From positions 1 to 61,720 of the IMG/VR virus record IMGVR_UViG_3300035438_000178: a stretch of DNA of 61,720 nucleotides. One strand, written 5' to 3'. This stretch comes from a virus (Duplodnaviria > Caudoviricetes). This document shows positions 1 through 61,720 of this stretch, in pieces (position 1 is the stretch's first letter; each line of letters opens with the position of its first letter). A program made the translations under genes and the position numbers. The notes beneath the pieces are model-generated. The model searched no databases and had not been told where the DNA came from. It saw only the letters and a list, made by a program, of their open reading frames with translations.

Positions 1-280
1 ATTGACAACTCCTGATGGTACTCCTGATACAGCCATTATTTACGCTTATTAAATTTTTTCAAAAGAGTACGGAAGTATGCGTTTTCTTTGGACAGACGAG
101 CTGCTTGTTGAGGATTCAGAATAACTTCTCCACCAGTCATCTCACCTATCTTCTCTCCTTTTTGAATGATGTCAATAGGATTTGTCTTGTGATTGAAAGA
201 CCCTTTAGTCATCATACCACCTTCTTTCATATATGCAGCTCTGTCATTCAAGCCCAATTGCTCTAACAACCGCTTCTTCA
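1..280. repeat. Terminal direct repeat (assembly circularisation overlap), left copy
   Basis: 1-280 matches 61441-61720 except at 5 positions (108, 119, 147, 149, 153). Confidence 0.97.
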
Positions 281-1031
281 TCTCCTGCTCTCTCAAGATT
301 TCAGGACTAACATATACATCAGAAACTCCGGTCACTCCTTCATAATCAAATCCCTGCTGATAAGCATCTGCTGGACTCATAATAGATGCAGCTTGTTCTT
401 CTGCCAATGGAATAGCCATATACTCGTCAAGAGTTGTGCCCGGCATCTTTCCTTCACGAGCAGTTGTTTCTCCTGCTTTTTTACCTGCGGTCTTATTAAA
501 CTGAGAGGCTACAATAGATTTACCAGCACCACCAAAAGCACCAGCGATATTCTGTAAACCGCCCTCAATCATACCTCTAGCCTCACCTGCGCGTTGCTCG
601 TAAACAGTGCGCTCACGACCTTGCTCACGCTCAAGAGCTGAAGTCAAGTTCTGCAATGCAGATTGTTGAAGTTGATTCTGATTTGCAATCGTCTCAAACT
701 GAGCACGTTCTGCTGCACGGTTAACTCCGGGTAGTCCACCCAAAATAGCACGTCCTCCAGCGCCTTGAAGAGCCTGAATAGAAGTAGCGGTAGAACGATT
801 GATTTCTTCCAACTGACGCTGCATAAGCTGTTGGTCCATAGCATTCTTATACAACTCTCGCCACTCGCTAGGAGCTGATGTACTTGGCGCTTTCAATGAC
901 TTCAAGGCTTTGTTTCCTTGAGACATTTGATATGCTCCTAATCCAGCCTGAAGCGCGCTAAGACCCAACTGAATGGGTATAGCGCCTCCAAGTTGATATT
1001 TTTTTACGCTTTTATTCTTAGAAATCTTCAT
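36..1031 (-). CDS. Putative virion internal/ejection (cargo) protein
   Basis: 331 aa; Gly/Ala/Gln-rich amphipathic helices with hydrophobic N-terminal segment; lies between the tail nozzle gene and other ejection genes; YxxGG motifs. Confidence 0.6.
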   Translation of the reverse strand: MKISKNKSVKKYQLGGAIPIQLGLSALQAGLGAYQMSQGNKALKSLKAPSTSAPSEWRELYKNAMDQQLMQRQLEEINRSTATSIQALQGAGGRAILGGLPGVNRAAERAQFETIANQNQLQQSALQNLTSALEREQGRERTVYEQRAGEARGMIEGGLQNIAGAFGGAGKSIVASQFNKTAGKKAGETTAREGKMPGTTLDEYMAIPLAEEQAASIMSPADAYQQGFDYEGVTGVSDVYVSPEILREQEMKKRLLEQLGLNDRAAYMKEGGMMTKGSFNHKTNPIDIIQKGEKIGEMTGGEVILNPQQAARLSKENAYFRTLLKKFNKRK

Positions 1032-1035
1032 AAAA

Positions 1036-1043
1036 CAAAGGTA
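1036..1043 (-). promoter_or_regulatory. Bacteroidota -7 promoter box (TACCTTTG), 4 nt upstream of ATG
   Basis: Matches TAnnTTTG consensus, intergenic. Confidence 0.7.
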
Positions 1044-1047
1044 TTAT

Positions 1048-4000
1048 TTATTCTCCTAACTCGTTGTGGAGGTTACTCTTGCTGTAGATAGCGTTGATAG
1101 CGTAAAGCTCTACTTCAGATATTGAAGAAGTAGACAGACGAATCTTCGCATAGTAGTCACGAATCTGGTCTCCCTCAAGCGTAGAATAAGGTGCAAGAGC
1201 AACAACAATGTCGCCATTGGTGATTCCCGCAGGAGGTGCGCTGACAGTTATTGTATTGGCTCCAGAGATTCCAGTAATGGTAATAGTTGGGCTTCCAATA
1301 GCAATAAGCGACGTTCCTGAGACACGATACAATGTAGAACCAATTGGGAATGGGATATTACCAATTGGAGCTGTGAACGTGATATTGCCAGAGGTTGAGC
1401 TTTGGATTATACCCAAAGAGTAAACCTCAGAAGAACCACTAAGAGAAGTAATCGTAGACGTACCTGTATTTGGTGAGCTGTCACGCGGAATGTAGGCGTA
1501 GAAGTTGCGCTCCTTCAATGCGTAGTCACCGTAAGGGTAGTAGATGCTGTCTATTGTTACTGGAGTTGCACTAATAGAAGTTGACTGGTCAGTATTTGTT
1601 ACGTTTGCAGCCCAAGCATCAGTTCCTTCAATGCTAAGAGATTCGTAAGCCTTAACCATAGAAGGATTGAAGTTTGAAATAACTTCAACTACAGAGCCTC
1701 CATTTACCCCGTAATAAGTAGAACGGTTAGCACCCTCGTGGTGTTTGTACATCGCTCCAGCCTTGAACGTATACAACGTATCATCTATAGATGTAATGTT
1801 CTCAGGAGTAAACGAGTAGCGAGTGTTCCAAACAGATTCACCAGTATCAAATCCAGCGGAGAAGTTTCCGTAAGTGTTTGCAGCAGCACCAATAGATGCA
1901 GTGAACTCAGGGCAACTTAGAACGAATGGGAACGTAAATGAACCGTCTGCAATGTTGATTATGATTGGAACAAAGAAGCTATAGCTTGTATTTGTTGCAA
2001 TTCCATAAAGAGCATTACTTGAGTTTCCAATAAACTCTTCACCAAGTACAACCGGATACCCATCAGACATACGGTCCAAGAACGCAATAGCATTTATGCT
2101 ATTATCAAATGTATCGCATATCTGATTGAATACTCGCTCTTCAGTATTGAAGTGGAACAGCAAGTCATCATTATATGTAAAAGAACACAAAACCTTAGTC
2201 CGGTTCTGGTCTGTCTGTATATTGTAAGTAGCTATTAATGCAGCAAGTGAATTGTATACATTGACGACTGAAGTATTAAATCCTTCAGATGCAATGATGT
2301 ATTCTCCATTCTCATCATCCAATCCTCCAATTACTTTCTTGATGGACGCAAACTGAACGATGTCTCGGAAGTTATCCTTGAAGAAAGAATCCATATTGGC
2401 CTCAGAGATAGGAGTGAGTCCATCTTGAGAAAGACGCATAACCTTTCCGCTTCGGATGTCAGCAAAGTAGATACGACCACGCTGTACCGCAACAGACTCA
2501 GGGTTATTGTTTACTCCATATTCTCCACTGTAATACTGAGGAACACCAACAACATTCTTGGTAGCAGTAACTGCTGAACTACCATCAGAGAACTCAACCA
2601 AGTTTCTTCCAACAGGAAATAAACCAACCTTCTTGTCTTGCAAGAAAACTACGCTATCATCTCGGTTTATCAGTACGCGGATAGAACCGTGAATGTAGTT
2701 TAGGTCATAGAAGTTTGCCTGAGAAGGAGTGAAGCTTGATAATCCGAGGTAGAATGAATCAATTACAAATGGACCAGAATATGTTACAGAGCCTGTACGG
2801 TATACAGTCTTTGCATTGACGTTCTCAACTAATGGACGACCAATAGAGGTGTACTTAGATGCAAAGAAGTCACTTACGTTGTCTGTCTCTACATTCTCTA
2901 CAAAGTAACCAAATGTCTTAGCCTTCTTGCCATAGCGCAGCATACGTGGACGGTAGTAGCAATCACCCTCATCCAAAGAGATAACAGCCTCCGTTACGTT
3001 GGTTATAGTAAGTGTAGGCGTAGATGCAGCTGTAAATGTCCCGCTAAGAACAGTTCCGAGAACTCTCCAGTTACCTAAATAAGTAAAGAAGGTTTCTGGT
3101 ATCACATTTGTAACTACAAAAGAGTTACCACCGGAACGGAGTATATCACCAACAGCAGCAAACGTATCTAGAAAAAACATTACATTCTGACCTGATACAG
3201 TATCGCAGTAAGAGGCTGTAGTTGCCGGACGATTGATACCATACATCGTTCCGTTTATTACCGGATACGATTTACCAATCTCGTAATAAATCTCTTGTTC
3301 TTGGACTTGCTTCGCTTGACGATAAAGCTCAATAATACATTTATTTGACCACTTATCTGTCTTTCTGATTACGCTTTGCTTTCCAAATGATTTAGAGTCG
3401 TTATCACGAAGAGCCAAGAACCATCCAGTAGTGTTATATATAGAACTCTCGGAAGTAGATGAAAGAATCGGGTTAGTTGATTCATCATTTGTGAAGAACT
3501 CATAACCAACAACTTCAAATTCAGCGTCTGCATATATTCTAGTCTCTTCATAAGTACCAGAAGTAATGTTGATGACACCAGAAGATGGATTATTAATATT
3601 GGTTGCTATTGCTCCAAAAATAGATGCAGCAGCAGGAATACCTTCAACAAATATTAATCCAGCGAAGTTTACTATGTTTGATTGAAGTACCGTTGCAGTA
3701 TATAGATTTAATCCATCTATAATCAGCAACTTATCACCAACAGAAGGGGCAGTAACTACTCCAGTAACATTAAGGGTAAACCCAAAAGTATTGAATGATA
3801 TAACTCGAAGTTTATCTCCGGGAGTGTATTTGTACTCAATGTTTGCCCCCTTACTTTCCTTGTATGAATCATCTTTGCCCTCAAGAGAGCGCATAGACAC
3901 ATACAACAAGTCCTGATTGGAGTTTCCAGCAATTACGCTGTCTGCGCTTGGATTTGAAGCAATAAAGCCAGCAATGGTACTATACTGAAGGAACTCTGTT

Positions 4001-6231
4001 GAACTGCCTGACTTTGCATACACAGGGCTCCAACGAGTAGCCCAAGATGGAGCCGCAGAGCGTATACGCATAAATACTTCAGAACGTCCATACAGCATTG
4101 CTGTAGGATACCAAAGGAAGTTACGCTCATTTGGGTAATCAATATATACAGAGCCTAATTCTTGGACAAAAGAAGAGCGATTCCGGTCATCATAAAAGAC
4201 AACTCCAAACTTATGGGAAGAACCTGATTTAAAACTTTTATATCCATCTATTGAGTTAGATGCGAATGATGCGCTACTTATCATAGACACATTACGCATA
4301 GCAATCTCATAGTAGGTAGACACAGTTCCAATAGGAGAGCCTATAACAACGTCATTATTTACAATAGTAGAAGTAAATGCTGTATATGGCGCACCATCAC
4401 CAGTTATCTCAATAATGCTAGCATCATCAAAAGATATTTGAGATTTACAAGGATTTGAATTTAAAACCCAACTAATAAATTGATTTTGGCTGATGAATAA
4501 TTTTTCAAGATATAAGGTAGCTTGAATAAGTTTAACCTCATATCGAATATTTCCACCAATTGGACCCAAGTATGTAAACTGAACAGAACCACTCCCATTA
4601 AAGAATGCACGGCGTTCGCTATTCTGAGCCAATATATTAATAGAAGAAACAGGCTTATAGAAACTGATGTCATTTACAAGTACACCATAGTTATCATTGG
4701 GAGTTTCGAGTGATATAGTATAAACTCGCTCAAGTGACTTATTTAGCAATCCAACTAAGTCATTGTATGTTGAACCAGCAGGAACTTTGATAATATTAGA
4801 ATAAGAAAGAGGAGAACTTGATAAGCGCATCCAAGTTTCATCATTCAAGTAATCACTATCCAAAAGACCACCTGCAATATAAGCTTCGTTCTTATCGTTT
4901 AACTCTGTCCAAGTCAACAGATTACCCTTAGCAAATATGGTAAAGTAACCAGAGTTTGTTGGAATTTCATCATCATATGAACCTAAATTCACAGAAAAGT
5001 CAACATTCAAATAAATGTCACTTGCTAATGGAAATGTCAACGAACCTAAACTTCCTGTATTTACATCTAGATACTTTAAAAATGTATTTGGGTTGGTACT
5101 ATTATTAATGCCTATAGTTATAGGCAAGTCATAATAAATAGGTTCCGCATTATAGTTTGGATACAGACTAGCATCCAATCTGTCACTATTGGGGTAACCT
5201 TCAGAATAGTTACCTAAGAACAGGCGACTACCAGAAATGGTAAGCGATTGAGCAGTGAATGGTACGTTGTCAAACAACTTATCTGACTCATCAGTAGACA
5301 GATAACGATACAATGCATCATTCTTAAAATCATAAGTTACCGTTGTAGGAGTTGAAACAGACGGGTTTGAGATTTCATCAATGATGAATAAAGCCCCATT
5401 ATCTCTCTCACGACCAAGAATACGGATGTACTTGACATCTGCGACGCTGGTTAAAACAGAAATACGAATAACATTGCTGATGTTTTCCTCATTCTTATTA
5501 CCCAAGTCATAAAGGAACTGCTCACGAGATGTTGTCAGCTCGGTATACTTAGATACAGACGATACCTCTCCATCGTAGTAGATGTATTGATACGCAAACT
5601 GAAAGTTCCTCTTCAGTACGTTATTCCCATCATATGAAGTATCGGTAACAAACTCAAAAGAAGGCGGGTCCAAAGGTGGCATCTTAGCCAGCGTCAAAGA
5701 CTGTAGTATCTCAAAATCGGAGCCATTCACAACACTTGACGGATATCCGCCAAGAATCATACGAGATACGTTTATTTTCTTTGGAGGTGTTACATCATCT
5801 GTGAAATACAAAAGGGTATCTCCAGTCAATGTTTTAATCAAGTCGCCTTGAATGAATGCAGTATTTATAAAGCCTAAAAGACTGCTTCTAAATACCAATT
5901 CGCACACATCAATAGCGGTAGAGAAGCGATAGATGCTATGTCCGTTATTGCTATTCCAGACAAAGAAAATGATTTCTCCTATCTGAGAGTTTGTAACAGA
6001 GCCGATTACCTTATTGTCTCCAGCGGGAAGTGCGTGAGGCTGTCCCTGCCAGTTGTTTCCTGATTTAAAAGAAACAATAGTATTTCCAAACGCATTCTTT
6101 ACTACACCCCCGTCTCCATTGGTATCAGCAGCAAGACGCACATTTAATGCGTCAGTCATCTCTACGTTCTTTACAAGACGAACATCGTCTTCCGTATTGA
6201 GATAGCGAGGGATAAGTTTATCAATAGCCAT
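1048..6231 (-). CDS. Tail stabilisation/nozzle (muzzle) protein, crAss-like/P22 gp10-like
   Basis: 1727 aa; N-terminal LNTEDDVRLV..EMTDALNVR, FQFAYQYIYYDGE, FKSGSSHKFGVVFYDDRNRSS, C-terminal GDQIRDYYAKIRL; follows two ring-protein genes. Confidence 0.75.
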   Translation of the reverse strand: MAIDKLIPRYLNTEDDVRLVKNVEMTDALNVRLAADTNGDGGVVKNAFGNTIVSFKSGNNWQGQPHALPAGDNKVIGSVTNSQIGEIIFFVWNSNNGHSIYRFSTAIDVCELVFRSSLLGFINTAFIQGDLIKTLTGDTLLYFTDDVTPPKKINVSRMILGGYPSSVVNGSDFEILQSLTLAKMPPLDPPSFEFVTDTSYDGNNVLKRNFQFAYQYIYYDGEVSSVSKYTELTTSREQFLYDLGNKNEENISNVIRISVLTSVADVKYIRILGRERDNGALFIIDEISNPSVSTPTTVTYDFKNDALYRYLSTDESDKLFDNVPFTAQSLTISGSRLFLGNYSEGYPNSDRLDASLYPNYNAEPIYYDLPITIGINNSTNPNTFLKYLDVNTGSLGSLTFPLASDIYLNVDFSVNLGSYDDEIPTNSGYFTIFAKGNLLTWTELNDKNEAYIAGGLLDSDYLNDETWMRLSSSPLSYSNIIKVPAGSTYNDLVGLLNKSLERVYTISLETPNDNYGVLVNDISFYKPVSSINILAQNSERRAFFNGSGSVQFTYLGPIGGNIRYEVKLIQATLYLEKLFISQNQFISWVLNSNPCKSQISFDDASIIEITGDGAPYTAFTSTIVNNDVVIGSPIGTVSTYYEIAMRNVSMISSASFASNSIDGYKSFKSGSSHKFGVVFYDDRNRSSFVQELGSVYIDYPNERNFLWYPTAMLYGRSEVFMRIRSAAPSWATRWSPVYAKSGSSTEFLQYSTIAGFIASNPSADSVIAGNSNQDLLYVSMRSLEGKDDSYKESKGANIEYKYTPGDKLRVISFNTFGFTLNVTGVVTAPSVGDKLLIIDGLNLYTATVLQSNIVNFAGLIFVEGIPAAASIFGAIATNINNPSSGVINITSGTYEETRIYADAEFEVVGYEFFTNDESTNPILSSTSESSIYNTTGWFLALRDNDSKSFGKQSVIRKTDKWSNKCIIELYRQAKQVQEQEIYYEIGKSYPVINGTMYGINRPATTASYCDTVSGQNVMFFLDTFAAVGDILRSGGNSFVVTNVIPETFFTYLGNWRVLGTVLSGTFTAASTPTLTITNVTEAVISLDEGDCYYRPRMLRYGKKAKTFGYFVENVETDNVSDFFASKYTSIGRPLVENVNAKTVYRTGSVTYSGPFVIDSFYLGLSSFTPSQANFYDLNYIHGSIRVLINRDDSVVFLQDKKVGLFPVGRNLVEFSDGSSAVTATKNVVGVPQYYSGEYGVNNNPESVAVQRGRIYFADIRSGKVMRLSQDGLTPISEANMDSFFKDNFRDIVQFASIKKVIGGLDDENGEYIIASEGFNTSVVNVYNSLAALIATYNIQTDQNRTKVLCSFTYNDDLLFHFNTEERVFNQICDTFDNSINAIAFLDRMSDGYPVVLGEEFIGNSSNALYGIATNTSYSFFVPIIINIADGSFTFPFVLSCPEFTASIGAAANTYGNFSAGFDTGESVWNTRYSFTPENITSIDDTLYTFKAGAMYKHHEGANRSTYYGVNGGSVVEVISNFNPSMVKAYESLSIEGTDAWAANVTNTDQSTSISATPVTIDSIYYPYGDYALKERNFYAYIPRDSSPNTGTSTITSLSGSSEVYSLGIIQSSTSGNITFTAPIGNIPFPIGSTLYRVSGTSLIAIGSPTITITGISGANTITVSAPPAGITNGDIVVALAPYSTLEGDQIRDYYAKIRLSTSSISEVELYAINAIYSKSNLHNELGE

Positions 6232-6233
6232 TG

Positions 6234-6974
6234 TTAAGCCTTAGGAGATTGCTTGAAATTCTTACGAATAACCTTGAGAGCTTCATCCTTAGAGAATGCT
6301 TTCATACGGCTGTTCGCCAAACGACGCTCATTAAAGTATTCTTGACGAGCACGGCCCTTCTCTCCAAGAGAGACATTTGACTTACGCTCAATCAAGTGGT
6401 AATAAATATATGCACGAAGCGCTTGCTCCGCGTACACGTGGATTGTAGGAGATGCAGCACGCGCTTCGTCGGCAATATATTCTAAGTACACTGACGCAGT
6501 TCCAATGTCACTTGCGAACTCAATACGATTGTTCTGGGTGTCTATCCTAAATTGACCAGAATAGTTACCGCCCCCCATTCCGTAGAGTCCACCGTTTGAT
6601 ACGGAATAGACATATTCGCGGTAAACGTAGGAATCGTAGTTAAGATTGAATTCGTCCTCCAAAGTGATTGGAGTCCCTGTAAGGTTGAAGTTTTTGTTTT
6701 CTCCGAATACATATACCAATCCGTCAGGTCCTACTTTACCGATTTTAACCATATCAACATAATCCGCAGGGAAGTTGACAGTATTTGTTGCGCCATCAAC
6801 AGACAGCGTAGTTGCTTTGATTCGCTTCAGGATGTCAAATCCCATCTCACGAATCCCACGAAGAGCTACGTTTCTAATCAGTACCTCAGATGCATTATTG
6901 ATATAATCATCGTCACCGATAGAAATCATAAAGTCAGTAATGACTTGTTCAAGAGATACCGTATCCTGTGCCAT
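6234..6974 (-). CDS. Tail ring/tubular structural protein
   Basis: 246 aa; FPADYVDMVKIG motif and helical C-terminus typical of crAss-like ring proteins; position. Confidence 0.65.
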   Translation of the reverse strand: MAQDTVSLEQVITDFMISIGDDDYINNASEVLIRNVALRGIREMGFDILKRIKATTLSVDGATNTVNFPADYVDMVKIGKVGPDGLVYVFGENKNFNLTGTPITLEDEFNLNYDSYVYREYVYSVSNGGLYGMGGGNYSGQFRIDTQNNRIEFASDIGTASVYLEYIADEARAASPTIHVYAEQALRAYIYYHLIERKSNVSLGEKGRARQEYFNERRLANSRMKAFSKDEALKVIRKNFKQSPKA

Positions 6975-7693
6975 TATTGCTCAGATTTTTCTTGGTTAGC
7001 CGCATATGCGTATACATCTTGGTCTCTCAAGTTGATGCCAATAAGCTTAGCCAATTCAACTACCAAGTCAAATACGTAATGCTCAGGAAGTTCAAAGTCG
7101 TAGCTGTTTGCAGGGTTGAATATCTCCTTGTTTGCAACAAGAGGTAAAACGTAGCCCCACTTAGGCTGTGCAGCAACACGAGTAGCAGTACCTACCTGTA
7201 ACGCTTCAGGCTGCTTGTAATAGGTTAGAGAAACACTTGCGATAGACGTAGGGCTTACGTTCAATGAAGTGTCTAAGAACGCAGCAGGGAAGTTCACAGA
7301 AGGAGCAGACAAAGTGCTACGAAGGACGTTTTTCCAATTCGCAATGTCATTGACAACCGGGACAGAACGATTAGAAGAATCTGTAATCGTAATGACACGA
7401 GCAAAGTCAGAAGGAAATGCTCCAACTCCTGTAGTCAAAGAAACAGTTTGCGTCTTTACGAAGCGAGCTAAGTCCTCATCCAGTTGCTTGATTCTATTCT
7501 TGTCTAAGGCAGAATCCAACTGATTGTTTCTAATTCGCTTAGCCATAACTCGGTCTTGCTCAAACAACTGATTGTACAGATTTAGTTGAGCAACACCAGC
7601 TAAGCTGTTGAATACGGATGGGGTCACAAATCCACGCTGGTCTTTGTTTACCAAATCTTTTAGTGCCGTATACACTCTGTTTACGCTAGCCAT
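6974..7693 (-). CDS. Tail tubular/ring protein (P22 gp4-like adaptor)
   Basis: 239 aa; VNKDQRGFVTPSVFN..AQL and FELPEHY..LV motifs; position after the capsid genes. Confidence 0.7.
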   Translation of the reverse strand: MASVNRVYTALKDLVNKDQRGFVTPSVFNSLAGVAQLNLYNQLFEQDRVMAKRIRNNQLDSALDKNRIKQLDEDLARFVKTQTVSLTTGVGAFPSDFARVITITDSSNRSVPVVNDIANWKNVLRSTLSAPSVNFPAAFLDTSLNVSPTSIASVSLTYYKQPEALQVGTATRVAAQPKWGYVLPLVANKEIFNPANSYDFELPEHYVFDLVVELAKLIGINLRDQDVYAYAANQEKSEQ

Positions 7694-7721
7694 ACCGAGG
7701 TCACTTTAATGCAAATATACC

Positions 7722-7751
7722 AAAAAAGAAAGGGGGCATTTAGCCCCCCTT
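7722..7751 (-). terminator. Rho-independent terminator
   Basis: AAGGGGGC-loop-GCCCCCTT stem followed by a T-run on the minus strand, downstream of 7773..8603. Confidence 0.75.
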
Positions 7752-7772
7752 ATAAATCAGAAAAAGAACCTG

Positions 7773-8603
7773 TTACAGTCGGTCAAGCTGTTCTTGCAAC
7801 TCATTGAAGACAATAGAGCCTTTGTCAGTCAAACAGAATCTAGTCATCACCTCAACAGTATCCTGACCAGCAGGAGAAGCGAGAATCAAACGATTGCTGT
7901 CATACCAATACATACCATCAGGCTTAGCGTTAAGAATCTGGAATTCAACGCATTGCATAACGATAGCTCGTGCCTTAACAGATGGGCTGTCAAACAACTC
8001 CATAAACTTAGCAGGATTTGCCTTAGCCTCTTGGAGCAATTCACGACGAATCTCGATGTTCTTTTGATTGGTGTTGATTCCCAAAGACATAGCAACAGGA
8101 AGCAATTCGTCAATGGACTTGTCACGAACCAAGATGACAGCATCCAACTTAGCGAATTCGTCTTCTACTTCTTTCTCAGCCTTCTTATCGTTCTCAAGAA
8201 CTCGGAATACACCACCTCCATTTGCTAAGTTAAGAGGGTGCTTATCAAGGTATTCTTGAAGATTCTTACGTTCTGGACCAACAATCAATTGACCCTCGTA
8301 GAAAACAACCTGCTCACGAAGAGCATCTTTAGGCTGTTCATCAGTAAAGATTGAACGCTCATTTGGGCAATAACGGATTGCTCGGTTATAACCTTTTGTT
8401 TCGTCAAAAATTGAAAAGTCGTGTTGTGGGATACGAAAAACAATACCTCCGCTACTTTCAATAACGTAGATTTTTACTTTGCTTACTTGTTCTTCTATTT
8501 CTTTGTTGCGACGTACTACACGTGCAGATTGAGCAGATACAACTGAAGGGTCAGTTAGAATATCGGTCTGCTCCACCGAGGTAATTGCGCGAGGGCGTGC
8601 CAT
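7773..8603 (-). CDS. Conserved structural/assembly protein downstream of the major capsid gene
   Basis: 276 aa; RAIRYCPNERSIFTDEQ and YLDKHPLN motifs typical of the crAss-like gene next to MCP. Confidence 0.55.
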   Translation of the reverse strand: MARPRAITSVEQTDILTDPSVVSAQSARVVRRNKEIEEQVSKVKIYVIESSGGIVFRIPQHDFSIFDETKGYNRAIRYCPNERSIFTDEQPKDALREQVVFYEGQLIVGPERKNLQEYLDKHPLNLANGGGVFRVLENDKKAEKEVEDEFAKLDAVILVRDKSIDELLPVAMSLGINTNQKNIEIRRELLQEAKANPAKFMELFDSPSVKARAIVMQCVEFQILNAKPDGMYWYDSNRLILASPAGQDTVEVMTRFCLTDKGSIVFNELQEQLDRL

Positions 8604-8624
8604 AATTGAATGAAATTTAATTAA

Positions 8625-8661
8625 GAAAGAAAAAGATGAAAGGGGGAGCCGAAGCTCCCCC
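8625..8661 (-). terminator. Rho-independent terminator after the major capsid gene
   Basis: GGGGGAGC-TTCG-GCTCCCC stem-loop (UUCG loop) followed by a T-rich tail on the minus strand. Confidence 0.85.
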
Positions 8662-8675
8662 AGTCATCAGTTTGA

Positions 8676-10103
8676 TTAACCGCGGAACAGTACGTGACGG
8701 TTCGCAGCGCGGGTTACCAAGTTGAACTCAGAACGATAGTTGAATTGCAAGTTATCGTCGTTCGTGTTGGTCACACCCAAGATAGAACCAGTCATCCAGT
8801 GCTCCATTTCACGGCTGTATCCGTTGGTAGCCTTGTAGTTCATTTCCAAAGCAGGAGCTTTATCTCCAGTCTTCGGGTCAGCTACGCTAATCATCGGAAT
8901 TGCAACACCATAATACTTTTGGTTGGTCATACCCAACAAGGTAGGCTCGTTCAACAATTTCCAGCCAGTTTTGTGGAAAGTGTAAGAACCACGCTTGAAG
9001 GAAGTGAATCCAAGCTTGATAGCAGCATCCTGAGCGTTGTTGTAGTTACCGAATGCTTGTCCACCAATAGTTGGATTAGCCGTAACAGTCGTAGCCAAGC
9101 CACGAGCAATCAAGTCGTCCAGATTCAAGTCTTGCTGACGGTTCAGGTACAAAGCGTATTCAGGAGAACCACCTTGCTTATCCAATTCCTTGATGATGTC
9201 ATCGAGGTCAGTCAAAGTAGAGGCATATCCGCTGTTAACGATACCACGGTCTTCGATAGCTGCGAAGTAACCTTCAGTACCAGCGATGTCACCATTGAAA
9301 TCGGCAGTCGTTGCAGTAGCAATTTCAGTGTTGGTTACTTGAGTTCCGAGAATCATCATCATCTCACGCTTGTCGAGGAAGCGCTGACGAGTGTCCATCT
9401 CAGACTTAACATACCAGCGGTAGTCACCACCACCTACGTCAATCCAGCCTACGTTGGTAGCTTGAGAACCAGTTACCTCATACTTCTCTTTAAGAATCAT
9501 ATAAGGGTTGGTACGCTTAACTACGTCGCTTTCCAAGTAACCGACGTTCTGTCCAGTTCCTTGAGCAAACATATTACCAACAATCGGCAATTGAACACCA
9601 GCAGTTGCTACAGAAGCGGTCAAACCACCAGTAGCCAAAGTACGCAAGGTTGCAGATGCAGTTGCGGCAGTGGTCAATTCACCAGTGCTGATAGCACTAA
9701 CGATTGCGCGGTCACGACCATTAATCAAAACGATGTCATTCAAACGCAGGTACTTAGCTGCTTGAGCCTTAACAGCATTCGTGTCGCCAGTAGCGGCAGA
9801 AGGCATATTGACAGTCAAGGTACGAACAGCAGTCGTAGCAGTAGCAGAGAAAGTAGCGTACTGAGAGGGGTGAAGACGAACTTCTTCCCAGTATTGTACT
9901 TCGTCAGCAACTCCGTTAGCACGGATAGAACCAGTCATCTGCAAGAAGCCCGTAATGGTTTGTGTACCATAGGTCTTAATCAGCATATCCCGGTTATCGG
10001 GCTTGTTTACTTGGTTAATAAAATCACCTAAAGAGGTGTACTTGGTTGGGTCCAAACGGCGAAAGCCATTATATGGAAACCCAGAGGGACTGTTTGTTGC
10101 CAT
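8676..10103 (-). CDS. Major capsid protein (HK97 fold, crAss-like)
   Basis: 475 aa; ILKEKYEVTGS, GTEGYFAAIEDRG, LGFTSFKRGSYTFHKTGWKLLN, D.LQFNYRSE; strong codon bias; followed by a strong terminator. Confidence 0.85.
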   Translation of the reverse strand: MATNSPSGFPYNGFRRLDPTKYTSLGDFINQVNKPDNRDMLIKTYGTQTITGFLQMTGSIRANGVADEVQYWEEVRLHPSQYATFSATATTAVRTLTVNMPSAATGDTNAVKAQAAKYLRLNDIVLINGRDRAIVSAISTGELTTAATASATLRTLATGGLTASVATAGVQLPIVGNMFAQGTGQNVGYLESDVVKRTNPYMILKEKYEVTGSQATNVGWIDVGGGDYRWYVKSEMDTRQRFLDKREMMMILGTQVTNTEIATATTADFNGDIAGTEGYFAAIEDRGIVNSGYASTLTDLDDIIKELDKQGGSPEYALYLNRQQDLNLDDLIARGLATTVTANPTIGGQAFGNYNNAQDAAIKLGFTSFKRGSYTFHKTGWKLLNEPTLLGMTNQKYYGVAIPMISVADPKTGDKAPALEMNYKATNGYSREMEHWMTGSILGVTNTNDDNLQFNYRSEFNLVTRAANRHVLFRG

Positions 10104-10117
10104 TTAAGGTTAGTTTT

Positions 10118-11287
10118 TTATTTGAAACGTAAAATACCATCTCGACCTGATAATGCTTCCATTAACTGGGTAGCAAGCAAGTCTTGACCATTAGTTGCAG
10201 CAGGTGTCGGTGAACTGATGTCTACGTTCGCAGCCTTTGTAACGATGTTACGCTGTCCGTCGTGCATCCCTTGACGATAGACAGATTTTACAATCTCGTC
10301 GATATTGTCAATCAATGCACGATGCGAGTTCAACATCTCAAAATTCCACGAGCCATCTGGTGAAACATACTGGTCGAAAAATTCGTCCAACTTCGCATTC
10401 TTCTGTTTGAGAGTAGACTTGTATTCCTGCGGAATGCCAAACTTGAATTCGCTATCGCCACCCAAGTCAAAATCAAGAGTTTCCATAAGGTCAACCTCTT
10501 GCGACATCGTAGAAATCCAATTGCTATCAATCGGGCTTTCAACTTCCTGCGTTGTTGAACTTTGCACGTCAGGCAACATATAAGAGTCGCGAATCTCATT
10601 AATTGCTTTTCGTGCTTCTTCGGCGTCAATCTTAAGCTGTAACGAAGACAGTCGGACTTCATCATCAGAGTACATTTCGGAATCGACTTTGTACTTTGAA
10701 TTTACTAGAAGTTGAATTTCATCCGGAGCAAGGTTTGGATACTTCGTCGACATTTGTAGACGAACAGCCGTAACATCATCCATTTCAGACGGGTTTAGGC
10801 TTTGGTATTTAAACCAATCCTCAGGAGAACGACCAGTCTTCGAAACGAAATCTGCAATAACAGATACACGCTCATCGACATCAGCCTTACGTTGCTGTTG
10901 AAGCATATTAGCGATAGCATCTACGCTGTCAATTGTCATACCAAGCTTTTCGCTCAGATAGGTGGCAATTGCAGATTCGATTTCGCTATCGGAAATATCG
11001 TCATCAGCAGACGTTTGAGGTTCGTTAGGTAAAGAACTTCCTGTAGTCTGTTGCGGCTCTACAGGGGCAGCCGTTGGTGCATCAGGTGTAGCAGTTGTTT
11101 CTGCTACTGGAGGAACTGGATTGTCTCCAAGTCCCAACGCTGAAGCATCAAAATCAGCGGGGCGATTAAAAATAGAATCAGGACTGTCTATAGACTGAGG
11201 AGTGACATCAGGTCGGCTCAAATCTACAGGCGGCTCATTCGTAATGTTAATACCACCAGCTTTAAGTACATCTTCCAAAGAATCCAT
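10118..11287 (-). CDS. Probable capsid scaffolding/assembly protein
   Basis: 389 aa; acidic low-complexity N-terminus with helical core; immediately upstream of MCP. Confidence 0.6.
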   Translation of the reverse strand: MDSLEDVLKAGGINITNEPPVDLSRPDVTPQSIDSPDSIFNRPADFDASALGLGDNPVPPVAETTATPDAPTAAPVEPQQTTGSSLPNEPQTSADDDISDSEIESAIATYLSEKLGMTIDSVDAIANMLQQQRKADVDERVSVIADFVSKTGRSPEDWFKYQSLNPSEMDDVTAVRLQMSTKYPNLAPDEIQLLVNSKYKVDSEMYSDDEVRLSSLQLKIDAEEARKAINEIRDSYMLPDVQSSTTQEVESPIDSNWISTMSQEVDLMETLDFDLGGDSEFKFGIPQEYKSTLKQKNAKLDEFFDQYVSPDGSWNFEMLNSHRALIDNIDEIVKSVYRQGMHDGQRNIVTKAANVDISSPTPAATNGQDLLATQLMEALSGRDGILRFK

Positions 11288-11336
11288 TTGAATTATATTT
11301 AGTTACGGGTCAAAGTTAAACAAAAACTTTAATCAT

Positions 11337-11660
11337 TTAAATACCACGAGTATAGCTCTGAGATTTAGGTGGCATCTTCTTATCTGCCCCTGCTCCTCCC
11401 CAGAATGCTCTGTTTGCCCAGTAAGCAGCACTCATCATTCCTTTAGAGATATTCTTTGCGTGGCGAGCTTTAAATGACTTGCGTGCTTCAGGAGAATAGT
11501 TGTGCCCCATCTTCTGGTCGCCAAAACGGATGAGACGAACTTTGTCGCCAACCTTAGCAAGCACAATACCTTTCTTAGTAGGGTGTGATGGTGTCTTCTT
11601 CCATTTGTTGACACCAGACAGCCCGTACTTCTTGAGCATATTTTTAATTCTGTCTTCCAT
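11337..11660 (-). CDS. Small basic phage protein (RFG..ARKSFKARH..SAAYW family)
   Basis: 107 aa, Lys-rich; motif widespread in aquatic phages; promoter 4 nt upstream. Confidence 0.65.
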   Translation of the reverse strand: MEDRIKNMLKKYGLSGVNKWKKTPSHPTKKGIVLAKVGDKVRLIRFGDQKMGHNYSPEARKSFKARHAKNISKGMMSAAYWANRAFWGGAGADKKMPPKSQSYTRGI

Positions 11661-11675
11661 ATCACAAATTTATAT

Positions 11676-11707
11676 AAAAAAGAAACCCTCCTTTTTAGGG
11701 GAGGGTC
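11676..11707 (-). terminator. Probable terminator
   Basis: ACCCTCC/GGAGGGT inverted repeat with a T-run on the minus strand. Confidence 0.6.
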
Positions 11708-11750
11708 GACGAATCCTAATTACCCTTGTAGAAACGTCTAGCGGAGAATC

Positions 11751-12002
11751 CTACTTGCTCCGTTTGATTTCGCCTGTACGGATGTCGATGTTTCCGGCTC
11801 CATACTTATCGGCTAACTTTTTCTTGATGGATTCGATGTGCTCAGACATAACCTTCCATTTGTCGTATTGTTTTCCAATCTCTTCTTCCAATGAGAGCTT
11901 TTGGATTGACAGCTTTGCAATCTCCGCTTCGATTGGCGCAATAGATGAAAGAGAAGATGTGATTTCAGACAACTCCTCAGGAGTAATGTGGTCTTGTTCC
12001 AT
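11751..12002 (-). CDS. Small coiled-coil protein (possible fibre chaperone)
   Basis: Heptad pattern ending KYGAGNIDIRTGEI; ATG at 12002 preferred because a TATCTTTG box sits at 12018-12025. Confidence 0.55.
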   Translation of the reverse strand: MEQDHITPEELSEITSSLSSIAPIEAEIAKLSIQKLSLEEEIGKQYDKWKVMSEHIESIKKKLADKYGAGNIDIRTGEIKRSK

Positions 12003-12025
12003 TGTATTTGATTTGTTCAAAGATA

Positions 12026-12364
12026 CTATTTATTCAATACAACATTACGACGTGATGGAGTAATTCGCTCCTTAATCATCTTATCCAAGTATGTCTTTAG
12101 TTGAAGAGCATATGCTTCGCTAATCTTAGACGTAACCCATTCTTCTACCTTTGCGCTAGTCAATTCTGATAAAGGAATAAACCCTTCACTAGAGATTGAA
12201 CTAGTGTCTAAGTCTGTCGCTCCGTTTGTGGATACAGTAATTAGAGGATTGTCTTTACTCTTAGCAGTGTATGACCAATGCACACGAACCACAACATCAG
12301 TTAATCCATTGTGACTTGTTAAAACCTCAAGGTTCTTACAGGTCCAGAAGTATTCGTTTTCCAT
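12026..12364 (-). CDS. Tail-fibre-associated small protein
   Basis: 112 aa; W..L..GLTDVVVRVHW..FIPLSELT..VEEWV pattern typical of genes following fibre genes. Confidence 0.55.
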   Translation of the reverse strand: MENEYFWTCKNLEVLTSHNGLTDVVVRVHWSYTAKSKDNPLITVSTNGATDLDTSSISSEGFIPLSELTSAKVEEWVTSKISEAYALQLKTYLDKMIKERITPSRRNVVLNK

Positions 12365-12393
12365 AGTGTTATATTATTTCATAAAGATACAAA

Positions 12394-14169
12394 TCAACCA
12401 ACAGCATCAATATAACTTAGTGCAGCGTAGGTTATGTCTGGGGCAGTTCCAGAAGACAATTCCTGTACGTGCAACTCAATAGTGTCGCCAGTGTCTACTG
12501 TAGAATCTGCTGAAGGTATGTGGAATGAAAACGTGGTATATGGAACCTCTGATGTTCCGTACATATAACCAACCCAATAACTTTCTGAATCTGCAACATC
12601 GGTAGTGTTAGTAACATTGTAAAGCTTATACTTAAACATTCTAAACTGAGGACCAGTCTGTGTGCTTTCAACTTCAAAGGTTACAATGAAGTATCCTCTG
12701 TTGTCTGCTGAAAGGTCTTTATTGACTCCAACACGTATGTTTGTACCATTCAAGACAACCATAGCCCACGTAGATGGGACTACAAATGGTGTTGCGTAGT
12801 CACGTGCGTACTCGGCATCTCCGGGAGTTGCAGTTACTGGAATTGATGCGTCTATAGTAATGCTGTCCGTTGTTGCGTTTGTGGTCAGTACAATATTAGA
12901 ACCTGCGACTAACGTCAGTGTATCGTTATTCGTGTCAGCAACAACCGTACTTTGACCAGCGACTGCTACATTCTTAAAGATAGCTTGTGCAGAACCGGGG
13001 TCTGTATTTGACAGCGTTATATCGTTAGCAAGCGTTGTTGCAGAAATACCGCTACCGGGCTTAATGGTAAATGTATCGTTGTTAGACGAGGCTGTTATAG
13101 TTGTCTGTGTGGGTACTGCAATGTTCTTAAATATATTCTGAGAAGACCCCCTGTCGTTATTGGTAACAGTGATACTGCCACTTGAAGTGATAGGGCCACC
13201 AGAGACAGACATACCAGTACCAGCAGTTAATCCTACTGAAGTCACCGTTCCTGCATACTGGTCTGCCGAGGTAACCGTGAAGTTAGGATACGTGCCAGTT
13301 ACTACAGAAGTGCCAGCTCCAGTGATAGATACAATCTGGTCTGGTGCGCTGTTGGTAACTGTAAGTGTATCTGTAGTATCGTTAGTGGTAATAGTAATTC
13401 CCGTGCCAGACGACATCGTAAGCGTATCGTTGTTACTATCTGCTACAATTGTATTCTGACCAGCTACGGCTATGTTCTTAAAGATATTCTGAGAGGAACC
13501 CCTATCGTTGTTTGTAACTGTAAAACTTGGGTAAGCCCCAGTTACTGATATACCAGTTCCAGAGGCGATAGATACTGTTTGGTCAGGTGCGCTGTTAGTT
13601 ATTGTCAGCGTATCCGTTGTTGCGTTTGTGGTCAGGGTAATCCCAGTCCCTGCTGCTGTAGTAAGTGTGTCGTTGTTAGAGTCTGCTACAATTGTAGATT
13701 GACCAGCAACAGCAAAGTTCTTGAATATGTTCTGCGCTGAACCAGTATCTGTATTTGTTACGGTAATACTACCACTCGTGGTAATAGGACCTCCAGAGAC
13801 AGATATACCAGTACCTGCTGTAAGGTCTACAGAGGTAACCGTACCACCACCGCCGCCACCGCCTGTAGCGTTTATGGTAATCGTATCTGTTGTAGCATCT
13901 GTGGTAATCGTCACGTTTGAACCAGCAACTAACGTGAGGGTATCGTTGTTAGTATCAGCCACTACTGTAGACTGACCTGCGACTGCTACATTCTTAAATA
14001 TGTTCTGGTCTGAACCCTTGTCAGTGTTATTAACCGTGATGCTTCCGCTTGTGGTAATAGGACCTCCAGAGACAGACATACCAGTACCTGCCGTAAGATT
14101 AACAGATGTAACAGTCCCGTCATTCAACAAGTCAAGATTGTTAGTAAATGGATTAAATTGAACTTTCAT
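12394..14169 (-). CDS. Tail fibre with internal modular repeats
   Basis: 591 aa, Thr/Ser/Gly-rich; 5 copies of (N/A)IFKN.AV..Q.T..A..NNDT.T and 3 copies of GTVTSV.LTAGTG.SVSGGPIT.SGSITV. Confidence 0.75.
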   Translation of the reverse strand: MKVQFNPFTNNLDLLNDGTVTSVNLTAGTGMSVSGGPITTSGSITVNNTDKGSDQNIFKNVAVAGQSTVVADTNNDTLTLVAGSNVTITTDATTDTITINATGGGGGGGTVTSVDLTAGTGISVSGGPITTSGSITVTNTDTGSAQNIFKNFAVAGQSTIVADSNNDTLTTAAGTGITLTTNATTDTLTITNSAPDQTVSIASGTGISVTGAYPSFTVTNNDRGSSQNIFKNIAVAGQNTIVADSNNDTLTMSSGTGITITTNDTTDTLTVTNSAPDQIVSITGAGTSVVTGTYPNFTVTSADQYAGTVTSVGLTAGTGMSVSGGPITSSGSITVTNNDRGSSQNIFKNIAVPTQTTITASSNNDTFTIKPGSGISATTLANDITLSNTDPGSAQAIFKNVAVAGQSTVVADTNNDTLTLVAGSNIVLTTNATTDSITIDASIPVTATPGDAEYARDYATPFVVPSTWAMVVLNGTNIRVGVNKDLSADNRGYFIVTFEVESTQTGPQFRMFKYKLYNVTNTTDVADSESYWVGYMYGTSEVPYTTFSFHIPSADSTVDTGDTIELHVQELSSGTAPDITYAALSYIDAVG

Positions 14170-14363
14170 AAAGTTTGAGTGACGCTTATTAGATTTCCAG
14201 AAGAGTAAACTAGAGCAAGACTACAAACAGTAACTCCATCCAATTTATATACAACAGATGTCATATCTGTGCCAGTATACCCCATCTCAACAGAGTTGTA
14301 CGTAGGAATCTTGAATCCTATAACGCTATCAACCCACGGGTAGTTCTGATTCCCTATTTGCAT
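14166..14363 (-). CDS. Small virion/fibre-associated protein
   Basis: 65 aa, beta-rich; overlaps the fibre start codon. Confidence 0.5.
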   Translation of the reverse strand: MQIGNQNYPWVDSVIGFKIPTYNSVEMGYTGTDMTSVVYKLDGVTVCSLALVYSSGNLISVTQTL

Positions 14364-14529
14364 CTTCTTGTTGTTTTAACAATTCTTCAAGTTGAATTTG
14401 ACAATCTTTAATATTCATACTTGCCTTCTCTATCTCATCCATATCACCGACAGATAATGCTCCAGCCAATATAGTATTCAAGAATTGTAGGCGCTTGTAC
14501 AGAAGGTCAATTTTTACAGATGGTTCCAT
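14329..14529 (-). CDS. Small helical protein (fibre chaperone-like)
   Basis: 66 aa helical hairpin, tightly coupled to 14531..15955. Confidence 0.5.
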   Translation of the reverse strand: MEPSVKIDLLYKRLQFLNTILAGALSVGDMDEIEKASMNIKDCQIQLEELLKQQEDANRESELPVG

Positions 14530-14530
14530 A

Positions 14531-15955
14531 TTAGTAAATCATTATACGTCTAAGTGCAGTTGTTGTATTTCCCAAATAGTAAACCCAGTCAATAACGTCT
14601 CCTCCAGCACCATCATCATAAGATACTGTAAACATCTTATCTCCAACTACAGCAGTAGACTGAGGATAGAAGTCAGTGGTAAAACCAGTAATCTCATTAT
14701 CTACCACATTATAGTAAAAGAATCGACCAGTGCTTTCCTTCATACCATATATTCTTGGGCCATCAATATCCCAGCAAGAACCAGTAGTAAATGTTTCACC
14801 CGGTCTTTGATAAGATATCGTAGCCCAAGTATTTAGTGCAATATCATATCTATGCAAATCTGCCGTACCAGCGCCACGGAACGAGTATATAAACCTTCCG
14901 TCTAAAATATTAGCGTTTTCATTGGACCAAAAAGAATCTCCTGTCTTAGACACCCAGTTTCCTGACATACCAGTACCCGGAGCAGCAGCACGAGCAGCAG
15001 TAGGCGCTAATGTAGTCCAAGTATTAGCAGAGATAGAATACCTATACATAGTTACTGCACCATTACCAAGAAGGTATAAATAGTCATCATTGCCTTCAAT
15101 GGCATACTGAGAAGTAGCATCTGGGTTTGTAGTCCAAGCTGCTGAAACTGTCAGTACAGTACCAGTATTAGATGCAATACTCCTTACTTGTCCAATGCCT
15201 GTCCCTGCTGTAATACTAACTTGGTAGTTAGACCACTGGTTAGTAGTCCAAGCTTTTATTGAATTTGTTAAAGTTGTAGCGCCTCCAGCTGTAGCTGTTC
15301 CTGTTGCAAATGCTCCGACATAAGATGGAGTACCAACAAGGCGTCCATCAGTTCCCCAAGTTGCTGGAAGACCAGTTGTGGTTAAGGAAGTTAGTGTACC
15401 AGTAACTAAGTCATATGACCTGATAACTCCAGCAACTAAAGCTGTGTATGCATTAAATACATAATATACACCAGAGTCAATTTTAAATGTAGAAGATGCA
15501 GGAGTTGCAACTGGAAGTGCAGAGTCAAGCGTTATTACGTTAGTACCGCCGGGAACAATGTCAACACGAGTAATTGTCCTACGAAGACCAGTCACACTTG
15601 CCCCAGTCTGGAACCATACAGTCCGTCCTTCTAACTTACCTGTAATGTTTGTAGTCAGAGTAATTGTAGTAGTAGTTCCACCAGTAGCGGTAAGCGTATT
15701 TGACCACAAGCCCCAAGAACCACAAGCTCCAGCGGCAAATGTTCCACCAAGCGCAAAAGAAGGAAGAATCTGAAATGCATCTTCATTAACATCATACAGT
15801 GCTGGAGAGCCTGTATTGAATACGTGCAATGCTGTACGTCTTGTGCCAAGAGGGTCTTTGATGATAAAAGAACCAGCAACAGTAGCTGTTACTGCCGGAG
15901 TCATCATCTGAAACTCCTTACGATGGAGAAGACGTTTGTTATTTTGATAAGCCAT
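14531..15955 (-). CDS. Beta-propeller/kelch-like virion receptor-binding protein
   Basis: 474 aa; repeated MYRYSISANTWTT / LHRYDIALNTWAT blades with Thr-rich inserts. Confidence 0.6.
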   Translation of the reverse strand: MAYQNNKRLLHRKEFQMMTPAVTATVAGSFIIKDPLGTRRTALHVFNTGSPALYDVNEDAFQILPSFALGGTFAAGACGSWGLWSNTLTATGGTTTTITLTTNITGKLEGRTVWFQTGASVTGLRRTITRVDIVPGGTNVITLDSALPVATPASSTFKIDSGVYYVFNAYTALVAGVIRSYDLVTGTLTSLTTTGLPATWGTDGRLVGTPSYVGAFATGTATAGGATTLTNSIKAWTTNQWSNYQVSITAGTGIGQVRSIASNTGTVLTVSAAWTTNPDATSQYAIEGNDDYLYLLGNGAVTMYRYSISANTWTTLAPTAARAAAPGTGMSGNWVSKTGDSFWSNENANILDGRFIYSFRGAGTADLHRYDIALNTWATISYQRPGETFTTGSCWDIDGPRIYGMKESTGRFFYYNVVDNEITGFTTDFYPQSTAVVGDKMFTVSYDDGAGGDVIDWVYYLGNTTTALRRIMIY

Positions 15956-16470
15956 TATCCTACGTTGTTAATGTTAGAATTGATTGCGGTTAAGTTATCC
16001 CAGTTTTTAACCTCTGTGTTAGCACTCCAACCGCCTAACGCTGATAAGTTGGACAGTGTTGACATATTAGGCGTAGAAAGTGGAGTAACACGAAGGTCAG
16101 CAGATATACCTCTTACAGCAGCTAAGAATTCAAGACGAGTAGAAATCTCATACAGAGCGTCTAATACCTCATTACTTGCTCCGGACAGTCCATTGTCGTA
16201 GTAGATAAGCAACTCGTCAGAGTTGCTCATAAACGTACCAAAAAAATTAGCTATGGAAGATAAAGATGGAGTTGAAAAGAATAAGGTATTATAGTTTGTC
16301 TGAGTGACCAGCTGCTTCGTATTAGAGAAATTGTAAACAACTGTCTGAAGAGTACCGTTGTTTATAATCAACAGCCTCTCCTTCTCTAATGGATTTGACG
16401 CAGTGAATTCATTAAAAGTAATGGTGCTCGCACCAACATTAATTGTGTAGTCTGTTATTACTCTTTTCAT
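15955..16470 (-). CDS. Virion structural protein (spike/fibre anchor)
   Basis: 171 aa; LLIINN..TVVYNFS..MSNSDELLIYYD; coupled to the propeller gene. Confidence 0.5.
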   Translation of the reverse strand: MKRVITDYTINVGASTITFNEFTASNPLEKERLLIINNGTLQTVVYNFSNTKQLVTQTNYNTLFFSTPSLSSIANFFGTFMSNSDELLIYYDNGLSGASNEVLDALYEISTRLEFLAAVRGISADLRVTPLSTPNMSTLSNLSALGGWSANTEVKNWDNLTAINSNINNVG

Positions 16471-16474
16471 ATTA

Positions 16475-18043
16475 TTAAGATAATGCGATAGAATAGGCTA
16501 TCATTAGTAATTCTATTTCAGTAGTGCCCTTATATATTCCTCCATTGGACACAATCAAGTCTCCAGAGTAATCTATTTGTGTGGTCCCATTAATAGTCAG
16601 TTTAGCGGTAGTACCAGTAGTAACTGAAGTTGCACTTCCACCAATCACAACTCTTGTAGAGAAATTAGGAGCTATTGATATTGAGTTATAACTAAACATT
16701 GGATTAAAAACAGCCCCAAACATTCCTAAAAAACCTCCATTAAGACTTATGCTTCCAGATGCATTTGGAGGACCCATTGAGTTGTCAAATGTGCCTATGT
16801 TTAAATCACCGTAAACACCTAAGTTATACGGTGTAGTGGTTCCAGATACTCCAAATTGAGAAGATGAAGAGTTTATCTGGAAAGAAGGATTAAAGGGACT
16901 GCTTATTGAAAATGAATAGTATGTAGCTTCTAATTCAATGCCACCATAAGTCATACCGATTCTATCGTACCGATAAAAACGACCACTTGATGGCTGGAAC
17001 TCAAATCCCATTGCACCATTGTCAGAGACAACAAGTTTCTCAATGGGGCTAGCTGTTCCTATACCAAGATTCTTAAGGCTATTATCCCAGTATAACTGAG
17101 AATCACTTGATATACTATTAGTTCCGTTCCAGAATGCTACACGTGTAGCAACACCACTACCAGAAACCCCACCAACGGCAACTGTCTGATTTTCCCAAAC
17201 CTGAAGAGTTGAGTTATAAACTAAGAACTGACCATTTGTAGGAGTAGTTGTAATCCTTACGTTGTGCAGTTCATTAAGCTCGTATCCATTATCAACCTTT
17301 ACATAAATCTGTCCTTGTGTTGGATGTGCTCTAACAACAAATCCTAAGATTACAGTATGTTGAGGTGCTAAAGGCTTTACGTTAGTAATTGCACCAAAAG
17401 TTATTGGAGATAGATAAAGAACATCACCATCATTCCACGTCTCACCTTGAAGCGAACCAGTGGTGTTAATGTTTCTTACTAATCCTGAAGAAGTTACAAA
17501 ACCTTCTTGGTTGTTTGCTATAGTTTCTGTTACAATACCAATAGTATCAGCAGAGTTTGGGTCTGAATCAGCACGAGCCAATCCAATCTTTAATCTGTTT
17601 CCCTGCGCTCCTGTAATCTTAACAGCCTGATAGTTAGCCTCAAGAAGGTCTACACCTGCCTTATTTACTACACGAACTACTTGCTCTTGTCCTATTTGAA
17701 GCGTTACATTATTTCCAAGAAGGCGAAGGTCTAAAGTTCCATCAGCATTATTCCAAGCCATCATACCCTCCTGAAGGGCAGCAGTGTAAGTTGTATTGTA
17801 AAGCGTGTAGTTTGTGGTTACACCACCAACAGAAATAGTATTTAGAGTAGTGTTACCGCGAGTAGTTACGGTATCAAGAGTATCAGATTCCTCTATATCT
17901 CCTCCAGACTCAGGAAATGTAATATTACCTAAGATTTTCTTAAATAGCGTATAGTAGGTAACCGTCTTTGTTCTAGAGGTTCCTTGTATGGTGAGGGTGA
18001 ACTCATCCGTAGGATTGATGATTACATCTTTTTCTAACGCCAT
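16475..18043 (-). CDS. Tail fibre/spike protein
   Basis: 522 aa; TLDTVTTRGNTT, ELNELHNV, GQFLVYNS..WEN and LGIGTASP..KL fibre motifs. Confidence 0.7.
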   Translation of the reverse strand: MALEKDVIINPTDEFTLTIQGTSRTKTVTYYTLFKKILGNITFPESGGDIEESDTLDTVTTRGNTTLNTISVGGVTTNYTLYNTTYTAALQEGMMAWNNADGTLDLRLLGNNVTLQIGQEQVVRVVNKAGVDLLEANYQAVKITGAQGNRLKIGLARADSDPNSADTIGIVTETIANNQEGFVTSSGLVRNINTTGSLQGETWNDGDVLYLSPITFGAITNVKPLAPQHTVILGFVVRAHPTQGQIYVKVDNGYELNELHNVRITTTPTNGQFLVYNSTLQVWENQTVAVGGVSGSGVATRVAFWNGTNSISSDSQLYWDNSLKNLGIGTASPIEKLVVSDNGAMGFEFQPSSGRFYRYDRIGMTYGGIELEATYYSFSISSPFNPSFQINSSSSQFGVSGTTTPYNLGVYGDLNIGTFDNSMGPPNASGSISLNGGFLGMFGAVFNPMFSYNSISIAPNFSTRVVIGGSATSVTTGTTAKLTINGTTQIDYSGDLIVSNGGIYKGTTEIELLMIAYSIALS

Positions 18044-18058
18044 ATAACAAAGGTAGTT

Positions 18059-18090
18059 AAAAGAGAATAGCCCTCGTAAGAGGGCTACTC
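18059..18090 (-). terminator. Probable terminator
   Basis: TAGCCCTC/GAGGGCTA inverted repeat with a T-run on the minus strand. Confidence 0.6.
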
Positions 18091-18106
18091 AATTGGATTC
18101 CAGACC

Positions 18107-18427
18107 TTACTCTTGAGGAATCACGCAGTATGGTGATGTCGGATTTACCTCGCAGAATTTTACAGCGTATTGCTGTTCCCATCCACCGAACCAGTGTACA
18201 GCAGAATCTGGAGTAGGCCACACTATAAAGGATAAGAATTCCGTAGGGATTTCTTGGTAAAAGATAATGTCCACCGCCCAACGTGGGTCAGTTTCCACAA
18301 GTCCGATTTGATGAACGGCACAATTCACAAAAGATACCTCACCTTCGTTCATTTCAGCGAATCCCGATGAAAGCATATCGGCAATGAACTGCCCTTCGGT
18401 AGGCCAAGCATATTTCAAGTAGGTCAT
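18107..18427 (-). CDS. Small protein accompanying the head-spike/fibre gene
   Basis: Start taken at MTYLKY (18427), overlapping the upstream stop; WAVDI..VWP..VHWFGG motif. Confidence 0.55.
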   Translation of the reverse strand: MTYLKYAWPTEGQFIADMLSSGFAEMNEGEVSFVNCAVHQIGLVETDPRWAVDIIFYQEIPTEFLSFIVWPTPDSAVHWFGGWEQQYAVKFCEVNPTSPYCVIPQE

Positions 18428-20382
18428 AACGTGGTTCTTTGAATACATACAGCGTCTGAAAGCGGAGTTGGCGCAAGCCACATTTGATTTATTTCAATTG
18501 GTACTTGATTAATATAGCTTGCCAAAAATTGCATATTTGTTGTAGTAAAAGAAGTTGCGCTTACTTGCTTTACTCCGTTTACAAATACGTCCGCAGTTGT
18601 TCCATCCCACTTAATGGCAATTTTAACTGCCGTTGTAGTAGTAGTAAAAAGTGATGTACCAGAACCAGCAACCCATTTTGATATATTTAGTCTTGAGTCA
18701 ACTCCTCCAGTATTCCGAATATTAAAACCGTTGGTAAATGAACCGTTGACCGTGTCAAGAAAAAATCCAGTGCTTGTGCTATCCCGTGTGTATCCAATAT
18801 TGTCGGACAAATCAAGAAATAAAGTACCACCAGCAGCCGTAATAAAACCATTGGTAAAGATGTTGGCTCGTGTAAAAGAATCGCCAATCCTTGTTACAGC
18901 TGCGAATGTTGTTGGGATGTAGCTGGTTGGGTAGGCTCCAGCCTCCAATTGAGGTAGTGCGTGTAAAAATCCTTGACCAGTAGAAAGAGTAGAAGGTAAT
19001 GCTAACAAATAAATAACTGGACTACCAGTTGGAGATGCTCCAGTTGTTATACTTACATTAACCCGATACCATCCACTGCCCCAGTTTTGTACCGTAGATG
19101 TGCAGAATGTAGATGTTCCAAGCGTAACCCCAGCAGCTGCTATATTAATGACTTGTGTCCAAGATGTACCCCCCCATTGAAAACTATTATTAAATTGCAT
19201 ACTGGTAACAACATCTACACCATCGTACTTAAAAAATGCACTCAATACATAGCCAGTCGAGCCAGCCAATACAGATGAAGTGCAATTTTGTTGGGCATAT
19301 CTTAATGTTCCTGCTGCTTCATTTTTAGTTATGCGGGCGCAATTAACACCAGCCATTGGAGAACCACTTACAGTGGTGTCGTAAGCAACTCCAGTAGTTG
19401 CGTTGTAAAGCAATCTGTTAGGGACAAGGTTCGTGCGTTGGGGTTCAAGCAACAATCTACCACAAGTGTTCAAAGTCCCGTCTGCGTTACGGAAGTCTAT
19501 GCGGGGGACATTCAATCTGTCAGTAGTAGCGAAGTAGTTCATTCTTGATGAACCTTGAACTACCTGCATACCCCACAGTAAGTAGTCTACGAGTCCACTT
19601 CCAGCAATGGTTAGGTCACCATAGTTTCCAAAGGTGTTAGACGCACTGCTGGCATACTGAAGGCCAAAGTCATTGAAGTTACTCGTAGCCGTAATTGAGA
19701 TTCTATACCATCCATTTCCTTCAGATGTTATAGAGCCAGTTGTTCCGGGTATGTTATTGTGTTGTACACTTACAACGGAGGCTGTATCTAAGTCAAAGAT
19801 GACCCCAGTCCATATAAACTGTCCTCCAGCACCTTTCAAACTTACGTACCTTGAGTTAACCTTCTTTACATATGCGGAGTATGTATACGTACCTAATGGA
19901 ACTACTTTAGATTGATAACAAGGATGTGGTCCAACAGTTATAGTAGACGCATAAGAATCAGCGGTGTTTGTTCCATCAGGAGCAACGCCAGCATTGGCTA
20001 CTATTGTTATGTTGTTCGTTAGCCACAATACATTTTCTAATTCTTGACTATACGTAAACAAATTATAAGGACTCAGTCTAATTACCCCTGTAGAATCAGT
20101 ATAGGTAGCATCAGAAGCACGAGTAAAGTCAAGGTCACCTAATGCCGAATTTGGTTTCTCAGCAAAAACAATATCCTCTTTAATGCCATCAGGTATAAGT
20201 ACCAAAGATGCATCTTTAAGTAGTCCATTTGAATTTAGACCAAGCAGCCCATTTAACGCACATACAGCGTTCTGGAAGACACCTCCAGCAGCAGTAACAC
20301 GAATAAAGTATTGTCCATATAGAGACTTAGCAAAGTTGAATACGAGCCCTCCCTTGCCTAAACCTAATCCTAAGCCAAGCAT
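18424..20382 (-). CDS. Virion fibre/spike with carbohydrate-binding and lectin/LamG-like domains
   Basis: 652 aa; MLGLGLGL N-terminus, DFTRASDATY, GNGWYRIS, LLLEPQRTNL, QLEAGAYPTSYIPT motifs. Confidence 0.7.
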   Translation of the reverse strand: MLGLGLGLGKGGLVFNFAKSLYGQYFIRVTAAGGVFQNAVCALNGLLGLNSNGLLKDASLVLIPDGIKEDIVFAEKPNSALGDLDFTRASDATYTDSTGVIRLSPYNLFTYSQELENVLWLTNNITIVANAGVAPDGTNTADSYASTITVGPHPCYQSKVVPLGTYTYSAYVKKVNSRYVSLKGAGGQFIWTGVIFDLDTASVVSVQHNNIPGTTGSITSEGNGWYRISITATSNFNDFGLQYASSASNTFGNYGDLTIAGSGLVDYLLWGMQVVQGSSRMNYFATTDRLNVPRIDFRNADGTLNTCGRLLLEPQRTNLVPNRLLYNATTGVAYDTTVSGSPMAGVNCARITKNEAAGTLRYAQQNCTSSVLAGSTGYVLSAFFKYDGVDVVTSMQFNNSFQWGGTSWTQVINIAAAGVTLGTSTFCTSTVQNWGSGWYRVNVSITTGASPTGSPVIYLLALPSTLSTGQGFLHALPQLEAGAYPTSYIPTTFAAVTRIGDSFTRANIFTNGFITAAGGTLFLDLSDNIGYTRDSTSTGFFLDTVNGSFTNGFNIRNTGGVDSRLNISKWVAGSGTSLFTTTTTAVKIAIKWDGTTADVFVNGVKQVSATSFTTTNMQFLASYINQVPIEINQMWLAPTPLSDAVCIQRTTL

Positions 20383-20404
20383 CTCAAAAGATATTTAAGC
20401 CTAA

Positions 20405-20671
20405 TTAGGCGATGTATGCAATCGCTGAGCCGCTTGATACGGTGACAGCGCTAAACAACCCATACAATGTAAATCCAGCAGGAAATGTAATAGAAGTAAG
20501 GTTCGCTCCAGCATAAGACGTCACGGAGATAACAGAATCCTCAACCATAGAGATTGCACGATACTGCTCGTCAGTAACTGGTGTGAATCCAGACACAATA
20601 CGTCTAAATCCTTTCTGTCCAAAGGACTGGCGGTAGAAATTGGGTTCCGCCTGAATGTTTTCGTAAGCCAT
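20405..20671 (-). CDS. Small virion structural protein
   Basis: 88 aa; PAGFTLYGLFSAVTVSSGSAIAY C-terminus common in phage decoration-like proteins. Confidence 0.5.
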   Translation of the reverse strand: MAYENIQAEPNFYRQSFGQKGFRRIVSGFTPVTDEQYRAISMVEDSVISVTSYAGANLTSITFPAGFTLYGLFSAVTVSSGSAIAYIA

Positions 20672-20727
20672 AGTTCAAGTTTTAAGATTAAAGAACAAAT
20701 ACAATACTATGCTGGACAAATATACTT

Positions 20728-23169
20728 CTATTCTTGAAGCAAAATTTTCATAATGTCATCCTCCTGCTCGTCAGTCAATTCAGGACGTTCGCCCTTACGT
20801 TGAGAGATTAGTTTAGACTGGGCAACAGCTTGTTTATCAACGCGCTCATCTTTCCGGTCTTCCTTCATCTTGTCAAGCATCTCCTTCTGTTGGGTCTGAT
20901 TGACATTCATCTGACCCATCGCCATCAACTTCTGCTTTTCCAATTCTGTACGTAAGCTGTACTCCAACTGAAGCAACTGCTTCTTGCCTTCGGTCTCAGC
21001 AGCAATCTCTGCCTGACGAGCCTGTGCCTGTGCTTGAGTTTCAGCCATTCTGCCTTGAGAAGTTACCTGAGCAACTTGAGCATTAGCCTGTGCCTGCATC
21101 TGAGAGTTCTGAGCAGCCTGTTCTTGCTTCTCGCGGATACGCTTCTTACGACGAACAACCAGCAAACGCTCGGCTTGGTCTACATCTTTCAACTGACGGA
21201 TAGCAATAGCGTCCTCCAAGTTGATTTCTCCAATGCTCAATGCAGCTTGAATGTTGGCTTCCAAGTACGCTTTGTCTTGGTCATCCATCTCCGTAACTAC
21301 GCGCACACCAAAGTTGTACATAGGAAGGTCCTTGAACGATGCAAGAATCTTCATATTCTCAACTCCAATAGCAGTTTCGTAAGCTTTGAACAGAATAGAC
21401 TTCTCAGGGATAATCTGAAGGCAACGAACTACGTCCTCACAAACACGACGGAACAATACCAAAGAAGCATTCGTAATGTCGTAAGTGGCGTTGTTTGCAG
21501 CAGCAATAGCCTGTTGACGTACACCTACGAGTTGCTCACCCTTAGGAGTAGTACCATCGACAACCTCGTTGATTCCCGTAGCGTCGCGAATCATACGCAA
21601 GTTGTGGTTGTAGATTCCAATCAACTCATTGATATTCCGAATGCTGTTGTCCAACGGGCGGATAGGAGGATTCTGGAAACTACCATCAGGATTCTTAGAA
21701 CGATAGTAGAAGATACCAGTCTGCTCGTAGATGTCTTGGATATCAAGTGGTTGCAATTCACCACCACGTCCAAGTTGTACGTTCTCCAATCCTTCGATGT
21801 CTACAATCAATCCATCAGGCTTAGCCTTAGCAATTGATTGCTGCATCTTCAGGTGAGAAAGTTGCAGTTGGTCAGCAAAGGTGATGATGCCAGATACCAT
21901 TGACTTAGGAATCATCCGACGCAAGTTCACAGCAACAGCGCTGTAAGAGAAGCGAGGACGAGACATATCGTGAACATTCTTCGGGATATTCTTCTTCAGA
22001 CCGTAGTCGAACAAGTAATCCGTTCCAATGATGTACTTACCTCCATAGATGGTGGCATTCTGCATATGCACAGCCTCACGGTCATAAACAGACTGCTGAG
22101 GTGCTTTGTACTGATATCCTTTGTAGTAGAATCCGATATTGCCAAAGCGTGACTCTTTCTTCTCAAAGATGATGTCGTCAACAGAAGCAAACTCAAACTC
22201 CATCATATTGATGGTGTATTGGTCGTAGCCATATTGGTATACGCCAAGAGCAGAGTCGTAGTAAGATTCAGAAAGGCGGTCAGGGTTGTTACCCATCGTG
22301 TTCATCACAGTGACAGCCATCTGTTTGTACTGGTCTTCAGTAAACTGAGTTCCAGCCATCCGCTTAAGTTCCTGAATAGAAATACGACGGAGGTGACCCA
22401 TATAGATACAATCCGAGAAGTTCGGGTCGTCTGTAAGGCTATGGATAAAGTAAGCAGGGTCTACGTAGTCCTCTTTGATTCCGTAGTTCGGGTCGTTGTT
22501 ACGCTTAACAACAGCCATACCGATGCTAACGAGGTCTTCTACGTTGCGACGATAGATACGCTCATTAAAGTCATTCCAAGACAGTGTGAGGCGTGTAGCA
22601 ATCTGTGCTGCAATCTCTGCTTGCGTCTTGATGTTTGTTTCGAAGAAAATCTCTGCTTCTTCAAGGCTTTCAGGAAGAGCGTCTGGGTCAGCAGATGTTT
22701 CAAGACCCATTTCCTTAGCTTCCTTAAGAATATCCTTATTCTTAACCATTGCCCGGATACGAGCCTTCTCCTTATCCTTCTCACTATGAGAAAGTGGGTC
22801 AATTGCCTCTACGTTAGGATATGGTTCAGTAGACAGAATCTTATTGACTACAATCTTAACGAACTTAGGGATGATGGGTACTGGAGACCAATCAATAGAA
22901 AGAAGAGCACCATCACCATTGTTCGGGTCCAGAGACGTTAGAATCTGTTTGTAGATATTGGTATCCTGAGTTCCATTCGCATAGTCGCGATTGATTTGAA
23001 ACTCACGCCAACGGACATTGTACAATGAACCAGTTGTGTCAACTCCTCCCCACTGCGAGTATACGCTTTTCGCGTATTGTAAACCGTACTCTTTACTGAC
23101 CTTCGTTGTGTGATTCGCCAACGGGTCAGGAAAGTTTACGTTACTCGACAAGTCGATATAGTCTGCCAT
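20728..23169 (-). CDS. Portal protein
   Basis: 813 aa; IDWSPVPIIPKFVKIVV, IRDATGINEVVDG, Gln-rich coiled-coil C-terminus; directly after terminase. Confidence 0.88.
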   Translation of the reverse strand: MADYIDLSSNVNFPDPLANHTTKVSKEYGLQYAKSVYSQWGGVDTTGSLYNVRWREFQINRDYANGTQDTNIYKQILTSLDPNNGDGALLSIDWSPVPIIPKFVKIVVNKILSTEPYPNVEAIDPLSHSEKDKEKARIRAMVKNKDILKEAKEMGLETSADPDALPESLEEAEIFFETNIKTQAEIAAQIATRLTLSWNDFNERIYRRNVEDLVSIGMAVVKRNNDPNYGIKEDYVDPAYFIHSLTDDPNFSDCIYMGHLRRISIQELKRMAGTQFTEDQYKQMAVTVMNTMGNNPDRLSESYYDSALGVYQYGYDQYTINMMEFEFASVDDIIFEKKESRFGNIGFYYKGYQYKAPQQSVYDREAVHMQNATIYGGKYIIGTDYLFDYGLKKNIPKNVHDMSRPRFSYSAVAVNLRRMIPKSMVSGIITFADQLQLSHLKMQQSIAKAKPDGLIVDIEGLENVQLGRGGELQPLDIQDIYEQTGIFYYRSKNPDGSFQNPPIRPLDNSIRNINELIGIYNHNLRMIRDATGINEVVDGTTPKGEQLVGVRQQAIAAANNATYDITNASLVLFRRVCEDVVRCLQIIPEKSILFKAYETAIGVENMKILASFKDLPMYNFGVRVVTEMDDQDKAYLEANIQAALSIGEINLEDAIAIRQLKDVDQAERLLVVRRKKRIREKQEQAAQNSQMQAQANAQVAQVTSQGRMAETQAQAQARQAEIAAETEGKKQLLQLEYSLRTELEKQKLMAMGQMNVNQTQQKEMLDKMKEDRKDERVDKQAVAQSKLISQRKGERPELTDEQEDDIMKILLQE

Positions 23170-23206
23170 AATAACTTAAGCCTTTTATGCAAATATACAG
23201 ATATAA

Positions 23207-25327
23207 CTAACGCCTGATTTCCCGTGTCTTACGGAAGAATACTTTCTCATTGAAATTAGTTTTGGGCTTTTCCATCGTAACCTTCTGAGCGCCAAGCAAT
23301 GCTAAGCCAGACGAGATACTCAAGTCAAATCTAGTTCGGTCATCAATCTTGAAATTCACCCAATCCTCAAGAGTTCTAACAAAGTACATATTCCCGTACT
23401 GTCCGGTCTCGTCGTTGAGTCCAACGTGATGGTGGATATAAGATTCAATAGCCTGAGCGTGAGCTTGAATGACATCCTGAGAGTTAGATGGAATACCTTT
23501 TGACTTCACCGTAACGTGGGTGGTAGAACCGCCGAGGTGTTGTGGTCGGTCCATAATGTAACCATCGTAACCTCTTGATTCAAAGTATCTTACGATTCCG
23601 TATTTGTTGTTTTCTATCAAGAGAGGGAAGCCATAGAACACAGCAGCCATCAAAACATCCTCATAGAATATCTTCGCTAGAGGTGGTCTTGATGCATACT
23701 CGGCTACAAACATATTGGAAGGAAACTCCATATTGAACTTGGTCATCATATGACAAGCACCTTTAGAGCCACGTCCATCTGTAGTCACATCCAAGTCATA
23801 GGAGTCAACTCCACCAATGCCGAGGTGTGTATTGGGTGGAATCTTCTTATTCTTCTCTACTTTATATATGTTCTGCAAATGGGACGGAGGCATCCACGTA
23901 ATTCGCCACCTACCATTTGGGTCGGGTGAGAAGATAACCTTAGAGTCCTGAACGCCATCCTGCCAAACGAAGTTCCCAATTACTACAGGATTAGGAAACA
24001 AATCTTCGTTGTACTGAACCTGTTCGTATATCTTGTTGATGTTGAACAGGCTGGACTTTGTTGAATCACGAAATGCCTCATCATCAGTAAATGGGAACTG
24101 ACGGATGAATTCATTGAGTTCGTAGCTATCTGAGGACATAGCACGACGCTCGTTTCTCAAGAACGTCTTGGCTCCAATCTTGATGACGTCACCATCCATA
24201 CTTATGATTGGCTTCTCAGGGTCTTCAACGATAGCATTTCCATAGGTATCAAAGAAACCTTCCAATGCTTCGTAGGCAGGGATAAAAATCCGGTACAATC
24301 CAGAAATAGTACGGTCATTTTCGTTCCGTTTGCTTACATCTGAGTTCTGATACAGCTTTTTGTACTGGCGACCACCCTTATCCAGCGGGTTTACCGTAGA
24401 ACCTACCAGTGCTTTACCAATAATCTTACGACCAATCATCAAACAGGTACGATGGATGCGCCAAGATTCAGTAATATCTGCTGGCTTTACCCATTTTCCA
24501 GCCTCATCAAGAAACAAGACGTGGGTCTTGGAGCCGTCATAGGCGTTGTTGGTGGTATTTTTCCAGTTGATGATGGTGTCTAGCGCTTCCCCGACCTGAG
24601 AAGTTTTGTTATTCTTGGTAATACGTTTGGAAGGTTCGCGAAAAGCAAGCTCAACGCGAGGATTTGTCGTACCATCTTGGATAGGTTTAAAGAAGAAAGG
24701 GTAAGAACGGAAGATTGGGAGAACCTTCGACATAAAGACAGCATCCTGAGCGTCATCACCTGTCTTGGACATAATGCCCAACAGCTTCTCCTTCACTTGA
24801 GTAGCCTCATCCACAAGAATGGAGCTACACATATTGGTATATCCAGAGCGACGACACTTAACGTACACCTGTCCATAGCATCGTGGGTCTACTTCACAAG
24901 CCATTTGGTGAATGTGCAGTTTCCACTGGAAATGCAAGAAGCTTGGGTATCCAATATCAATCTTGCTCCACTGAAGAAACATATAGTGGTGTCCAGTCAG
25001 ATAGATTGGAACGCCATTATTGTAGAACCACACACCATTCCTACGTCTTTCGAACTCTGTCTCAATGTAGTCGTTGTACTTAGCCTTAAACTCTTTAGGC
25101 ATTTCGTACCACTCATCCATTGACTTAACGCCAATAAGCTCCTTAGGTGGCTCCTGACGTTCCCAGTATTGGTCTTCTTTCTTCTTATTATGAAAGAGGA
25201 TTTTAGATTTCTCAGGAAGTTCTGGGAGTTGAATCTGTAAATCTGCCAGTTCAATTATCTCTCCAGAAGTTTCCTGAGGACATATATTGATTACGACCTT
25301 ATCATCTATAATCTTTAGGCCAGCCAT
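23207..25327 (-). CDS. terL: Terminase large subunit
   Basis: 706 aa; Walker A-like KCRRSGYT, Walker B LFLDEAGK, RNase H nuclease motifs GGVDSYD and LIENNK, FDLSIS. Confidence 0.92.
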   Translation of the reverse strand: MAGLKIIDDKVVINICPQETSGEIIELADLQIQLPELPEKSKILFHNKKKEDQYWERQEPPKELIGVKSMDEWYEMPKEFKAKYNDYIETEFERRRNGVWFYNNGVPIYLTGHHYMFLQWSKIDIGYPSFLHFQWKLHIHQMACEVDPRCYGQVYVKCRRSGYTNMCSSILVDEATQVKEKLLGIMSKTGDDAQDAVFMSKVLPIFRSYPFFFKPIQDGTTNPRVELAFREPSKRITKNNKTSQVGEALDTIINWKNTTNNAYDGSKTHVLFLDEAGKWVKPADITESWRIHRTCLMIGRKIIGKALVGSTVNPLDKGGRQYKKLYQNSDVSKRNENDRTISGLYRIFIPAYEALEGFFDTYGNAIVEDPEKPIISMDGDVIKIGAKTFLRNERRAMSSDSYELNEFIRQFPFTDDEAFRDSTKSSLFNINKIYEQVQYNEDLFPNPVVIGNFVWQDGVQDSKVIFSPDPNGRWRITWMPPSHLQNIYKVEKNKKIPPNTHLGIGGVDSYDLDVTTDGRGSKGACHMMTKFNMEFPSNMFVAEYASRPPLAKIFYEDVLMAAVFYGFPLLIENNKYGIVRYFESRGYDGYIMDRPQHLGGSTTHVTVKSKGIPSNSQDVIQAHAQAIESYIHHHVGLNDETGQYGNMYFVRTLEDWVNFKIDDRTRFDLSISSGLALLGAQKVTMEKPKTNFNEKVFFRKTREIRR

Positions 25328-25626
25328 TATGCACCTTTCGCTTTGCGTTCAGCAAATCCACCTTTGAAGTCAACTTCTTCTCCTATCTTCTTGGAATCCT
25401 CAAGGTCAAGAATCATCTGCTCAAGACGTTGACGTTCTTGTAGGAGTTCTCGGCAGTCGATTACGGACTGCTTGATGGAAGAGAGTTCAGCCTTACGTGC
25501 AGCACCGGAAATCTCAGAATCTACAGGGACGCGAATCTCCTCAATGAGGTTATTGATTGCGTCCTCCATAGAATCTAAAAGTCTTCGTGCTGCATCTACC
25601 GTGGTAAACTTATTCTTTGTAGTCAT
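25327..25626 (-). CDS. Putative terminase small subunit
   Basis: 99 aa helical, ends KGGFAERKA; abuts terL. Confidence 0.6.
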   Translation of the reverse strand: MTTKNKFTTVDAARRLLDSMEDAINNLIEEIRVPVDSEISGAARKAELSSIKQSVIDCRELLQERQRLEQMILDLEDSKKIGEEVDFKGGFAERKAKGA

Positions 25627-26197
25627 AACAGATTGCCATAATATGGTCAGTATACATACGCCATACTTTCTTCCCTTGAACCTCCATCTCGTAGTCTGAA
25701 TTCTTGGAGAACAACACGATGTCTCCCTTCTTCACGCCTAGTTCCGCAAGAGCATCAGAGTCGAACATAATCCGACCGTAGCGATTCTCTTCTGGTTCAA
25801 GTGATACAATCTCAATGATATCACTAGTAATCTTCTTAGGCTGCTTTACAGGCTCTACGAATACCCAGTTGGTCAACATATGAAGACCTTCTTCGTTCTC
25901 GTAGGCATACACCTGAGTAGCAAATCCACCACTAGGGTCGTACTCAGCACGATAGTGGCGTTTCTTTTCATCCATTACCTGCATACCATCGACCATTACG
26001 TGGTGATGTAGGTATACAGTGTCCCCAACTTTCACTGGAGTTTTGTGTTTAGCGGGTACTGCGACTACTTTCCCTTGCGGAATGCGGTGTTCGAACTCGC
26101 TAAACTTGGACGAAAGGTACATTTCCTGACCACCAACGGTGACCGTTTCCTTTACCGCCTGTGGGATGTGGACGATAAAGCTGTCTAAACATTGCAT
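25610..26197 (-). CDS. Co-chaperonin GroES-like protein (two GroES-like domains)
   Basis: GKVVAVP..VKVGDTVYLHH and WVFVEPV..GVKKGDIVLFSKNSDYEMEVQGKK; start taken at MQCLD. Confidence 0.7.
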   Translation of the reverse strand: MQCLDSFIVHIPQAVKETVTVGGQEMYLSSKFSEFEHRIPQGKVVAVPAKHKTPVKVGDTVYLHHHVMVDGMQVMDEKKRHYRAEYDPSGGFATQVYAYENEEGLHMLTNWVFVEPVKQPKKITSDIIEIVSLEPEENRYGRIMFDSDALAELGVKKGDIVLFSKNSDYEMEVQGKKVWRMYTDHIMAICYDYKE

Positions 26198-26207
26198 ATG
26201 AATTGAA

Positions 26208-26441
26208 TTAGAAATTACAGTCGTTTTCATAAATGACGTTTTCGTTCATTATGGTTTTCCAACACATAATGCCTCTATCGTCCTTTATGTATACCCTAAA
26301 CTTTTCCTTTCCGAATTGCTCAAGATACTGCAAATCTAATACGATTGCTTCAATTTTCGATACTCCTACATTTTGACCTACGTAATAAGCCATAGCATTG
26401 AGGGGGTTTGGCCCCACAATGATTTTCCTAATAAGTTCCAT
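26208..26441 (-). CDS. Conserved small phage protein
   Basis: 77 aa; IRKIIVG....AMAYYVGQ, typically adjacent to GroES-like genes in flavobacterial phages. Confidence 0.55.
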   Translation of the reverse strand: MELIRKIIVGPNPLNAMAYYVGQNVGVSKIEAIVLDLQYLEQFGKEKFRVYIKDDRGIMCWKTIMNENVIYENDCNF

Positions 26442-26469
26442 TTAATTTATTTAAGTGTCTGGCAATCAA

Positions 26470-27447
26470 TTAGTAACTGTAGAACAGTTTAGCATCCATA
26501 CGCAAGTATTGTGCTTCACCAGAGGTGTTGCTTGCGCGAAGAAGTAATTGAGAACCAGAAGTTGTTGCGGTGAATGTTACTGTTGCTGCGGTAGATGCTC
26601 CGTAGAAAGTATGGATATCTTCGTCTACGGTCACGTTGGTTCCGGTAGAAGAAGTCCAGATGATACGGATGGTTCCGATACGCTTGGTAGATTCAGCAGC
26701 GTTATAGAGTGTGTACTCGATTTTCACGCCTTTGAAGTTTGCGTACTGGGGAGAGAATACGGTAAAGTTGCTTGCACCGATTGCGATTGTTGCGCTTACG
26801 GCACGACGATAGATAGCAGCGTTACCTGAGTTAGTTTCACGAACGACAAACTCAAGGCCACTCCAGATAAGCTGCTCGGAACCAGCGCTGGTGCTCATCG
26901 TAAAGTTTGATGTAGCGGACAGCGTTCCGGCGCTGTTGAATTGGATTTGGGTGTTGGAACCTGCTGCGGTAGAGATGAAAGCGAGGTTTGCTTGCAGGTA
27001 GGCAACGATATCAGAGAATACGATTCCTTTGTGTTGGGTAGCGGTAAAGTCCCAAATAAGGAAAGAGTCAGCAGGGGAAACAGTTGCTGAGTTTAGCTGT
27101 GCTAGGTTTGCTGGGTTATCAAGACCAAAAACAAACGAAGACAGCGTAATAGGGGATGCTGCGGTGTAGGTGCTGGTACTTGAAGTAAAGGCGTTTGTTC
27201 CAAGTTCACGGGTAACGGCCTTAGTTCCGTCAAACAGGAGTGCTGTGAGTTCGGATGGGGCATTAGGTGGTGTAGCTGTAAAGCGTAGTTCACCATTAAT
27301 CTCTACTGCGGTGGTCCCAAGTTTAAGAGCCGTATCGTTTCCGTTGCCGTCTTCGATTACTTTTGGGGTACTGGTAGCGGTATTGGTTTCCAGCTTCAGA
27401 AGCGAGGGAAAAGCATCTTTTACTTTTTGACCGGACAGAGTTGCCAT
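26470..27447 (-). CDS. Virion fibre-like structural protein
   Basis: 325 aa, Thr/Ser/Ala-rich; MATLSGQKVKDAFPSLLK, AGSNTQIQFNSAG. Confidence 0.6.
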   Translation of the reverse strand: MATLSGQKVKDAFPSLLKLETNTATSTPKVIEDGNGNDTALKLGTTAVEINGELRFTATPPNAPSELTALLFDGTKAVTRELGTNAFTSSTSTYTAASPITLSSFVFGLDNPANLAQLNSATVSPADSFLIWDFTATQHKGIVFSDIVAYLQANLAFISTAAGSNTQIQFNSAGTLSATSNFTMSTSAGSEQLIWSGLEFVVRETNSGNAAIYRRAVSATIAIGASNFTVFSPQYANFKGVKIEYTLYNAAESTKRIGTIRIIWTSSTGTNVTVDEDIHTFYGASTAATVTFTATTSGSQLLLRASNTSGEAQYLRMDAKLFYSY

Positions 27448-27484
27448 AATCTTTTAATTTTGTACAAATATAAATTTAATTCAT

Positions 27485-27928
27485 ATGCCTAAAAGCAGAG
27501 TACGTAAGTCAAGGATGTTCAGGCAGTTTTCTCCGTTGCAGGAGCGAAACCTGTCGCACACTGGTATGGAGTTGTTGGGTCCTGTATATCGTTTCTGCAA
27601 GAAGACCTATGGGTTGTCGCAGAGTGAGATTCATTGTTTGCTGTTGGGGTACAGCTATGAGTTCTTCACCATTGACCATATGAGTGAGAAGATGAACCTT
27701 AGTAGGTATCAATTTCAGCGTAGGACGATTGCTCCACTAGGAAACGCTGGCTATCTATATCGCCACTTTGATAGGTTGAGTGGCAAGAAGATGGAAGAGT
27801 TTATGTTCCGAGACGAGGAATCGTTCTGCGTTCGGTTTGCACTGACGCAGAAGGGCAGGTTGTTTGTCGCAAAGTTCTACCGGATGTGTTCCGGTAAGGA
27901 ACCTATGAGTGAGAAGCCTTCACTTTAA
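27485..27928 (+). CDS. Winged-helix (MarR-like) DNA-binding regulator
   Basis: 147 aa; YGLSQSEIHCLL, PLGNAGYL, RFALTQKGRLFV wing motif; the only plus-strand gene in the late region. Confidence 0.6.
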   Translation: MPKSRVRKSRMFRQFSPLQERNLSHTGMELLGPVYRFCKKTYGLSQSEIHCLLLGYSYEFFTIDHMSEKMNLSRYQFQRRTIAPLGNAGYLYRHFDRLSGKKMEEFMFRDEESFCVRFALTQKGRLFVAKFYRMCSGKEPMSEKPSL

Positions 27929-28064
27929 AGGGCATCTCCAGAGAGGCGTTTTGATGGGGAACGAATTTACCTGAGTGTTTCATCAGGAAAAAGCGTCCTC
28001 CTTCATTCATCCAGTGGTATCCTTCTGGAGCCTTGACCATTATTTTCTTCTTAGAGACTTTCAT
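27903..28064 (-). CDS. Small basic protein (not in ORF track)
   Basis: My translation: MKVSKKKIMVKAPEGYHWMNEGGRFFLMKHSGKFVPHQNASLEMPFKVKASHS*; ATGA overlap with the upstream stop. Confidence 0.65.
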   Translation of the reverse strand: MKVSKKKIMVKAPEGYHWMNEGGRFFLMKHSGKFVPHQNASLEMPFKVKASHS

Positions 28065-28288
28065 TTCTTGGCTCTGTTTTTAGATGCTGGGATAAACTTC
28101 TTCTCAGTGTGGTCGTAGTCCATACCATCGCCATTGCCGTAGCGTCCGGCTTTGTGTCGCATTTTGTTTAGAAATGCACGATACTTCTTACGCTCTTCGG
28201 TAGAATGGTACTTGGTATTGTACTCATTCTTCTTCTCACGAGCTTCGGGGTTCTCCTTGAAGTATTTAGCGGACTTGCTGAGTTTCAT
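28061..28288 (-). CDS. Small basic protein (degenerate HNH-like)
   Basis: 75 aa; GNGDGMDYDH..ASKNRA. Confidence 0.55.
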   Translation of the reverse strand: MKLSKSAKYFKENPEAREKKNEYNTKYHSTEERKKYRAFLNKMRHKAGRYGNGDGMDYDHTEKKFIPASKNRAKK

Positions 28289-28674
28289 TTCCGGAATGCT
28301 TTAACCTTTTTGGCGATGGACTTGGGTTGTGCAACGAATTGTTTCCCTTGCGCTGTTCCTTCGCGTTTGGCTTTGGTGGTAGCGGCATACTCTTGGGGTG
28401 ACAGGGACTTGATGGCTTTTTCGGGCAGGTATCTTTCTCCTGTTTGTGAGGAGGGTTTACCGCTTTTGGTACGCCATTTTTGTTTTGTCCACTTGGAGAG
28501 TGACGTTTCCTTCTTGGGTCCAGCGTAGGAGCCTCCTTCTTTCTTGTAGAGGGATACTGCTAGCTGAGCTTTTCGGGCACTCCATTCTCCGGGGTCACCG
28601 CCTTTGCTTCCGCCTTTCACGCGAGCCACAATGCGTTTCCACAGTGCTGGATTCTTTTTCGTTGCAGTGCTCAT
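28285..28674 (-). CDS. Basic phage protein (DUF5872-like)
   Basis: 129 aa; GSKGGDPGEWSARKAQL, LSKWTKQKWRTKSGK, GERYLP. Confidence 0.7.
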   Translation of the reverse strand: MSTATKKNPALWKRIVARVKGGSKGGDPGEWSARKAQLAVSLYKKEGGSYAGPKKETSLSKWTKQKWRTKSGKPSSQTGERYLPEKAIKSLSPQEYAATTKAKREGTAQGKQFVAQPKSIAKKVKAFRK

Positions 28675-28692
28675 TTGGAATACTGTCCCTGT

Positions 28693-28878
28693 TTATTCCT
28701 CTTCACCTTCTTCGTAGAAGCAGGCTTTGACTTTGTAATGGGTTGGTTGTTTTCCACTTGCTTTAACAGCAGCAGCGACTGACTTAACAGCTTCGTCAAG
28801 AGTTGTGGCTTTGACCATAATAAGCGAGCCATCCTCATCCATTTTTCCACCTTCGTAGTATTTTTTAGTTACTTTCAT
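28693..28878 (-). CDS. Small hypothetical protein with N-terminal YxxGG motif
   Basis: 61 aa, MKVTKKYYEGGKM; ATGA coupling. Confidence 0.55.
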   Translation of the reverse strand: MKVTKKYYEGGKMDEDGSLIMVKATTLDEAVKSVAAAVKASGKQPTHYKVKACFYEEGEEE

Positions 28879-29105
28879 TTTTTAGCGAATTTGCGTAGGG
28901 TCATTGCGAGTTGAGCGCGTTTTCCAAGCTTACCACCTTTCTTAGCAGCTTCTTTGAGTTTATCTACGGGAATCTTTTCACCCATAGGTACATCCAGTTG
29001 CTTATGCAGAGCACCGGGTTTTGCTTTTTCGAGGGCTTTCTTAATCCAGCCACCCTTTGCGTATTCAGGTGACATCCCGCCACCCATATACATTTTCTTA
29101 CTCAT
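28875..29105 (-). CDS. Small basic protein
   Basis: WIKKA..KPGALHKQL.VP.GEKIP..GKRAQLA.TL; start may be 29111 or 29105. Confidence 0.65.
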   Translation of the reverse strand: MSKKMYMGGGMSPEYAKGGWIKKALEKAKPGALHKQLDVPMGEKIPVDKLKEAAKKGGKLGKRAQLAMTLRKFAKK

Positions 29106-29107
29106 TT

Positions 29108-29575
29108 TCATTTATAGGGAATATAAGAGGTTTTTCCTTTAGCATCACGGACAGCACGGAGAATCTGTTTACGGTTAGCACCTTTACGGTATCCAACGTG
29201 TACCCAGTCGGGGTTAGTAGAAGTACCAAACTCCCAAATCAGTTGGTCAAAGTCAAGGTTGTCCTTAACAAAGTCAAAGACCATCTTATTAGTCACTCCA
29301 GTACCCTTATCATCTTGGTCGAGGTCAAGAGCACGACCGTTGCAATGGTCAGAGGATGCACTACCACCGATAGCCTTATTCAAAGCAGCAGAGCGATAGG
29401 CAGAGGAAATGAAGATAGGTTTTGCAAAATGCTCCCGTATAGGAGTGTGAACAGCTTCACAGGTAACCTTGAGGTTCTCCAAGTGCTCAGGAGTAGGCAT
29501 ATTACTGATGCCTTTGCGTTTAGCGTTATCTGAGGAGGTAACCTCGGAGATAGCTACATACTTACTGACTTGCAT
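29108..29575 (-). CDS. Endolysin, peptidase M15 family
   Basis: 155 aa; ISSAYRS..LNKAIGG..SDHCNGRALDL, FDQLIWEF, WVHVGY. Confidence 0.88.
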   Translation of the reverse strand: MQVSKYVAISEVTSSDNAKRKGISNMPTPEHLENLKVTCEAVHTPIREHFAKPIFISSAYRSAALNKAIGGSASSDHCNGRALDLDQDDKGTGVTNKMVFDFVKDNLDFDQLIWEFGTSTNPDWVHVGYRKGANRKQILRAVRDAKGKTSYIPYK

Positions 29576-30007
29576 TTGCAGCGTGTTTTACGTTTGGTTT
29601 TAAGAATACAAGAATCTGTTTCCTTTCATTACAAGACAAATGTAACAACTTTCCAAATACAGAAAATCAGCACATACAGAATTTTGAACAATTGTGGATA
29701 AGGATTTGGAAATGTCATTTTTTTTTCGTAACTTCGCTTTGTCTTTAGACAGCTTTAGCATTGCAGCAATAACAATGTTATGTAAAGCAATGTATTCACA
29801 GAATCCCTTGCTTTTCCAAATCATAGCGTAAAACACGCTGCAAATACAACACAAACCATAACACGCTGAAGTCACAAACGTAAAGACGGCGTATTGCATT
29901 TATACATATAGGCTATTTCAATCCACCTTAGTGGTTGAATTAACAGATTCTATCTTCCTCAAAACCAATGGGGTAGCTGAACCACTTCAAGTTTTGCTTT
30001 AAATTGG

Positions 30008-30053
30008 GAGAAATGTATATGGTGCATAAAACATATGAGAAATGTATATGGTG
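30008..30053. repeat. 17-bp direct repeat GAGAAATGTATATGGTG x2
   Basis: Copies at 30008-30024 and 30037-30053 in the non-coding strand-switch region. Confidence 0.85.
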
Positions 30054-30451
30054 GGGATAATATATATATAGGGACGGTCCGTAGCGCGTACCCAAACGCA
30101 TCCGCGCACCCAAGCCCCCGCGCGCGCACGCAGAGTTAGAATAATATCTAGCCTTTTCTATAACTCCTAGTAAGAATATCTTAGCCTATTAGTTAGATAT
30201 CATAGTATTCTTTCTCTCCATCTAACCAATTGATTACTAGATACTAATGGTTTATTATCTCACTTAGTTCTTTAATTAAACCTTATATCTTTCTATCTAA
30301 CAAATAGTTAGAGTAAACAATCCCCTTCTTAGATATCTAACTAAGTATCTAATACAAAAACGGGCGAGGCGACGGCTCCAAAAAAGTAATAATTTATATT
30401 GTTCCAAAGGAACATATATATAAATTATTAAAAAAAAACATTTCAAAAAAC

Positions 30452-30483
30452 TTGACAACGGCATTTCCACCGCCATATCTTTG
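30452..30483 (+). promoter_or_regulatory. Early promoter P1 (TTGACA..TATCTTTG)
   Basis: Bacteroidota -33/-7 arrangement with upstream A-tract. Confidence 0.8.
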
Positions 30484-30549
30484 CATCGTCGCCGAGAGGA
30501 AAGCCCTCCACACACCGCGACTAATGAATAACTTAATGTAATAGTTATT

Positions 30550-30774
30550 ATGAGTAAGATTAAAAACAAATCTACAAAGAGTAATTACTCACCTCGTAAA
30601 ACTCCAAGTTTTACTAGTATCTACCAAGAGAATATCTATGTCTCTTATGCCTTCAAGAAGATTAAGGCTAGGTTTAACTCTAAGTGTTATGCTACCGGTA
30701 CTTTGATTCCTGTTGGAGCAGAGATGTGGTATGATTATGCTAACAAAACTTGTTTTGCTATGGACTCTATTTGA
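30550..30774 (+). CDS. Early hypothetical protein
   Basis: 74 aa; IKARFNSKCYATG.LIPVG; first gene after P1. Confidence 0.6.
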   Translation: MSKIKNKSTKSNYSPRKTPSFTSIYQENIYVSYAFKKIKARFNSKCYATGTLIPVGAEMWYDYANKTCFAMDSI

Positions 30775-30826
30775 GTTCATAGCACTGAGTAAGAAAAAAA
30801 AAAAAAAAAATTAAAAACTATTAGTT

Positions 30827-31027
30827 ATGAAAACTATTTCTCAAGCAACTTACAATTCAATCTACAATAAGTACCTAAAGTTAGTTAACTACTACGATGA
30901 GTTACTTTGGAATGATGGTTACGATGATGATGGTGAAACTACTGAGGATTGGAGTTATATCATTAGTATGACTAATGAGTTCAATGAGAGGTATCATCTG
31001 ATGATGAAAGGTGTAAAGGTTAACTGA
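30827..31027 (+). CDS. Early hypothetical acidic/aromatic protein
   Basis: 66 aa; TTAGTTATG start context; its TGA stop lies inside the ribozyme core. Confidence 0.65.
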   Translation: MKTISQATYNSIYNKYLKLVNYYDELLWNDGYDDDGETTEDWSYIISMTNEFNERYHLMMKGVKVN

Positions 31028-31073
31028 TGAGGCTTTAATAGCCGAAACATATCCTAAGGGATATGTCTTAACC
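31018..31073 (+). ncRNA. Hammerhead ribozyme (type I topology)
   Basis: GGTTAA | CTGATGA | GGCT-TTAAT-AGCC | GAAA | CATATCC-TAAG-GGATATG | TC | TTAACC; all core nucleotides and three stems present; cleavage predicted after C31067. Confidence 0.93.
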
Positions 31074-31086
31074 AAAATGTTTAGTT

Positions 31087-31233
31087 ATGCATAAAGTAAT
31101 GTGTTTCATCCTGATGTTAGCAGGTACATTCCTGTTCGCTGAGTGTCTACGTCGTGGATTCGTAGGCTTTGGGCTGATAGGTGCTATGTCTGCTGTAGCC
31201 GGATTGTACTCCTACATTCAGGAGGGAAAATAA
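31087..31233 (+). CDS. Small two-TM membrane protein (not in ORF track)
   Basis: MHKVMCFILMLAGTFLFAECLRRGFVGFGLIGAMSAVAGLYSYIQEGK*; TTAGTTATG start context. Confidence 0.65.
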   Translation: MHKVMCFILMLAGTFLFAECLRRGFVGFGLIGAMSAVAGLYSYIQEGK

Positions 31234-31289
31234 ATTTATACTACGAAGTAGTATATACGGCAAGAACTAAAATTTTTTTTGCCAAACAC

Positions 31290-31321
31290 TTGACAAAGGG
31301 GTTTCGATTGTTATACCTTTG
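31290..31321 (+). promoter_or_regulatory. Early promoter P2 (TTGACA..TACCTTTG)
   Basis: Shares CCAAACACTTGACAA and TGTTATACCTTTGCA with P3. Confidence 0.85.
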
Positions 31322-31381
31322 CAGAGCCAACGGCGAAAGGGTCACGCCGAATGTTTGACCCGAATGTACAAAAATTGTGTT

Positions 31382-32761
31382 ATGAAAAATGTTTTCGATT
31401 ACGAGGGTCAACAACACCCTATGTCTGAGTGTGTAGTGCTACACGAAATGAGTGACTACGGCGGTGAATATATTCACCGAGATGTGGCTGTAGCCTTCCG
31501 TCTTGATGGGGAAACGCAATACTTTACTCCGGAGGAGGCTGTCTACGACATCTACGACACCCCTGTGATGCTGAGTGACGCGGTGCTCTTAGACAGGGGC
31601 AACCACGGAGGCGAGTGGTGCGCTATGAACGAGGCTGTCCTCACTGAGGATGCCGGATGGGTTCACGTTTCCGATACTTACTACGTAAGTTTGAGCGACG
31701 GAAACACCTACTTCTATATGTGGAACTTACGAAATGTTACCGAAGGTACTGTCGCCGAAGGGTGGTACAGCGAGGACGATTGTGTCTACGTAGAGGATGC
31801 AGATGCCTACTACCACGTAGATGATGAGGGTGTGTGGTACACCTTCGATGAGCAAAATTCCGAGTATGTTTTAATCCAAAATGATAACCAAAACCCCAAT
31901 GTTATGAGCACAATGTCTACACCTACCCGCGGCATCAACACCGGCATCCGTGTCGAGGACTACCACCAAGGCCGGATGGGTTCACCTGTCCGTGAGTGGA
32001 AAGCGGGCGAGGCAAAGTTTACCATCGGCTTCGAGGTTGAAAAAGAGGACACCACACCTACGAATGTGTGGAGCGTGATTGACACCCGTGTCTACGGATG
32101 GGTTCGAGAGCGCGACGGCTCACTGAACCATATGACCGGATACGAATTGGTCTCACCTACCTACGACCTGTTCGGGTCTGAGCTCGACACCGACCTTGCA
32201 AGCGAGTGCATCACCGAGCACGTCAACGGCGCCTACAGCGAGCGCTGCGGGGGGCACATCAACTTCGGCATCAAGGGTCTGACCGGATTGCAGGTCTACG
32301 AACAGATGAAGGGCTTCACACCCCTGTTGCTGTCCCTTTACAAGGGACGTTTGCTGAATCGCTACTGCAAAATTCGTCCGGACTACAAGGACGGCAGCAA
32401 GATGGGCGCTGTGCACGTCAAGCCGGGCTTCATCGAGTACCGAGTGCCGAGTGCCGTCAAGAGCACTGAAAATTTGCTGTGGCGCCGCGATTTGCTCCGC
32501 ATTGCCGCCGAGCACGCCGGAAAGGGTGCGGCCTACTTCACCCGGGCTGCGATGACCAAATCACACCCGCTGCACAAGCACTTGCGTAAGGTCTACGACG
32601 AGCGCACAATCGCACTGCGAGTGGGCTTTGCACTGTCGCTTGCCGAGCGTATGGAGGGCAAAAAATTCTCCAACTACGTTACCTTCACCGAGGTAACCGA
32701 CATCATCGACGTCCACGCCGCGGATGTTGAGCGCCACCTACAACAGGCTGCACACCTGTAA
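31382..32761 (+). CDS. Putative amidoligase (COOH-NH2 ligase-like), copy 1, with acidic/aromatic repeat N-domain
   Basis: FTIGFEVEKE, RERDGSL, GYELVSP, CGGHINF, IEYRV motifs; start taken at ATG 31382 downstream of P2. Confidence 0.75.
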   Translation: MKNVFDYEGQQHPMSECVVLHEMSDYGGEYIHRDVAVAFRLDGETQYFTPEEAVYDIYDTPVMLSDAVLLDRGNHGGEWCAMNEAVLTEDAGWVHVSDTYYVSLSDGNTYFYMWNLRNVTEGTVAEGWYSEDDCVYVEDADAYYHVDDEGVWYTFDEQNSEYVLIQNDNQNPNVMSTMSTPTRGINTGIRVEDYHQGRMGSPVREWKAGEAKFTIGFEVEKEDTTPTNVWSVIDTRVYGWVRERDGSLNHMTGYELVSPTYDLFGSELDTDLASECITEHVNGAYSERCGGHINFGIKGLTGLQVYEQMKGFTPLLLSLYKGRLLNRYCKIRPDYKDGSKMGAVHVKPGFIEYRVPSAVKSTENLLWRRDLLRIAAEHAGKGAAYFTRAAMTKSHPLHKHLRKVYDERTIALRVGFALSLAERMEGKKFSNYVTFTEVTDIIDVHAADVERHLQQAAHL

Positions 32762-32917
32762 GGTACACGTAGGCAAGGGGGTGTGTGTAGATATACACAC
32801 CCCTACACCTACACACGTAGACATACATATCTACACATATATGCACGTCTACATACGTAGACATACACACATACACACCTACACCTACACATAAACCCAC
32901 AAACACCTACACCTATG
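32760..32917 (+). repeat. RYCTAC/GTAGRY-(AC)n low-complexity array with GGGGTGTG/CACACCCC hairpin
   Basis: Intergenic; repeated ACACCTAC, GTAGAC, ATCTAC; ends ACACCTACACCTATG. Confidence 0.85.
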
Positions 32918-33511
32918 GCTAACATTTGCAACAACTTCGTAACGATTTCCGGCAAGCCTGAGAATATCCGAGCTGCCTACAATTTTCTCCTCGACTACAC
33001 ACCCGACCACGGCGTGATGTACGACCGACTGCGCGACCTACACCTACGTAAGGGCTACACCCTGACCCCTGAGGACAACGGCGCCGCCTCACCTGTGTGG
33101 TGGGAGTACAACGTAGAGTACACAATCGTCGACCTTGACAACAAGGTAGATGTAATTTCTGTCGTCGGTGGTTCAAAGGGAATGCCGCCTGTGGATTTCC
33201 TACGCCTACTGAGCGAGCACTTTCACGTAGATGTGAGCGCTAAGTACGAGGACTACGCCGGATTCATCGGCGGATACTTCAAGGCTGTCAACGGTGACCC
33301 TATTGTCGACGATTTCCTGAGCCTACTTGAGTACCTGTGGCGCTACGATGACGAGCGCATTGCCTTCTACGATGAACTGCATTCGCTTTGTAAGTGGAAC
33401 GACCACGGCTTCGAGGATGTTAAACGACTGCATCTGAGTGAGTTTAAAACACCACTGACCGATGATGAATTGAGAATCATTGGAAAGTATTTCGAGGATG
33501 ATGCCTCGTAG
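32915..33511 (+). CDS. YubB/Api92 ferredoxin-like (DUF1281-like) protein
   Basis: 198 aa; MANICNNFVTISG N-terminus, PP..F...LSEHF...AKYED..GFIG. Confidence 0.6.
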   Translation: MANICNNFVTISGKPENIRAAYNFLLDYTPDHGVMYDRLRDLHLRKGYTLTPEDNGAASPVWWEYNVEYTIVDLDNKVDVISVVGGSKGMPPVDFLRLLSEHFHVDVSAKYEDYAGFIGGYFKAVNGDPIVDDFLSLLEYLWRYDDERIAFYDELHSLCKWNDHGFEDVKRLHLSEFKTPLTDDELRIIGKYFEDDAS

Positions 33512-33640
33512 GTACACACCTACACCTACGTACATACACGTAGGCACGCACACCTACACCTACGTACACATACATACGTAGGTACACACACCTACCTACA
33601 CACACATATACCTACACCTACAAACACCTACACACCTATG
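33508..33640 (+). repeat. Array of GTAGGY-(AC)n-ACCTAC units
   Basis: Three GTAGG(T/C)..ACCTAC inverted units plus further ACCTAC copies, ending ACACCTATG. Confidence 0.85.
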
Positions 33641-33802
33641 AGAAACTTACCACACTACCTTGCTTCGACCTTCACCGGATTGTCTACGTTCGCTTTTGTT
33701 TTCGCTGTGCTACACAATGAGTACACACTTGCGATTGTATCTACACCGCTTGCGATTGTATCCACACTTACACTTGCTAGCCTCGATTGGAAAAAATCAT
33801 AA
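33638..33802 (+). CDS. Small two-TM membrane protein (not in ORF track)
   Basis: MRNLPHYLASTFTGLSTFAFVFAVLHNEYTLAIVSTPLAIVSTLTLASLDWKKS*. Confidence 0.6.
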   Translation: MRNLPHYLASTFTGLSTFAFVFAVLHNEYTLAIVSTPLAIVSTLTLASLDWKKS

Positions 33803-33846
33803 CGTAGTTATGTATAGCAACAACAAAAAAATACTTCACCAAACAC

Positions 33847-33878
33847 TTGACAAGGGCATACCGAATGTTATACCTTTG
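33847..33878 (+). promoter_or_regulatory. Early promoter P3 (TTGACA..TACCTTTG)
   Basis: Near copy of P2; followed by CATCGTC as in P1. Confidence 0.85.
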
Positions 33879-33985
33879 CATCGTCAAACGACAAATGTTC
33901 AACCTAATACCTGATGCTTATGTAATGTGACCTGTTCAACAAATGCTTTAATAAAAATGTATAACTTATTTAAATTCAATAGCCT

Positions 33986-34882
33986 ATGTGTATAGCAATT
34001 CTTAACAAGGGAAACGCGGTTTCCAAAAAACATCTGAAAAATTCTTGGGACTCCAACTTCAACGGCGCGGGTCTTATGTGGGTACAAGGTGGTGCACTGC
34101 ACACCTACAAGAAAGCCAACAAGCACAAATCAACTGACTTCACCGAGTTCTACGACACCTACCTACAAGCGTATGACAATCGTGACGAGAACACACCTGT
34201 GGGTATTCACTTCCGCATTGCAACGCACGGCAAGACCGACGAGTTCCTTCACCCATTCAAGGTAGGTGAGAACATCGGCCTTATGCACAACGGCATCCTA
34301 AGCGGGCTAGGTACTGAGGCGTACAGCGACACGGCTAAACTTGCCGACCTGTTGTCCGGACTGCCGGAGGTTATGCTCCAAAATGTCGACGAGTTATTAT
34401 CCAATAACTTCATCTACACGGCGCTTGCATCTATGTGTGGTACAGGTAATAAACTAATCTTTATCGACAACACCGGTGACTACGAGATTGTCAACGAGAA
34501 AGCCGGACATTGGGCTGACGATAATTGGTACTCCAACGACTCCTACAAGAACAGCGGTGTGCGCTACTACGGAGACAAGGCTGTCTACGATTGGGGAAAG
34601 GGATGGGGAAAAGCGTGGGAAAAGCCTTACACTGCATCTACACCTACGTTAGGGGCATCTGTAGGTAAGCCCTTGCCTGCATTGCCTAAGGCATCTGTGC
34701 CCTTTGTTGATGCGGATGTTGATGAGAGCATCATCGATGATACGGATACCAAATCATTGGGTACTTTTTGGTGTAGCAAATGTTACAGCACTGAGTACGT
34801 TACCGATGCCTGTGAGTGCGACCGATGCGGAACCTACAACTACCGGGCTGAGACCGCTGTGTGTGGGTTACTGTACTCGTAA
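33986..34882 (+). CDS. Class II (Ntn) glutamine amidotransferase with C-terminal Cys-rich (Zn-ribbon-like) tail
   Basis: MC N-terminal nucleophile, HFRIATHG, HPF, LMHNG, SDT, WYSN; C-terminal CSKC..CECDRC. Confidence 0.85.
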   Translation: MCIAILNKGNAVSKKHLKNSWDSNFNGAGLMWVQGGALHTYKKANKHKSTDFTEFYDTYLQAYDNRDENTPVGIHFRIATHGKTDEFLHPFKVGENIGLMHNGILSGLGTEAYSDTAKLADLLSGLPEVMLQNVDELLSNNFIYTALASMCGTGNKLIFIDNTGDYEIVNEKAGHWADDNWYSNDSYKNSGVRYYGDKAVYDWGKGWGKAWEKPYTASTPTLGASVGKPLPALPKASVPFVDADVDESIIDDTDTKSLGTFWCSKCYSTEYVTDACECDRCGTYNYRAETAVCGLLYS

Positions 34883-34935
34883 TGTTCAACCTATTGTTTA
34901 ATCGAATTGTCTAACTATTTAATCCTTAATGTATT

Positions 34936-36576
34936 ATGATTCACAATGTTAACTTCCTAGCTCCCAACTTCGGCCTCCCGGAGGACTTGTTCAACTACTA
35001 TACAGATGAGTGCCTTCGGCCTTACCTACGTAACCTTAACACACGTTATCAAGCATCTAGCAATGGTACTTATGTTCCGTTACTGCCGCCTATTCATACG
35101 GCAAAAAATTTCTCAGTAAATAGTGATATGAGGTCTCAGTACCAACGTACAGGTGGTACTCTATACAAGCAAGCAGATATGACGGCTGATGCCTATGCGT
35201 ATGGCTCAAATGTGCGAGCTTCATTTAAGGGACAATCATCGCCTTTGCATTCTTCTATGTGGTGTTGGAGCGTATATGACTTGATGATTCCGTGGACTAA
35301 ATTCATAAGCCACTTCAATAATCTTGGTGAGTCAGTTATTTTTACAGCGGGCAGAGAAGACAATCGCATATACCTACCTATCGCCTCAAAGTTCCCGCAA
35401 TTTGATAGTAGGCATTGCATTGCAAGCCCTAGTGTATCTGAGGGTGTTGAGCGACTGAATGGGTGGGGATACATCTACAAAAATCTTAATGCTCCTCGTG
35501 GTGTATTGAGTATGTTTAACGAGCAATACCTACGTGACATTGGAGGGTTCGATGAGGCAACAGCTGAGGATATTCTTTCTATGGCGAATGCTACTGCCTT
35601 CTTCGTAGAGAATAATTCTATATCCTGTTGCCTTTCCTCATCTATGCCTGAGGAATACATTGATGACAGCGAGGATGTGTTCGATATGGACAGCCCTGAT
35701 ATGCAAGCACGTCTAGGTATACCACAAGCGGAAGAAACGCCTCCTGTTCTTGAAGTGCGTTCCTACAAGGGATTCAATCGGGTTCACAAGGCAAGCAAGA
35801 AGGCTAAGTTCACTATCGGATTCGAGGTGGAGAAAGAAGATTCATCTGTCCGCCGTTCTGTTGATGCCGACCTGTTGTACAACACTACACGGTGGGCTAA
35901 GGAGCGCGATGGTTCGCTGAGTAGTTACTCCGGTTACGAATTGGTCTCACCTACGTATGACCTGTACACCAATGACTTGGACAACGACCTGAAGAACAGC
36001 GAGGACTTACGTAACCACATAGATGCACAATACAACACAGGCTCTTGCGGTGGGCACATACATCTAGGCGCCACAGGTGTGACGGGTAAACGATTGTTCC
36101 AAATGATGGGGCCGTGGATTCCGCTTATCTACTCACTGTATGTGGGGCGTATCAACGGACGGCACTGCAAGGTGAAGAAGAATGAGAATATCATTCGTGA
36201 CGATGAGAAATACCAATCGGTTCGCATCTTTGACAATCGCGTCGAGTTACGTATTATAAGCGCTGTGCCTGATGTAGACACGCTGTTGTGGCGCCGCGAT
36301 TTGCTTCGTCTTATTTGTGACAACTTGAGTGCTACTCCGTTCACTATCCTTGCGATGATGCACGACAAGCGTTCGAAACTACACAAGCACTTGCGTAAGC
36401 AATACAGCGCTACCAACTTGGAGAAGAAAATCCAATTGTATGTGTACTTCGCTAACCAATTGTTGAGTTCCGACTACACACGATTGGAGAAACGCATTCC
36501 TGAGTGGGAGCGTATGTTCACATCTGAGCAGCGTTCACACCTCCGTGCTCACGGTTTCTCTAACTATGTATCTTAG
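34936..36576 (+). CDS. Putative amidoligase (COOH-NH2 ligase-like), copy 2
   Basis: FTIGFEVEKE, KERDGSL, GYELVSPTYDL, CGGHIHL, VELRI; paralogue of 31382..32761 with a different N-domain. Confidence 0.75.
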   Translation: MIHNVNFLAPNFGLPEDLFNYYTDECLRPYLRNLNTRYQASSNGTYVPLLPPIHTAKNFSVNSDMRSQYQRTGGTLYKQADMTADAYAYGSNVRASFKGQSSPLHSSMWCWSVYDLMIPWTKFISHFNNLGESVIFTAGREDNRIYLPIASKFPQFDSRHCIASPSVSEGVERLNGWGYIYKNLNAPRGVLSMFNEQYLRDIGGFDEATAEDILSMANATAFFVENNSISCCLSSSMPEEYIDDSEDVFDMDSPDMQARLGIPQAEETPPVLEVRSYKGFNRVHKASKKAKFTIGFEVEKEDSSVRRSVDADLLYNTTRWAKERDGSLSSYSGYELVSPTYDLYTNDLDNDLKNSEDLRNHIDAQYNTGSCGGHIHLGATGVTGKRLFQMMGPWIPLIYSLYVGRINGRHCKVKKNENIIRDDEKYQSVRIFDNRVELRIISAVPDVDTLLWRRDLLRLICDNLSATPFTILAMMHDKRSKLHKHLRKQYSATNLEKKIQLYVYFANQLLSSDYTRLEKRIPEWERMFTSEQRSHLRAHGFSNYVS

Positions 36577-36627
36577 TGGTGGGGGTGTGTTCACCCCTAC
36601 CTCTACATACATAACACACCTACACCT

Positions 36628-36807
36628 ATGACACTACCGGAAGATGCGGCTAAGAACTATGCCGCTTGGGTAATGGAGCAACACAATCCTGAATACGAAA
36701 TCGAGATGCTGTTCCTCCGCTTATCGGACAGACAACAGGTATATGCCTATGCCGATATGCTTGAGAGTACGAACACAATCGACGACGAACTATTCGAGGA
36801 TGATTGA
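36628..36807 (+). CDS. Small acidic protein (not in ORF track)
   Basis: MTLPEDAAKNYAAWVMEQHNPEYEIEMLFLRLSDRQQVYAYADMLESTNTIDDELFEDD*; preceded by ACACCTACACCTATG. Confidence 0.65.
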   Translation: MTLPEDAAKNYAAWVMEQHNPEYEIEMLFLRLSDRQQVYAYADMLESTNTIDDELFEDD

Positions 36808-36842
36808 ATTAAAACTTTAACTAACTAATACAACTTACTGAT

Positions 36843-37085
36843 ATGCAAGAAATTAAACGCACTTACCGATTCTCTAAAGATTACATTCACGCTAAGACAC
36901 AATCCCTTAGTACCGTTAGCTGTGACGTCGAGGTGGACTACGATACAAAAGCCTACTTCATCGACCACGGTGCAGCGCACATTGCAGGTGGTTCCGGACA
37001 CGACTACAACCTACCTAAGATGATTGCAACGGCTGAGATGCACATTGAGGTACTAGCATTCTTACGCGATGAGTTTTCTAAATAA
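36843..37085 (+). CDS. Hypothetical protein
   Basis: 80 aa with AT-rich leader. Confidence 0.6.
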   Translation: MQEIKRTYRFSKDYIHAKTQSLSTVSCDVEVDYDTKAYFIDHGAAHIAGGSGHDYNLPKMIATAEMHIEVLAFLRDEFSK

Positions 37086-37196
37086 GATTCTCATCTACCT
37101 ATGCCTGATACCTACACGTACTGTCCGGGTATCTAGGACTACATACCTACACATATATAGAAACGGACGGACAAAAACTAAATTCAATACAACACT

Positions 37197-37661
37197 ATGA
37201 ACAGAAAATTCTACAAATTCCTCTACGCTCTCAAGCGTGCAATGTTTGCAACACTGAAATTTATTTCACGACCTAAGAAGATTGGTGACAAGCCTTTCAC
37301 GATGCGCTTCTACAAGGACGAGGGCTATTGGTTCGCTGACGTACCACAATGGAAAGGACCTAAGGCTAACCTGATGATGGTTGCCGGAGCTGATATTTTC
37401 CTTGATAAACTTGGAGAAGAACAGAAACGTCGCTTCTTTCGACGTGCCGATGACGTGACGCTCACTATATCTACGAGCACTAAGTATATGCCTAAGAGCT
37501 ACCGCACACTCAAGATGATTGAGAAATGCGAGTTCGATGGTGCGTACTATAAGTACGGATTCAAGGGTAATGAGATTTGTTGGCTGTGCGATGTCACCGC
37601 TTGGGTAATCGGATACTTCCCTAAAGAAATCTATTATTCATTCGATGAGGCAGTTATGTAA
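37197..37661 (+). CDS. DUF6717-like protein
   Basis: FYKDEGYWFADVPQW.GPKANLMMVAGADIFLD and WLCDVT..V.GYFPKEIY. Confidence 0.6.
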   Translation: MNRKFYKFLYALKRAMFATLKFISRPKKIGDKPFTMRFYKDEGYWFADVPQWKGPKANLMMVAGADIFLDKLGEEQKRRFFRRADDVTLTISTSTKYMPKSYRTLKMIEKCEFDGAYYKYGFKGNEICWLCDVTAWVIGYFPKEIYYSFDEAVM

Positions 37662-37686
37662 CCTCACTTAAAGTTTTTATTTAGTA

Positions 37687-37717
37687 TTGACTTTATCAAT
37701 TATTTCTTGTAACTTCG
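37687..37717 (+). promoter_or_regulatory. Promoter P4 (TTGACT..TAACTTCG)
   Basis: Near-consensus Bacteroidota promoter, intergenic. Confidence 0.65.
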
Positions 37718-37830
37718 CATAGTGCAAGCAGCAGCTGAAAGGGGGGCGCTCACACGCCTCCCCCAAAGCAGCACAATACAAAGGTGGTCTTGGGCATATA
37801 GTATTTAATTCAATTCAAAAAATGTGTTAA

Positions 37831-37977
37831 ATGAATGATTCAATTAAAGCACTGTTAGAGTTTAAGAATCAACAGATTGAGGCACTTCAACGTGAGTTAG
37901 AACGCGTCAACAACTTAAACTTATTGTTTAATCAAAATGTAAAACGTGAACAGAATGAGACAGATGATTGTAAGTAA
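37831..37977 (+). CDS. Small coiled-coil protein (not in ORF track)
   Basis: MNDSIKALLEFKNQQIEALQRELERVNNLNLLFNQNVKREQNETDDCK*. Confidence 0.5.
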   Translation: MNDSIKALLEFKNQQIEALQRELERVNNLNLLFNQNVKREQNETDDCK

Positions 37978-38236
37978 AATTGTTCAAGATGCCTACGTAG
38001 AGTTACGTGAATCGTGGGACAGGTACATACCTAGTGATGTACAGGTACACCTAATGGACTACGAGGTAGGTGTGCGCCGGATGGAATACATCATCGAGAA
38101 TGGTATACGTAGAGGTATGGTAGGCGATGCGCTGTTGTTCTCTACACGTAGGTATACGTTAGCGCTGTTGGATGATTTCTCATACATCTACGATAAGTAT
38201 AATCTCGTATTGCATCGAGTTAACATTACACATTGA
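37946..38236 (+). CDS. Hypothetical protein
   Basis: 96 aa ORF within the operon. Confidence 0.5.
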   Translation: MNRMRQMIVSKIVQDAYVELRESWDRYIPSDVQVHLMDYEVGVRRMEYIIENGIRRGMVGDALLFSTRRYTLALLDDFSYIYDKYNLVLHRVNITH

Positions 38237-38237
38237 T

Positions 38238-38798
38238 ATGCGTTTGAATTTATATATGTATGACAAAGGCTGTTTACAATTCAAGAGATTGACAGTTAAG
38301 CAGTTATCGGTTTCAATTGCAGTATTACTTTCAACTACAGCGTGTGTTACGTTTGGGTTGATAGATAAGAATACACACATCTACGAGGGTGCGTTAAACG
38401 TCTACCTACATAAGCCCGCGTTCACTGAGGACAAATTGGTACAGCAGATGGGTGGTATGAATCTCAGGTTTCCCCACATTGCATTGGCTCAAGCAAAACT
38501 TGAAAGCTCAAGGTATAAGTCACTGATTTTCAAGGAGAACAATAATCTATTTGGAATGAAAGAGGCTAAGCAGAGGATTACCTTAGCGAAGGGTACACGT
38601 AGGAATCACGCCTACTACGACACGTGGGAAGACAGCGTACTTGACTACGCCTTTTGGTGTGCTACCTACGCGAACAAATGCAAGACGGAGCAACAGTTCT
38701 ACACGCTCCTATCTACCTACGCGAAAGACCCTATGTACGAATCAAAGCTCCGCAAAATCGTGGAGAAGGAAGGATTAAAAGAAAAGTTTAACAATTAA
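38238..38798 (+). CDS. GH73 glucosaminidase-domain protein with N-terminal TM segment
   Basis: IALAQAKLES, ENNNLFGMK, YDTWEDSVLDY, YAKDPMY..KL; start taken at ATG 38238. Confidence 0.8.
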   Translation: MRLNLYMYDKGCLQFKRLTVKQLSVSIAVLLSTTACVTFGLIDKNTHIYEGALNVYLHKPAFTEDKLVQQMGGMNLRFPHIALAQAKLESSRYKSLIFKENNNLFGMKEAKQRITLAKGTRRNHAYYDTWEDSVLDYAFWCATYANKCKTEQQFYTLLSTYAKDPMYESKLRKIVEKEGLKEKFNN

Positions 38799-38808
38799 AA
38801 AGGAAGAG

Positions 38809-39036
38809 ATGGGACGTTCGTTATCCTCACTTGAGGGCTTTATGATAGTAAATGGTAAAGAAGGAGAGCAGTTCTACACACGAAAAGATTCGCGTTTCGT
38901 AACTACGCTGTGCAACTACTACAAGCGTAGGGTGAACACGGCTAAGTGCGTAGTCACGTATGAAGATGGGACTAATATCCGGAGTGAGTATGTTGTTTTA
39001 GTAACGCTTGGTAAGTTTAAGAAAGACGAGAAATGA
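38809..39036 (+). CDS. Hypothetical protein
   Basis: 75 aa; ATGA coupling to the next gene. Confidence 0.55.
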   Translation: MGRSLSSLEGFMIVNGKEGEQFYTRKDSRFVTTLCNYYKRRVNTAKCVVTYEDGTNIRSEYVVLVTLGKFKKDEK

Positions 39037-39263
39037 AACCGGAGACAGCAAATCGAACAGCAGTAGAGTGGCTTGAGTATGAGTTTGTAAAGCTTGAAAG
39101 CACGGTAGGTGTGCATAGCAGTATGTACCATCTAATTGAGGAAGCCAAAACAAAGGAGAAACTACAAATCAGTGAAGCGTACTACAATGCGTTTATCAAT
39201 GCCACCAAAGGGATTGAACTTGACTTTGAGGACTACTACAACGAAACCTTTAACACCAAATGA
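39033..39263 (+). CDS. Conserved Bacteroidota-phage hypothetical protein
   Basis: TAVEWL..AK.KEK.QI.EAY..EDYYNETF pattern. Confidence 0.6.
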   Translation: MKPETANRTAVEWLEYEFVKLESTVGVHSSMYHLIEEAKTKEKLQISEAYYNAFINATKGIELDFEDYYNETFNTK

Positions 39264-39877
39264 ATAAGGTTGAATTAGTGGGCTACTATGGCTCCGACGC
39301 TACACACGCACAATCGGCGTGGACATCTACGAGCAGGAAACTGACCAAAGACAAGGAAGAAAGGATGCCTGACCTACTGAATATGCTAGCCTCAGAAGGT
39401 CATCACACACCGTTTGAAAAGTCAACGCTTCACTTTCTCGTAGACGTAGACCAAGCTACGCACATACACCTACTCAAGCATCGTATAGGCGTGAGTATCA
39501 ACGGGGAATCGGCGCGTTACAAGGAGCTGAAAGAGGACAAGTATTACTTGCCTGAGGATTGGAATAAGTATTGGGAAACAGAACTTGAGATTTTCACACG
39601 GCTTTCCAATACACTTTACCACAGATGCCTTGAGCAACTTACTCCTGTTCTTGGACGCAAGAGAGCTAAGGAATCCGCACGTTTCTTTAAGACGATGAAT
39701 TCTCAAATCACAATGGACATCTCGTTCAATTGGCGTTCATTTGCACACTTCCTACACCTACGTAACAGCGAACACGCTCAAGTAGAGGTGCGAGAGGTTG
39801 CTAAGCAGATGCTTGAATTGGTGAAGAACATTGAAGGAAATCCGTTTAAGTACACAATCAAAGCGTTTAACCTATGA
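39260..39877 (+). CDS. thyX: FAD-dependent thymidylate synthase
   Basis: GHHTPFE, HLLKHRIGVSINGESARY, ESARF, NWRSFAHFLHLR..HAQ.EVRE. Confidence 0.92.
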   Translation: MNKVELVGYYGSDATHAQSAWTSTSRKLTKDKEERMPDLLNMLASEGHHTPFEKSTLHFLVDVDQATHIHLLKHRIGVSINGESARYKELKEDKYYLPEDWNKYWETELEIFTRLSNTLYHRCLEQLTPVLGRKRAKESARFFKTMNSQITMDISFNWRSFAHFLHLRNSEHAQVEVREVAKQMLELVKNIEGNPFKYTIKAFNL

Positions 39878-40005
39878 GAGAGCAGTTTATTCGTATCGCT
39901 ATGGCTAGGCTCAAGAAAGATTATCCTTTCTATCCGCAGAGGATTGCTGTTGCCGCAAAGATGTGGTCAAGGTTTAAGTCACGTAGGTGTGAGGAGGCCG
40001 ATTAA
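39874..40005 (+). CDS. Small basic protein (not in ORF track)
   Basis: MREQFIRIAMARLKKDYPFYPQRIAVAAKMWSRFKSRRCEEAD*; ATGA overlap with thyX stop. Confidence 0.55.
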   Translation: MREQFIRIAMARLKKDYPFYPQRIAVAAKMWSRFKSRRCEEAD

Positions 40006-40267
40006 CTTCTTAGTTGTCGAGGTTGAATACATAAAGAAGAAGATACTTTATGTGAAGAAGATGGAAATCATAAGCACTTATGGTAATCTGTCTGAGATTG
40101 AACGATTCGACAGAAAGGTATACACCGGATTCGCAGGATTGAATAAAGAGATATTCAACAACGGAATCATAGGACACATCAGGATAAGAAGAATACTATC
40201 TAAAAAAATCATTGGATACACCAACTATGACACAGGAGAAAGTAAGACCAAGCCATTACGTTCGTAG
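39989..40267 (+). CDS. Hypothetical protein
   Basis: In-frame GTG at 39989 within ORF 39944..40267. Confidence 0.45.
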   Translation: MRRPINFLVVEVEYIKKKILYVKKMEIISTYGNLSEIERFDRKVYTGFAGLNKEIFNNGIIGHIRIRRILSKKIIGYTNYDTGESKTKPLRS

Positions 40268-40457
40268 TGGTAAGGATGTATGGGAGATGATGATTGACGT
40301 CTACGGAAAGGAGGCATTCATCAACTTCTGTGAAATCAACGCATTCAAGTACCGGATGCGAGCAGGTCTGAAAGAGACAGAGAGTGTTCTAGAAGACATT
40401 GAAAAAGCAAAATGGTACGAAAACAAAGCAAATGAACTAAGACACGATGGAGAATAA
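40227..40457 (+). CDS. DUF3310 (SaV-like) protein
   Basis: VRPSHY, FCEINAFKYRMRAGLK, EDIEKAKWY. Confidence 0.8.
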   Translation: MTQEKVRPSHYVRSGKDVWEMMIDVYGKEAFINFCEINAFKYRMRAGLKETESVLEDIEKAKWYENKANELRHDGE

Positions 40458-40761
40458 TCAATCTCGAATAGCAACCAAATTAGTAATCCTACATCAGTGT
40501 CAATTGGAATTGCTTGATGACCTACAGGGGACTACGCTATATAGGCAAGACATAAAATTCTTAACCAATCAACTAATCAAAAAACTAGAAGAGCACCTTG
40601 ACAAATACTTAAAGACCTTAGATGACGACGAGAAAGAGTTCTCGTTCTTATCAATCCAAAGAGGGATGCAAAAGCTGTTAGACCTTTCATTGGAAGAACT
40701 TCACGAGTTAGACCCAACAATAAAAACTGAATTAAATGGAACGAAAAAAGAAACTGACTAA
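40447..40761 (+). CDS. Hypothetical helical protein
   Basis: 104 aa within the operon. Confidence 0.55.
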   Translation: MENNQSRIATKLVILHQCQLELLDDLQGTTLYRQDIKFLTNQLIKKLEEHLDKYLKTLDDDEKEFSFLSIQRGMQKLLDLSLEELHELDPTIKTELNGTKKETD

Positions 40762-40954
40762 GGTAACATTCTTTGCCTGTGACAAGTCCCTACGCACACT
40801 TCTGAATGAGACCGTAAGCGTAGAATATGTGAGTGACCTAATCAGCACCTGTAATAAATACTCAGAAATGATTGAGCCTCAGGATATTACATTAACAATC
40901 GAAGATGACCGATTGACAGTGATATTCTTACCAAAACTTTCTTTTGCAGATTGA
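40736..40954 (+). CDS. Hypothetical protein
   Basis: 72 aa within the operon. Confidence 0.5.
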   Translation: MERKKKLTKVTFFACDKSLRTLLNETVSVEYVSDLISTCNKYSEMIEPQDITLTIEDDRLTVIFLPKLSFAD

Positions 40955-41007
40955 TTGTTATCCACAAGTTTTTAACTACATTTGTCAACAAATAAATTCA
41001 ATTCAAT

Positions 41008-41700
41008 ATGGCAAGAACACCAAGACAGACCGCTACAGCGGAGTCACCTACGCAAGTAGAGCCACACGTAGACACATACGAATGGACCTCGGCAGAGAAA
41101 CTTTTACGAGTTCAAGCAGAGTTAAAAGCACCAAAGGGTCAATACAATAGTTTCGGTAAGTATGCATACCGGAATCAAGAAGACATCCTTGAGGCTGTAA
41201 AGCCTTTGCTGATGAAATACAACCTACCTGTGCGCGTATCTGACAGCATCTACGAGGGTAATGGGTGGATGGCTATCTGTGCGACTGTGATTGTAGGTAC
41301 AGGCACTGATTGCGTAGAGGTGAAGGCTTATGCAGGTGTTGATTTCAATCGCAAGGGTATGGACATTGCACAAGCCTTTGGCGCATCATCGTCCTACGCT
41401 CGTAAGTACGCACTGAATGGTATGTTCCTTATCGATGATACCAAAGATGCTGATGCAACTAATATGCACGGGAAAGGCCAAGCGCTTCCTCCAAGCCCAG
41501 TAAAGCAAGTAACGCCTACTACTCCAGCGCCTACACCTACTCCAGCGCCTGTAAGCGCAGAGGACAAGTACGCTCAGGTATGGAATTACTTGAAGGCAGC
41601 AAAGCCCGAAGACCGTGAATCATTGACCAAGAAGGCAATCGAGAAGTATGGTTCTATTTTCACACAAGAGCAAATCACAGAGTTATGGAACTTGCAATAA
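41008..41700 (+). CDS. ERF-family single-strand annealing protein
   Basis: VQAELKAPKGQYNSFGKYAYRNQEDILEAVKPLL, GASSSYARKYALNGMFLIDD.KDAD; TACATTTG box upstream. Confidence 0.9.
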   Translation: MARTPRQTATAESPTQVEPHVDTYEWTSAEKLLRVQAELKAPKGQYNSFGKYAYRNQEDILEAVKPLLMKYNLPVRVSDSIYEGNGWMAICATVIVGTGTDCVEVKAYAGVDFNRKGMDIAQAFGASSSYARKYALNGMFLIDDTKDADATNMHGKGQALPPSPVKQVTPTTPAPTPTPAPVSAEDKYAQVWNYLKAAKPEDRESLTKKAIEKYGSIFTQEQITELWNLQ

Positions 41701-42446
41701 AACTACAAGAACTTACAGGTAAAGATGCTCTTTCATACAGCAGTATGAAGGAAGCATACAAAGACCTGAAGCGGTTTGACCTGTATGTGCGTGGACTTCT
41801 ACGCAAGGAAACAGACAGCCTGTCTTTTGGTACGCTGTATGACGATGTACTCCTTACTCCGGATTGCATTGGCGACAAGTATGCTGTCTTTGATGACACC
41901 GAAATATGCGAGAAGATTGGTGGTAAACAACCACGCTTGACTACAGCATACAAGGATGCTAAAAAGCATTTTATGTATGAGGCAGGACATCGCACAATCG
42001 TAAGCATAGATGATATGAATGCGGCTAATGCTATGGCTAAGCGCATCAAAGATTCCGGAGTATATGACACATATCTATCGGGAGAGCATCAAAAGAAAGT
42101 CATAGGTTTCATCAATGAGTTTCCTGTTAAAGGGTTCTTAGACAACTTAGGCGATGGATTTATTTCCGACCTTAAAACATCTAGCAATCCCGATGCTTTC
42201 AAGCGTGATGTAATGGTGTATGACTATGACCTACAGGTCTACATCTACACGGAACTGACTGGCATCAAGGACTTTTATTGGATTGTTCAGGGAACTAATT
42301 CACCTTACAGCATTCGGGTTATCAAGGCATCTGAATACACGATTGCTAGCGGCAAGATGAAGTTTGATATGGCCTACGCTAACATACTTAGCTATGTGAA
42401 CGGAGAGATGACGCCCGATGCTTACTACGAGTTCTCTGAGGTATGA
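41685..42446 (+). CDS. PD-(D/E)XK exonuclease (RecE/ExoVIII-like)
   Basis: LSYSSMK, FGT, KGFLD..ISDLKT, YDLQVYIY; partner of ERF. Confidence 0.8.
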   Translation: MELAIKLQELTGKDALSYSSMKEAYKDLKRFDLYVRGLLRKETDSLSFGTLYDDVLLTPDCIGDKYAVFDDTEICEKIGGKQPRLTTAYKDAKKHFMYEAGHRTIVSIDDMNAANAMAKRIKDSGVYDTYLSGEHQKKVIGFINEFPVKGFLDNLGDGFISDLKTSSNPDAFKRDVMVYDYDLQVYIYTELTGIKDFYWIVQGTNSPYSIRVIKASEYTIASGKMKFDMAYANILSYVNGEMTPDAYYEFSEV

Positions 42447-42988
42447 AAGACGTACACGTAACATTCGACATTGAGACACTAGGGACAGATTTTAATTCAC
42501 CTATTGTTCAACTTGCGGCAGTTAAATTCAAGGACTATAAAATCATTGACGAGTTCAATGAGTATATTGAAATTGATAGTTTAACTAAACGTGACTACGT
42601 TCCTGATATTAAAACAGTTATGTGGTGGATGAGTCAGGAACATCACGTAATGAAATCTGTCTTTTTTTCTGAGCCAAGAGTCAAGATTGGTACAGTTCTT
42701 AACCAATTCTACTATTGGATGAGCCGTGAGTATATCGAGAATGTTTGGTGTCATTCCACATTCGATTATGGAATCCTAAAGACCACCTATGCTAAAGAAT
42801 ATATGAAGTGCCCAATCAGTCACCAAAATATTCGAGACATAAGGACTTTAGAGTCATTGACCGATGGCGGAAGAAAGAGGGCTATTTTAAAACAGAAGCA
42901 TCATACAGTCCACGATGCACTAACCGATTGTAAAATTCAGGCAGAATACATTGCCTACGCATTATCTTTAATCTCTAACAAAAACTAA
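42443..42988 (+). CDS. DEDDh 3'-5' exonuclease
   Basis: FDIETLG, FDYGIL, RDIRTL, HDALTDC. Confidence 0.85.
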   Translation: MKDVHVTFDIETLGTDFNSPIVQLAAVKFKDYKIIDEFNEYIEIDSLTKRDYVPDIKTVMWWMSQEHHVMKSVFFSEPRVKIGTVLNQFYYWMSREYIENVWCHSTFDYGILKTTYAKEYMKCPISHQNIRDIRTLESLTDGGRKRAILKQKHHTVHDALTDCKIQAEYIAYALSLISNKN

Positions 42989-42989
42989 A

Positions 42990-43382
42990 ATGGAAAACAC
43001 AAAAATCTTCGCCGGATACGTTAAGTCCGTAAAAGTGTGGAATGATGCAGCTCGTTCATTCGTAGACCCTGATGCAGGTGTAGCTGTTCGTTTCTCTTTG
43101 TCTATTGCAGAAATGAATGACCTTCAGCGCTACGCAACAGCAGGTGAAAAGCCTTTCGTTTCATTTGACTTGAAGCTTTCTTCTAAGGGCAAATACTACA
43201 TCGAAGTATCTGACCCATCAACTTGGTCTAAGCAAGCACCACGAACTGTTACTCCGGCAACTCCTGAGCAAGCATTCGGAGGTCCTGCTGCTACGCAGTA
43301 CCAACCTACATTTCAGCCTGTAGCTCAGGCTCCTGTAGGACACGCACCTGCAATTACGCCTACGGATGACCTACCCTTCTGA
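42990..43382 (+). CDS. Single-stranded DNA-binding protein
   Basis: 130 aa; Pro/Gln linker and acidic DDLPF C-terminus. Confidence 0.65.
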   Translation: MENTKIFAGYVKSVKVWNDAARSFVDPDAGVAVRFSLSIAEMNDLQRYATAGEKPFVSFDLKLSSKGKYYIEVSDPSTWSKQAPRTVTPATPEQAFGGPAATQYQPTFQPVAQAPVGHAPAITPTDDLPF

Positions 43383-43464
43383 TTTAGTTAAGTCATCATT
43401 AGGTTTCCTTTGTGGTTTGGAATGGGGGTTGGAGGTTGTCAAGATGACGCCTCCTACCTTCCAA

Positions 43465-43734
43465 GCCTACACACCTATGAAGGATATGGCTATGTTTGAA
43501 ATCATAGAAGCGAATGTCGTCGAGAGAGGTGTACTTTCTTTAGAAAAGATACCGCCTCACAAGTTCTCTGTCATCTACATTCCGTGGAAGAAAGGCGACA
43601 ACGTACTATTGGTTGAAACAAAGAATCTCAAGAGTTTAACAATTACCGGAGAAGACCTAGCAAAAATCATCATTCGACGCGCAGAGATAGACGTTGAAGC
43701 TGTATTGGATGCTGGACTAAAAAAACATAAATGA
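43465..43734 (+). CDS. Hypothetical protein (start uncertain)
   Basis: ORF 43366..43734; its 5' part overlaps a GGAGG..CCTCC hairpin, so a later ATG is more likely. Confidence 0.4.
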   Translation, partial: AYTPMKDMAMFEIIEANVVERGVLSLEKIPPHKFSVIYIPWKKGDNVLLVETKNLKSLTITGEDLAKIIIRRAEIDVEAVLDAGLKKHK

Positions 43735-44219
43735 CATACGAGTACAGACCCGCCAAGATAGGTGAATTTGTCAAGGCTGTCTCGGACTTTTACAAAGTAG
43801 ATTTGTTTGCAAAGTCGCGTACTCAGATGTTAGTAGACATTCGGCACGCGTGCTACTTTGTATTGCGCCGGAGACCTATTACATTTCAGATGATTGGCAA
43901 TGCCTTCGGGAAGAATCACGCCACTGTGATTCACGGAGTACAAACAGCATCAAGCCTTCTTGATATAGGTGATTTCAAGATGACACTACACATTAGAAGT
44001 GTTGAAGCTATAGCCGTCACATTCTTTAATGAGAATGGGATAGATATGATTGACCCATTGATTCGTGAAGATGCATTTAGAATTCGCTTATACAATTTTC
44101 TAGAAGAAAACAAAGAACTACTTCCCGACTTGACAGATAAGTATCGAATTACGGCCTACAAACGATTAACACTTGAAGTGTATGAAAAAGCCTTTTACAA
44201 AGATAAAGAGGACTCCTAA
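43731..44219 (+). CDS. DnaA domain IV-like HTH protein
   Basis: KSR....VDIRH..Y......TFQMIGNAFGKNHATVIHGV. Confidence 0.8.
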   Translation: MTYEYRPAKIGEFVKAVSDFYKVDLFAKSRTQMLVDIRHACYFVLRRRPITFQMIGNAFGKNHATVIHGVQTASSLLDIGDFKMTLHIRSVEAIAVTFFNENGIDMIDPLIREDAFRIRLYNFLEENKELLPDLTDKYRITAYKRLTLEVYEKAFYKDKEDS

Positions 44220-44370
44220 GGAGCACGCAGACATACTTTTCGGTATGCACGGAATTGAAGATGCATTAATCAACGCCAAACAAGTGTACTTTATCGCTAC
44301 AGGTGATGCTAGTGATTATTGGAAAGAGGTAATTCAAATACTAGAATCATACAATGTCAGCCGTACTTGA
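44182..44370 (+). CDS. Small conserved phage protein
   Basis: TPKEHA..L...YWKEV pattern. Confidence 0.5.
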   Translation: MKKPFTKIKRTPKEHADILFGMHGIEDALINAKQVYFIATGDASDYWKEVIQILESYNVSRT

Positions 44371-46204
44371 AAGTAAAATAACCATTTTCAAGTCAGTATT
44401 CGAGAAAGATTCACCTGCATACATAACTGTAAATCAGGCACTTAACAGAATACGAGACGGAAGACAACAGGCAACTATTGATTTAATCCGTCAAGGCAAT
44501 AAAGAGGCTAAGACGCGACTACCTGTAGTCCTATGGTCAGGAGTGTTCCGCAAGCGCGAGGACAATCAACTCATTGACCACAGCAGATTAATCGTAATTG
44601 ACATTGACCACGTATCTGAGTTCTCGACTGTAGATGAGGTTAAAGACCTGTTGTGCGTAGATGACTACGTAATGGCTACTTGGGTATCTCCTTCCGGAGA
44701 TGGAGTCAAGGCGCTAGTACAAGTCACTAATCCTGAACGGCATCGTGACCACTTCAAGGCACTTGAAATCTATTTTGATAAACGATATGGTATTACCATA
44801 GACGCATCAGGAAAGAATGAGAGCCGTGCTTGCTTTGAGTCCTACGACCCAAACATCTGCATTAAGACAGCTAAGCCCTTTGGGAATATGGTGTCTACAG
44901 AAGAGGTTAGACAGCAACAGGAAGCACCAAAGAAGACAGCTCCTATAAAGGCAACTGATTATCAGAAGCTAAACGTAGCGGCATTGATGGTTCGTCGGGC
45001 ACAACCCGGAGAGAAACACGCTGTCCTTCTACGTGCGGCTATCTTGTGCGGAGGATTCGTATCTGCGGGTAGAGTAGAGGAAGACGAGGCATATCGCGTA
45101 CTCCTACGTGAGATTCAGCGTCACGACATTGAAAGCATTGACTCAGCCAAGAAGACAATCTGTGACGGAATCGAGGAAGGGAAGAGAAAGCCTATCCACG
45201 AAATCGTAGAGCAAGAGGAGAAAGAGAAGCGTAGATTTCAAATTGAGGACGGAGATATGTCATTCATTTCATCTGATGATTCAGATGAGGATTGGATTAA
45301 CGCTTTTGCTGAGGGCCGTATCGAAATGGGGCTGACCACAGGTCACCAAAATATAGATACACACTTTGTCTACAAGAAAGAGTTCATCATCGTAAATGGA
45401 CACAGCAACGTAGGTAAAACTACACTCGCACTCCATATGATGCTCAATGCATCTATACGACACGGATGGAAATGGATTATCTATTCAGCAGAGAACAAGA
45501 CAGCATCTATCAAGATGAAGCTGATGCAGTTCGCTTGCGATATGGATATTAAGTCAATGTCTTACCTGACTCGTAAACAAGCCTATCAATGGGTAAAAGA
45601 CCACTTTATCATCATTAAAAACGATAAAGTATACTCCTATATGGACATCTTGCTATACATTGAGAAGGCAATGACCTACAAAAAGGTTGACGGTGTATTC
45701 ATTGACCCATACAACTCCTTACGCGTAGACATAAGCAAGAATTCAGGCGTAGGTGTGCACGAATTCCACTACGATGCTGCATCTGAGTTCCTTACCTTTT
45801 CCAATTCTAAGAACGTAGCACTATGGCTTAATATGCACGCTGTCACTGAAAGCGCTCGTAGAAAGGGAGAAGACCAACTTCCGGTAGCTCCGATGGCTGA
45901 AGACAGTGAACACGGGGGCAAATGGGTGAATAGAGCTGATGGATTCCTTACCTTTCATAGAAAGATTCAACATCCTATCCCACAGGTGCGTAGAACAATG
46001 GAGGTACACGTTAGAAAATGCCGTGAAACAGAGACAGGAGGAGAGCCTACATCATTAGATAAGCCTATACTTTTGGAGATGAACAACTCTAGAACTAGCT
46101 TCAGGCTGTCTAATGGACAGAATCTGTTCCCACCTTTAGGTTCAATAACAGAAAATTTACAAGGAAGTTTACCAATTATTGGTGATATTGATATAGCCTT
46201 TTGA
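44354..46204 (+). CDS. Primase-helicase (VirE-N/BT4734-like primase fused to DnaB-like helicase)
   Basis: KTRLP, LIVIDIDH, WVSPSGDGVK, SRACFESYDP; Walker A GHSNVGKT, FIDPYNSL. Confidence 0.85.
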   Translation: MSAVLESKITIFKSVFEKDSPAYITVNQALNRIRDGRQQATIDLIRQGNKEAKTRLPVVLWSGVFRKREDNQLIDHSRLIVIDIDHVSEFSTVDEVKDLLCVDDYVMATWVSPSGDGVKALVQVTNPERHRDHFKALEIYFDKRYGITIDASGKNESRACFESYDPNICIKTAKPFGNMVSTEEVRQQQEAPKKTAPIKATDYQKLNVAALMVRRAQPGEKHAVLLRAAILCGGFVSAGRVEEDEAYRVLLREIQRHDIESIDSAKKTICDGIEEGKRKPIHEIVEQEEKEKRRFQIEDGDMSFISSDDSDEDWINAFAEGRIEMGLTTGHQNIDTHFVYKKEFIIVNGHSNVGKTTLALHMMLNASIRHGWKWIIYSAENKTASIKMKLMQFACDMDIKSMSYLTRKQAYQWVKDHFIIIKNDKVYSYMDILLYIEKAMTYKKVDGVFIDPYNSLRVDISKNSGVGVHEFHYDAASEFLTFSNSKNVALWLNMHAVTESARRKGEDQLPVAPMAEDSEHGGKWVNRADGFLTFHRKIQHPIPQVRRTMEVHVRKCRETETGGEPTSLDKPILLEMNNSRTSFRLSNGQNLFPPLGSITENLQGSLPIIGDIDIAF

Positions 46205-46215
46205 TAACTTTGTAT

Positions 46216-46755
46216 ATGTCAAGGAATTATGATGTCAATATCGACCTACCAAAACCACCTAGCCTTAATAAGTTATATGCTGGTTCGCATTGGCAAAACC
46301 GCTATAACGATAAGTCAGAGTATTGGATTGGCATCGCAATTGAATTGGCAAAGTATCCTTTGTTTCGGGCTGAATCTATTAGTGTACATCTTCGCTACAA
46401 CTATAGGTTTGACGTTGACAATACTATCGTTGCTATTAAGTTTCTTGTTGACTTTCTTAGAAACCACGGCTACATTGATAACGACACTCCGAAATACTTT
46501 ACTGCGCTTAGCACAGTTTATGATAGTAACTTAGAGAAAGGAAGATTTACTGCAACAATTTCCTGCATAGGATACAAAGAAGTTCACAATGACCCCAACA
46601 GAACTATCCAATTGCTACTTGATAGCAGTAAAAAGGCTTCAAGAGTCGCTAATAAATCTGTACGAGGAACTACACGACGAACAGGGAAGTCCATTACCGT
46701 CGCTGGGAAAAGCAGAAATTCTGTTCGGGGAGTTTCGAAAAGACGCAAAAATTGA
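46216..46755 (+). CDS. RusA-like Holliday junction resolvase
   Basis: PPSLNKLY, DVDN...KFLVD.L...GYI.NDT; ATG 46216 follows a TAACTTTG box. Confidence 0.75.
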   Translation: MSRNYDVNIDLPKPPSLNKLYAGSHWQNRYNDKSEYWIGIAIELAKYPLFRAESISVHLRYNYRFDVDNTIVAIKFLVDFLRNHGYIDNDTPKYFTALSTVYDSNLEKGRFTATISCIGYKEVHNDPNRTIQLLLDSSKKASRVANKSVRGTTRRTGKSITVAGKSRNSVRGVSKRRKN

Positions 46756-46831
46756 GTTTGATTTAATACGAGAATCTATAATTGAATTTAACGAAACGGA
46801 TGGTAACAGTAGTACACATAGACGGCCTTAA
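46589..46831 (+). CDS. Hypothetical helical protein
   Basis: 80 aa; overlaps the 3' end of the RusA-like gene. Confidence 0.5.
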   Translation: MTPTELSNCYLIAVKRLQESLINLYEELHDEQGSPLPSLGKAEILFGEFRKDAKIEFDLIRESIIEFNETDGNSSTHRRP

Positions 46832-47762
46832 TGGTATTAACTACCATAGGCTTATGGTTCCCTTGTTGCGGTTGACGCAAAATGGATTTAACTTCCATTG
46901 GATTCAAAAGATAAGTGAACTTAAGGATATGGACCTAGATAAGGTTGATAACCTTATCATTTCAAGGATGGCTCGAATCGAAGGACACGCAGAATTTAAG
47001 CGTATGCTTAAAGACCACGGCGTTAAATTGATTCTAGACAATGACGACTATTGGGAACTTGCTAAGCATAACCCAGCATTCTTTGCGTATTCTACAGATA
47101 TACGTCATCACATCAAGAAAACAATCAAGATTGCTGACGTGATATGGACTCCATCTCCGGCACTTGCTAAAGAGATGCAGCGTCTTAACCCAAAGGCTCA
47201 GATTGAGATAGTAAACAACGCTATCAATGAGTACGAAGACCAATGGGCTAATTGGAAGAAAACATCAGGTAGACAGCTTCACTTCGGGTATCTTGGGGCT
47301 GCTGCTCACAACAAGGACGCTAGGCTTATGAAGTACGAGTTCTATGGAAAAAACTTTGCTTGTCTACGCAAACTTGGGTACGAGCGAATCTTCAAGCCTA
47401 ACAAGGTGTGGCATCCAAAGGAGATTCAAGAGTATGGAGAGTTCTATCGTGAGATTGATGTATCTATCGCACCGCTTGAAACAACTCTGTTCAACCGATG
47501 CAAGAGTGACTTGAAGGTAACCGAGGCAGCTTGGACACGAACTGCACTTATTGCCTCAAATACAACTCCATACAAGGAGGTGATTAAGAATGGTGAAACG
47601 GGAATCCTATGTTCTACTCCACAAGAATGGAGAGAAGCAATAGAGTCAATGACCAAGAAGCGAGCACAGGAACTTGGGCATAACCTATATGAAGACCTAA
47701 AGAACAGCCCTAATCACAACCTTGACTTAGTTAATCAGAAACGAATTAAATACCTAATCTAA
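46800..47762 (+). CDS. GT-B glycosyltransferase
   Basis: GINYHRL..P, LILDNDDYW, NAI, GYLG..H..D, DVSIAPL...FNRCKSDLKVTEA. Confidence 0.8.
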   Translation: MVTVVHIDGLNGINYHRLMVPLLRLTQNGFNFHWIQKISELKDMDLDKVDNLIISRMARIEGHAEFKRMLKDHGVKLILDNDDYWELAKHNPAFFAYSTDIRHHIKKTIKIADVIWTPSPALAKEMQRLNPKAQIEIVNNAINEYEDQWANWKKTSGRQLHFGYLGAAAHNKDARLMKYEFYGKNFACLRKLGYERIFKPNKVWHPKEIQEYGEFYREIDVSIAPLETTLFNRCKSDLKVTEAAWTRTALIASNTTPYKEVIKNGETGILCSTPQEWREAIESMTKKRAQELGHNLYEDLKNSPNHNLDLVNQKRIKYLI

Positions 47763-48469
47763 TGAGCGATTTTATCAAAGAGTTCGAGGATGCTGCAAAT
47801 AAGCAGACCGACAAAGTAACACATCACGGATACCAACGATTCTATCCATACTTCCTACAAAAGTTTGTAGGTAATAATCCTAAGATTTTAGAGATTGGTA
47901 TTGAGTACGGAGGTTCTATGGTTTTGTGGAACAACTATTTAAAGAATGCCACTATATACGGCATTGATATTCAAGCAAAGCCTTCAAGCTTTGAGATGCG
48001 TATGTTTCAAGCCGACCAATCCAAAGAAGAGGATTTGGAACGCGTAATGAAAGAGATTGATTCTAAGCTCGATATAATTGTAGACGATGGCTCACACCAT
48101 CCTAAGCATCAGCTAGACACATTCGTGTATCTGTTCAAGCACCTTGCTGACGGAGGAGTATACATCATTGAGGACATCGAGACCAACTACTGGAAGTTAG
48201 CCGAACTATACGGATATAATATCAACTACGGAGTAGGACATCCTGAGTCACTGATTACAATCTTCAAGACAATCTCAGATTGTGTTAACTTAGAGATTGA
48301 CAAAACTGTGCTTTCTAATGATAAGCATATCCCTGTTTCTATACAGAAGAAGATTGAAATGATAACATTTGCTCACAATTGTATCATTATCGTGAAGAAA
48401 GATGAGCGATTCAAGAAATTCTACAACCGTGACTACATCTACACCTACTTCACTTCTGACGAAGCTTGA
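47762..48469 (+). CDS. Class I SAM-dependent (sugar O-)methyltransferase
   Basis: TDK..HGY..FY, ILEIGI..GGS, IYGIDI, DIIVDDGSH, GGVYIIEDI. Confidence 0.82.
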   Translation: MSDFIKEFEDAANKQTDKVTHHGYQRFYPYFLQKFVGNNPKILEIGIEYGGSMVLWNNYLKNATIYGIDIQAKPSSFEMRMFQADQSKEEDLERVMKEIDSKLDIIVDDGSHHPKHQLDTFVYLFKHLADGGVYIIEDIETNYWKLAELYGYNINYGVGHPESLITIFKTISDCVNLEIDKTVLSNDKHIPVSIQKKIEMITFAHNCIIIVKKDERFKKFYNRDYIYTYFTSDEA

Positions 48470-48875
48470 TGAAGGTACGCTGTTTGACTTGCTGAAGATG
48501 AAGATGATTGAGGACTTAACAATGTCCTCAACTCTTCACAGCGAGTTTGACTGCTACTCACGTAAGTATAGAGTTCTGATTGAACTCAAATGCAGAAAGG
48601 TACATTACGATACATTGCTTGTAGAACAAGGCAAGTACATAGATGTTATATCAAAAGCGTCTAGGCTTGGGTATAGACCCATCTACATCAACTCAACCCC
48701 AGAAGGAATTTGGGCATTTGATTTAAGCAAGGTAGAGCGAACAGCGTGGAAATATCAGATGATGCCATCTTATACTGAGATAGCAAACAACTCGTATCCT
48801 GCTAGAAAAGTAGCTAAAACTGTCGCCTACCTACACGTAGACGATGCTATCAGCCTTGCCCAACGCTTAGCTTAG
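48402..48875 (+). CDS. PD-(D/E)XK nuclease-like protein
   Basis: FDCYS....IELKCR..HYDTLLVE..KY, YINSTPEG. Confidence 0.65.
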   Translation: MSDSRNSTTVTTSTPTSLLTKLDEGTLFDLLKMKMIEDLTMSSTLHSEFDCYSRKYRVLIELKCRKVHYDTLLVEQGKYIDVISKASRLGYRPIYINSTPEGIWAFDLSKVERTAWKYQMMPSYTEIANNSYPARKVAKTVAYLHVDDAISLAQRLA

Positions 48876-48987
48876 CGTAATGCTTACTTCCCTTACTCTT
48901 AGAGTATTTCGTCTTTGAGTGTACACCGGGACGACGACGCTTAGGCTTATGCATAAACACAGCCTTGAGTTCTTTTACTTTAGCCAC
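48850..48987 (-). CDS. Small basic protein (not in ORF track)
   Basis: MAKVKELKAVFMHKPKRRRPGVHSKTKYSKSKGSKHYAKLSVGQG*; RPGVH..GQG pattern common in aquatic phages; GTG start. Confidence 0.6.
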   Translation of the reverse strand: MAKVKELKAVFMHKPKRRRPGVHSKTKYSKSKGSKHYAKLSVGQG

Positions 48988-49399
48988 CGTAGATTATTAC
49001 TAAGTTCATTAAAGTTAGGATGCCGAATAACCATCCGAATGTAATAAAAAAATCAGATTGAGACATAGGCTGAACCTGATTTCTCTTGAATTTTAATTCA
49101 TTGTACTGGTCCATAGCACCCTTAAGTCCAAGCTGTGATACTTGGAATTGGTATTCACAATACTGAAGTGCTCCAAGAAGGCTGTCTTTTTGCTGCTGAG
49201 TTATCAGTTCTCTATCCGCCATTTGACGAATAGTAACATTCATCTCTACGAAGCGCTTATTCATAGCCTCCGCCTGAGCTTTAGTCATAATGACTACAGT
49301 ATCCTTATTTTCGATTCGCTGAGTCGGATACTGCTTCGATTGCGAAAATGCTAAATGGCTTACCACCAATAGAAGAATCGTGAGCAATTTTCTTTTCAT
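48980..49399 (-). CDS. Signal-peptide/coiled-coil/C-terminal-TM protein (lysis or spanin-like)
   Basis: N-terminal signal, heptads, C-terminal TM. Confidence 0.5.
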   Translation of the reverse strand: MKRKLLTILLLVVSHLAFSQSKQYPTQRIENKDTVVIMTKAQAEAMNKRFVEMNVTIRQMADRELITQQQKDSLLGALQYCEYQFQVSQLGLKGAMDQYNELKFKRNQVQPMSQSDFFITFGWLFGILTLMNLVIIYGG

Positions 49400-49688
49400 A
49401 GCTTACAACAATTGCCTGAGTTTCTACCAACTTCTGATTAGCTACAAGAACCTCTTGTTTAAGTTCTTTAACCTCGGCCTTCATCTCTTGTACTTTATTC
49501 GTAACTACATTATCTATCGCCCGATTAAGACGAACAGCCTTTTGATGATGTTCAGCAGATTTAGCAATAAGCAAATCTATTTCATCAACTTCTGGCTTAT
49601 TCTTTTCATTTCCAGCGAATAACACTGGCAAAAAGAACAATGCTGTTATCAAAGCAGCAAAGAATAGAGTAGTTTGAGATTTCATCAC
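49305..49688 (-). CDS. TM-anchored coiled-coil protein (i-spanin-like)
   Basis: N-terminal TM then coiled coil; overlaps the next gene. Confidence 0.5.
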   Translation of the reverse strand: MMKSQTTLFFAALITALFFLPVLFAGNEKNKPEVDEIDLLIAKSAEHHQKAVRLNRAIDNVVTNKVQEMKAEVKELKQEVLVANQKLVETQAIVVSYEKKIAHDSSIGGKPFSIFAIEAVSDSANRK

Positions 49689-49936
49689 TTGAAGTTTTCA
49701 GACATTTCAATTTTTGCTATTGAATATCCAAGTGTAGAGTCACTTCTACGGACGTGATTGGTAAGCTTGTCTACTTTCTGATTCAGTATCTGAACTTCAT
49801 CATCGCACTTACCAAGCTGGTCTGCCGCAGACATTTTAATGTCTACATACAGATACCCAACAGCAACTATGAGGATAAACAATAAACCTTTTACCGGGTC
49901 TTTACTAAATTGCTCAAAAGAAATTGGCGGCTTCAT
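49685..49936 (-). CDS. Small membrane protein (holin-like)
   Basis: One TM segment plus coiled coil. Confidence 0.5.
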   Translation of the reverse strand: MKPPISFEQFSKDPVKGLLFILIVAVGYLYVDIKMSAADQLGKCDDEVQILNQKVDKLTNHVRRSDSTLGYSIAKIEMSENFK

Positions 49937-50367
49937 TACAGCTTCTTATCTATGATTTTCTTCACTCCGAAGATAGTTATAAAAATGATGAGCAATTTCC
50001 ACCACAAACCATCGTACCACTTGCGCTTATCCTCATATATTACTTGAGGAGGACACTCAACTTGTACGTAATGAGGGACTTTAATCTCCTTGATTTTTGT
50101 CTTAACAACCAATACTTCATTGCCAAACTCATCTTTGATTTTGGAGATTACCAAACGCAAAGAGTCGTTTTCAATTACAGAACTATCGTTAAGCGCAGGA
50201 ACTCGAATAGTATCCCGACGAATAATCGGAGGTATCTTCACAGTGTCCCATTTCGTAACAACCGTGGGCCTCAGGATAGAAGGGTCTTTCTTCTTGGCTT
50301 GAGTCAGATGCCACTGGGCGCTGCAAGAGCTTAGTAATACGAGTACGAAAATCGGAAGCCATTTCAT
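49936..50367 (-). CDS. Lipoprotein with C-terminal TM (unimolecular spanin-like)
   Basis: LLSSC lipobox, beta-rich middle, C-terminal WWKLLIIFITIFGVKK. Confidence 0.6.
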   Translation of the reverse strand: MKWLPIFVLVLLSSCSAQWHLTQAKKKDPSILRPTVVTKWDTVKIPPIIRRDTIRVPALNDSSVIENDSLRLVISKIKDEFGNEVLVVKTKIKEIKVPHYVQVECPPQVIYEDKRKWYDGLWWKLLIIFITIFGVKKIIDKKL

Positions 50368-50588
50368 TTCTTACCCATAAACTTGTCAATAGACGTACCG
50401 AACAATGCACCAATTACGATGTATTGAACAGCCTGAACTAAGTCTGGAGACGGTGCAATCTCTTGATGGCTAAAGCTGTTGGCTACCATCGTGAATGCAA
50501 GGATAAAAAACCCCGCTACTCCGACAAATCGCTTTGCCGAAATAGTGCCCTCTTGCGGGGATAACAGGTTGTATAAGAACTCTTTCAT
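50364..50588 (-). CDS. Holin-like two-TM protein
   Basis: ISAKRFVG motif and two TM segments. Confidence 0.6.
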   Translation of the reverse strand: MKEFLYNLLSPQEGTISAKRFVGVAGFFILAFTMVANSFSHQEIAPSPDLVQAVQYIVIGALFGTSIDKFMGKK

Positions 50589-50597
50589 AGTACAAAT

Positions 50598-53500
50598 TTA
50601 CTTTTTATTATAAAGCTCTCTGAAGGTCACATAGAACTCCTCATTAGGACGGAAACCTGTTGATTTCAGGTCTTCAAAGGCGTCATTTATCTCCTCAGAA
50701 CTCATTTTTCCAAACTTCTCGTAGAACATCTTAGCAGCAATTGTAGGCGTCTCCGCATAGCGAATGCTCAACATACTACGCTGCTCATCTGTCCGTGCCA
50801 ACTCGTAGAAATACTTGCGTGCAATACGCTCACGCTTAGCTTCAGGAAGGCTGTTAAGTACGCGCTTGATTTCAGCAACATTACGCTTCTTGGTCTTCAA
50901 CTCTTGACGAGCCAAAGATTTAATCTTTTCAGATGCAATGTAGTCCTCAGTGCCTTCCTCCAACTTTATCTCTTCAGCCTTGCTTCCCTTTTTAACGTAG
51001 TCACGCCACTTAGGACTTGTATCACGAATGAATATTTTAACAGGCGCATTCAGAGCACGGCTAACTTCCTGACTGACAACATCAGAAGCTTTGGTTTCTT
51101 TCTTCTCCTGAGACAAGTCGATATCCTCTGCGCCAACAACAGCTGCTGTTGCACGAGATGCGACATCTAAGAATCCGTAAGCAATACCTACCAAGAAGTT
51201 AGTGCTAGGCTGAGTAATAACAGATTCAACACCAGCCTTCAAGCGAGGTGCAGAGATGTCCGGAATGAACTCACTTTCAGAAGCTTTAGCAATAGCCTTG
51301 TAGAAGAACTCTACCTTATCATTCTCACGCTCCTCAGCGTATGGCTTTATCTTTCCAAAGAACTGCTCAGGTACAATAGTAGCGTTACGGAAAGAGTCGT
51401 AGTTAAAGAATGCTTTAGCGATAGCATTGAACGTAGGTATACGAGAGAACAAGTCTGAAGCATTATCAATTCCCGGAACAAAGAAGGGAACAGAGTCAGC
51501 CATATTTTCCCAAATAGCCTTAATCTCATCCTCAGAGTATCCTTTAGACTCTCCAGTATTGATGTAGTGTGCCCAAGAACGTGCAACCGTCTCTACCGCT
51601 GTGGTTAGAGGTACAAGTTGCTGTACTTTCTTAATACGCAAATACTTACGAGTACCGTCTTCATTCTTTACTGGAAGAAGGATAACGTGATAACGGTGAC
51701 GGATATATGGGTCAATATCTTCGTAGTCATCATCACTGTAGGCAAGTATGTTGTACATAACAAGACCCATAAGTCCTCCCGCATACTGAGCAAACTTGAC
51801 TGCAAAAGCTTGAGGATTGTCCTTGATTCCCTTAAATGTTGCATACGTTGCTTGGAACGCTACGTTCAAGTATGGTGAAATAGCATCCAAGTCCTTAGTC
51901 AGTGAACCACCCTTGCTGAAGTCAACAATGTCGCGAGCTTCAGCAGCAGCCATAAACTTGATTTTCTCAATGCCTTCAGCAGTCTTCGCCAAATCAGGGA
52001 ACTCTTGCTTAAGGTTCTCAATCATACGGCGATATACAGCCAATCGGAGACCAATTTCAAACGCTTCACCCGTGTAGGCAATGCCTTTTGTGAATTTGTC
52101 CCATCTTTTAGCTAGGTTGTACTCAAGTTTATTCTTGTACTTATCCTTGAATCGGTACTCAGGACGGAACTCCTGACTCATAAAGGACATACCACCTCCG
52201 TGAGCAAAGTAATCTTGCAGGATTTCCTTATCCCTCACCTTGCTGTAGATGCCATAGGAGTAATCCTTAGCCATCTTGAGCAATGCGATAGGCAAGAAGC
52301 TGTCCTTTCCGTAGACACGTGAACGTGACATAATTACGTTCAATGCTTCAGGAACAGCCAAGCCAAATCCAAACGTAGGGTTGTATCCGGTAGCAAAGAT
52401 TCTAAGGATAGGCGCACCTGCAAGAGCAGAAAGGACTTTCTTAAACCGTCCACCTAATCCAAAGAAGCTCTTGTTCATATCCTGCCACTGCTCGTACAGG
52501 TCATTACGCATCTGTACAGCGCGAAGCTTACCTCCCTCTTTGTAGTATACGTTAGTGAATCCTTCATCAGCAGGGTCAAAGACTTCATTACCATACTTAT
52601 CAGTAGCAACATCACCATTTGACAGAGTTTTGTTGTTTGCCTTACGCAACCACAAAGCATTGTCAGGAGTAGTTCCCTTAGCTAATTCAGCAGTAGCAAT
52701 GTTCTCAAAACGCTTAGCCTCAGCAGCTTTGAATGCGAAGGACAACAGCATCTTAGAGTCCATAAGCAAATTCCCTTCGCTACCTTCTTCGATAGCCTTC
52801 AGGACATCTTGCTTAAGTCCAGTTCCGGCGCGCTCAAACACCTCATTATCAAGATTCTCGAAAATCTTTTCAATGAATTTACGAGGCTCGTAATCGTCCT
52901 TGATGAATCGCTCTAAAGTCTGTTCATCAATCAAACCGTTTTGGTAGTACGAACGCAGAATGTTTCTGAACTGGTCAAAATACGCATCTGCATACATATT
53001 CAGCTCGTTGAACTTGCGGTTACCAAGCTTTCTTTGAAGAGCACCAGTAGCTTGAATACACTGCTCAGCGTTCAATCCCTTAGGATGCTTTGGACGGACA
53101 GCATACTGCTCAACACGCTCTTTTAGTGAATCAAGTTCAGCCTTTGCACGAATCAAATCATTCTCAAGAGAGGCAATAGCCTTCTTATCAGGCTTAGCCT
53201 TCTTCTTTTCCTCGCGGATTAGAGCATTCGTAATTGATTTAGTTTCATCGTAGTTGTTCCGAGCATTTTTATAGCTGTCCTCTGTCGCCTTCTTGCGCTC
53301 ATCCCAATTAGAATCAATCTGAATGATACGACGCATCAAGATTAACTGGTCTAAAAGCTCAATATCTGCCCGGCTAAGTTTACCATAGATAGCATTCTCA
53401 GCCTTCTCAAACAGATACGTAGCATTAGCAAAAGCTCCAGCACGCAACGTGAGTAGGTTTTCTGCAAACTCAAGGTTACCCTCAACCATAGCGTCACGCA

Positions 53501-56500
53501 CATCTGCCTGTCTGTCTAACCAAGCATTCTTAGAGAAGATAGTCTTCTGAAACTTATTGAATGCAGACATACGACTAGCGTACTCTTTGTCAGAGTCATA
53601 AGAAGCCTCAGCAACTTTATCCAAAGCCTTATCCTCCTTAGCCTCTTCTGTAGGGTCAAGCTTGAATTTGCGTGAAAATTTCACCGCAGACTTGGTGAAT
53701 ACTGTCTCTCCATTTAAGTTACGTAAAACTTTTGGAAAAGGTATAACCTCACCAACTTCACTATAGGCGTTAAATTGCTCAGAAAAGTCACGGACCTCAT
53801 AATAGTCCATATTTTTTGTCTCCTCTGGTGACAATATCAACCTACCATTATATTGATTAATTAATCTTTCAATATTAGCAGCTCCTGAATAACTACTTTG
53901 ATTAAAATTATCATAATCACTTTCGGTTTCCTTAGGATTCGGAACCGCATTAAAAGCATATACTGCTAAAGAATTGTCACTAAATGTTACAACGCGAGCA
54001 ATTTCGGTTCCTGACTTTAGTGTAAAACTCGGACCAACACTTCTAGCATATGCCTTGTTATATAAAATTTTTCTTCTTAAGTTATTTCCTTCAAACTGTT
54101 GAATGGTATTCATTATACCTTCAGCAATCTTTTTCTGTTCAGGTGATGATGATTTAGAATCTATTGTTTTTGTTACATTTTTTTCAAATTTCTTGTAATA
54201 AGGGTGACTTCTGTCATCCCCTGCGGCAGCAAAGCTAACTGTAGCATATTCAACGTCAGGAAACATTTTAGGGATTAATGCAACAACACGCTGAAAATTT
54301 CTAGCTGTATCTAAATAAGGAGGTACGTTAGAGTATGTGAAAATATCTGAACTAAATGCTATATATACATTTTTACCAATAGGGTCATATGTAGCATCAA
54401 TAGTATAAGTGTCTTTTAGAGTAGTGCCTTTTATATCCTCTGGTATTACATCAAGACCCAAATATGTTTCTGGAACAACCCACTCAACATCAAATGATTT
54501 TTTTCTCTGTAATTCATTACTTTGCATTTTTACTCCAGCATCATCAAGAATTGACCTGACATCAGAAACAGTAAGAACCTTATCTAAAAGTTCTTTTGGT
54601 GGTGTTCGAGATGTAGCTTTTTTAGCACTGTCAGAAATGAAATCTATTGCTTTTCCATTTACGAACGAACGCATAAATTCAGGTGAGTTAATATCTATTT
54701 GAAATAAATTTAACTCTTGTCTTCCCATTCGAAAACTTCCCGGACCAATTCCAATAAGATTAGGTGATGCGTCTGAAATTGCTTTAGAATTTGTAATCCT
54801 ATCAGGATTTGCACCACTATTACCTTCTTTAATTGCAGACTTAGCAGAATCAATCATTTCTTGAATATCGCTATGAAAGTCTAAAACTGAAGGGAACCTA
54901 GTAGGATTTAGTAAACTACTGTAAAGACTAGTAAAATGATATACAAATTTTGAAGTCTGTTCAACATAAAGAGCGAAAGCGTTAGTTACTTCAGGAGAAT
55001 CTATATCTAATCCTTCGACTTTAGAATACTCATTTTCAAGGTCATAAGTAGCTGAAACATTATATTTATCAATTCCTGCTAAACGTACTTGATTATCTGA
55101 GTCAGTACCAATATAATAGATGAAATATGTTTTTGGGTTATCCCTATATAATATAGGAAGTGTTTTTGTTTTATAAGCCTTCTCTATAGCATCGTTTATC
55201 ATATCATCATAACCACCCAGTATTGTTGAGTCATCTGGGTCATAATTAAGTGTAGCTTTAGATATTATAGAATAGTCATTGAAACTTGTTAAATTATTCT
55301 CTAGTTTGTCTTTTAAGTATTGAGAAATGATAAGTGCCCTTTGCTTTGGTTCAAGAGATACACTACCAAAAGAAGTAGCTTCAATTAGTTTATCAAAATT
55401 ATTTATATCTATTTTACTAAAAACATCAATCAATTTATCTGTTGCATCCATTTTTACGTTAAATAACTCATCAATGTCCCCTTTGAAAAAAGAACTTGTT
55501 GACTTATAGTTAAAAACAGAAGCCTGAAACTCATACATATTACTAATTAAGTTAGTACCAGAGGTAAATAAAGAACTAAGGAACAACTTTGCTTCATCAC
55601 TGAGACGTTTTATCCCAAAGTCGTATCCTCCTACAGTTCTTGACTCATTTAAAGCATCATCATAAGCCACTACATCAAGCTGAAGGCCTTGATAAGCAGC
55701 GTCAGTGTTGACCATTTTAGAAGCAATAATGTCCTGTAATGTATCAAGAGTAGTCTTATATGCTTCAGTTGATAAAGAAGGCAATTCAGTATTTTGCTTG
55801 ATTATCTGTGATAAATCATCAAGTCGTGACTTTACATTAAAGTCCTCAATAGACAGATTAGTTTTCTCTAACTGTTCATTAAACTCTTTTATAGATTCAT
55901 CAACTATTGCTTTTACTACCTTATTATTGTTTACATCATCATCACTGTAAGTCAATGAATACTCAGCTAAAGCATCTGAGATAGCTATGTAAGCAAGCTG
56001 AGTTTTGGTTTCTATGTTAGCCGTATTTAAGAATTTGCCGAACTCTAAATTCTTTATGCCAGTTGCAGCGCGAGCAGAAGCAACTTCTAACAATTTTTCA
56101 TAAGATGCTCTTGCAATAGACAAAAGACCATCACCTTCAATATTCTTTCCGCTTACAACTCTGTCAATTACAGATGAATAGAACTGCTTGTTACGTTGTT
56201 TTACAATGTCAAAAAACAATGCACCATAAGAAAACATTGCTTGGTCCCTGCTTTTTGCATCTGCATTTACAAATACTACCTTATTAGTTGGTTTGTCTAA
56301 ATCAATGTCGTAACCTTTTGATTTAAAAAACTCCAATGCTTCCTTGCCATATTTTACACCAAGCATTTTTTTGAAATCATCCAAGAACTCAACCTTAGAT
56401 GTAAAATCAAACTTTGCTGTGTCAGACTTGACAAAAATTAATGGTACATTCAATTTTTTAGCAAAGTGCTCAAGGACAGTCATTGAGTTGAGCAAAGGCT

Positions 56501-59500
56501 CAGAAACCTCATCCTGAATATTTTTTGCATCTAAAATCTCTTTTTCCATCACCAGCATAGATGGCTTGTCTTCCAAGAAACGCTGAACAAATTGAATAGC
56601 CTCAGGTTCACCAATAGAAAACTTGAGAGATTTGATTGCATTTGCTTGAGGTCCAGATTGTTTAATCTTGACAGCCTGACCAGCCTCAAAAGCTTGATTC
56701 ATAAGATTCAAGAAGTCAAACACTTCCTTCTTACTCTTCAATCTCTTCTCAACACCAAAGAACTTCAGAATATTGTTTACGAAGTCGACAATCTTCTCAA
56801 ACGTAGAAGTCTCAGGCTTGATTTGGTTGTACAGCTCAGGCTGAGAGAATTGAGCAACAAACTCAACAAAAATCTCCTCCATATCTGCATTGTTGATGAC
56901 TTGACGCATCTTACGTGCAGCAGCAGTACGAGACAACTCTTCAGGAAGAGTGTCGATAATGTCCATAATGATACGCGAGGCACGGAACTGGAATGTCCGG
57001 TCTTCACGTGAAATAGCATCAAGGATAGGGTGAAGGATTTCGTGACGAATGACACGCATTTGGTCTTTCGCAATCTGTCCATTCATATCAGGAGTCACCA
57101 ATACGTGGATTTGCTTATCCTTCGCATTGTAGTATCCTTCAATTTCGAAATCAGGTCGCTCAGCAAGGCTCTCGTAAAGAGACTCCTTATTGTAGTGCAA
57201 CACAAGATTTACATCAGGAAGGACAGAATATAAGGTGCTCAAGTAGCGATTGATAACCTCGGCAGTCTTCTTGTTGAGACGCTTAGATAGGTTACCAATT
57301 CCAATAACTTCAACATCACGGGCAGCAACAGCCTCCTCCTTTGTTTGAACTTCAGGACGTGGTTTTGCTGGTACTTTGGTTTTCTTCTCGACCTGCTTAG
57401 TAACCTTCTCGTAGGCTTGGTCAAACTCATACTGAGGAATAGCTCCAAGCTGACGAATCTTGCCTTCAATGGCTAAATCCATAGCAAGGTTTAGGTCAGA
57501 AGTAGTTGGTTTTCCAAGTACAGTTCGCTCCGAACGGTTACGAATGGTAATGGTACGAGCAGATACAGGCTGTCCCTTAGGGGTAGCGCTGCGTACAACT
57601 ACACCATCAATATTACCGAACTCATCAAGTGATGATTCAACGTATTCGATAGCATCATAGTTAGGGAATACGCCTTTCTCACGGCCTACTTCTCTCTTGC
57701 GCTTGAATACAACAACATCAACAGTTCCGTCTTCTTGAACTTCTAGATAGGAGCGTTCTCCGGGCTTTTCATTTCCGGTTGAGACTGGGGCATAGTTGAC
57801 TCTTTCGCTGAGGTTGAGTTTGCCTTGCGGTTTGACGCTAATTTTTGGAGTTCGTTTAGGAGCTCCAACTGGGACTTCCGTGGTAACTTCCTCAGTTGTA
57901 ATAGCTGTTTTGTTGTCATAATAATCGATTTCGTTGAATTTATCAGTAAGTACATCGGTGTATACCTGCTTTTCATCCTCTGGAATATCTAATGCTTGAA
58001 CTTCATCAATAGCTTGGATAATCTGTTCCTGAGCTGTATTGGCATCATTAATGTCGACTTCCTGATTCTGAGCCATTGCTTCAAAAACAGGTAAAGCATC
58101 AACACGAGTAGCAATCTTGTCAGCGTCAGTTTCTACTTTGACTTCTTCGCCAGTTTCTTGAACCACTCCACCTGCTTGAGGCGCTGCTTGGCCTCCTTCA
58201 GTGACAGGTTCGACTTTGACAGGGGCTTGCCCTCCTTGCTCTGGACTTGGTACTTGCCCTTTTTCGAGATTATCATACTTGTACTTTTCAGTAATGTTCT
58301 TAATCTGAGAGTATGTGTCGAGCATTTGCGTCTTCATAGAGTCACGAACCTCATCGTTCGTGCTTTCCATCCGAGACTTAGCAAGTTGCTCTAAATCAGA
58401 ATTCAAGGCATAGACCTTTGCTTGGTCATCCTTAGTCATATTCTCAAAGAAGGCAACACTTGATTTGACTTCTCCGTCACGACGCTTAGTCAAGTCTAAA
58501 ATGTCTTTGGTAAGTGCATAACGCTCCTCAGGAGTTTGAGCCTCCGACATTGCATTACGCTTGACTTCTAGAGCCTTATTAATTTTTGTTACTTCAAAGT
58601 TTCTTCCAATACGACCAGCTAGGTATACAGGTGTAGATGCAGTAGCACCAGCACCAGTAATAATACCAGCCATACCTAAGCCAGCAGCTCCAGAACGAAC
58701 AGCAGCCTCAATTATTCCACTAGCTGTTACCTCTTCTCCTTTTGCTGCGTTATCAATAACGTATTGAGATGCACCAGTAAAAGCTTCACCAAGTGATTCT
58801 TCAGTTAAGTTTACAGCACCCCCCTTAATAAGGCCGGTAAAATATTCGTTAAATGTTTTCTTAGCAGCAGCCTTTCCTCCAGCGTCAACAACTCCACGCA
58901 TAGCACGAGTAAGTACCCTTCCTCCAACAACCTCTCCGACAGCCTCAGTAGCACCCATTGCTGAAACATAGCCTAATGCTTCAACATCAGACATATCCTT
59001 GAACCACTTCTCATTTTTGACATCGCCATAAGATTGAGCAGCGGAAAGAGCAGCCATAGTAGCATAAGATGCAGCCGGGCCACCAGCGAAATTGGCAGCA
59101 GCTGCGATACCCATAAGTGGAGCACTTTGGGCTGTGGTATTCAGCGCTATGCGTGCAGCATTAGAGAAGTCACCATCGGTAAGAGCATCATAAAAATCTT
59201 GCTCAAACTTAGTCGTATTCAAATTGAATTCTTTCTGCTGAAGCTGTCTGCTAGACTCAAGCGGGAGTCCGAATGAATCAACCTCTACTCCTATAGCTGA
59301 ACGAATACCATAATCTAAATTACCTATACCTGATGCAAGGTTATAAACAAAGTCCTTGAATATGTTTTGGTCATTGTAACGCTTGTCTCCACTCAAATCA
59401 AGAGAAATTCCTTGATTTATAAACAAGTCATTCTCAACTTTCTTTAGATACTCTTTGTCGTTTCGCTTATCCTCAGGGAGTTTGTCAAGAATCTCTTGCT

Positions 59501-60149
59501 TTGTGAAATCCTGTAAACGGGAGTTTACTTGAGAAGTTTGCTGAGAACGTACAACATCCTCAAACTTCTTTTGGGTAGTTTGAAGCTGAGTAGAAAACGG
59601 GTCTACCTCTTTTCCTTTCAAGTTTAAAGTAGCACCACCACGACGTTCGAAACTCTGTCTTGCTGCCTCAATAGCGTCTTCTTCAGGGCTTTTTGGACGG
59701 AACTTAAGAGCCTCTTGGGTACGACGCTCAGTAATAGTTTCAAAAATCTTGTTCGGAGTTTTGCTAAGTGACTCTACTTCATCAGAAGTAATGTATCCAT
59801 TATCAATACCCTCCCGAACAACTTTAAGAGCAGCGCTGTTATAAATCTCGTTCCGGTTTATACCATATCGGTCACCCGCGTTTTTGGTAGTCTCGGAAGC
59901 CGAAGTAGACGGCATAGGCTTTTGCACGCCACGTCCAGCGGATGGAACAGCCATAGACTCCTTCCTTCCCTCTGATGACGTTGAAGGAGTAGGAGTAGTT
60001 GATTCTTTTTTTTTTACCCCGTACAGCTTCTTGTAGTCATCTACGACAAACTGAATATTAGCATCTGATTCTTTGTTAGAAATCATTTTTCTAACAATGT
60101 CGTCAAGTTTTAATTTGTCTTTTTCAGAAAGAATAAGTTGGTCTTCCAT
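50598..60149 (-). CDS. Giant internal virion/ejection protein with HExxH zincin-like and LPD38-like domains
   Basis: 3183 aa; Ala/Gly hydrophobic block near aa 330-510; IEGYY..IRHEILHP; C-terminal VDFSKGG...ISPYLNVAFQ. Confidence 0.7.
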   Translation of the reverse strand: MEDQLILSEKDKLKLDDIVRKMISNKESDANIQFVVDDYKKLYGVKKKESTTPTPSTSSEGRKESMAVPSAGRGVQKPMPSTSASETTKNAGDRYGINRNEIYNSAALKVVREGIDNGYITSDEVESLSKTPNKIFETITERRTQEALKFRPKSPEEDAIEAARQSFERRGGATLNLKGKEVDPFSTQLQTTQKKFEDVVRSQQTSQVNSRLQDFTKQEILDKLPEDKRNDKEYLKKVENDLFINQGISLDLSGDKRYNDQNIFKDFVYNLASGIGNLDYGIRSAIGVEVDSFGLPLESSRQLQQKEFNLNTTKFEQDFYDALTDGDFSNAARIALNTTAQSAPLMGIAAAANFAGGPAASYATMAALSAAQSYGDVKNEKWFKDMSDVEALGYVSAMGATEAVGEVVGGRVLTRAMRGVVDAGGKAAAKKTFNEYFTGLIKGGAVNLTEESLGEAFTGASQYVIDNAAKGEEVTASGIIEAAVRSGAAGLGMAGIITGAGATASTPVYLAGRIGRNFEVTKINKALEVKRNAMSEAQTPEERYALTKDILDLTKRRDGEVKSSVAFFENMTKDDQAKVYALNSDLEQLAKSRMESTNDEVRDSMKTQMLDTYSQIKNITEKYKYDNLEKGQVPSPEQGGQAPVKVEPVTEGGQAAPQAGGVVQETGEEVKVETDADKIATRVDALPVFEAMAQNQEVDINDANTAQEQIIQAIDEVQALDIPEDEKQVYTDVLTDKFNEIDYYDNKTAITTEEVTTEVPVGAPKRTPKISVKPQGKLNLSERVNYAPVSTGNEKPGERSYLEVQEDGTVDVVVFKRKREVGREKGVFPNYDAIEYVESSLDEFGNIDGVVVRSATPKGQPVSARTITIRNRSERTVLGKPTTSDLNLAMDLAIEGKIRQLGAIPQYEFDQAYEKVTKQVEKKTKVPAKPRPEVQTKEEAVAARDVEVIGIGNLSKRLNKKTAEVINRYLSTLYSVLPDVNLVLHYNKESLYESLAERPDFEIEGYYNAKDKQIHVLVTPDMNGQIAKDQMRVIRHEILHPILDAISREDRTFQFRASRIIMDIIDTLPEELSRTAAARKMRQVINNADMEEIFVEFVAQFSQPELYNQIKPETSTFEKIVDFVNNILKFFGVEKRLKSKKEVFDFLNLMNQAFEAGQAVKIKQSGPQANAIKSLKFSIGEPEAIQFVQRFLEDKPSMLVMEKEILDAKNIQDEVSEPLLNSMTVLEHFAKKLNVPLIFVKSDTAKFDFTSKVEFLDDFKKMLGVKYGKEALEFFKSKGYDIDLDKPTNKVVFVNADAKSRDQAMFSYGALFFDIVKQRNKQFYSSVIDRVVSGKNIEGDGLLSIARASYEKLLEVASARAATGIKNLEFGKFLNTANIETKTQLAYIAISDALAEYSLTYSDDDVNNNKVVKAIVDESIKEFNEQLEKTNLSIEDFNVKSRLDDLSQIIKQNTELPSLSTEAYKTTLDTLQDIIASKMVNTDAAYQGLQLDVVAYDDALNESRTVGGYDFGIKRLSDEAKLFLSSLFTSGTNLISNMYEFQASVFNYKSTSSFFKGDIDELFNVKMDATDKLIDVFSKIDINNFDKLIEATSFGSVSLEPKQRALIISQYLKDKLENNLTSFNDYSIISKATLNYDPDDSTILGGYDDMINDAIEKAYKTKTLPILYRDNPKTYFIYYIGTDSDNQVRLAGIDKYNVSATYDLENEYSKVEGLDIDSPEVTNAFALYVEQTSKFVYHFTSLYSSLLNPTRFPSVLDFHSDIQEMIDSAKSAIKEGNSGANPDRITNSKAISDASPNLIGIGPGSFRMGRQELNLFQIDINSPEFMRSFVNGKAIDFISDSAKKATSRTPPKELLDKVLTVSDVRSILDDAGVKMQSNELQRKKSFDVEWVVPETYLGLDVIPEDIKGTTLKDTYTIDATYDPIGKNVYIAFSSDIFTYSNVPPYLDTARNFQRVVALIPKMFPDVEYATVSFAAAGDDRSHPYYKKFEKNVTKTIDSKSSSPEQKKIAEGIMNTIQQFEGNNLRRKILYNKAYARSVGPSFTLKSGTEIARVVTFSDNSLAVYAFNAVPNPKETESDYDNFNQSSYSGAANIERLINQYNGRLILSPEETKNMDYYEVRDFSEQFNAYSEVGEVIPFPKVLRNLNGETVFTKSAVKFSRKFKLDPTEEAKEDKALDKVAEASYDSDKEYASRMSAFNKFQKTIFSKNAWLDRQADVRDAMVEGNLEFAENLLTLRAGAFANATYLFEKAENAIYGKLSRADIELLDQLILMRRIIQIDSNWDERKKATEDSYKNARNNYDETKSITNALIREEKKKAKPDKKAIASLENDLIRAKAELDSLKERVEQYAVRPKHPKGLNAEQCIQATGALQRKLGNRKFNELNMYADAYFDQFRNILRSYYQNGLIDEQTLERFIKDDYEPRKFIEKIFENLDNEVFERAGTGLKQDVLKAIEEGSEGNLLMDSKMLLSFAFKAAEAKRFENIATAELAKGTTPDNALWLRKANNKTLSNGDVATDKYGNEVFDPADEGFTNVYYKEGGKLRAVQMRNDLYEQWQDMNKSFFGLGGRFKKVLSALAGAPILRIFATGYNPTFGFGLAVPEALNVIMSRSRVYGKDSFLPIALLKMAKDYSYGIYSKVRDKEILQDYFAHGGGMSFMSQEFRPEYRFKDKYKNKLEYNLAKRWDKFTKGIAYTGEAFEIGLRLAVYRRMIENLKQEFPDLAKTAEGIEKIKFMAAAEARDIVDFSKGGSLTKDLDAISPYLNVAFQATYATFKGIKDNPQAFAVKFAQYAGGLMGLVMYNILAYSDDDYEDIDPYIRHRYHVILLPVKNEDGTRKYLRIKKVQQLVPLTTAVETVARSWAHYINTGESKGYSEDEIKAIWENMADSVPFFVPGIDNASDLFSRIPTFNAIAKAFFNYDSFRNATIVPEQFFGKIKPYAEERENDKVEFFYKAIAKASESEFIPDISAPRLKAGVESVITQPSTNFLVGIAYGFLDVASRATAAVVGAEDIDLSQEKKETKASDVVSQEVSRALNAPVKIFIRDTSPKWRDYVKKGSKAEEIKLEEGTEDYIASEKIKSLARQELKTKKRNVAEIKRVLNSLPEAKRERIARKYFYELARTDEQRSMLSIRYAETPTIAAKMFYEKFGKMSSEEINDAFEDLKSTGFRPNEEFYVTFRELYNKK

Positions 60150-60156
60150 TTATATT

Positions 60157-61476
60157 TTACTTTTGTGAGTAACCGTATTTTTCACGAAAAGATTGTGCGC
60201 TAACAGTAGGTTGAGCAGTTTGTTGTGGCTGATTCGAAGATACGTTAAATATGCTCTCGTATGTTCTGCGGTCATTCTGGTCAACTAGGTATTGCTGGAT
60301 AGATGCAATGTCCTGAGGATTAGCCTTTTTGCCTCCCCATCCACCACCTTTTGACGTAGTTCCAGTTAGGTTTCCAACAGCGCTAGCTGAGCCATCCTTA
60401 CCCTTATAAGTAACCCATACCTCACCATTAGGCCAAGTACCAAAGTTGATAATTTGATTATCCCCAGAATAGATTCCTCCCTGAGCCTGATAACCAGTTA
60501 GATTAACTGGATTCTGTTTGCCTTGTTTATTGGTTACATAAACAGTACGCTCGAATGGTACGTGAGTACCCTGCTTACGATTACCTCCACCACCAAATCC
60601 AAACGAAGATTGTGATGATTGACGAGCATTTTGAATTTGGTCTTGACGAACTTCATAAGGATTGACAGCAGCTTCAGGAGTCAACGCCTCAGCATACTTA
60701 TAAGCCTCATCGCTAAACTTAGTTACCCAATTATCGTAGTTTGGGTTATCGTAAATGTTTTGAACCTGATTGTAATCAGTTACTTCTCCGTTCTCTCCAA
60801 TCTGTCGGAGAGACAGACCACTCCACAATGCTGCATTCTTTTGCGCCTCAGAATCCTGTAGACGTGTAGAGATAGTAGTACGTATCCACTTATCTCGCTC
60901 AATAGGGTCATACTTCCCTGTCTTGGGGTCAATAAAACTGAACTTAGCAGTCTCATCCCAATCCTTACGCACTTGCTGAGCCAACTCGTATGGATTCATA
61001 GTTTTATATGAATACTTACGGTCAATCAGAAATGGGTTCGTGGCAGCAGACATAATCTGCTCTGGATTCAATATAGCAGAATTGTACTCCGCATATACAT
61101 CCTTACCAGCCTTACCCTTCAAGTTTACCTTGTCTGGGTTAGCCAAAGCGTATGCCGTCTCCTTCTGTACGTTCTGAGTGTATGCCTGAGCAGCTCCTGC
61201 TACTTCACTATACTTAGCGTAAGCTTGATTAAGAGCAGCACGGCTACGTGCATTGTCATTCAGCTCAACCTCAACCATAGCCTTCTCTACGTCGTTGTAG
61301 AGTCCTTGAACAGCTTGTTTAGCGCCATCAAGGATAAGTCCTTCCTTCTTGGCGAACTTGCCTAAATAGTCTGCAAGTCTGTCTTCTTCTTGCTTGCGTA
61401 CTTGGCGTAGATTCTCAGCATACCCAACTAAGTCGGGTATATTGACAACTCCTGATGGTACTCCTGATACAGCCAT
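60157..61476 (-). CDS. Putative ejection (cargo) protein
   Basis: 439 aa helical; lies between 36..1031 (across the join) and the giant gene. Confidence 0.55.
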   Translation of the reverse strand: MAVSGVPSGVVNIPDLVGYAENLRQVRKQEEDRLADYLGKFAKKEGLILDGAKQAVQGLYNDVEKAMVEVELNDNARSRAALNQAYAKYSEVAGAAQAYTQNVQKETAYALANPDKVNLKGKAGKDVYAEYNSAILNPEQIMSAATNPFLIDRKYSYKTMNPYELAQQVRKDWDETAKFSFIDPKTGKYDPIERDKWIRTTISTRLQDSEAQKNAALWSGLSLRQIGENGEVTDYNQVQNIYDNPNYDNWVTKFSDEAYKYAEALTPEAAVNPYEVRQDQIQNARQSSQSSFGFGGGGNRKQGTHVPFERTVYVTNKQGKQNPVNLTGYQAQGGIYSGDNQIINFGTWPNGEVWVTYKGKDGSASAVGNLTGTTSKGGGWGGKKANPQDIASIQQYLVDQNDRRTYESIFNVSSNQPQQTAQPTVSAQSFREKYGYSQK

Positions 61477-61720
61477 TATTTACGCTTATTAAATTTTTTC
61501 AAAAGAGTACGGAAGTATGCGTTTTCTTTGGACAGACGAGCTGCTTGCTGAGGATTCAAAATAACTTCTCCACCAGTCATCTCACCAACCTTTTCTCCTT
61601 TTTGAATGATGTCAATAGGATTTGTCTTGTGATTGAAAGACCCTTTAGTCATCATACCACCTTCTTTCATATATGCAGCTCTGTCATTCAAGCCCAATTG
61701 CTCTAACAACCGCTTCTTCA
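61441..61720. repeat. Terminal direct repeat, right copy
   Basis: Matches 1-280 with 5 mismatches; ORF 61476..61709 is the duplicated 3' end of 36..1031. Confidence 0.97.

What the first reader, a model, noticed from the sequence alone, without database searches (positions are those of the whole stretch)
29303..41495. About 12 kb apparently free of CCAG/CTGG, coinciding with the early genes
Seen (by-eye scan): no CCAG or CTGG between about 29303 and the first hits near 41497-41530, although CCAG is very common in the late region and dozens would be expected. CCGG is frequent here instead. The word stays sparse to about 47 kb. Inference: region-specific avoidance suggests this segment enters the cell first and must escape a restriction-type system recognising a CCAG-containing site until early anti-defence genes act. 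This would be analogous to the site-depleted first-transfer DNA of T5. It also implies an anti-restriction gene among the small early ORFs.
Basis: partly seen in the sequence, partly recalled or inferred. Interest (0 to 1): 0.7.

Follow-up and report, generated by a model that had tools for sequence, protein, structure and literature searches.

The report
Restriction-site-free leading early region of phage
A 12-kb block of early genes in this lake-water phage completely lacks the four-letter word CCAG/CTGG, and related phages purge other restriction-enzyme words from the same block, which fits DNA that enters the cell first and must survive host restriction enzymes unaided.

Summary
CCAG/CTGG occurs 299 times in the 61,720-bp phage genome but never between 29,298 and 41,497 (about 40-43 expected). 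Both orientations are missing, and codon usage does not explain it.

CCAG behaves as a restriction-type word. Two relatives lack it genome-wide (0 of about 250 and 230 expected) and a GenBank relative keeps 4 of 288. CCAG-specific methyltransferases are documented (PMC10689673).

Under a strict test, 8 of 13 whole relatives have a zero zone over the same early genes, 13 zones in all, using CCAG, AGCT, CTAG or TCGA. Only 3 zones lie elsewhere, and 78 simulated genomes gave 1. The upstream edge is sharp and recovery downstream is gradual.

Two relatives that co-diverged to about 78% identity both kept the zone clean, while permuted substitutions would have created 20 CCAG and 11 AGCT sites. Selection is therefore ongoing, which argues against a transferred module.

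This matches leading-region site avoidance known from T5 and T7-like phages. First entry and an anti-restriction gene remain inferred: no termini could be mapped and no known anti-restriction family was found. I rate it a new member of a known kind, with an unusually clean, family-wide signature.

The parts
29299..41496 (.). Zone with zero CCAG/CTGG (12,198 bp). It runs from 280 bp inside the first leftward late gene, through the non-coding control region and all early genes, to 490 bp inside erf.
41497..48900 (.). Partly depleted continuation covering the recombination/replication genes (Erf, exonuclease, primase-helicase, glycosyltransferase, methyltransferase-like). It has 10 sites against 36.2 in shuffles, evenly sparse.
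   Evidence: annotation.
48901..61720 (.). Mildly depleted leftward block that includes the giant gene: 53 sites against 74.6 in shuffles. The rest of the late region (1-29298) is not depleted (235 against 228).
29576..30549 (.). About 1 kb of non-coding region between the divergent late and early blocks. It holds a 29-bp tandem duplication (30008-30065), a GC-rich element and AT-rich repeats. The element at about 30055-30121 (GGGGATAATATATATA ... CCCAAGCCCCC) is shared with G005, and in weaker form with G001. It is the candidate site of the genome end or packaging signal (inferred).
30452..30483 (+). Early promoter-like element P1 (TTGACA-N18-TATCTTTG).
   Evidence: the pattern TTGAC-N17-22-TAnnTTTG occurs only 3 times in the genome, all on + within 3.4 kb. 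One search shows 45-nt repeat D1. The Bacteroidota -7 consensus TAnnTTTG is recalled, not tested.
31290..31321 (+). Early promoter-like element P2, just upstream of the 459-aa gene.
33847..33878 (+). Early promoter-like element P3, upstream of the 298-aa and 546-aa genes.
30550..30774 (+). First early ORF (74 aa, basic). A homologue is the first early gene in G005.
31382..32761 (+). Conserved early protein 1 (459 aa), amidoligase-like. It is present in all 10 whole relatives G001-G010.
   Evidence: Atlas: nearest clusters viral, some with PF12224; structure rows meet the bar for Amidoligase_2 at TM 0.40-0.45.
33986..34882 (+). Conserved early protein 2 (298 aa). Some homologues are named 'predicted glutamine amidotransferase' by their source. 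It is present in all 10 whole relatives.
34936..36576 (+). Conserved early protein 3 (546 aa). The C-terminal domain (about 277-510) has a glutamine-synthetase-like carboxylate-amine ligase fold. It is present in all 10 whole relatives and was the query for all related loci.
37197..37661 (+). DUF6717 protein.
38172..38798 (+). Glucosaminidase-domain protein.
39260..39877 (+). ThyX thymidylate synthase.
41008..41700 (+). Erf single-strand annealing protein. The zone ends inside it. A TAnnTTTG element at 40977 precedes it, so it probably starts the next transcription unit. In G005 the AGCT-free zone ends at the erf homologue as well.
29108..29575 (-). Peptidase M15 (endolysin-type), the first gene of the leftward late block. 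The last CCAG before the zone (29298) lies in it.
50598..60149 (-). Giant 3183-aa protein with no family match. Its Elemovirus counterpart is annotated as a structural protein.

Best explanation
The zone is the leading, early-expressed end of a podovirus genome related to Elemovirus and, through one tail-protein domain, to crAss-type phages of Flavobacteriia-type hosts. It is under its own extra layer of purifying selection against host restriction-enzyme target words. Shown: CCAG/CTGG, in either orientation, is removed from the first 12 kb of the rightward early block. Selection relaxes gradually further downstream and is absent in the late structural genes. In relatives the same block is cleared of CCAG, AGCT, CTAG or TCGA. 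Inferred: the genome has a fixed end in the non-coding region at about 29.6-30.5 kb and enters the cell from there, rightward and slowly or in stages. Entry is probably coupled to host-RNA-polymerase transcription from three strong promoters at 30.45, 31.29 and 33.85 kb, as in T7. This first DNA is naked in a restriction-competent cell, so any site in it is lethal. Products of the early genes then neutralise or outrun those enzymes, so later-entering DNA can carry about 300 CCAG sites. Words absent from the whole genome (GATC, CATG, CCWGG and several 6-mers) would belong to enzymes that the early function cannot neutralise.
For: (1) The absence is real and not compositional: 0 against 39.6 (Markov) and 42.8 +/- 5 (synonymous-codon shuffles, minimum 32 of 300). 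Both orientations are zero, which points to duplex DNA recognition rather than an mRNA signal. (2) CCAG is a restriction-type word. G003 has 0 of 252 expected and G004 0 of 230 genome-wide. GenBank MW202828.1 has 4 of 288, and all 4 lie in the late block. A CCAG-specific methyltransferase was confirmed experimentally in H. pylori A45, and a CCAG motif was reported in T. phaeum (PMC10689673, passages). (3) The same place carries other words. With a strict criterion (uniform-null P times 136 words < 0.01, and local expectation > 10), 13 zero zones cover the conserved early genes in 8 of 13 whole genomes: G000 CCAG; G001 and G002 CCAG + AGCT; G005 AGCT + CTAG; G006 and G007 CTAG + TCGA; G009 TCGA; G010 CTAG. 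Three zones lie elsewhere, and 78 third-order Markov simulated genomes gave 1 hit. Of the 51 IMG/VR loci, 21 showed such a zone over the marker gene under a looser criterion. (4) Selection is ongoing. G001 and G002 are co-linear at 73-81% nt identity along the whole genome. In the first 8 kb (6,041 aligned columns, 1,341 mismatches) they have 0 and 3 CCAG/CTGG against 19.8 +/- 3.9 in permuted-substitution simulations (0 of 300 as low). They have 0 and 0 AGCT against 11.1 +/- 3.2 (0 of 300). Control words match the simulation (CGCG 19 against 19.2; CCTG/CAGG 40 against 41.4), and CCAG matches it downstream (44 against 43.0; 10 against 9.6; 119 against 109.8). (5) The pattern is polar. For the 13 strict zones, obs/exp is 0.90 (303/336) in the 5 kb upstream. 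Downstream of the zone end it is 0.55 (122/220), 0.68 and 0.75 in successive 5-kb steps, and downstream is lower than upstream in 12 of 13. In the window the series is 0, 0.28, 0.71, 1.03. (6) The layout fits. The zone starts at the divergent control region and holds the only three TTGAC-N17-22-TAnnTTTG elements of the genome, all pointing rightward. It ends where the erf/replication unit starts, both in the window and in G005. (7) There is precedent. T5 and other tequintaviruses are restricted only through sites in the first-step-transfer DNA (PMC10644984 passages). Murciavirus (Autographiviridae) escapes a Type I system only when the motif is absent from the first-injected region (PMC12455610, abstract and discussion).
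Against: Entry order is not shown. The contig has no terminal repeat. The 123-127-bp 'terminal repeats' of relatives look like assembly overlaps. All 20 runs that hold the phage are kept as contigs, so no molecule ends could be read, and contig depths gave no hint of a long repeated end. No known anti-restriction family was found: 0 of 10 small early ORFs hit PHROGs, and there was no Pfam hit of that kind. The pattern is not universal. Five of 13 whole genomes show no strict zone (G003, G004, G008, MW202828.1, elemoA). In the cultured relative elemoA, GATC is more depleted in the late than in the early block. G010 carries 5 CTAG/TCGA sites in the first 3.7 kb, which is clean in its 89-95%-identical relative G006. 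CGCG-free stretches lie in late regions of G002 and G009, so module history also shapes word maps; both of those gaps cross the ends of linear contigs. No phage RNA polymerase or terminator marking an entry stop was identified.
Confidence: 0.68

Rival explanations
1. Mosaic history. The early module was recently acquired from a phage lineage that avoids CCAG genome-wide (like G003, G004 or MW202828.1). The zone would then be inherited, not selected in place.
For: Such CCAG-free lineages exist. Early regions are gene-content-variable: only 3 of about 20 zone ORFs are shared with all relatives. Late-limited gaps (CGCG in G002 and G009) and the reversed GATC pattern in elemoA show that modules can differ in word content.
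Against: The window's three conserved early proteins are closest to G005 (42/46/57% identity), as are TerL (75%) and primase-helicase (68%). They are not closest to the CCAG-free G003/G004 (29-42%). At these divergences an unselected gap would have refilled. G001 and G002 diverged together by about 22% and still kept the zone clean, with 20 and 11 sites expected. Zones fall on the early block 13 times against 3 elsewhere. The edges are asymmetric: sharp upstream, graded downstream. Sites in 41.5-48.9 kb are evenly sparse rather than gene-by-gene patchy.
Confidence: 0.1
2. Region-specific vulnerability without ordered entry. The whole genome enters at once, but only cuts in the early genes are fatal. 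Later regions would be rescued by the phage's Erf/exonuclease recombination, by co-injected protective virion proteins such as the giant protein, or by a modification that spares the early DNA.
For: The phage encodes Erf and an exonuclease just downstream of the zone. It also encodes a giant virion-type protein whose nearest Atlas clusters carry 'polyvalent protein' domains, a lead only at score 0.85. A glycosyltransferase and a methyltransferase-like gene sit at 46.8-48.5 kb.
Against: About 300 CCAG sites lie outside the zone, so a 4-bp cutter would shred that DNA beyond recombinational rescue. No DNA methyltransferase or base-modification pathway was recognised. The graded decline with distance from one edge is what a time-of-exposure process predicts, and it is not expected from an all-or-none need for intact early genes.
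Confidence: 0.12
3. A non-restriction constraint. The word would be avoided because of transcription, mRNA processing, codon or amino-acid usage, or a mutational bias peculiar to highly expressed early genes.
For: The zone coincides with one transcriptional class and with strong promoters.
Against: Synonymous-codon shuffles restore about 43 sites. Both orientations are absent on a one-strand coding block. The neighbouring word CCTG/CAGG is not depleted. Relatives purge different words, mostly classic restriction palindromes, from the same genes. The same word is purged genome-wide in other relatives.
Confidence: 0.03

Closest known systems
First-step-transfer (FST) DNA of phage T5 and other tequintaviruses
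   Same: A defined leading segment must be free of restriction sites, while the rest of the genome carries them and is protected after pre-early gene expression. Sites placed in the segment make the phage sensitive (PMC10644984 passages, citing Davison and Brunel 1979). The protecting function is unknown there too.
   Different: T5's segment is a roughly 10-kb terminal repeat with a discrete injection stop, and the phage is a siphovirus of Enterobacteria. Here no terminal repeat or stop signal was found and the downstream edge is graded. The words are 4-bp and differ between relatives. The phage is a podovirus of the Elemovirus/crAss-related type.
Transcription-coupled entry of T7 and the leading-region rule in Murciavirus (Autographiviridae)
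   Same: Strong host-type promoters lie near the leading end, and early genes point in the direction of entry. Sensitivity to restriction is decided by motifs in the first-injected region (PMC12455610 abstract and discussion). The graded relaxation with distance fits slow, continuous entry.
   Different: No phage RNA polymerase, Ocr-like first gene or early terminator was recognised. The published case concerns one Type I motif, whereas here total loss of 4-bp words is seen over 6-15 kb. T7's promoter-driven entry is recalled knowledge and was not tested here.
Genome-wide restriction-site avoidance in phages
   Same: The same selective agent is at work. This genome also shows the classic form: GATC 0 of 224, CATG 0 of 218, CCWGG 0 of 53, plus AGTACT, AACGTT, CTGCAG, GGTACC.
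   Different: The finding is a second, sub-genomic layer confined to the leading block. According to PMC12455610 (discussion), earlier bioinformatic surveys did not take site location into account.
Leading region of conjugative plasmids
   Same: The first-transferred DNA is depleted in restriction targets and rich in anti-defence genes. This is stated in the PMC12455610 discussion; the primary papers were not read.
   Different: It enters as single-stranded DNA by conjugation, which is a different element type.

Membership tests
Leading-region (first-entry) restriction-site avoidance, T5 FST / T7-like type | A contiguous segment is devoid of a restriction target word that is common in the rest of the genome, beyond chance and composition | tested here: met
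   0 against 39.6-42.8 expected in 12.2 kb, with 299 sites elsewhere.
Leading-region (first-entry) restriction-site avoidance, T5 FST / T7-like type | The avoided word is the target of a restriction-type system | tested here: met
   Relatives have genome-wide zero or near-zero counts. CCAG-specific methyltransferases are described (PMC10689673). Relatives' zones use AGCT, CTAG and TCGA. No host or its enzymes could be examined.
Leading-region (first-entry) restriction-site avoidance, T5 FST / T7-like type | The avoidance is maintained by selection on that segment only | tested here: met
   Permuted-substitution test on G001/G002 with control words and control regions.
Leading-region (first-entry) restriction-site avoidance, T5 FST / T7-like type | The segment lies at the fixed physical end of virion DNA that enters first | not testable with these tools
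   Only contigs of public runs were available, so no read ends could be seen. There is indirect support only: the sharp upstream edge at the non-coding control region and the polarity.
Leading-region (first-entry) restriction-site avoidance, T5 FST / T7-like type | Early products protect the later-entering DNA (anti-restriction) | not testable with these tools
   No known anti-restriction family was found among the early ORFs. The idea is inferred from the 299 tolerated sites.
T5-type two-step transfer specifically | The leading segment is a long terminal repeat followed by an injection-stop region | tested here: inconclusive
   No terminal repeat in the contig. No depth doubling in contig depths, which are a poor measure. 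No non-coding stop region at 41.5 kb. In several genomes the downstream edge is graded.
T7-type transcription-coupled entry specifically | Strong host promoters lie near the leading end, co-directional with the early genes | tested here: met
   Three TTGACA-N18-TAnnTTTG elements at 30452, 31290 and 33847, all on +, and the only ones in the genome. This is a match to a recalled consensus; function was not tested.
T7-type transcription-coupled entry specifically | A phage-encoded RNA polymerase takes over entry and transcription | tested here: inconclusive
   No RNA polymerase domain was found in the proteins scanned. The 3183-aa protein is unassigned.
Amidoligase_2 (PF12224) / glutamine-synthetase-fold carboxylate-amine ligases (for the 546-aa early protein) | Pfam match above the curated threshold | tested here: not met
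   17.2 bits against a cut-off of 22, E 0.0049.
Amidoligase_2 (PF12224) / glutamine-synthetase-fold carboxylate-amine ligases (for the 546-aa early protein) | Glutamine-synthetase-like catalytic fold | tested here: inconclusive
   In the AlphaFold model the C-domain block means are mostly pLDDT 77-98. Foldseek top hits are all glutamine synthetases, GmaS, YbdK and Dop (E 5e-5 to 1e-3), but TM is only 0.2-0.33. Invariant acidic, Cys-Gly-Gly-His and Arg columns were found in 35 homologues.

The most novel reading that the evidence does not exclude
The graded, one-directional loss of restriction words would be a sequence-encoded record of slow, host-transcription-driven genome internalisation in a widespread group of Bacteroidota podoviruses related to Elemovirus and crAss-type phages. 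Such entry has never been shown in that phylum. The promoter-driven, universally conserved early trio (two glutamine-synthetase-fold amidoligases plus a glutamine-amidotransferase-like protein) would be a broad anti-restriction device. One possible mode of action is covalent tagging or amidation that disables unrelated Type II nucleases. If so, word maps alone could give injection polarity, the length of the first-entered DNA and the host's restriction repertoire for uncultured phages.
Probability: 0.1. Interest if true: 0.85.

Novelty: new member of a known kind. Interest (0 to 1): 0.55.

Why it matters
Leading-region site avoidance has been shown experimentally in only a few model phages (T5 relatives, and one T7-like genus in 2025). 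Surveys of restriction-site avoidance have mostly ignored where the sites lie. This family shows the effect with unusual clarity. Whole 4-bp words are removed from 6-15 kb, different words are removed in different relatives, selection is demonstrably ongoing, and there is a polarity. The signature therefore offers a purely computational way to infer three things for uncultured phages: which end enters first, roughly how much DNA is exposed before protection sets in, and which restriction specificities (including the non-palindromic CCAG) matter in the hosts. It also singles out a conserved early enzyme trio of unknown role as a candidate worth testing.

Tried and rejected
Chance and composition. 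These were rejected by Markov expectations, synonymous-codon shuffles and a uniform-placement null.

An over-lenient criterion of my own. My first zone count used 'local Markov expectation > 12' and gave 20 early zones against 4-5 elsewhere. Third-order Markov simulations gave 36 such 'zones' in 66 simulated genomes, mostly for words that are rare genome-wide. I replaced it with the stricter test (1 hit in 78 simulations). That dropped G003 GATC, G004 CTAG/GGCC, G005 CCGG, G008 CTAG, G009 GGCC, G010 TCGA and G001 CGCG. The pooled profiles include those weaker zones; one search repeats the flank test on the 13 strict ones.

Terminus mapping. The look-up of sequencing runs found 20 lake-water runs holding 26000-35999, all kept as contigs. 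Read laying on 21500-41499 with 4 of the 24 listed runs (X10, X13, X17, X20) showed no molecule ends. Contig depths showed no doubling over the zone, but that is weak evidence.

Population test in the window's own lineage. Only 40 of 206 variant positions were printed. Of the 28 that lie in the zone, none creates CCAG/CTGG, but only about 0.7 would be expected (2.5% of possible substitutions create a site), so the test has no power.

Closer relatives of the window. The IMG/VR and metagenome scans returned nothing closer than 58%. Megablast against the phage collection found nothing.

Metagenome loci. I examined 23 of the 80 returned loci, chosen for length. Many gaps there run to a locus end or concern words with 1-2 sites, so I use them only as illustration. 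In L161, AGCT, CCGG and GATC gaps share edges at 4.2-4.5 and 12.3-13.8 kb.

A cultured model. Elemovirus elemoA has the same layout but no early zone. The paper search for 'elemoA' gave only two unrelated virome papers.

Packaging type from TerL. There was no Pfam or PDB sequence match.

The giant protein as a virion RNA polymerase. No family or PDB match was found. The Atlas gave only sub-threshold leads to polyvalent-protein domains.

Terminator or stop signal at the zone end. None was convincing.

Known anti-restriction proteins. None was found.

Supplements of papers were not consulted, so tables in PMC12455610 and PMC10644984 that list motif positions may bear on how general the rule is. 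I saw no paper describing this phage group's zone. The searches behind that statement were made, so it holds only for those terms.

Full report
WHAT WAS CHECKED

The window is a complete 61,720-bp virus record. CCAG occurs 207 times and CTGG 92 times, but neither occurs between 29,298 and 41,497. That 12,199-bp gap is far longer than the next longest (2,568 bp).

A second-order Markov model expects 39.6 sites inside it. Shuffling synonymous codons within each gene gives 42.8 +/- 5.0, never fewer than 32 in 300 shuffles. A uniform-placement null, corrected for 136 words, gives log10 P = -23.9.

The word stays sparse to about 48.9 kb (10 sites against 36.2). It is mildly low in 48.9-61.7 kb (53 against 74.6) and normal in 1-29.3 kb (235 against 228). 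CCGG is enriched in the zone (32 in the zone against 61 elsewhere).

WHAT THE REGION IS

Late genes run leftward from about 29.6 kb. They include an M15 peptidase, the large terminase subunit, the portal and virion proteins, one of which has a crAss-type muzzle domain.

A non-coding stretch of about 1 kb follows (29,576-30,549). Rightward genes then run to 48.5 kb. The first 11 kb hold small unknown ORFs, three larger conserved proteins, DUF6717, a glucosaminidase and ThyX. After that come erf, an exonuclease, a primase-helicase, a glycosyltransferase and a methyltransferase-like gene.

A second leftward block (48.9-61.5 kb) holds a 3183-aa protein with no family match.

The only three matches in the genome to TTGAC-N17-22-TAnnTTTG lie at 30,452, 31,290 and 33,847, all pointing rightward.

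The nearest cultured relatives by terminase are the Elemovirus podophages of Flavobacterium (41% identity). They share the divergent layout and the giant structural gene.

IS CCAG A RESTRICTION-TYPE WORD?

Yes, by three lines of evidence. Both orientations are missing from a block that codes on one strand. Two whole relatives have none at all (0 against 252 and 230 expected), and GenBank MW202828.1 keeps 4 of 288, all in its late block. A CCAG-specific methyltransferase has been confirmed in H. pylori A45, and a CCAG motif was seen in T. phaeum (PMC10689673, passages read).

The genome also shows classic genome-wide avoidance: GATC 0 of 224, CATG 0 of 218, CCWGG 0 of 53, and several 6-mers.

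IS THE PLACE SPECIAL?

I fetched 51 related IMG/VR loci with the 546-aa early protein. Of these, 21 show a stretch of more than 4 kb over the homologous gene that lacks AGCT, CTAG, TCGA or CCAG. Several of these loci are near-duplicates of each other.

I then took ten whole relatives and two GenBank genomes. My first criterion proved too lenient, giving 36 'zones' in 66 simulated genomes.

With the strict criterion (1 hit in 78 simulated genomes), 13 zero zones cover the conserved early genes in 8 of 13 genomes. Three lie elsewhere: CGCG in G002 and G009, and CTAG in G009, all crossing the ends of linear contigs. Five genomes have none, including the cultured elemoA, where GATC is if anything more depleted in the late block.

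INHERITED OR SELECTED?

G001 and G002 are co-linear and 73-81% identical along the whole genome. In the first 8 kb of the early block they differ at 1,341 of 6,041 aligned columns. Yet they carry 0 and 3 CCAG/CTGG and no AGCT.

I redistributed the same substitutions among the same columns. That gives 19.8 +/- 3.9 CCAG/CTGG and 11.1 +/- 3.2 AGCT, and 0 of 300 simulations were as low as observed for either word.

Control words behave as simulated, and so does CCAG in the three downstream regions. Selection against these words is therefore continuing, and only there.

The window's early proteins are closest to the same relative (G005) as its terminase and primase. They are not closest to the CCAG-free lineages. 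This argues against a recently imported module.

POLARITY

The upstream edge is a step and the downstream edge a slope. For the 13 strict zones, obs/exp is 0.90 in the 5 kb upstream. Downstream it is 0.55, 0.68 and 0.75 in successive 5-kb steps, and downstream is lower than upstream in 12 of 13.

In the window the series is 0, 0.28, 0.71, 1.03 going rightward and around the record. In the window and in G005 the zone ends at erf, which has its own promoter-like element.

HOW IT MOST LIKELY WORKS

Shown: a polar, region-limited purifying selection against restriction-type words, starting at the control region and running with early transcription.

Inferred: the genome has a fixed end in the non-coding region, where an element is shared between G000, G005 and, more weakly, G001. 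That end enters first, and the rest follows slowly. Early products then make the host's 4-bp cutters harmless.

The slope fits continuous, T7-like entry better than a T5-like stop, although some relatives end abruptly (G002 CCAG). Staged entry and leading-region sensitivity are established for T5 relatives and for Murciavirus (PMC10644984 passages; PMC12455610 abstract and discussion). The latter paper states that location had not been considered in earlier avoidance surveys.

CANDIDATES FOR THE EARLY FUNCTION

Only three zone genes are shared by all ten whole relatives:
- a 459-aa protein whose nearest Atlas clusters are viral amidoligase-like;
- a 298-aa protein, some of whose homologues are labelled predicted glutamine amidotransferase by their source;
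- the 546-aa protein, whose C-domain folds like glutamine synthetase, YbdK or Dop, although its Pfam score is below threshold.

P2 lies just upstream of the first of these genes, and P3 lies upstream of the other two.

Amidoligase-plus-amidotransferase pairs are a known early module of LUZ24-like, phiEco32 and OM43 phages, of unknown role (PMC3890496 and PMC10580990, passages). Nothing here shows that they act on restriction.

WHAT SPEAKS AGAINST THE READING, OR REMAINS OPEN

- No termini could be mapped.
- No anti-restriction family was found.
- The pattern is missing in 5 of 13 genomes.
- G010 has 5 sites where G006 has none.
- Late-limited CGCG gaps exist.

VERDICT

The restriction-driven, early-region-specific reading is well supported, while first entry and an anti-restriction gene are plausible inferences. 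The finding is a new member of a known kind, notable for the strength and breadth of the signature.

Noticed in passing
window, whole genome: Total genome-wide absence of GATC (0 of 224 expected), CATG (0 of 218) and CCWGG (0 of 53). Also absent are AGTACT, AACGTT, CTGCAG, GGTACC, CGTACG and the non-palindromic CCGCTC, and CCAAGG/CCTTGG is absent outside the zone. This is an unusually heavy restriction-avoidance load for a 62-kb phage.
   Followed up: partly
window 1048-6231 (-): The 1727-aa virion protein carries a Crassvirus muzzle-protein C-terminal domain (PF25729, E 1.8e-9). This links the roughly 60-kb Elemovirus-like group to crAss-type tail architecture.
   Followed up: no
window 50598-60149 (-): The 3183-aa protein has no Pfam, PHROG or PDB sequence match. 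Its Elemovirus counterpart (3694 aa) is annotated as a structural protein. The nearest named Atlas clusters carry 'large polyvalent protein' domains (score 0.85, a lead only), which hints at an injected multi-domain protein.
   Followed up: partly
G002 (L056-L058) 59622 to 12125 across the contig ends; G009 (L083-L086) 58958 to 8664; G001 32442-45332: CGCG-free stretches of 12-15 kb lie in late regions, the reverse of the main pattern. They are significant in G002 and G009 under the strict test and not in G001. Both significant ones cross the ends of linear contigs. They remain unexplained; module history or another selective agent are possible causes.
   Followed up: partly
G006 about 25.5-29.5 kb, G007 about 2.9-7.2 kb, G008 about 20.6-24.1 kb, G010 about 60.0 kb to 4.4 kb: A 1.4-5.7-kb late-region segment lacks many common non-palindromic 4-mers at once (AAGA, AAGC, ACTC, ATCC and others). 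Blastn shows internal repeats there. It is probably a repetitive or low-complexity structural gene and is unrelated to restriction.
   Followed up: no
window 30008-30065: A 29-bp tandem duplication (GAGAAATGTATATGGTG...) lies in the control region. One contig of run X20 lacks one copy, so the copy number varies in nature (table 4).
   Followed up: no
window 30055-30121; G005 (L066) about 12204-12270; G001 (L054) about 52413-52480: A conserved non-coding element (GGG-AT-rich run, then about 50 nt, then ACCCAAGCCCCC-like) lies between the late and early blocks. It is a candidate packaging or terminal sequence.
   Followed up: partly
L161 (metagenome locus) 4.2-13.8 kb: AGCT, CCGG and GATC gaps share nearly the same two edges (4242-4545 and 12312-13787), while CCAG and CTAG are almost absent from all 20.6 kb. 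This could be the clearest single example of a discrete first-entry segment.
   Followed up: partly
MW202828.1 (L171-L172): This public 60.9-kb podovirus genome from a spring has 4 CCAG/CTGG against 288 expected, all in the late block, and no GATC or CCGG. It also encodes a gene annotated as 'type I site specific restriction enzyme' in its replication block.
   Followed up: no
window 26000-35999: The phage, or near-identical strains, is held by 20 lake-water metagenome runs from 20 coded studies. Five of them may be the source sample.
   Followed up: no
G006 against G010 (L071-L074, L087-L090): These two genomes are 89-95% identical. G010 has 2 CTAG and 3 TCGA sites in the first 3.7 kb of the block that is site-free in G006. 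The sites lie near alignment breakpoints, so this may be a small recombinant import or relaxed selection in one host.
   Followed up: partly

What the first reader, a model, noticed from the sequence alone, without database searches (positions are those of the whole stretch)
31018..31073. Hammerhead ribozyme whose catalytic core contains the stop codon of an early gene
Seen: stem I GGTTAA(31018-23)/TTAACC(31068-73); core CTGATGA(31024-30); stem II GGCT/AGCC; GAAA(31044-47); stem III CATATCC/GGATATG; GTC cleavage triplet ending at C31067. The TGA of CTGATGA is the stop codon of 30827..31027, and the cut falls 19 nt before the ATG of a small membrane-protein gene (31087). Established: this is the canonical hammerhead consensus, and intergenic hammerheads are known in phages. 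Inference: the first early mRNA self-cleaves into a piece ending in 2',3'-cyclic phosphate and a piece starting with 5'-OH. A ribosome terminating on the core would block folding, which could couple cleavage to translation.
Basis: partly seen in the sequence, partly recalled or inferred. Interest (0 to 1): 0.85.

Follow-up and report, generated by a model that had tools for sequence, protein, structure and literature searches.

The report
Phage type I hammerhead ribozyme at gene boundary
A textbook self-cutting RNA (hammerhead ribozyme) sits between two tiny genes of a lake-water phage; it belongs to a large family of such elements in phages that standard RNA annotation misses, and its overlap with the upstream stop codon is common in that family.

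Summary
31018-31073 (+) is a complete type I hammerhead with stems of 6, 4 and 8 bp and cleavage after C31067. It is the only such site in the window and is not expected by chance. It matches a large phage family. Forty viral contigs carry the identical 25-nt core plus stem II with different, compensating stems I and III. A broader sample gave 94 distinct sequences in which 14 of 16 pairs covary. Cultured Pelagibacter and Flavobacterium phages carry members. Rfam thresholds miss the window copy and 27 of 28 relatives tested. The layout is stereotyped. The upstream ORF stops within or just before the ribozyme, and the next ATG lies about 26 nt after the cut. The stop inside the core occurs in 10 of 35 and 15 of 82 contexts, because the core carries in-frame UGA UGA. 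It is one common register, not a special feature of this phage. The most likely role is processing of an early polycistronic mRNA, as already proposed for phage hammerheads. Ribosome-gated cleavage is untested. Verdict: a new member of a known kind.

The parts
30452..30483 (+). Promoter-like motif TTGACA-N18-TAnnTTTG, the putative start of the first rightward transcription unit. That it resembles a Bacteroidota-type promoter is recalled, not tested.
   Evidence: 3 matches in the window (30452, 31290, 33847), all on the + strand; 0.19 expected; 0 of 100 shuffles reach 3.
30550..30774 (+). ORF of 74 aa, first ORF of the unit, no family match
30827..31027 (+). ORF of 66 aa. Its last two codons (GTT AAC) are the stem I 5' strand plus core C3, and its stop TGA is core U4-G5-A6.
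   Evidence: Only 3 near-identical homologues (92-97%), all 66 aa and all ending GVKVN.
31017..31017 (+). Unpaired A immediately 5' of stem I, conserved in the family
   Evidence: A in 90 of 94 distinct family sequences
31018..31023 (+). Stem I, 5' strand (GGUUAA)
   Evidence: all 6 pairs covary in the family
31024..31030 (+). Catalytic core C3-U4-G5-A6-U7-G8-A9
   Evidence: invariant except N7 in 94 sequences
31031..31043 (+). Stem II (4 bp, G10.1-C11.1 closing pair) with loop UUAAU
   Evidence: 3 of 4 pairs covary and G10.1-C11.1 is present in 93 of 94; loop consensus U-N-A-W-U
31044..31046 (+). Core G12-A13-A14
   Evidence: invariant in 94 of 94
31047..31066 (+). Stem III (A15.1-U16.1 plus 7 bp) with loop UAAG
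   Evidence: 5 of 6 modelled pairs covary and A15.1-U16.1 is invariant
31067..31067 (+). C17; predicted cleavage on its 3' side, leaving a 2',3'-cyclic phosphate here and a 5'-OH on U31068
   Evidence: Position follows from the hammerhead consensus. H17 is C in 85, A in 8 and U in 1 of 94. Chemistry is inferred, not tested.
31068..31073 (+). Stem I, 3' strand (UUAACC), the first 6 nt of the 3' product
31074..31075 (+). Conserved unpaired AA after stem I, a candidate partner of loop II
   Evidence: A in 80 of 94 and 66 of 94; the first A covaries with the last loop II base (U:A 67, A:U 6; MI 0.365; 0 of 500 shuffles reach it).
31087..31233 (+). ORF of 48 aa with two hydrophobic segments (read by eye); start codon 19 nt after the cut
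   Evidence: a single 98% homologue; no family match
31237..31255 (+). 8-bp hairpin after ORF48, followed 17 nt later by T8 (31273-31280). Possibly the end of the unit, but not a canonical terminator.
   Evidence: Read; the terminator scan did not list it
31290..31321 (+). Second copy of the promoter-like motif, start of the next unit

Best explanation
31018-31073 encodes a functional type I hammerhead ribozyme with open stem I. It belongs to a large family of phage hammerheads that sit at boundaries between small genes. Transcription from the promoter-like site near 30452 would give an RNA carrying ORF74, ORF66, the ribozyme and ORF48. Once the ribozyme folds, it cuts after C31067. The 5' piece keeps ORF66 with its stop codon and ends in the stem III hairpin with a 2',3'-cyclic phosphate. 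The 3' piece starts with 5'-OH and a 19-nt A/U-rich leader before ORF48. The likely purpose is to separate the two cistrons so that each has its own stability and translation, with a defined leader that does not depend on the upstream gene. The stop codon lies in the core because of tight packing: the core supplies in-frame UGA UGA, and the upstream ORF simply runs into it. Shown here: the motif, the family, the covariation and the stereotyped layout. Inferred: cleavage, the end chemistry and the effect on expression.
For: All defining hammerhead positions are present. The site is unique in the window (74.7 bits, next best 12.6) and is not expected by chance. Forty viral contigs carry the exact 25-nt core plus stem II. 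38 of these 40 pass a strict stem descriptor, and the other two score 36.9 bits with model R1. In 28 distinct sequences, 99.8% of cells pair and 10 of 16 pairs change on both sides. In 94 distinct sequences from a broader sample, 99.5% pair and 14 of 16 pairs covary. The two invariant pairs are G10.1-C11.1 and A15.1-U16.1. The covariation score is 0.875 against 0.162 in shuffles and at most 0.118 in slid controls. The window copy has the family consensus at the conserved non-core positions as well. The layout is stereotyped. The upstream stop lies at -11..+1 in 28 of 35 contexts and at -16..+14 in 71 of 82. The median cut-to-ATG distance is about 26 nt. Several contigs carry 2-7 copies flanking small genes. 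Perreault et al. 2011 (PMC3088659, passages read) describe the same picture. They showed in vitro and in vivo cleavage for prophage hammerheads, and they proposed processing of long phage transcripts. The stop codon always lies upstream of the cut, so cleavage creates no stop-less mRNA.
Against: There is no cleavage assay and no RNA-end data. No Rfam model reaches its gathering score here: RAGATH-1-hammerhead scores 28.1 against 56.3, Hammerhead_3 scores 22.5 against 48.5, and Hammerhead_1 gives no match at the site. Stem I is short and A/U-rich, and its pairing probability falls to 0.14-0.5 in some longer contexts. Both flanking ORFs are orphans, so their coding status rests on ORF calls and near-identical variants only. 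The closest deposited TerL relative (MW202828.1, 48% aa) has no R1 match, so the element is patchy in this phage lineage. The covariation samples were selected by core sequence, my descriptor required stems, and alignment A3 was fitted to the model.
Confidence: 0.8

Rival explanations
1. Translation-gated ribozyme. The upstream stop codon is placed inside or at the edge of the ribozyme on purpose. Ribosomes finishing ORF66 would melt stem I and cover the core, so cleavage would occur only when upstream translation is low. Processing of the downstream message would then depend on upstream translation.
For: The stop lies within the ribozyme or within 16 nt upstream of the core in 28 of 35 and 71 of 82 independent contexts. 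There is no avoidance of ORFs reading into the core or loop II: 10 of 35 in the first sample, and 25 of 82 at +1, +11, +12 or +14 in the second. An unannotated ORF in Pelagibacter phage HTVC019P also ends at the core TGA. Sterically, a terminating ribosome must cover stem I, the core and part of stem II (established ribosome footprint; recalled).
Against: The same pattern is expected from genome compaction alone. The core and the common UAA at the end of stem I offer ready-made stops, and the registers are spread over many positions rather than fixed. No data on kinetics or expression exist. I found no paper describing such gating for natural hammerheads (search listing).
Confidence: 0.15
2. 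The conserved ribozyme mainly marks exchangeable gene cassettes. Identical 25-35 nt ribozyme segments shared by unrelated phages would serve as short homology for recombination that shuffles small genes, with RNA cleavage secondary.
For: Flanking genes are unrelated across loci while the 25-nt core plus stem II is identical. In the same lake metagenomes many other contigs match only 31014-31049 and then diverge, and one contig has two copies 1083 nt apart.
Against: Stems I and III differ between copies in compensating fashion. That points to selection on RNA structure, not on DNA identity. Stem II also covaries once selection on it is lifted. No recombination junctions were examined.
Confidence: 0.07
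3. Inactive look-alike: a chance or decayed hammerhead-like sequence, or merely a structured intergenic hairpin cluster with no cleavage.
For: All Rfam scores are below gathering. There is no experimental evidence. Perreault et al. report some hammerhead-like sequences that were inactive (passages).
Against: Chance expectation is about 0.007 loose hits per window and none as good. Every core position matches. The family consensus is also kept at positions outside the core. Model R1 gives 74.7 bits.
Confidence: 0.03

Closest known systems
Type I hammerhead ribozymes of bacteria, prophages and phages (Perreault et al. 2011, PMC3088659; also stated in Lopez-Galiano et al. 2026, PMC13725137)
   Same: Same core, three stems and open stem I with a long stem III. 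Same intergenic position in phage gene arrays, often in several copies flanking single small genes. Same proposal of processing polycistronic phage RNA (passages read).
   Different: Nothing fundamental. I could not check whether this exact subfamily is in their alignments, because supplements are closed. The subfamily has a 6-bp stem I, a 4-bp stem II with loop U-N-A-W-U, and flanking A / AA. 'Stop codon' occurs 0 times in that paper's text.
RAGATH-1 hammerhead (Rfam RF03152)
   Same: It is the best-scoring Rfam model at the site. It is type I, with a stem I ending in UUA before the core, a long stem III and GUC (alignment).
   Different: The score is 28.1 bits against a gathering score of 56.3. 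The model has a one-pair stem II and an extra 5' hairpin, whereas the window has a regular 4-bp stem II. The Flavobacterium phage elemoF copy has two A-C mismatches in stem II, which brings it closer to that form, yet it gave no Rfam match at E<=0.1.
HHphage of haloviruses HF1/HF2 (described in Perreault et al. 2011)
   Same: A hammerhead in the early region, 13 nt upstream of a start codon. The mapped 5' end of the transcript lies within 3 nt of the cleavage site (passage). That is the same geometry as the 19 nt here.
   Different: It is an archaeal virus with a variant ribozyme that needs high Mg2+. It precedes the first ORF of a transcript rather than lying between two ORFs.
Rfam Hammerhead_1 (RF00163)
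   Same: Same ribozyme class and topology by definition.
   Different: The model gives no match at the site. It reaches gathering for only 1 of 28 family members tested, the one with a GUAA-type loop II.
Synthetic ribozyme insulators such as RiboJ (recalled, not looked up)
   Same: A hammerhead placed before a coding sequence to give a fixed 5'-OH leader that does not depend on upstream sequence. This is what the window element probably works like.
   Different: Engineered, derived from a plant satellite RNA, and not a natural phage element.

Membership tests
Hammerhead ribozyme (class) | Core C3-U4-G5-A6-N7-G8-A9 | tested here: met
   CTGATGA at 31024-31030
Hammerhead ribozyme (class) | Core G12-A13-A14 followed by the A15.1-U16.1 pair | tested here: met
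   GAAA at 31044-31047; A31047 pairs with T31066
Hammerhead ribozyme (class) | Cleavage-site nucleotide H17 (not G) after U16.1 | tested here: met
   C31067
Hammerhead ribozyme (class) | Watson-Crick pairs next to the core in all three stems (10.1-11.1, 1.1-2.1, 15.1-16.1) | tested here: met
   G31031-C31043, U31068-A31023 and A31047-U31066
Hammerhead ribozyme (class) | Three helices supported by compensating changes in relatives | tested here: met
   10 of 16 pairs and 14 of 16 pairs change on both sides; 99.5-99.8% of cells pair
Hammerhead ribozyme (class) | Tertiary contact between stem I and loop II needed for fast cleavage at low Mg2+ | tested here: inconclusive
   There are conserved unpaired A / AA at the end of a fixed 6-bp stem I and a conserved loop II. 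There is also a covariation hint between the last loop base and the first 3' flank base. No 3D test was possible.
Hammerhead ribozyme (class) | Site-specific self-cleavage giving 2',3'-cyclic phosphate and 5'-OH | not testable with these tools
   No RNA holder was listed among the sequencing runs, and only contigs could be laid
Rfam Hammerhead_1 / Hammerhead_3 / Hammerhead_II | Score at or above the family gathering threshold | tested here: not met
   Hammerhead_3 scores 22.5 against 48.5, in a wrong register; Hammerhead_1 and Hammerhead_II give no match at the site
RAGATH-1 hammerhead (RF03152) | Score at or above gathering (56.3 bits) | tested here: not met
   28.1 bits, E 0.0074 on a 301-nt stretch; 3.6e-4 per genome
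RAGATH-1 hammerhead (RF03152) | Minimal (one-pair) stem II and an extra 5' hairpin, as in the model's consensus line | tested here: not met
   The window has a 4-bp stem II. A 4-bp hairpin can be drawn at about 30996-31012 in the alignment. Its conservation in relatives was not tested.
Phage gene-boundary type I hammerhead family defined here (model R1) | 6-bp stem I, 4-bp stem II with 5-nt loop, A before and AA after stem I, next start codon about 20-40 nt after the cut | tested here: met
   The window scores 74.7 bits (it is one of the 28 sequences the model was built from) and has the consensus at all these positions. Its leader is 19 nt against a family median of about 26.

The most novel reading that the evidence does not exclude
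The family is a combined 'stop, cut, restart' punctuation module of aquatic phage early operons. The ribozyme supplies the stop codon of the upstream gene (UGA UGA in the core, UAA at the end of stem I, stops in loop II). Its flanking mRNA nucleotides form the tertiary contact. Ribosomes terminating inside it gate self-cleavage. The release and fate of the downstream 5'-OH message would then depend on how heavily the upstream gene is translated.
Probability: 0.15. Interest if true: 0.7.

Novelty: new member of a known kind. Interest (0 to 1): 0.4.

Why it matters
Hammerheads between phage genes have been known since 2011, but what they do is still open (review passage). This window adds a clean example. 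More usefully, it points to a very uniform and abundant subfamily. Rfam-based annotation misses almost all of them. Members occur in cultured phage-host pairs: Flavobacterium elemo phages, and Pelagibacter phages HTVC019P and HTVC131P. There, cleavage, 5'-OH ends and any link to upstream translation could be measured directly. In one of these genomes the ribozyme is currently annotated over by a small opposite-strand ORF.

Tried and rejected
Close relatives of this phage were sought, to see whether the ribozyme and the stop-in-core arrangement are kept:
- blastn of 30500-33500 against deposited phages found no match.
- A viral-contig scan with the 459-aa neighbour found none.
- A metagenome-contig scan with the ORF66 alignment found none.
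- Only near-identical ORF66 and ORF48 proteins exist in the protein collection.

Expression evidence: no RNA holder was listed among 24 runs. Laying four runs gave contigs only and no information on RNA ends. The run guessed to be RNA covered mainly 31014-31049 through other organisms' hammerheads.

Other ribozymes in the window: there was no Rfam match at gathering. There was no ribozyme family at E<=0.5 in the whole window, where the five hits were on low-complexity DNA. There was no second R1 match with filters off. There are no tRNAs.

Flanking proteins: there were no PHROG or Pfam families for ORF74, ORF66, ORF48 or the 459-aa ORF. Genes flanking the ribozyme in other contigs are mostly unrelated to each other, so I dropped the idea that the ribozyme travels with one gene family.

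Three-frame stop idea: I considered that the ribozyme closes all three reading frames. In the window the third frame is open across the whole ribozyme, so I rejected it.

Literature: searches found no paper linking hammerheads to pelagiphages or Flavobacterium phages, or describing ribosome-gated natural hammerheads (search listings). Supplements of Perreault et al. 2011 (alignments, Dataset S1) are closed and may already contain this subfamily.

Full report
What is there. ORF 30827..31027 (66 aa) ends with the TGA formed by core U4-G5-A6. ORF 31087..31233 (48 aa) starts 19 nt after the cut.

Is it more than chance? A descriptor scan of both strands found only this site. In 300 first-order Markov shuffles of the window there were 2 loose hits in total and none with comparable stems. 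The MFE fold of 31005-31090 is the three-way junction. Stems II and III keep pairing probabilities of at least 0.85 and 0.98 in all contexts tried. The short A/U-rich stem I varies from 0.14 to 0.93.

Databases. Rfam gives no match at gathering thresholds. In E-value mode the best model is RAGATH-1-hammerhead at 28.1 bits (threshold 56.3). Next is Hammerhead_3 at 22.5 bits (threshold 48.5), aligned in a wrong register. Hammerhead_1 and Hammerhead_II give no match at the site. By Rfam's criterion, therefore, the element belongs to none of those families, although it meets every sequence and structure feature that defines the class.

Relatives. The exact 25-nt stretch of core plus stem II occurs in 40 viral contigs. 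Of the 40, 38 pass a strict type I descriptor, nearly always with a 6-bp stem I. The remaining two have the same sequence as each other and an interrupted stem III; they score 36.9 bits with the model below. The 25-mer does not constrain stems I and III, yet these pair in 99.8% of cells in 28 distinct sequences, with changes on both sides in 10 of 16 pairs. The covariation score is 0.531 against 0.117 in shuffles, and 0 of 500 shuffles reach it.

A covariance model (R1) found 13 further copies in seven of those contigs, with covarying stem II sequences. A looser pattern that leaves stem II free gave 79 new loci. There R1 found 100 matches at E<=0.001, plus the window copy. In the 94 distinct sequences, 99.5% of cells pair and 14 of 16 pairs covary. 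The two invariant pairs are G10.1-C11.1 and A15.1-U16.1, the pairs that are conserved in hammerheads. Slid controls score at most 0.118 against 0.875.

Three caveats apply. The samples were chosen by core sequence. My descriptor requires stems. Alignment A3 was fitted to the model.

Beyond the core, the family conserves an A just before stem I (90 of 94), loop II positions 1 and 3 (U in 88, A in 87) and AA after stem I (80 and 66 of 94). The window has all of these. The last loop II base and the first base after stem I covary: U:A 67, A:U 6, MI 0.365, reached by 0 of 500 shuffles. This is a weak hint of the tertiary contact and could also reflect relatedness of the sequences.

Layout in the family. 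In the first sample there were 36 independent contexts, 35 of them with an upstream ORF of at least 40 codons. The upstream stop lies at +1 (the core UGA) in 10, at -3 (a UAA ending stem I) in 9, at -5 to -11 in 9, and elsewhere in 7. In the second sample there were 89 contexts, 82 with such an ORF. The stop lies at +1 in 15, -8 in 15, -9 in 7, +11 in 6 and -3 in 5, and 71 of 82 fall between -16 and +14.

The first ATG opening an ORF of at least 30 codons lies a median of about 26 nt after the cut in both samples; 27 of 34 lie within 14-38 nt in the first. Stem I is exactly 6 bp in 76 of 89. At least one descriptor hit (a 31-nt stem II inside a 584-codon ORF) is probably spurious.

The stop-in-core arrangement is therefore recurrent (29% and 18%), but it is one register among several. 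It has a simple cause: CUGAUGA reads UGA UGA in one frame.

Flanking genes are diverse small ORFs. A few are small membrane proteins, and others look like anti-restriction or DUF-type phage genes by eye. Several contigs have 2-7 copies bracketing single genes.

Setting in this phage. The window is a whole 61.7-kb virus record recovered from lake-water metagenomes; 19 DNA runs hold half or more of the sampled words. Its large terminase is 48% identical to that of an uncultured podovirus and 41% identical to those of Flavobacterium elemo phages. Structural and lysis genes lie on the minus strand up to 29575.

The plus-strand block starts after a non-coding gap of about 1 kb. A motif TTGACA-N18-TAnnTTTG occurs three times (30452, 31290, 33847), all on the plus strand, against 0.19 expected. 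From memory it resembles Bacteroidota promoters. The ribozyme therefore lies in the first short unit: ORF74, an A17 run, ORF66, the ribozyme, ORF48, a hairpin at 31237-31255, and then the next promoter copy. 'Early' is an inference from position.

Model R1 finds a copy in Flavobacterium phage elemoF (NC_055853.1, 16041-16106, minus strand, 40.2 bits). It lies between two small minus-strand genes, 30 nt before the start of gp67, and under an annotated opposite-strand ORF, gp66. The closer TerL relative MW202828.1 has none.

blastn of the ribozyme against deposited phages hits 7 Pelagibacter and 5 Flavobacterium phage records. R1 scores 51.9 and 51.2 bits in HTVC019P and HTVC131P, in an unannotated gap upstream of a regulator and an integrase. 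In HTVC019P an unannotated ORF also ends at the core TGA.

Of the 28 R1 matches in 17 loci, only one reaches an Rfam gathering score.

Mechanism. The best reading is a self-cleaving processing site in a polycistronic early mRNA. The 5' product keeps ORF66 with its stop and ends in a stable hairpin with a cyclic phosphate. The 3' product is ORF48 with a short, unstructured 5'-OH leader (fold). This matches what Perreault et al. 2011 proposed for prophage hammerheads that flank genes. They showed cleavage in vitro and in E. coli, and they noted a halovirus hammerhead 13 nt before an early gene whose mapped 5' end lies at the cleavage site (passages). A 2019 review states that the purpose is still undefined (passage). 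A 2026 paper notes that type I hammerheads are typically DNA-encoded in bacteria and phages (passage). That 5'-OH ends slow 5'-end-dependent decay, and that ribozyme insulators standardise leaders, is recalled knowledge and was not checked here.

Compaction alone predicts the same layout, and nothing here tests it.

Verdict. This is a genuine, well-supported hammerhead and a new member of a known kind. It is of moderate interest, mainly because it exposes an abundant, uniform and under-annotated subfamily with cultured representatives in which function could be tested.

Noticed in passing
window 32790-32915 and 33513-33640: Two intergenic tracts between early plus-strand genes consist of imperfect ACACCTAC-like repeats. 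They are C/A-rich and almost G-free on the sense strand. They gave only spurious microRNA and snoRNA hits in Rfam. Their function is unknown; a G-poor, C-rich RNA loading or binding site is one thought.
   Followed up: partly
window 30452-30483, 31290-31321, 33847-33878: Three plus-strand copies of TTGACA-N18-TAnnTTTG (0.19 expected by chance), each ahead of a gene or gene group at the start of the rightward block. They are likely promoters of a Bacteroidota-type host; the consensus is recalled.
   Followed up: partly
window 30794-30810: A run of 17 A between ORF74 and ORF66. Read laying reported that contigs seem to be cut around 30782-30822.
   Followed up: no
window 29600-30550: A gap of about 950 nt without convincing ORFs lies between the leftward lysis/structural block and the rightward block. 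It includes a G+C-rich patch at about 30075-30135.
   Followed up: no
L048 (NC_055853.1 16030-16137): In Flavobacterium phage elemoF the annotated plus-strand ORF gp66 lies over a minus-strand hammerhead (R1, 40.2 bits) between gp65 and gp67. The ORF is probably a mis-annotation. Stem II of this copy has two A-C mismatches.
   Followed up: partly
L049 1493-1561 (NC_020483.1 about 2944-3012) and L050 1500-1570: Pelagibacter phages HTVC019P and HTVC131P carry family members in an unannotated gap upstream of a transcriptional regulator and an integrase. In HTVC019P an unannotated 64-codon ORF ends at the core TGA.
   Followed up: partly
L035, L095, L084, L051, L080 (viral contigs): Some contigs hold many copies (for example 6-7 in L035 and 7 in L095), each just ahead of a small gene, like beads along an operon.
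   Followed up: partly
e.g. L022, L038, L060, L090, L098, L116: In several copies the 3' strand of stem I contains an ATG 2 nt after the cut that opens an ORF. If used, this would give a nearly leaderless 5'-OH mRNA. In L022 a second in-frame ATG further on looks like the more likely start.
   Followed up: no
L018 1759-1828 and L033 1636-1701: These contigs have Rfam int-alpA RNA matches just above gathering, near their hammerhead arrays.
   Followed up: no
window 50598-60149 (-): A single ORF of 3183 aa on the minus strand near the right end of the genome. It was not examined.
   Followed up: no
window 31014-31049, in runs X12, X16, X19, X20: The same lake samples hold many other contigs that share only the ribozyme's 5' two thirds and then carry different, self-complementary stem III sequences. 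One 22-kb contig has two copies 1083 nt apart.
   Followed up: partly
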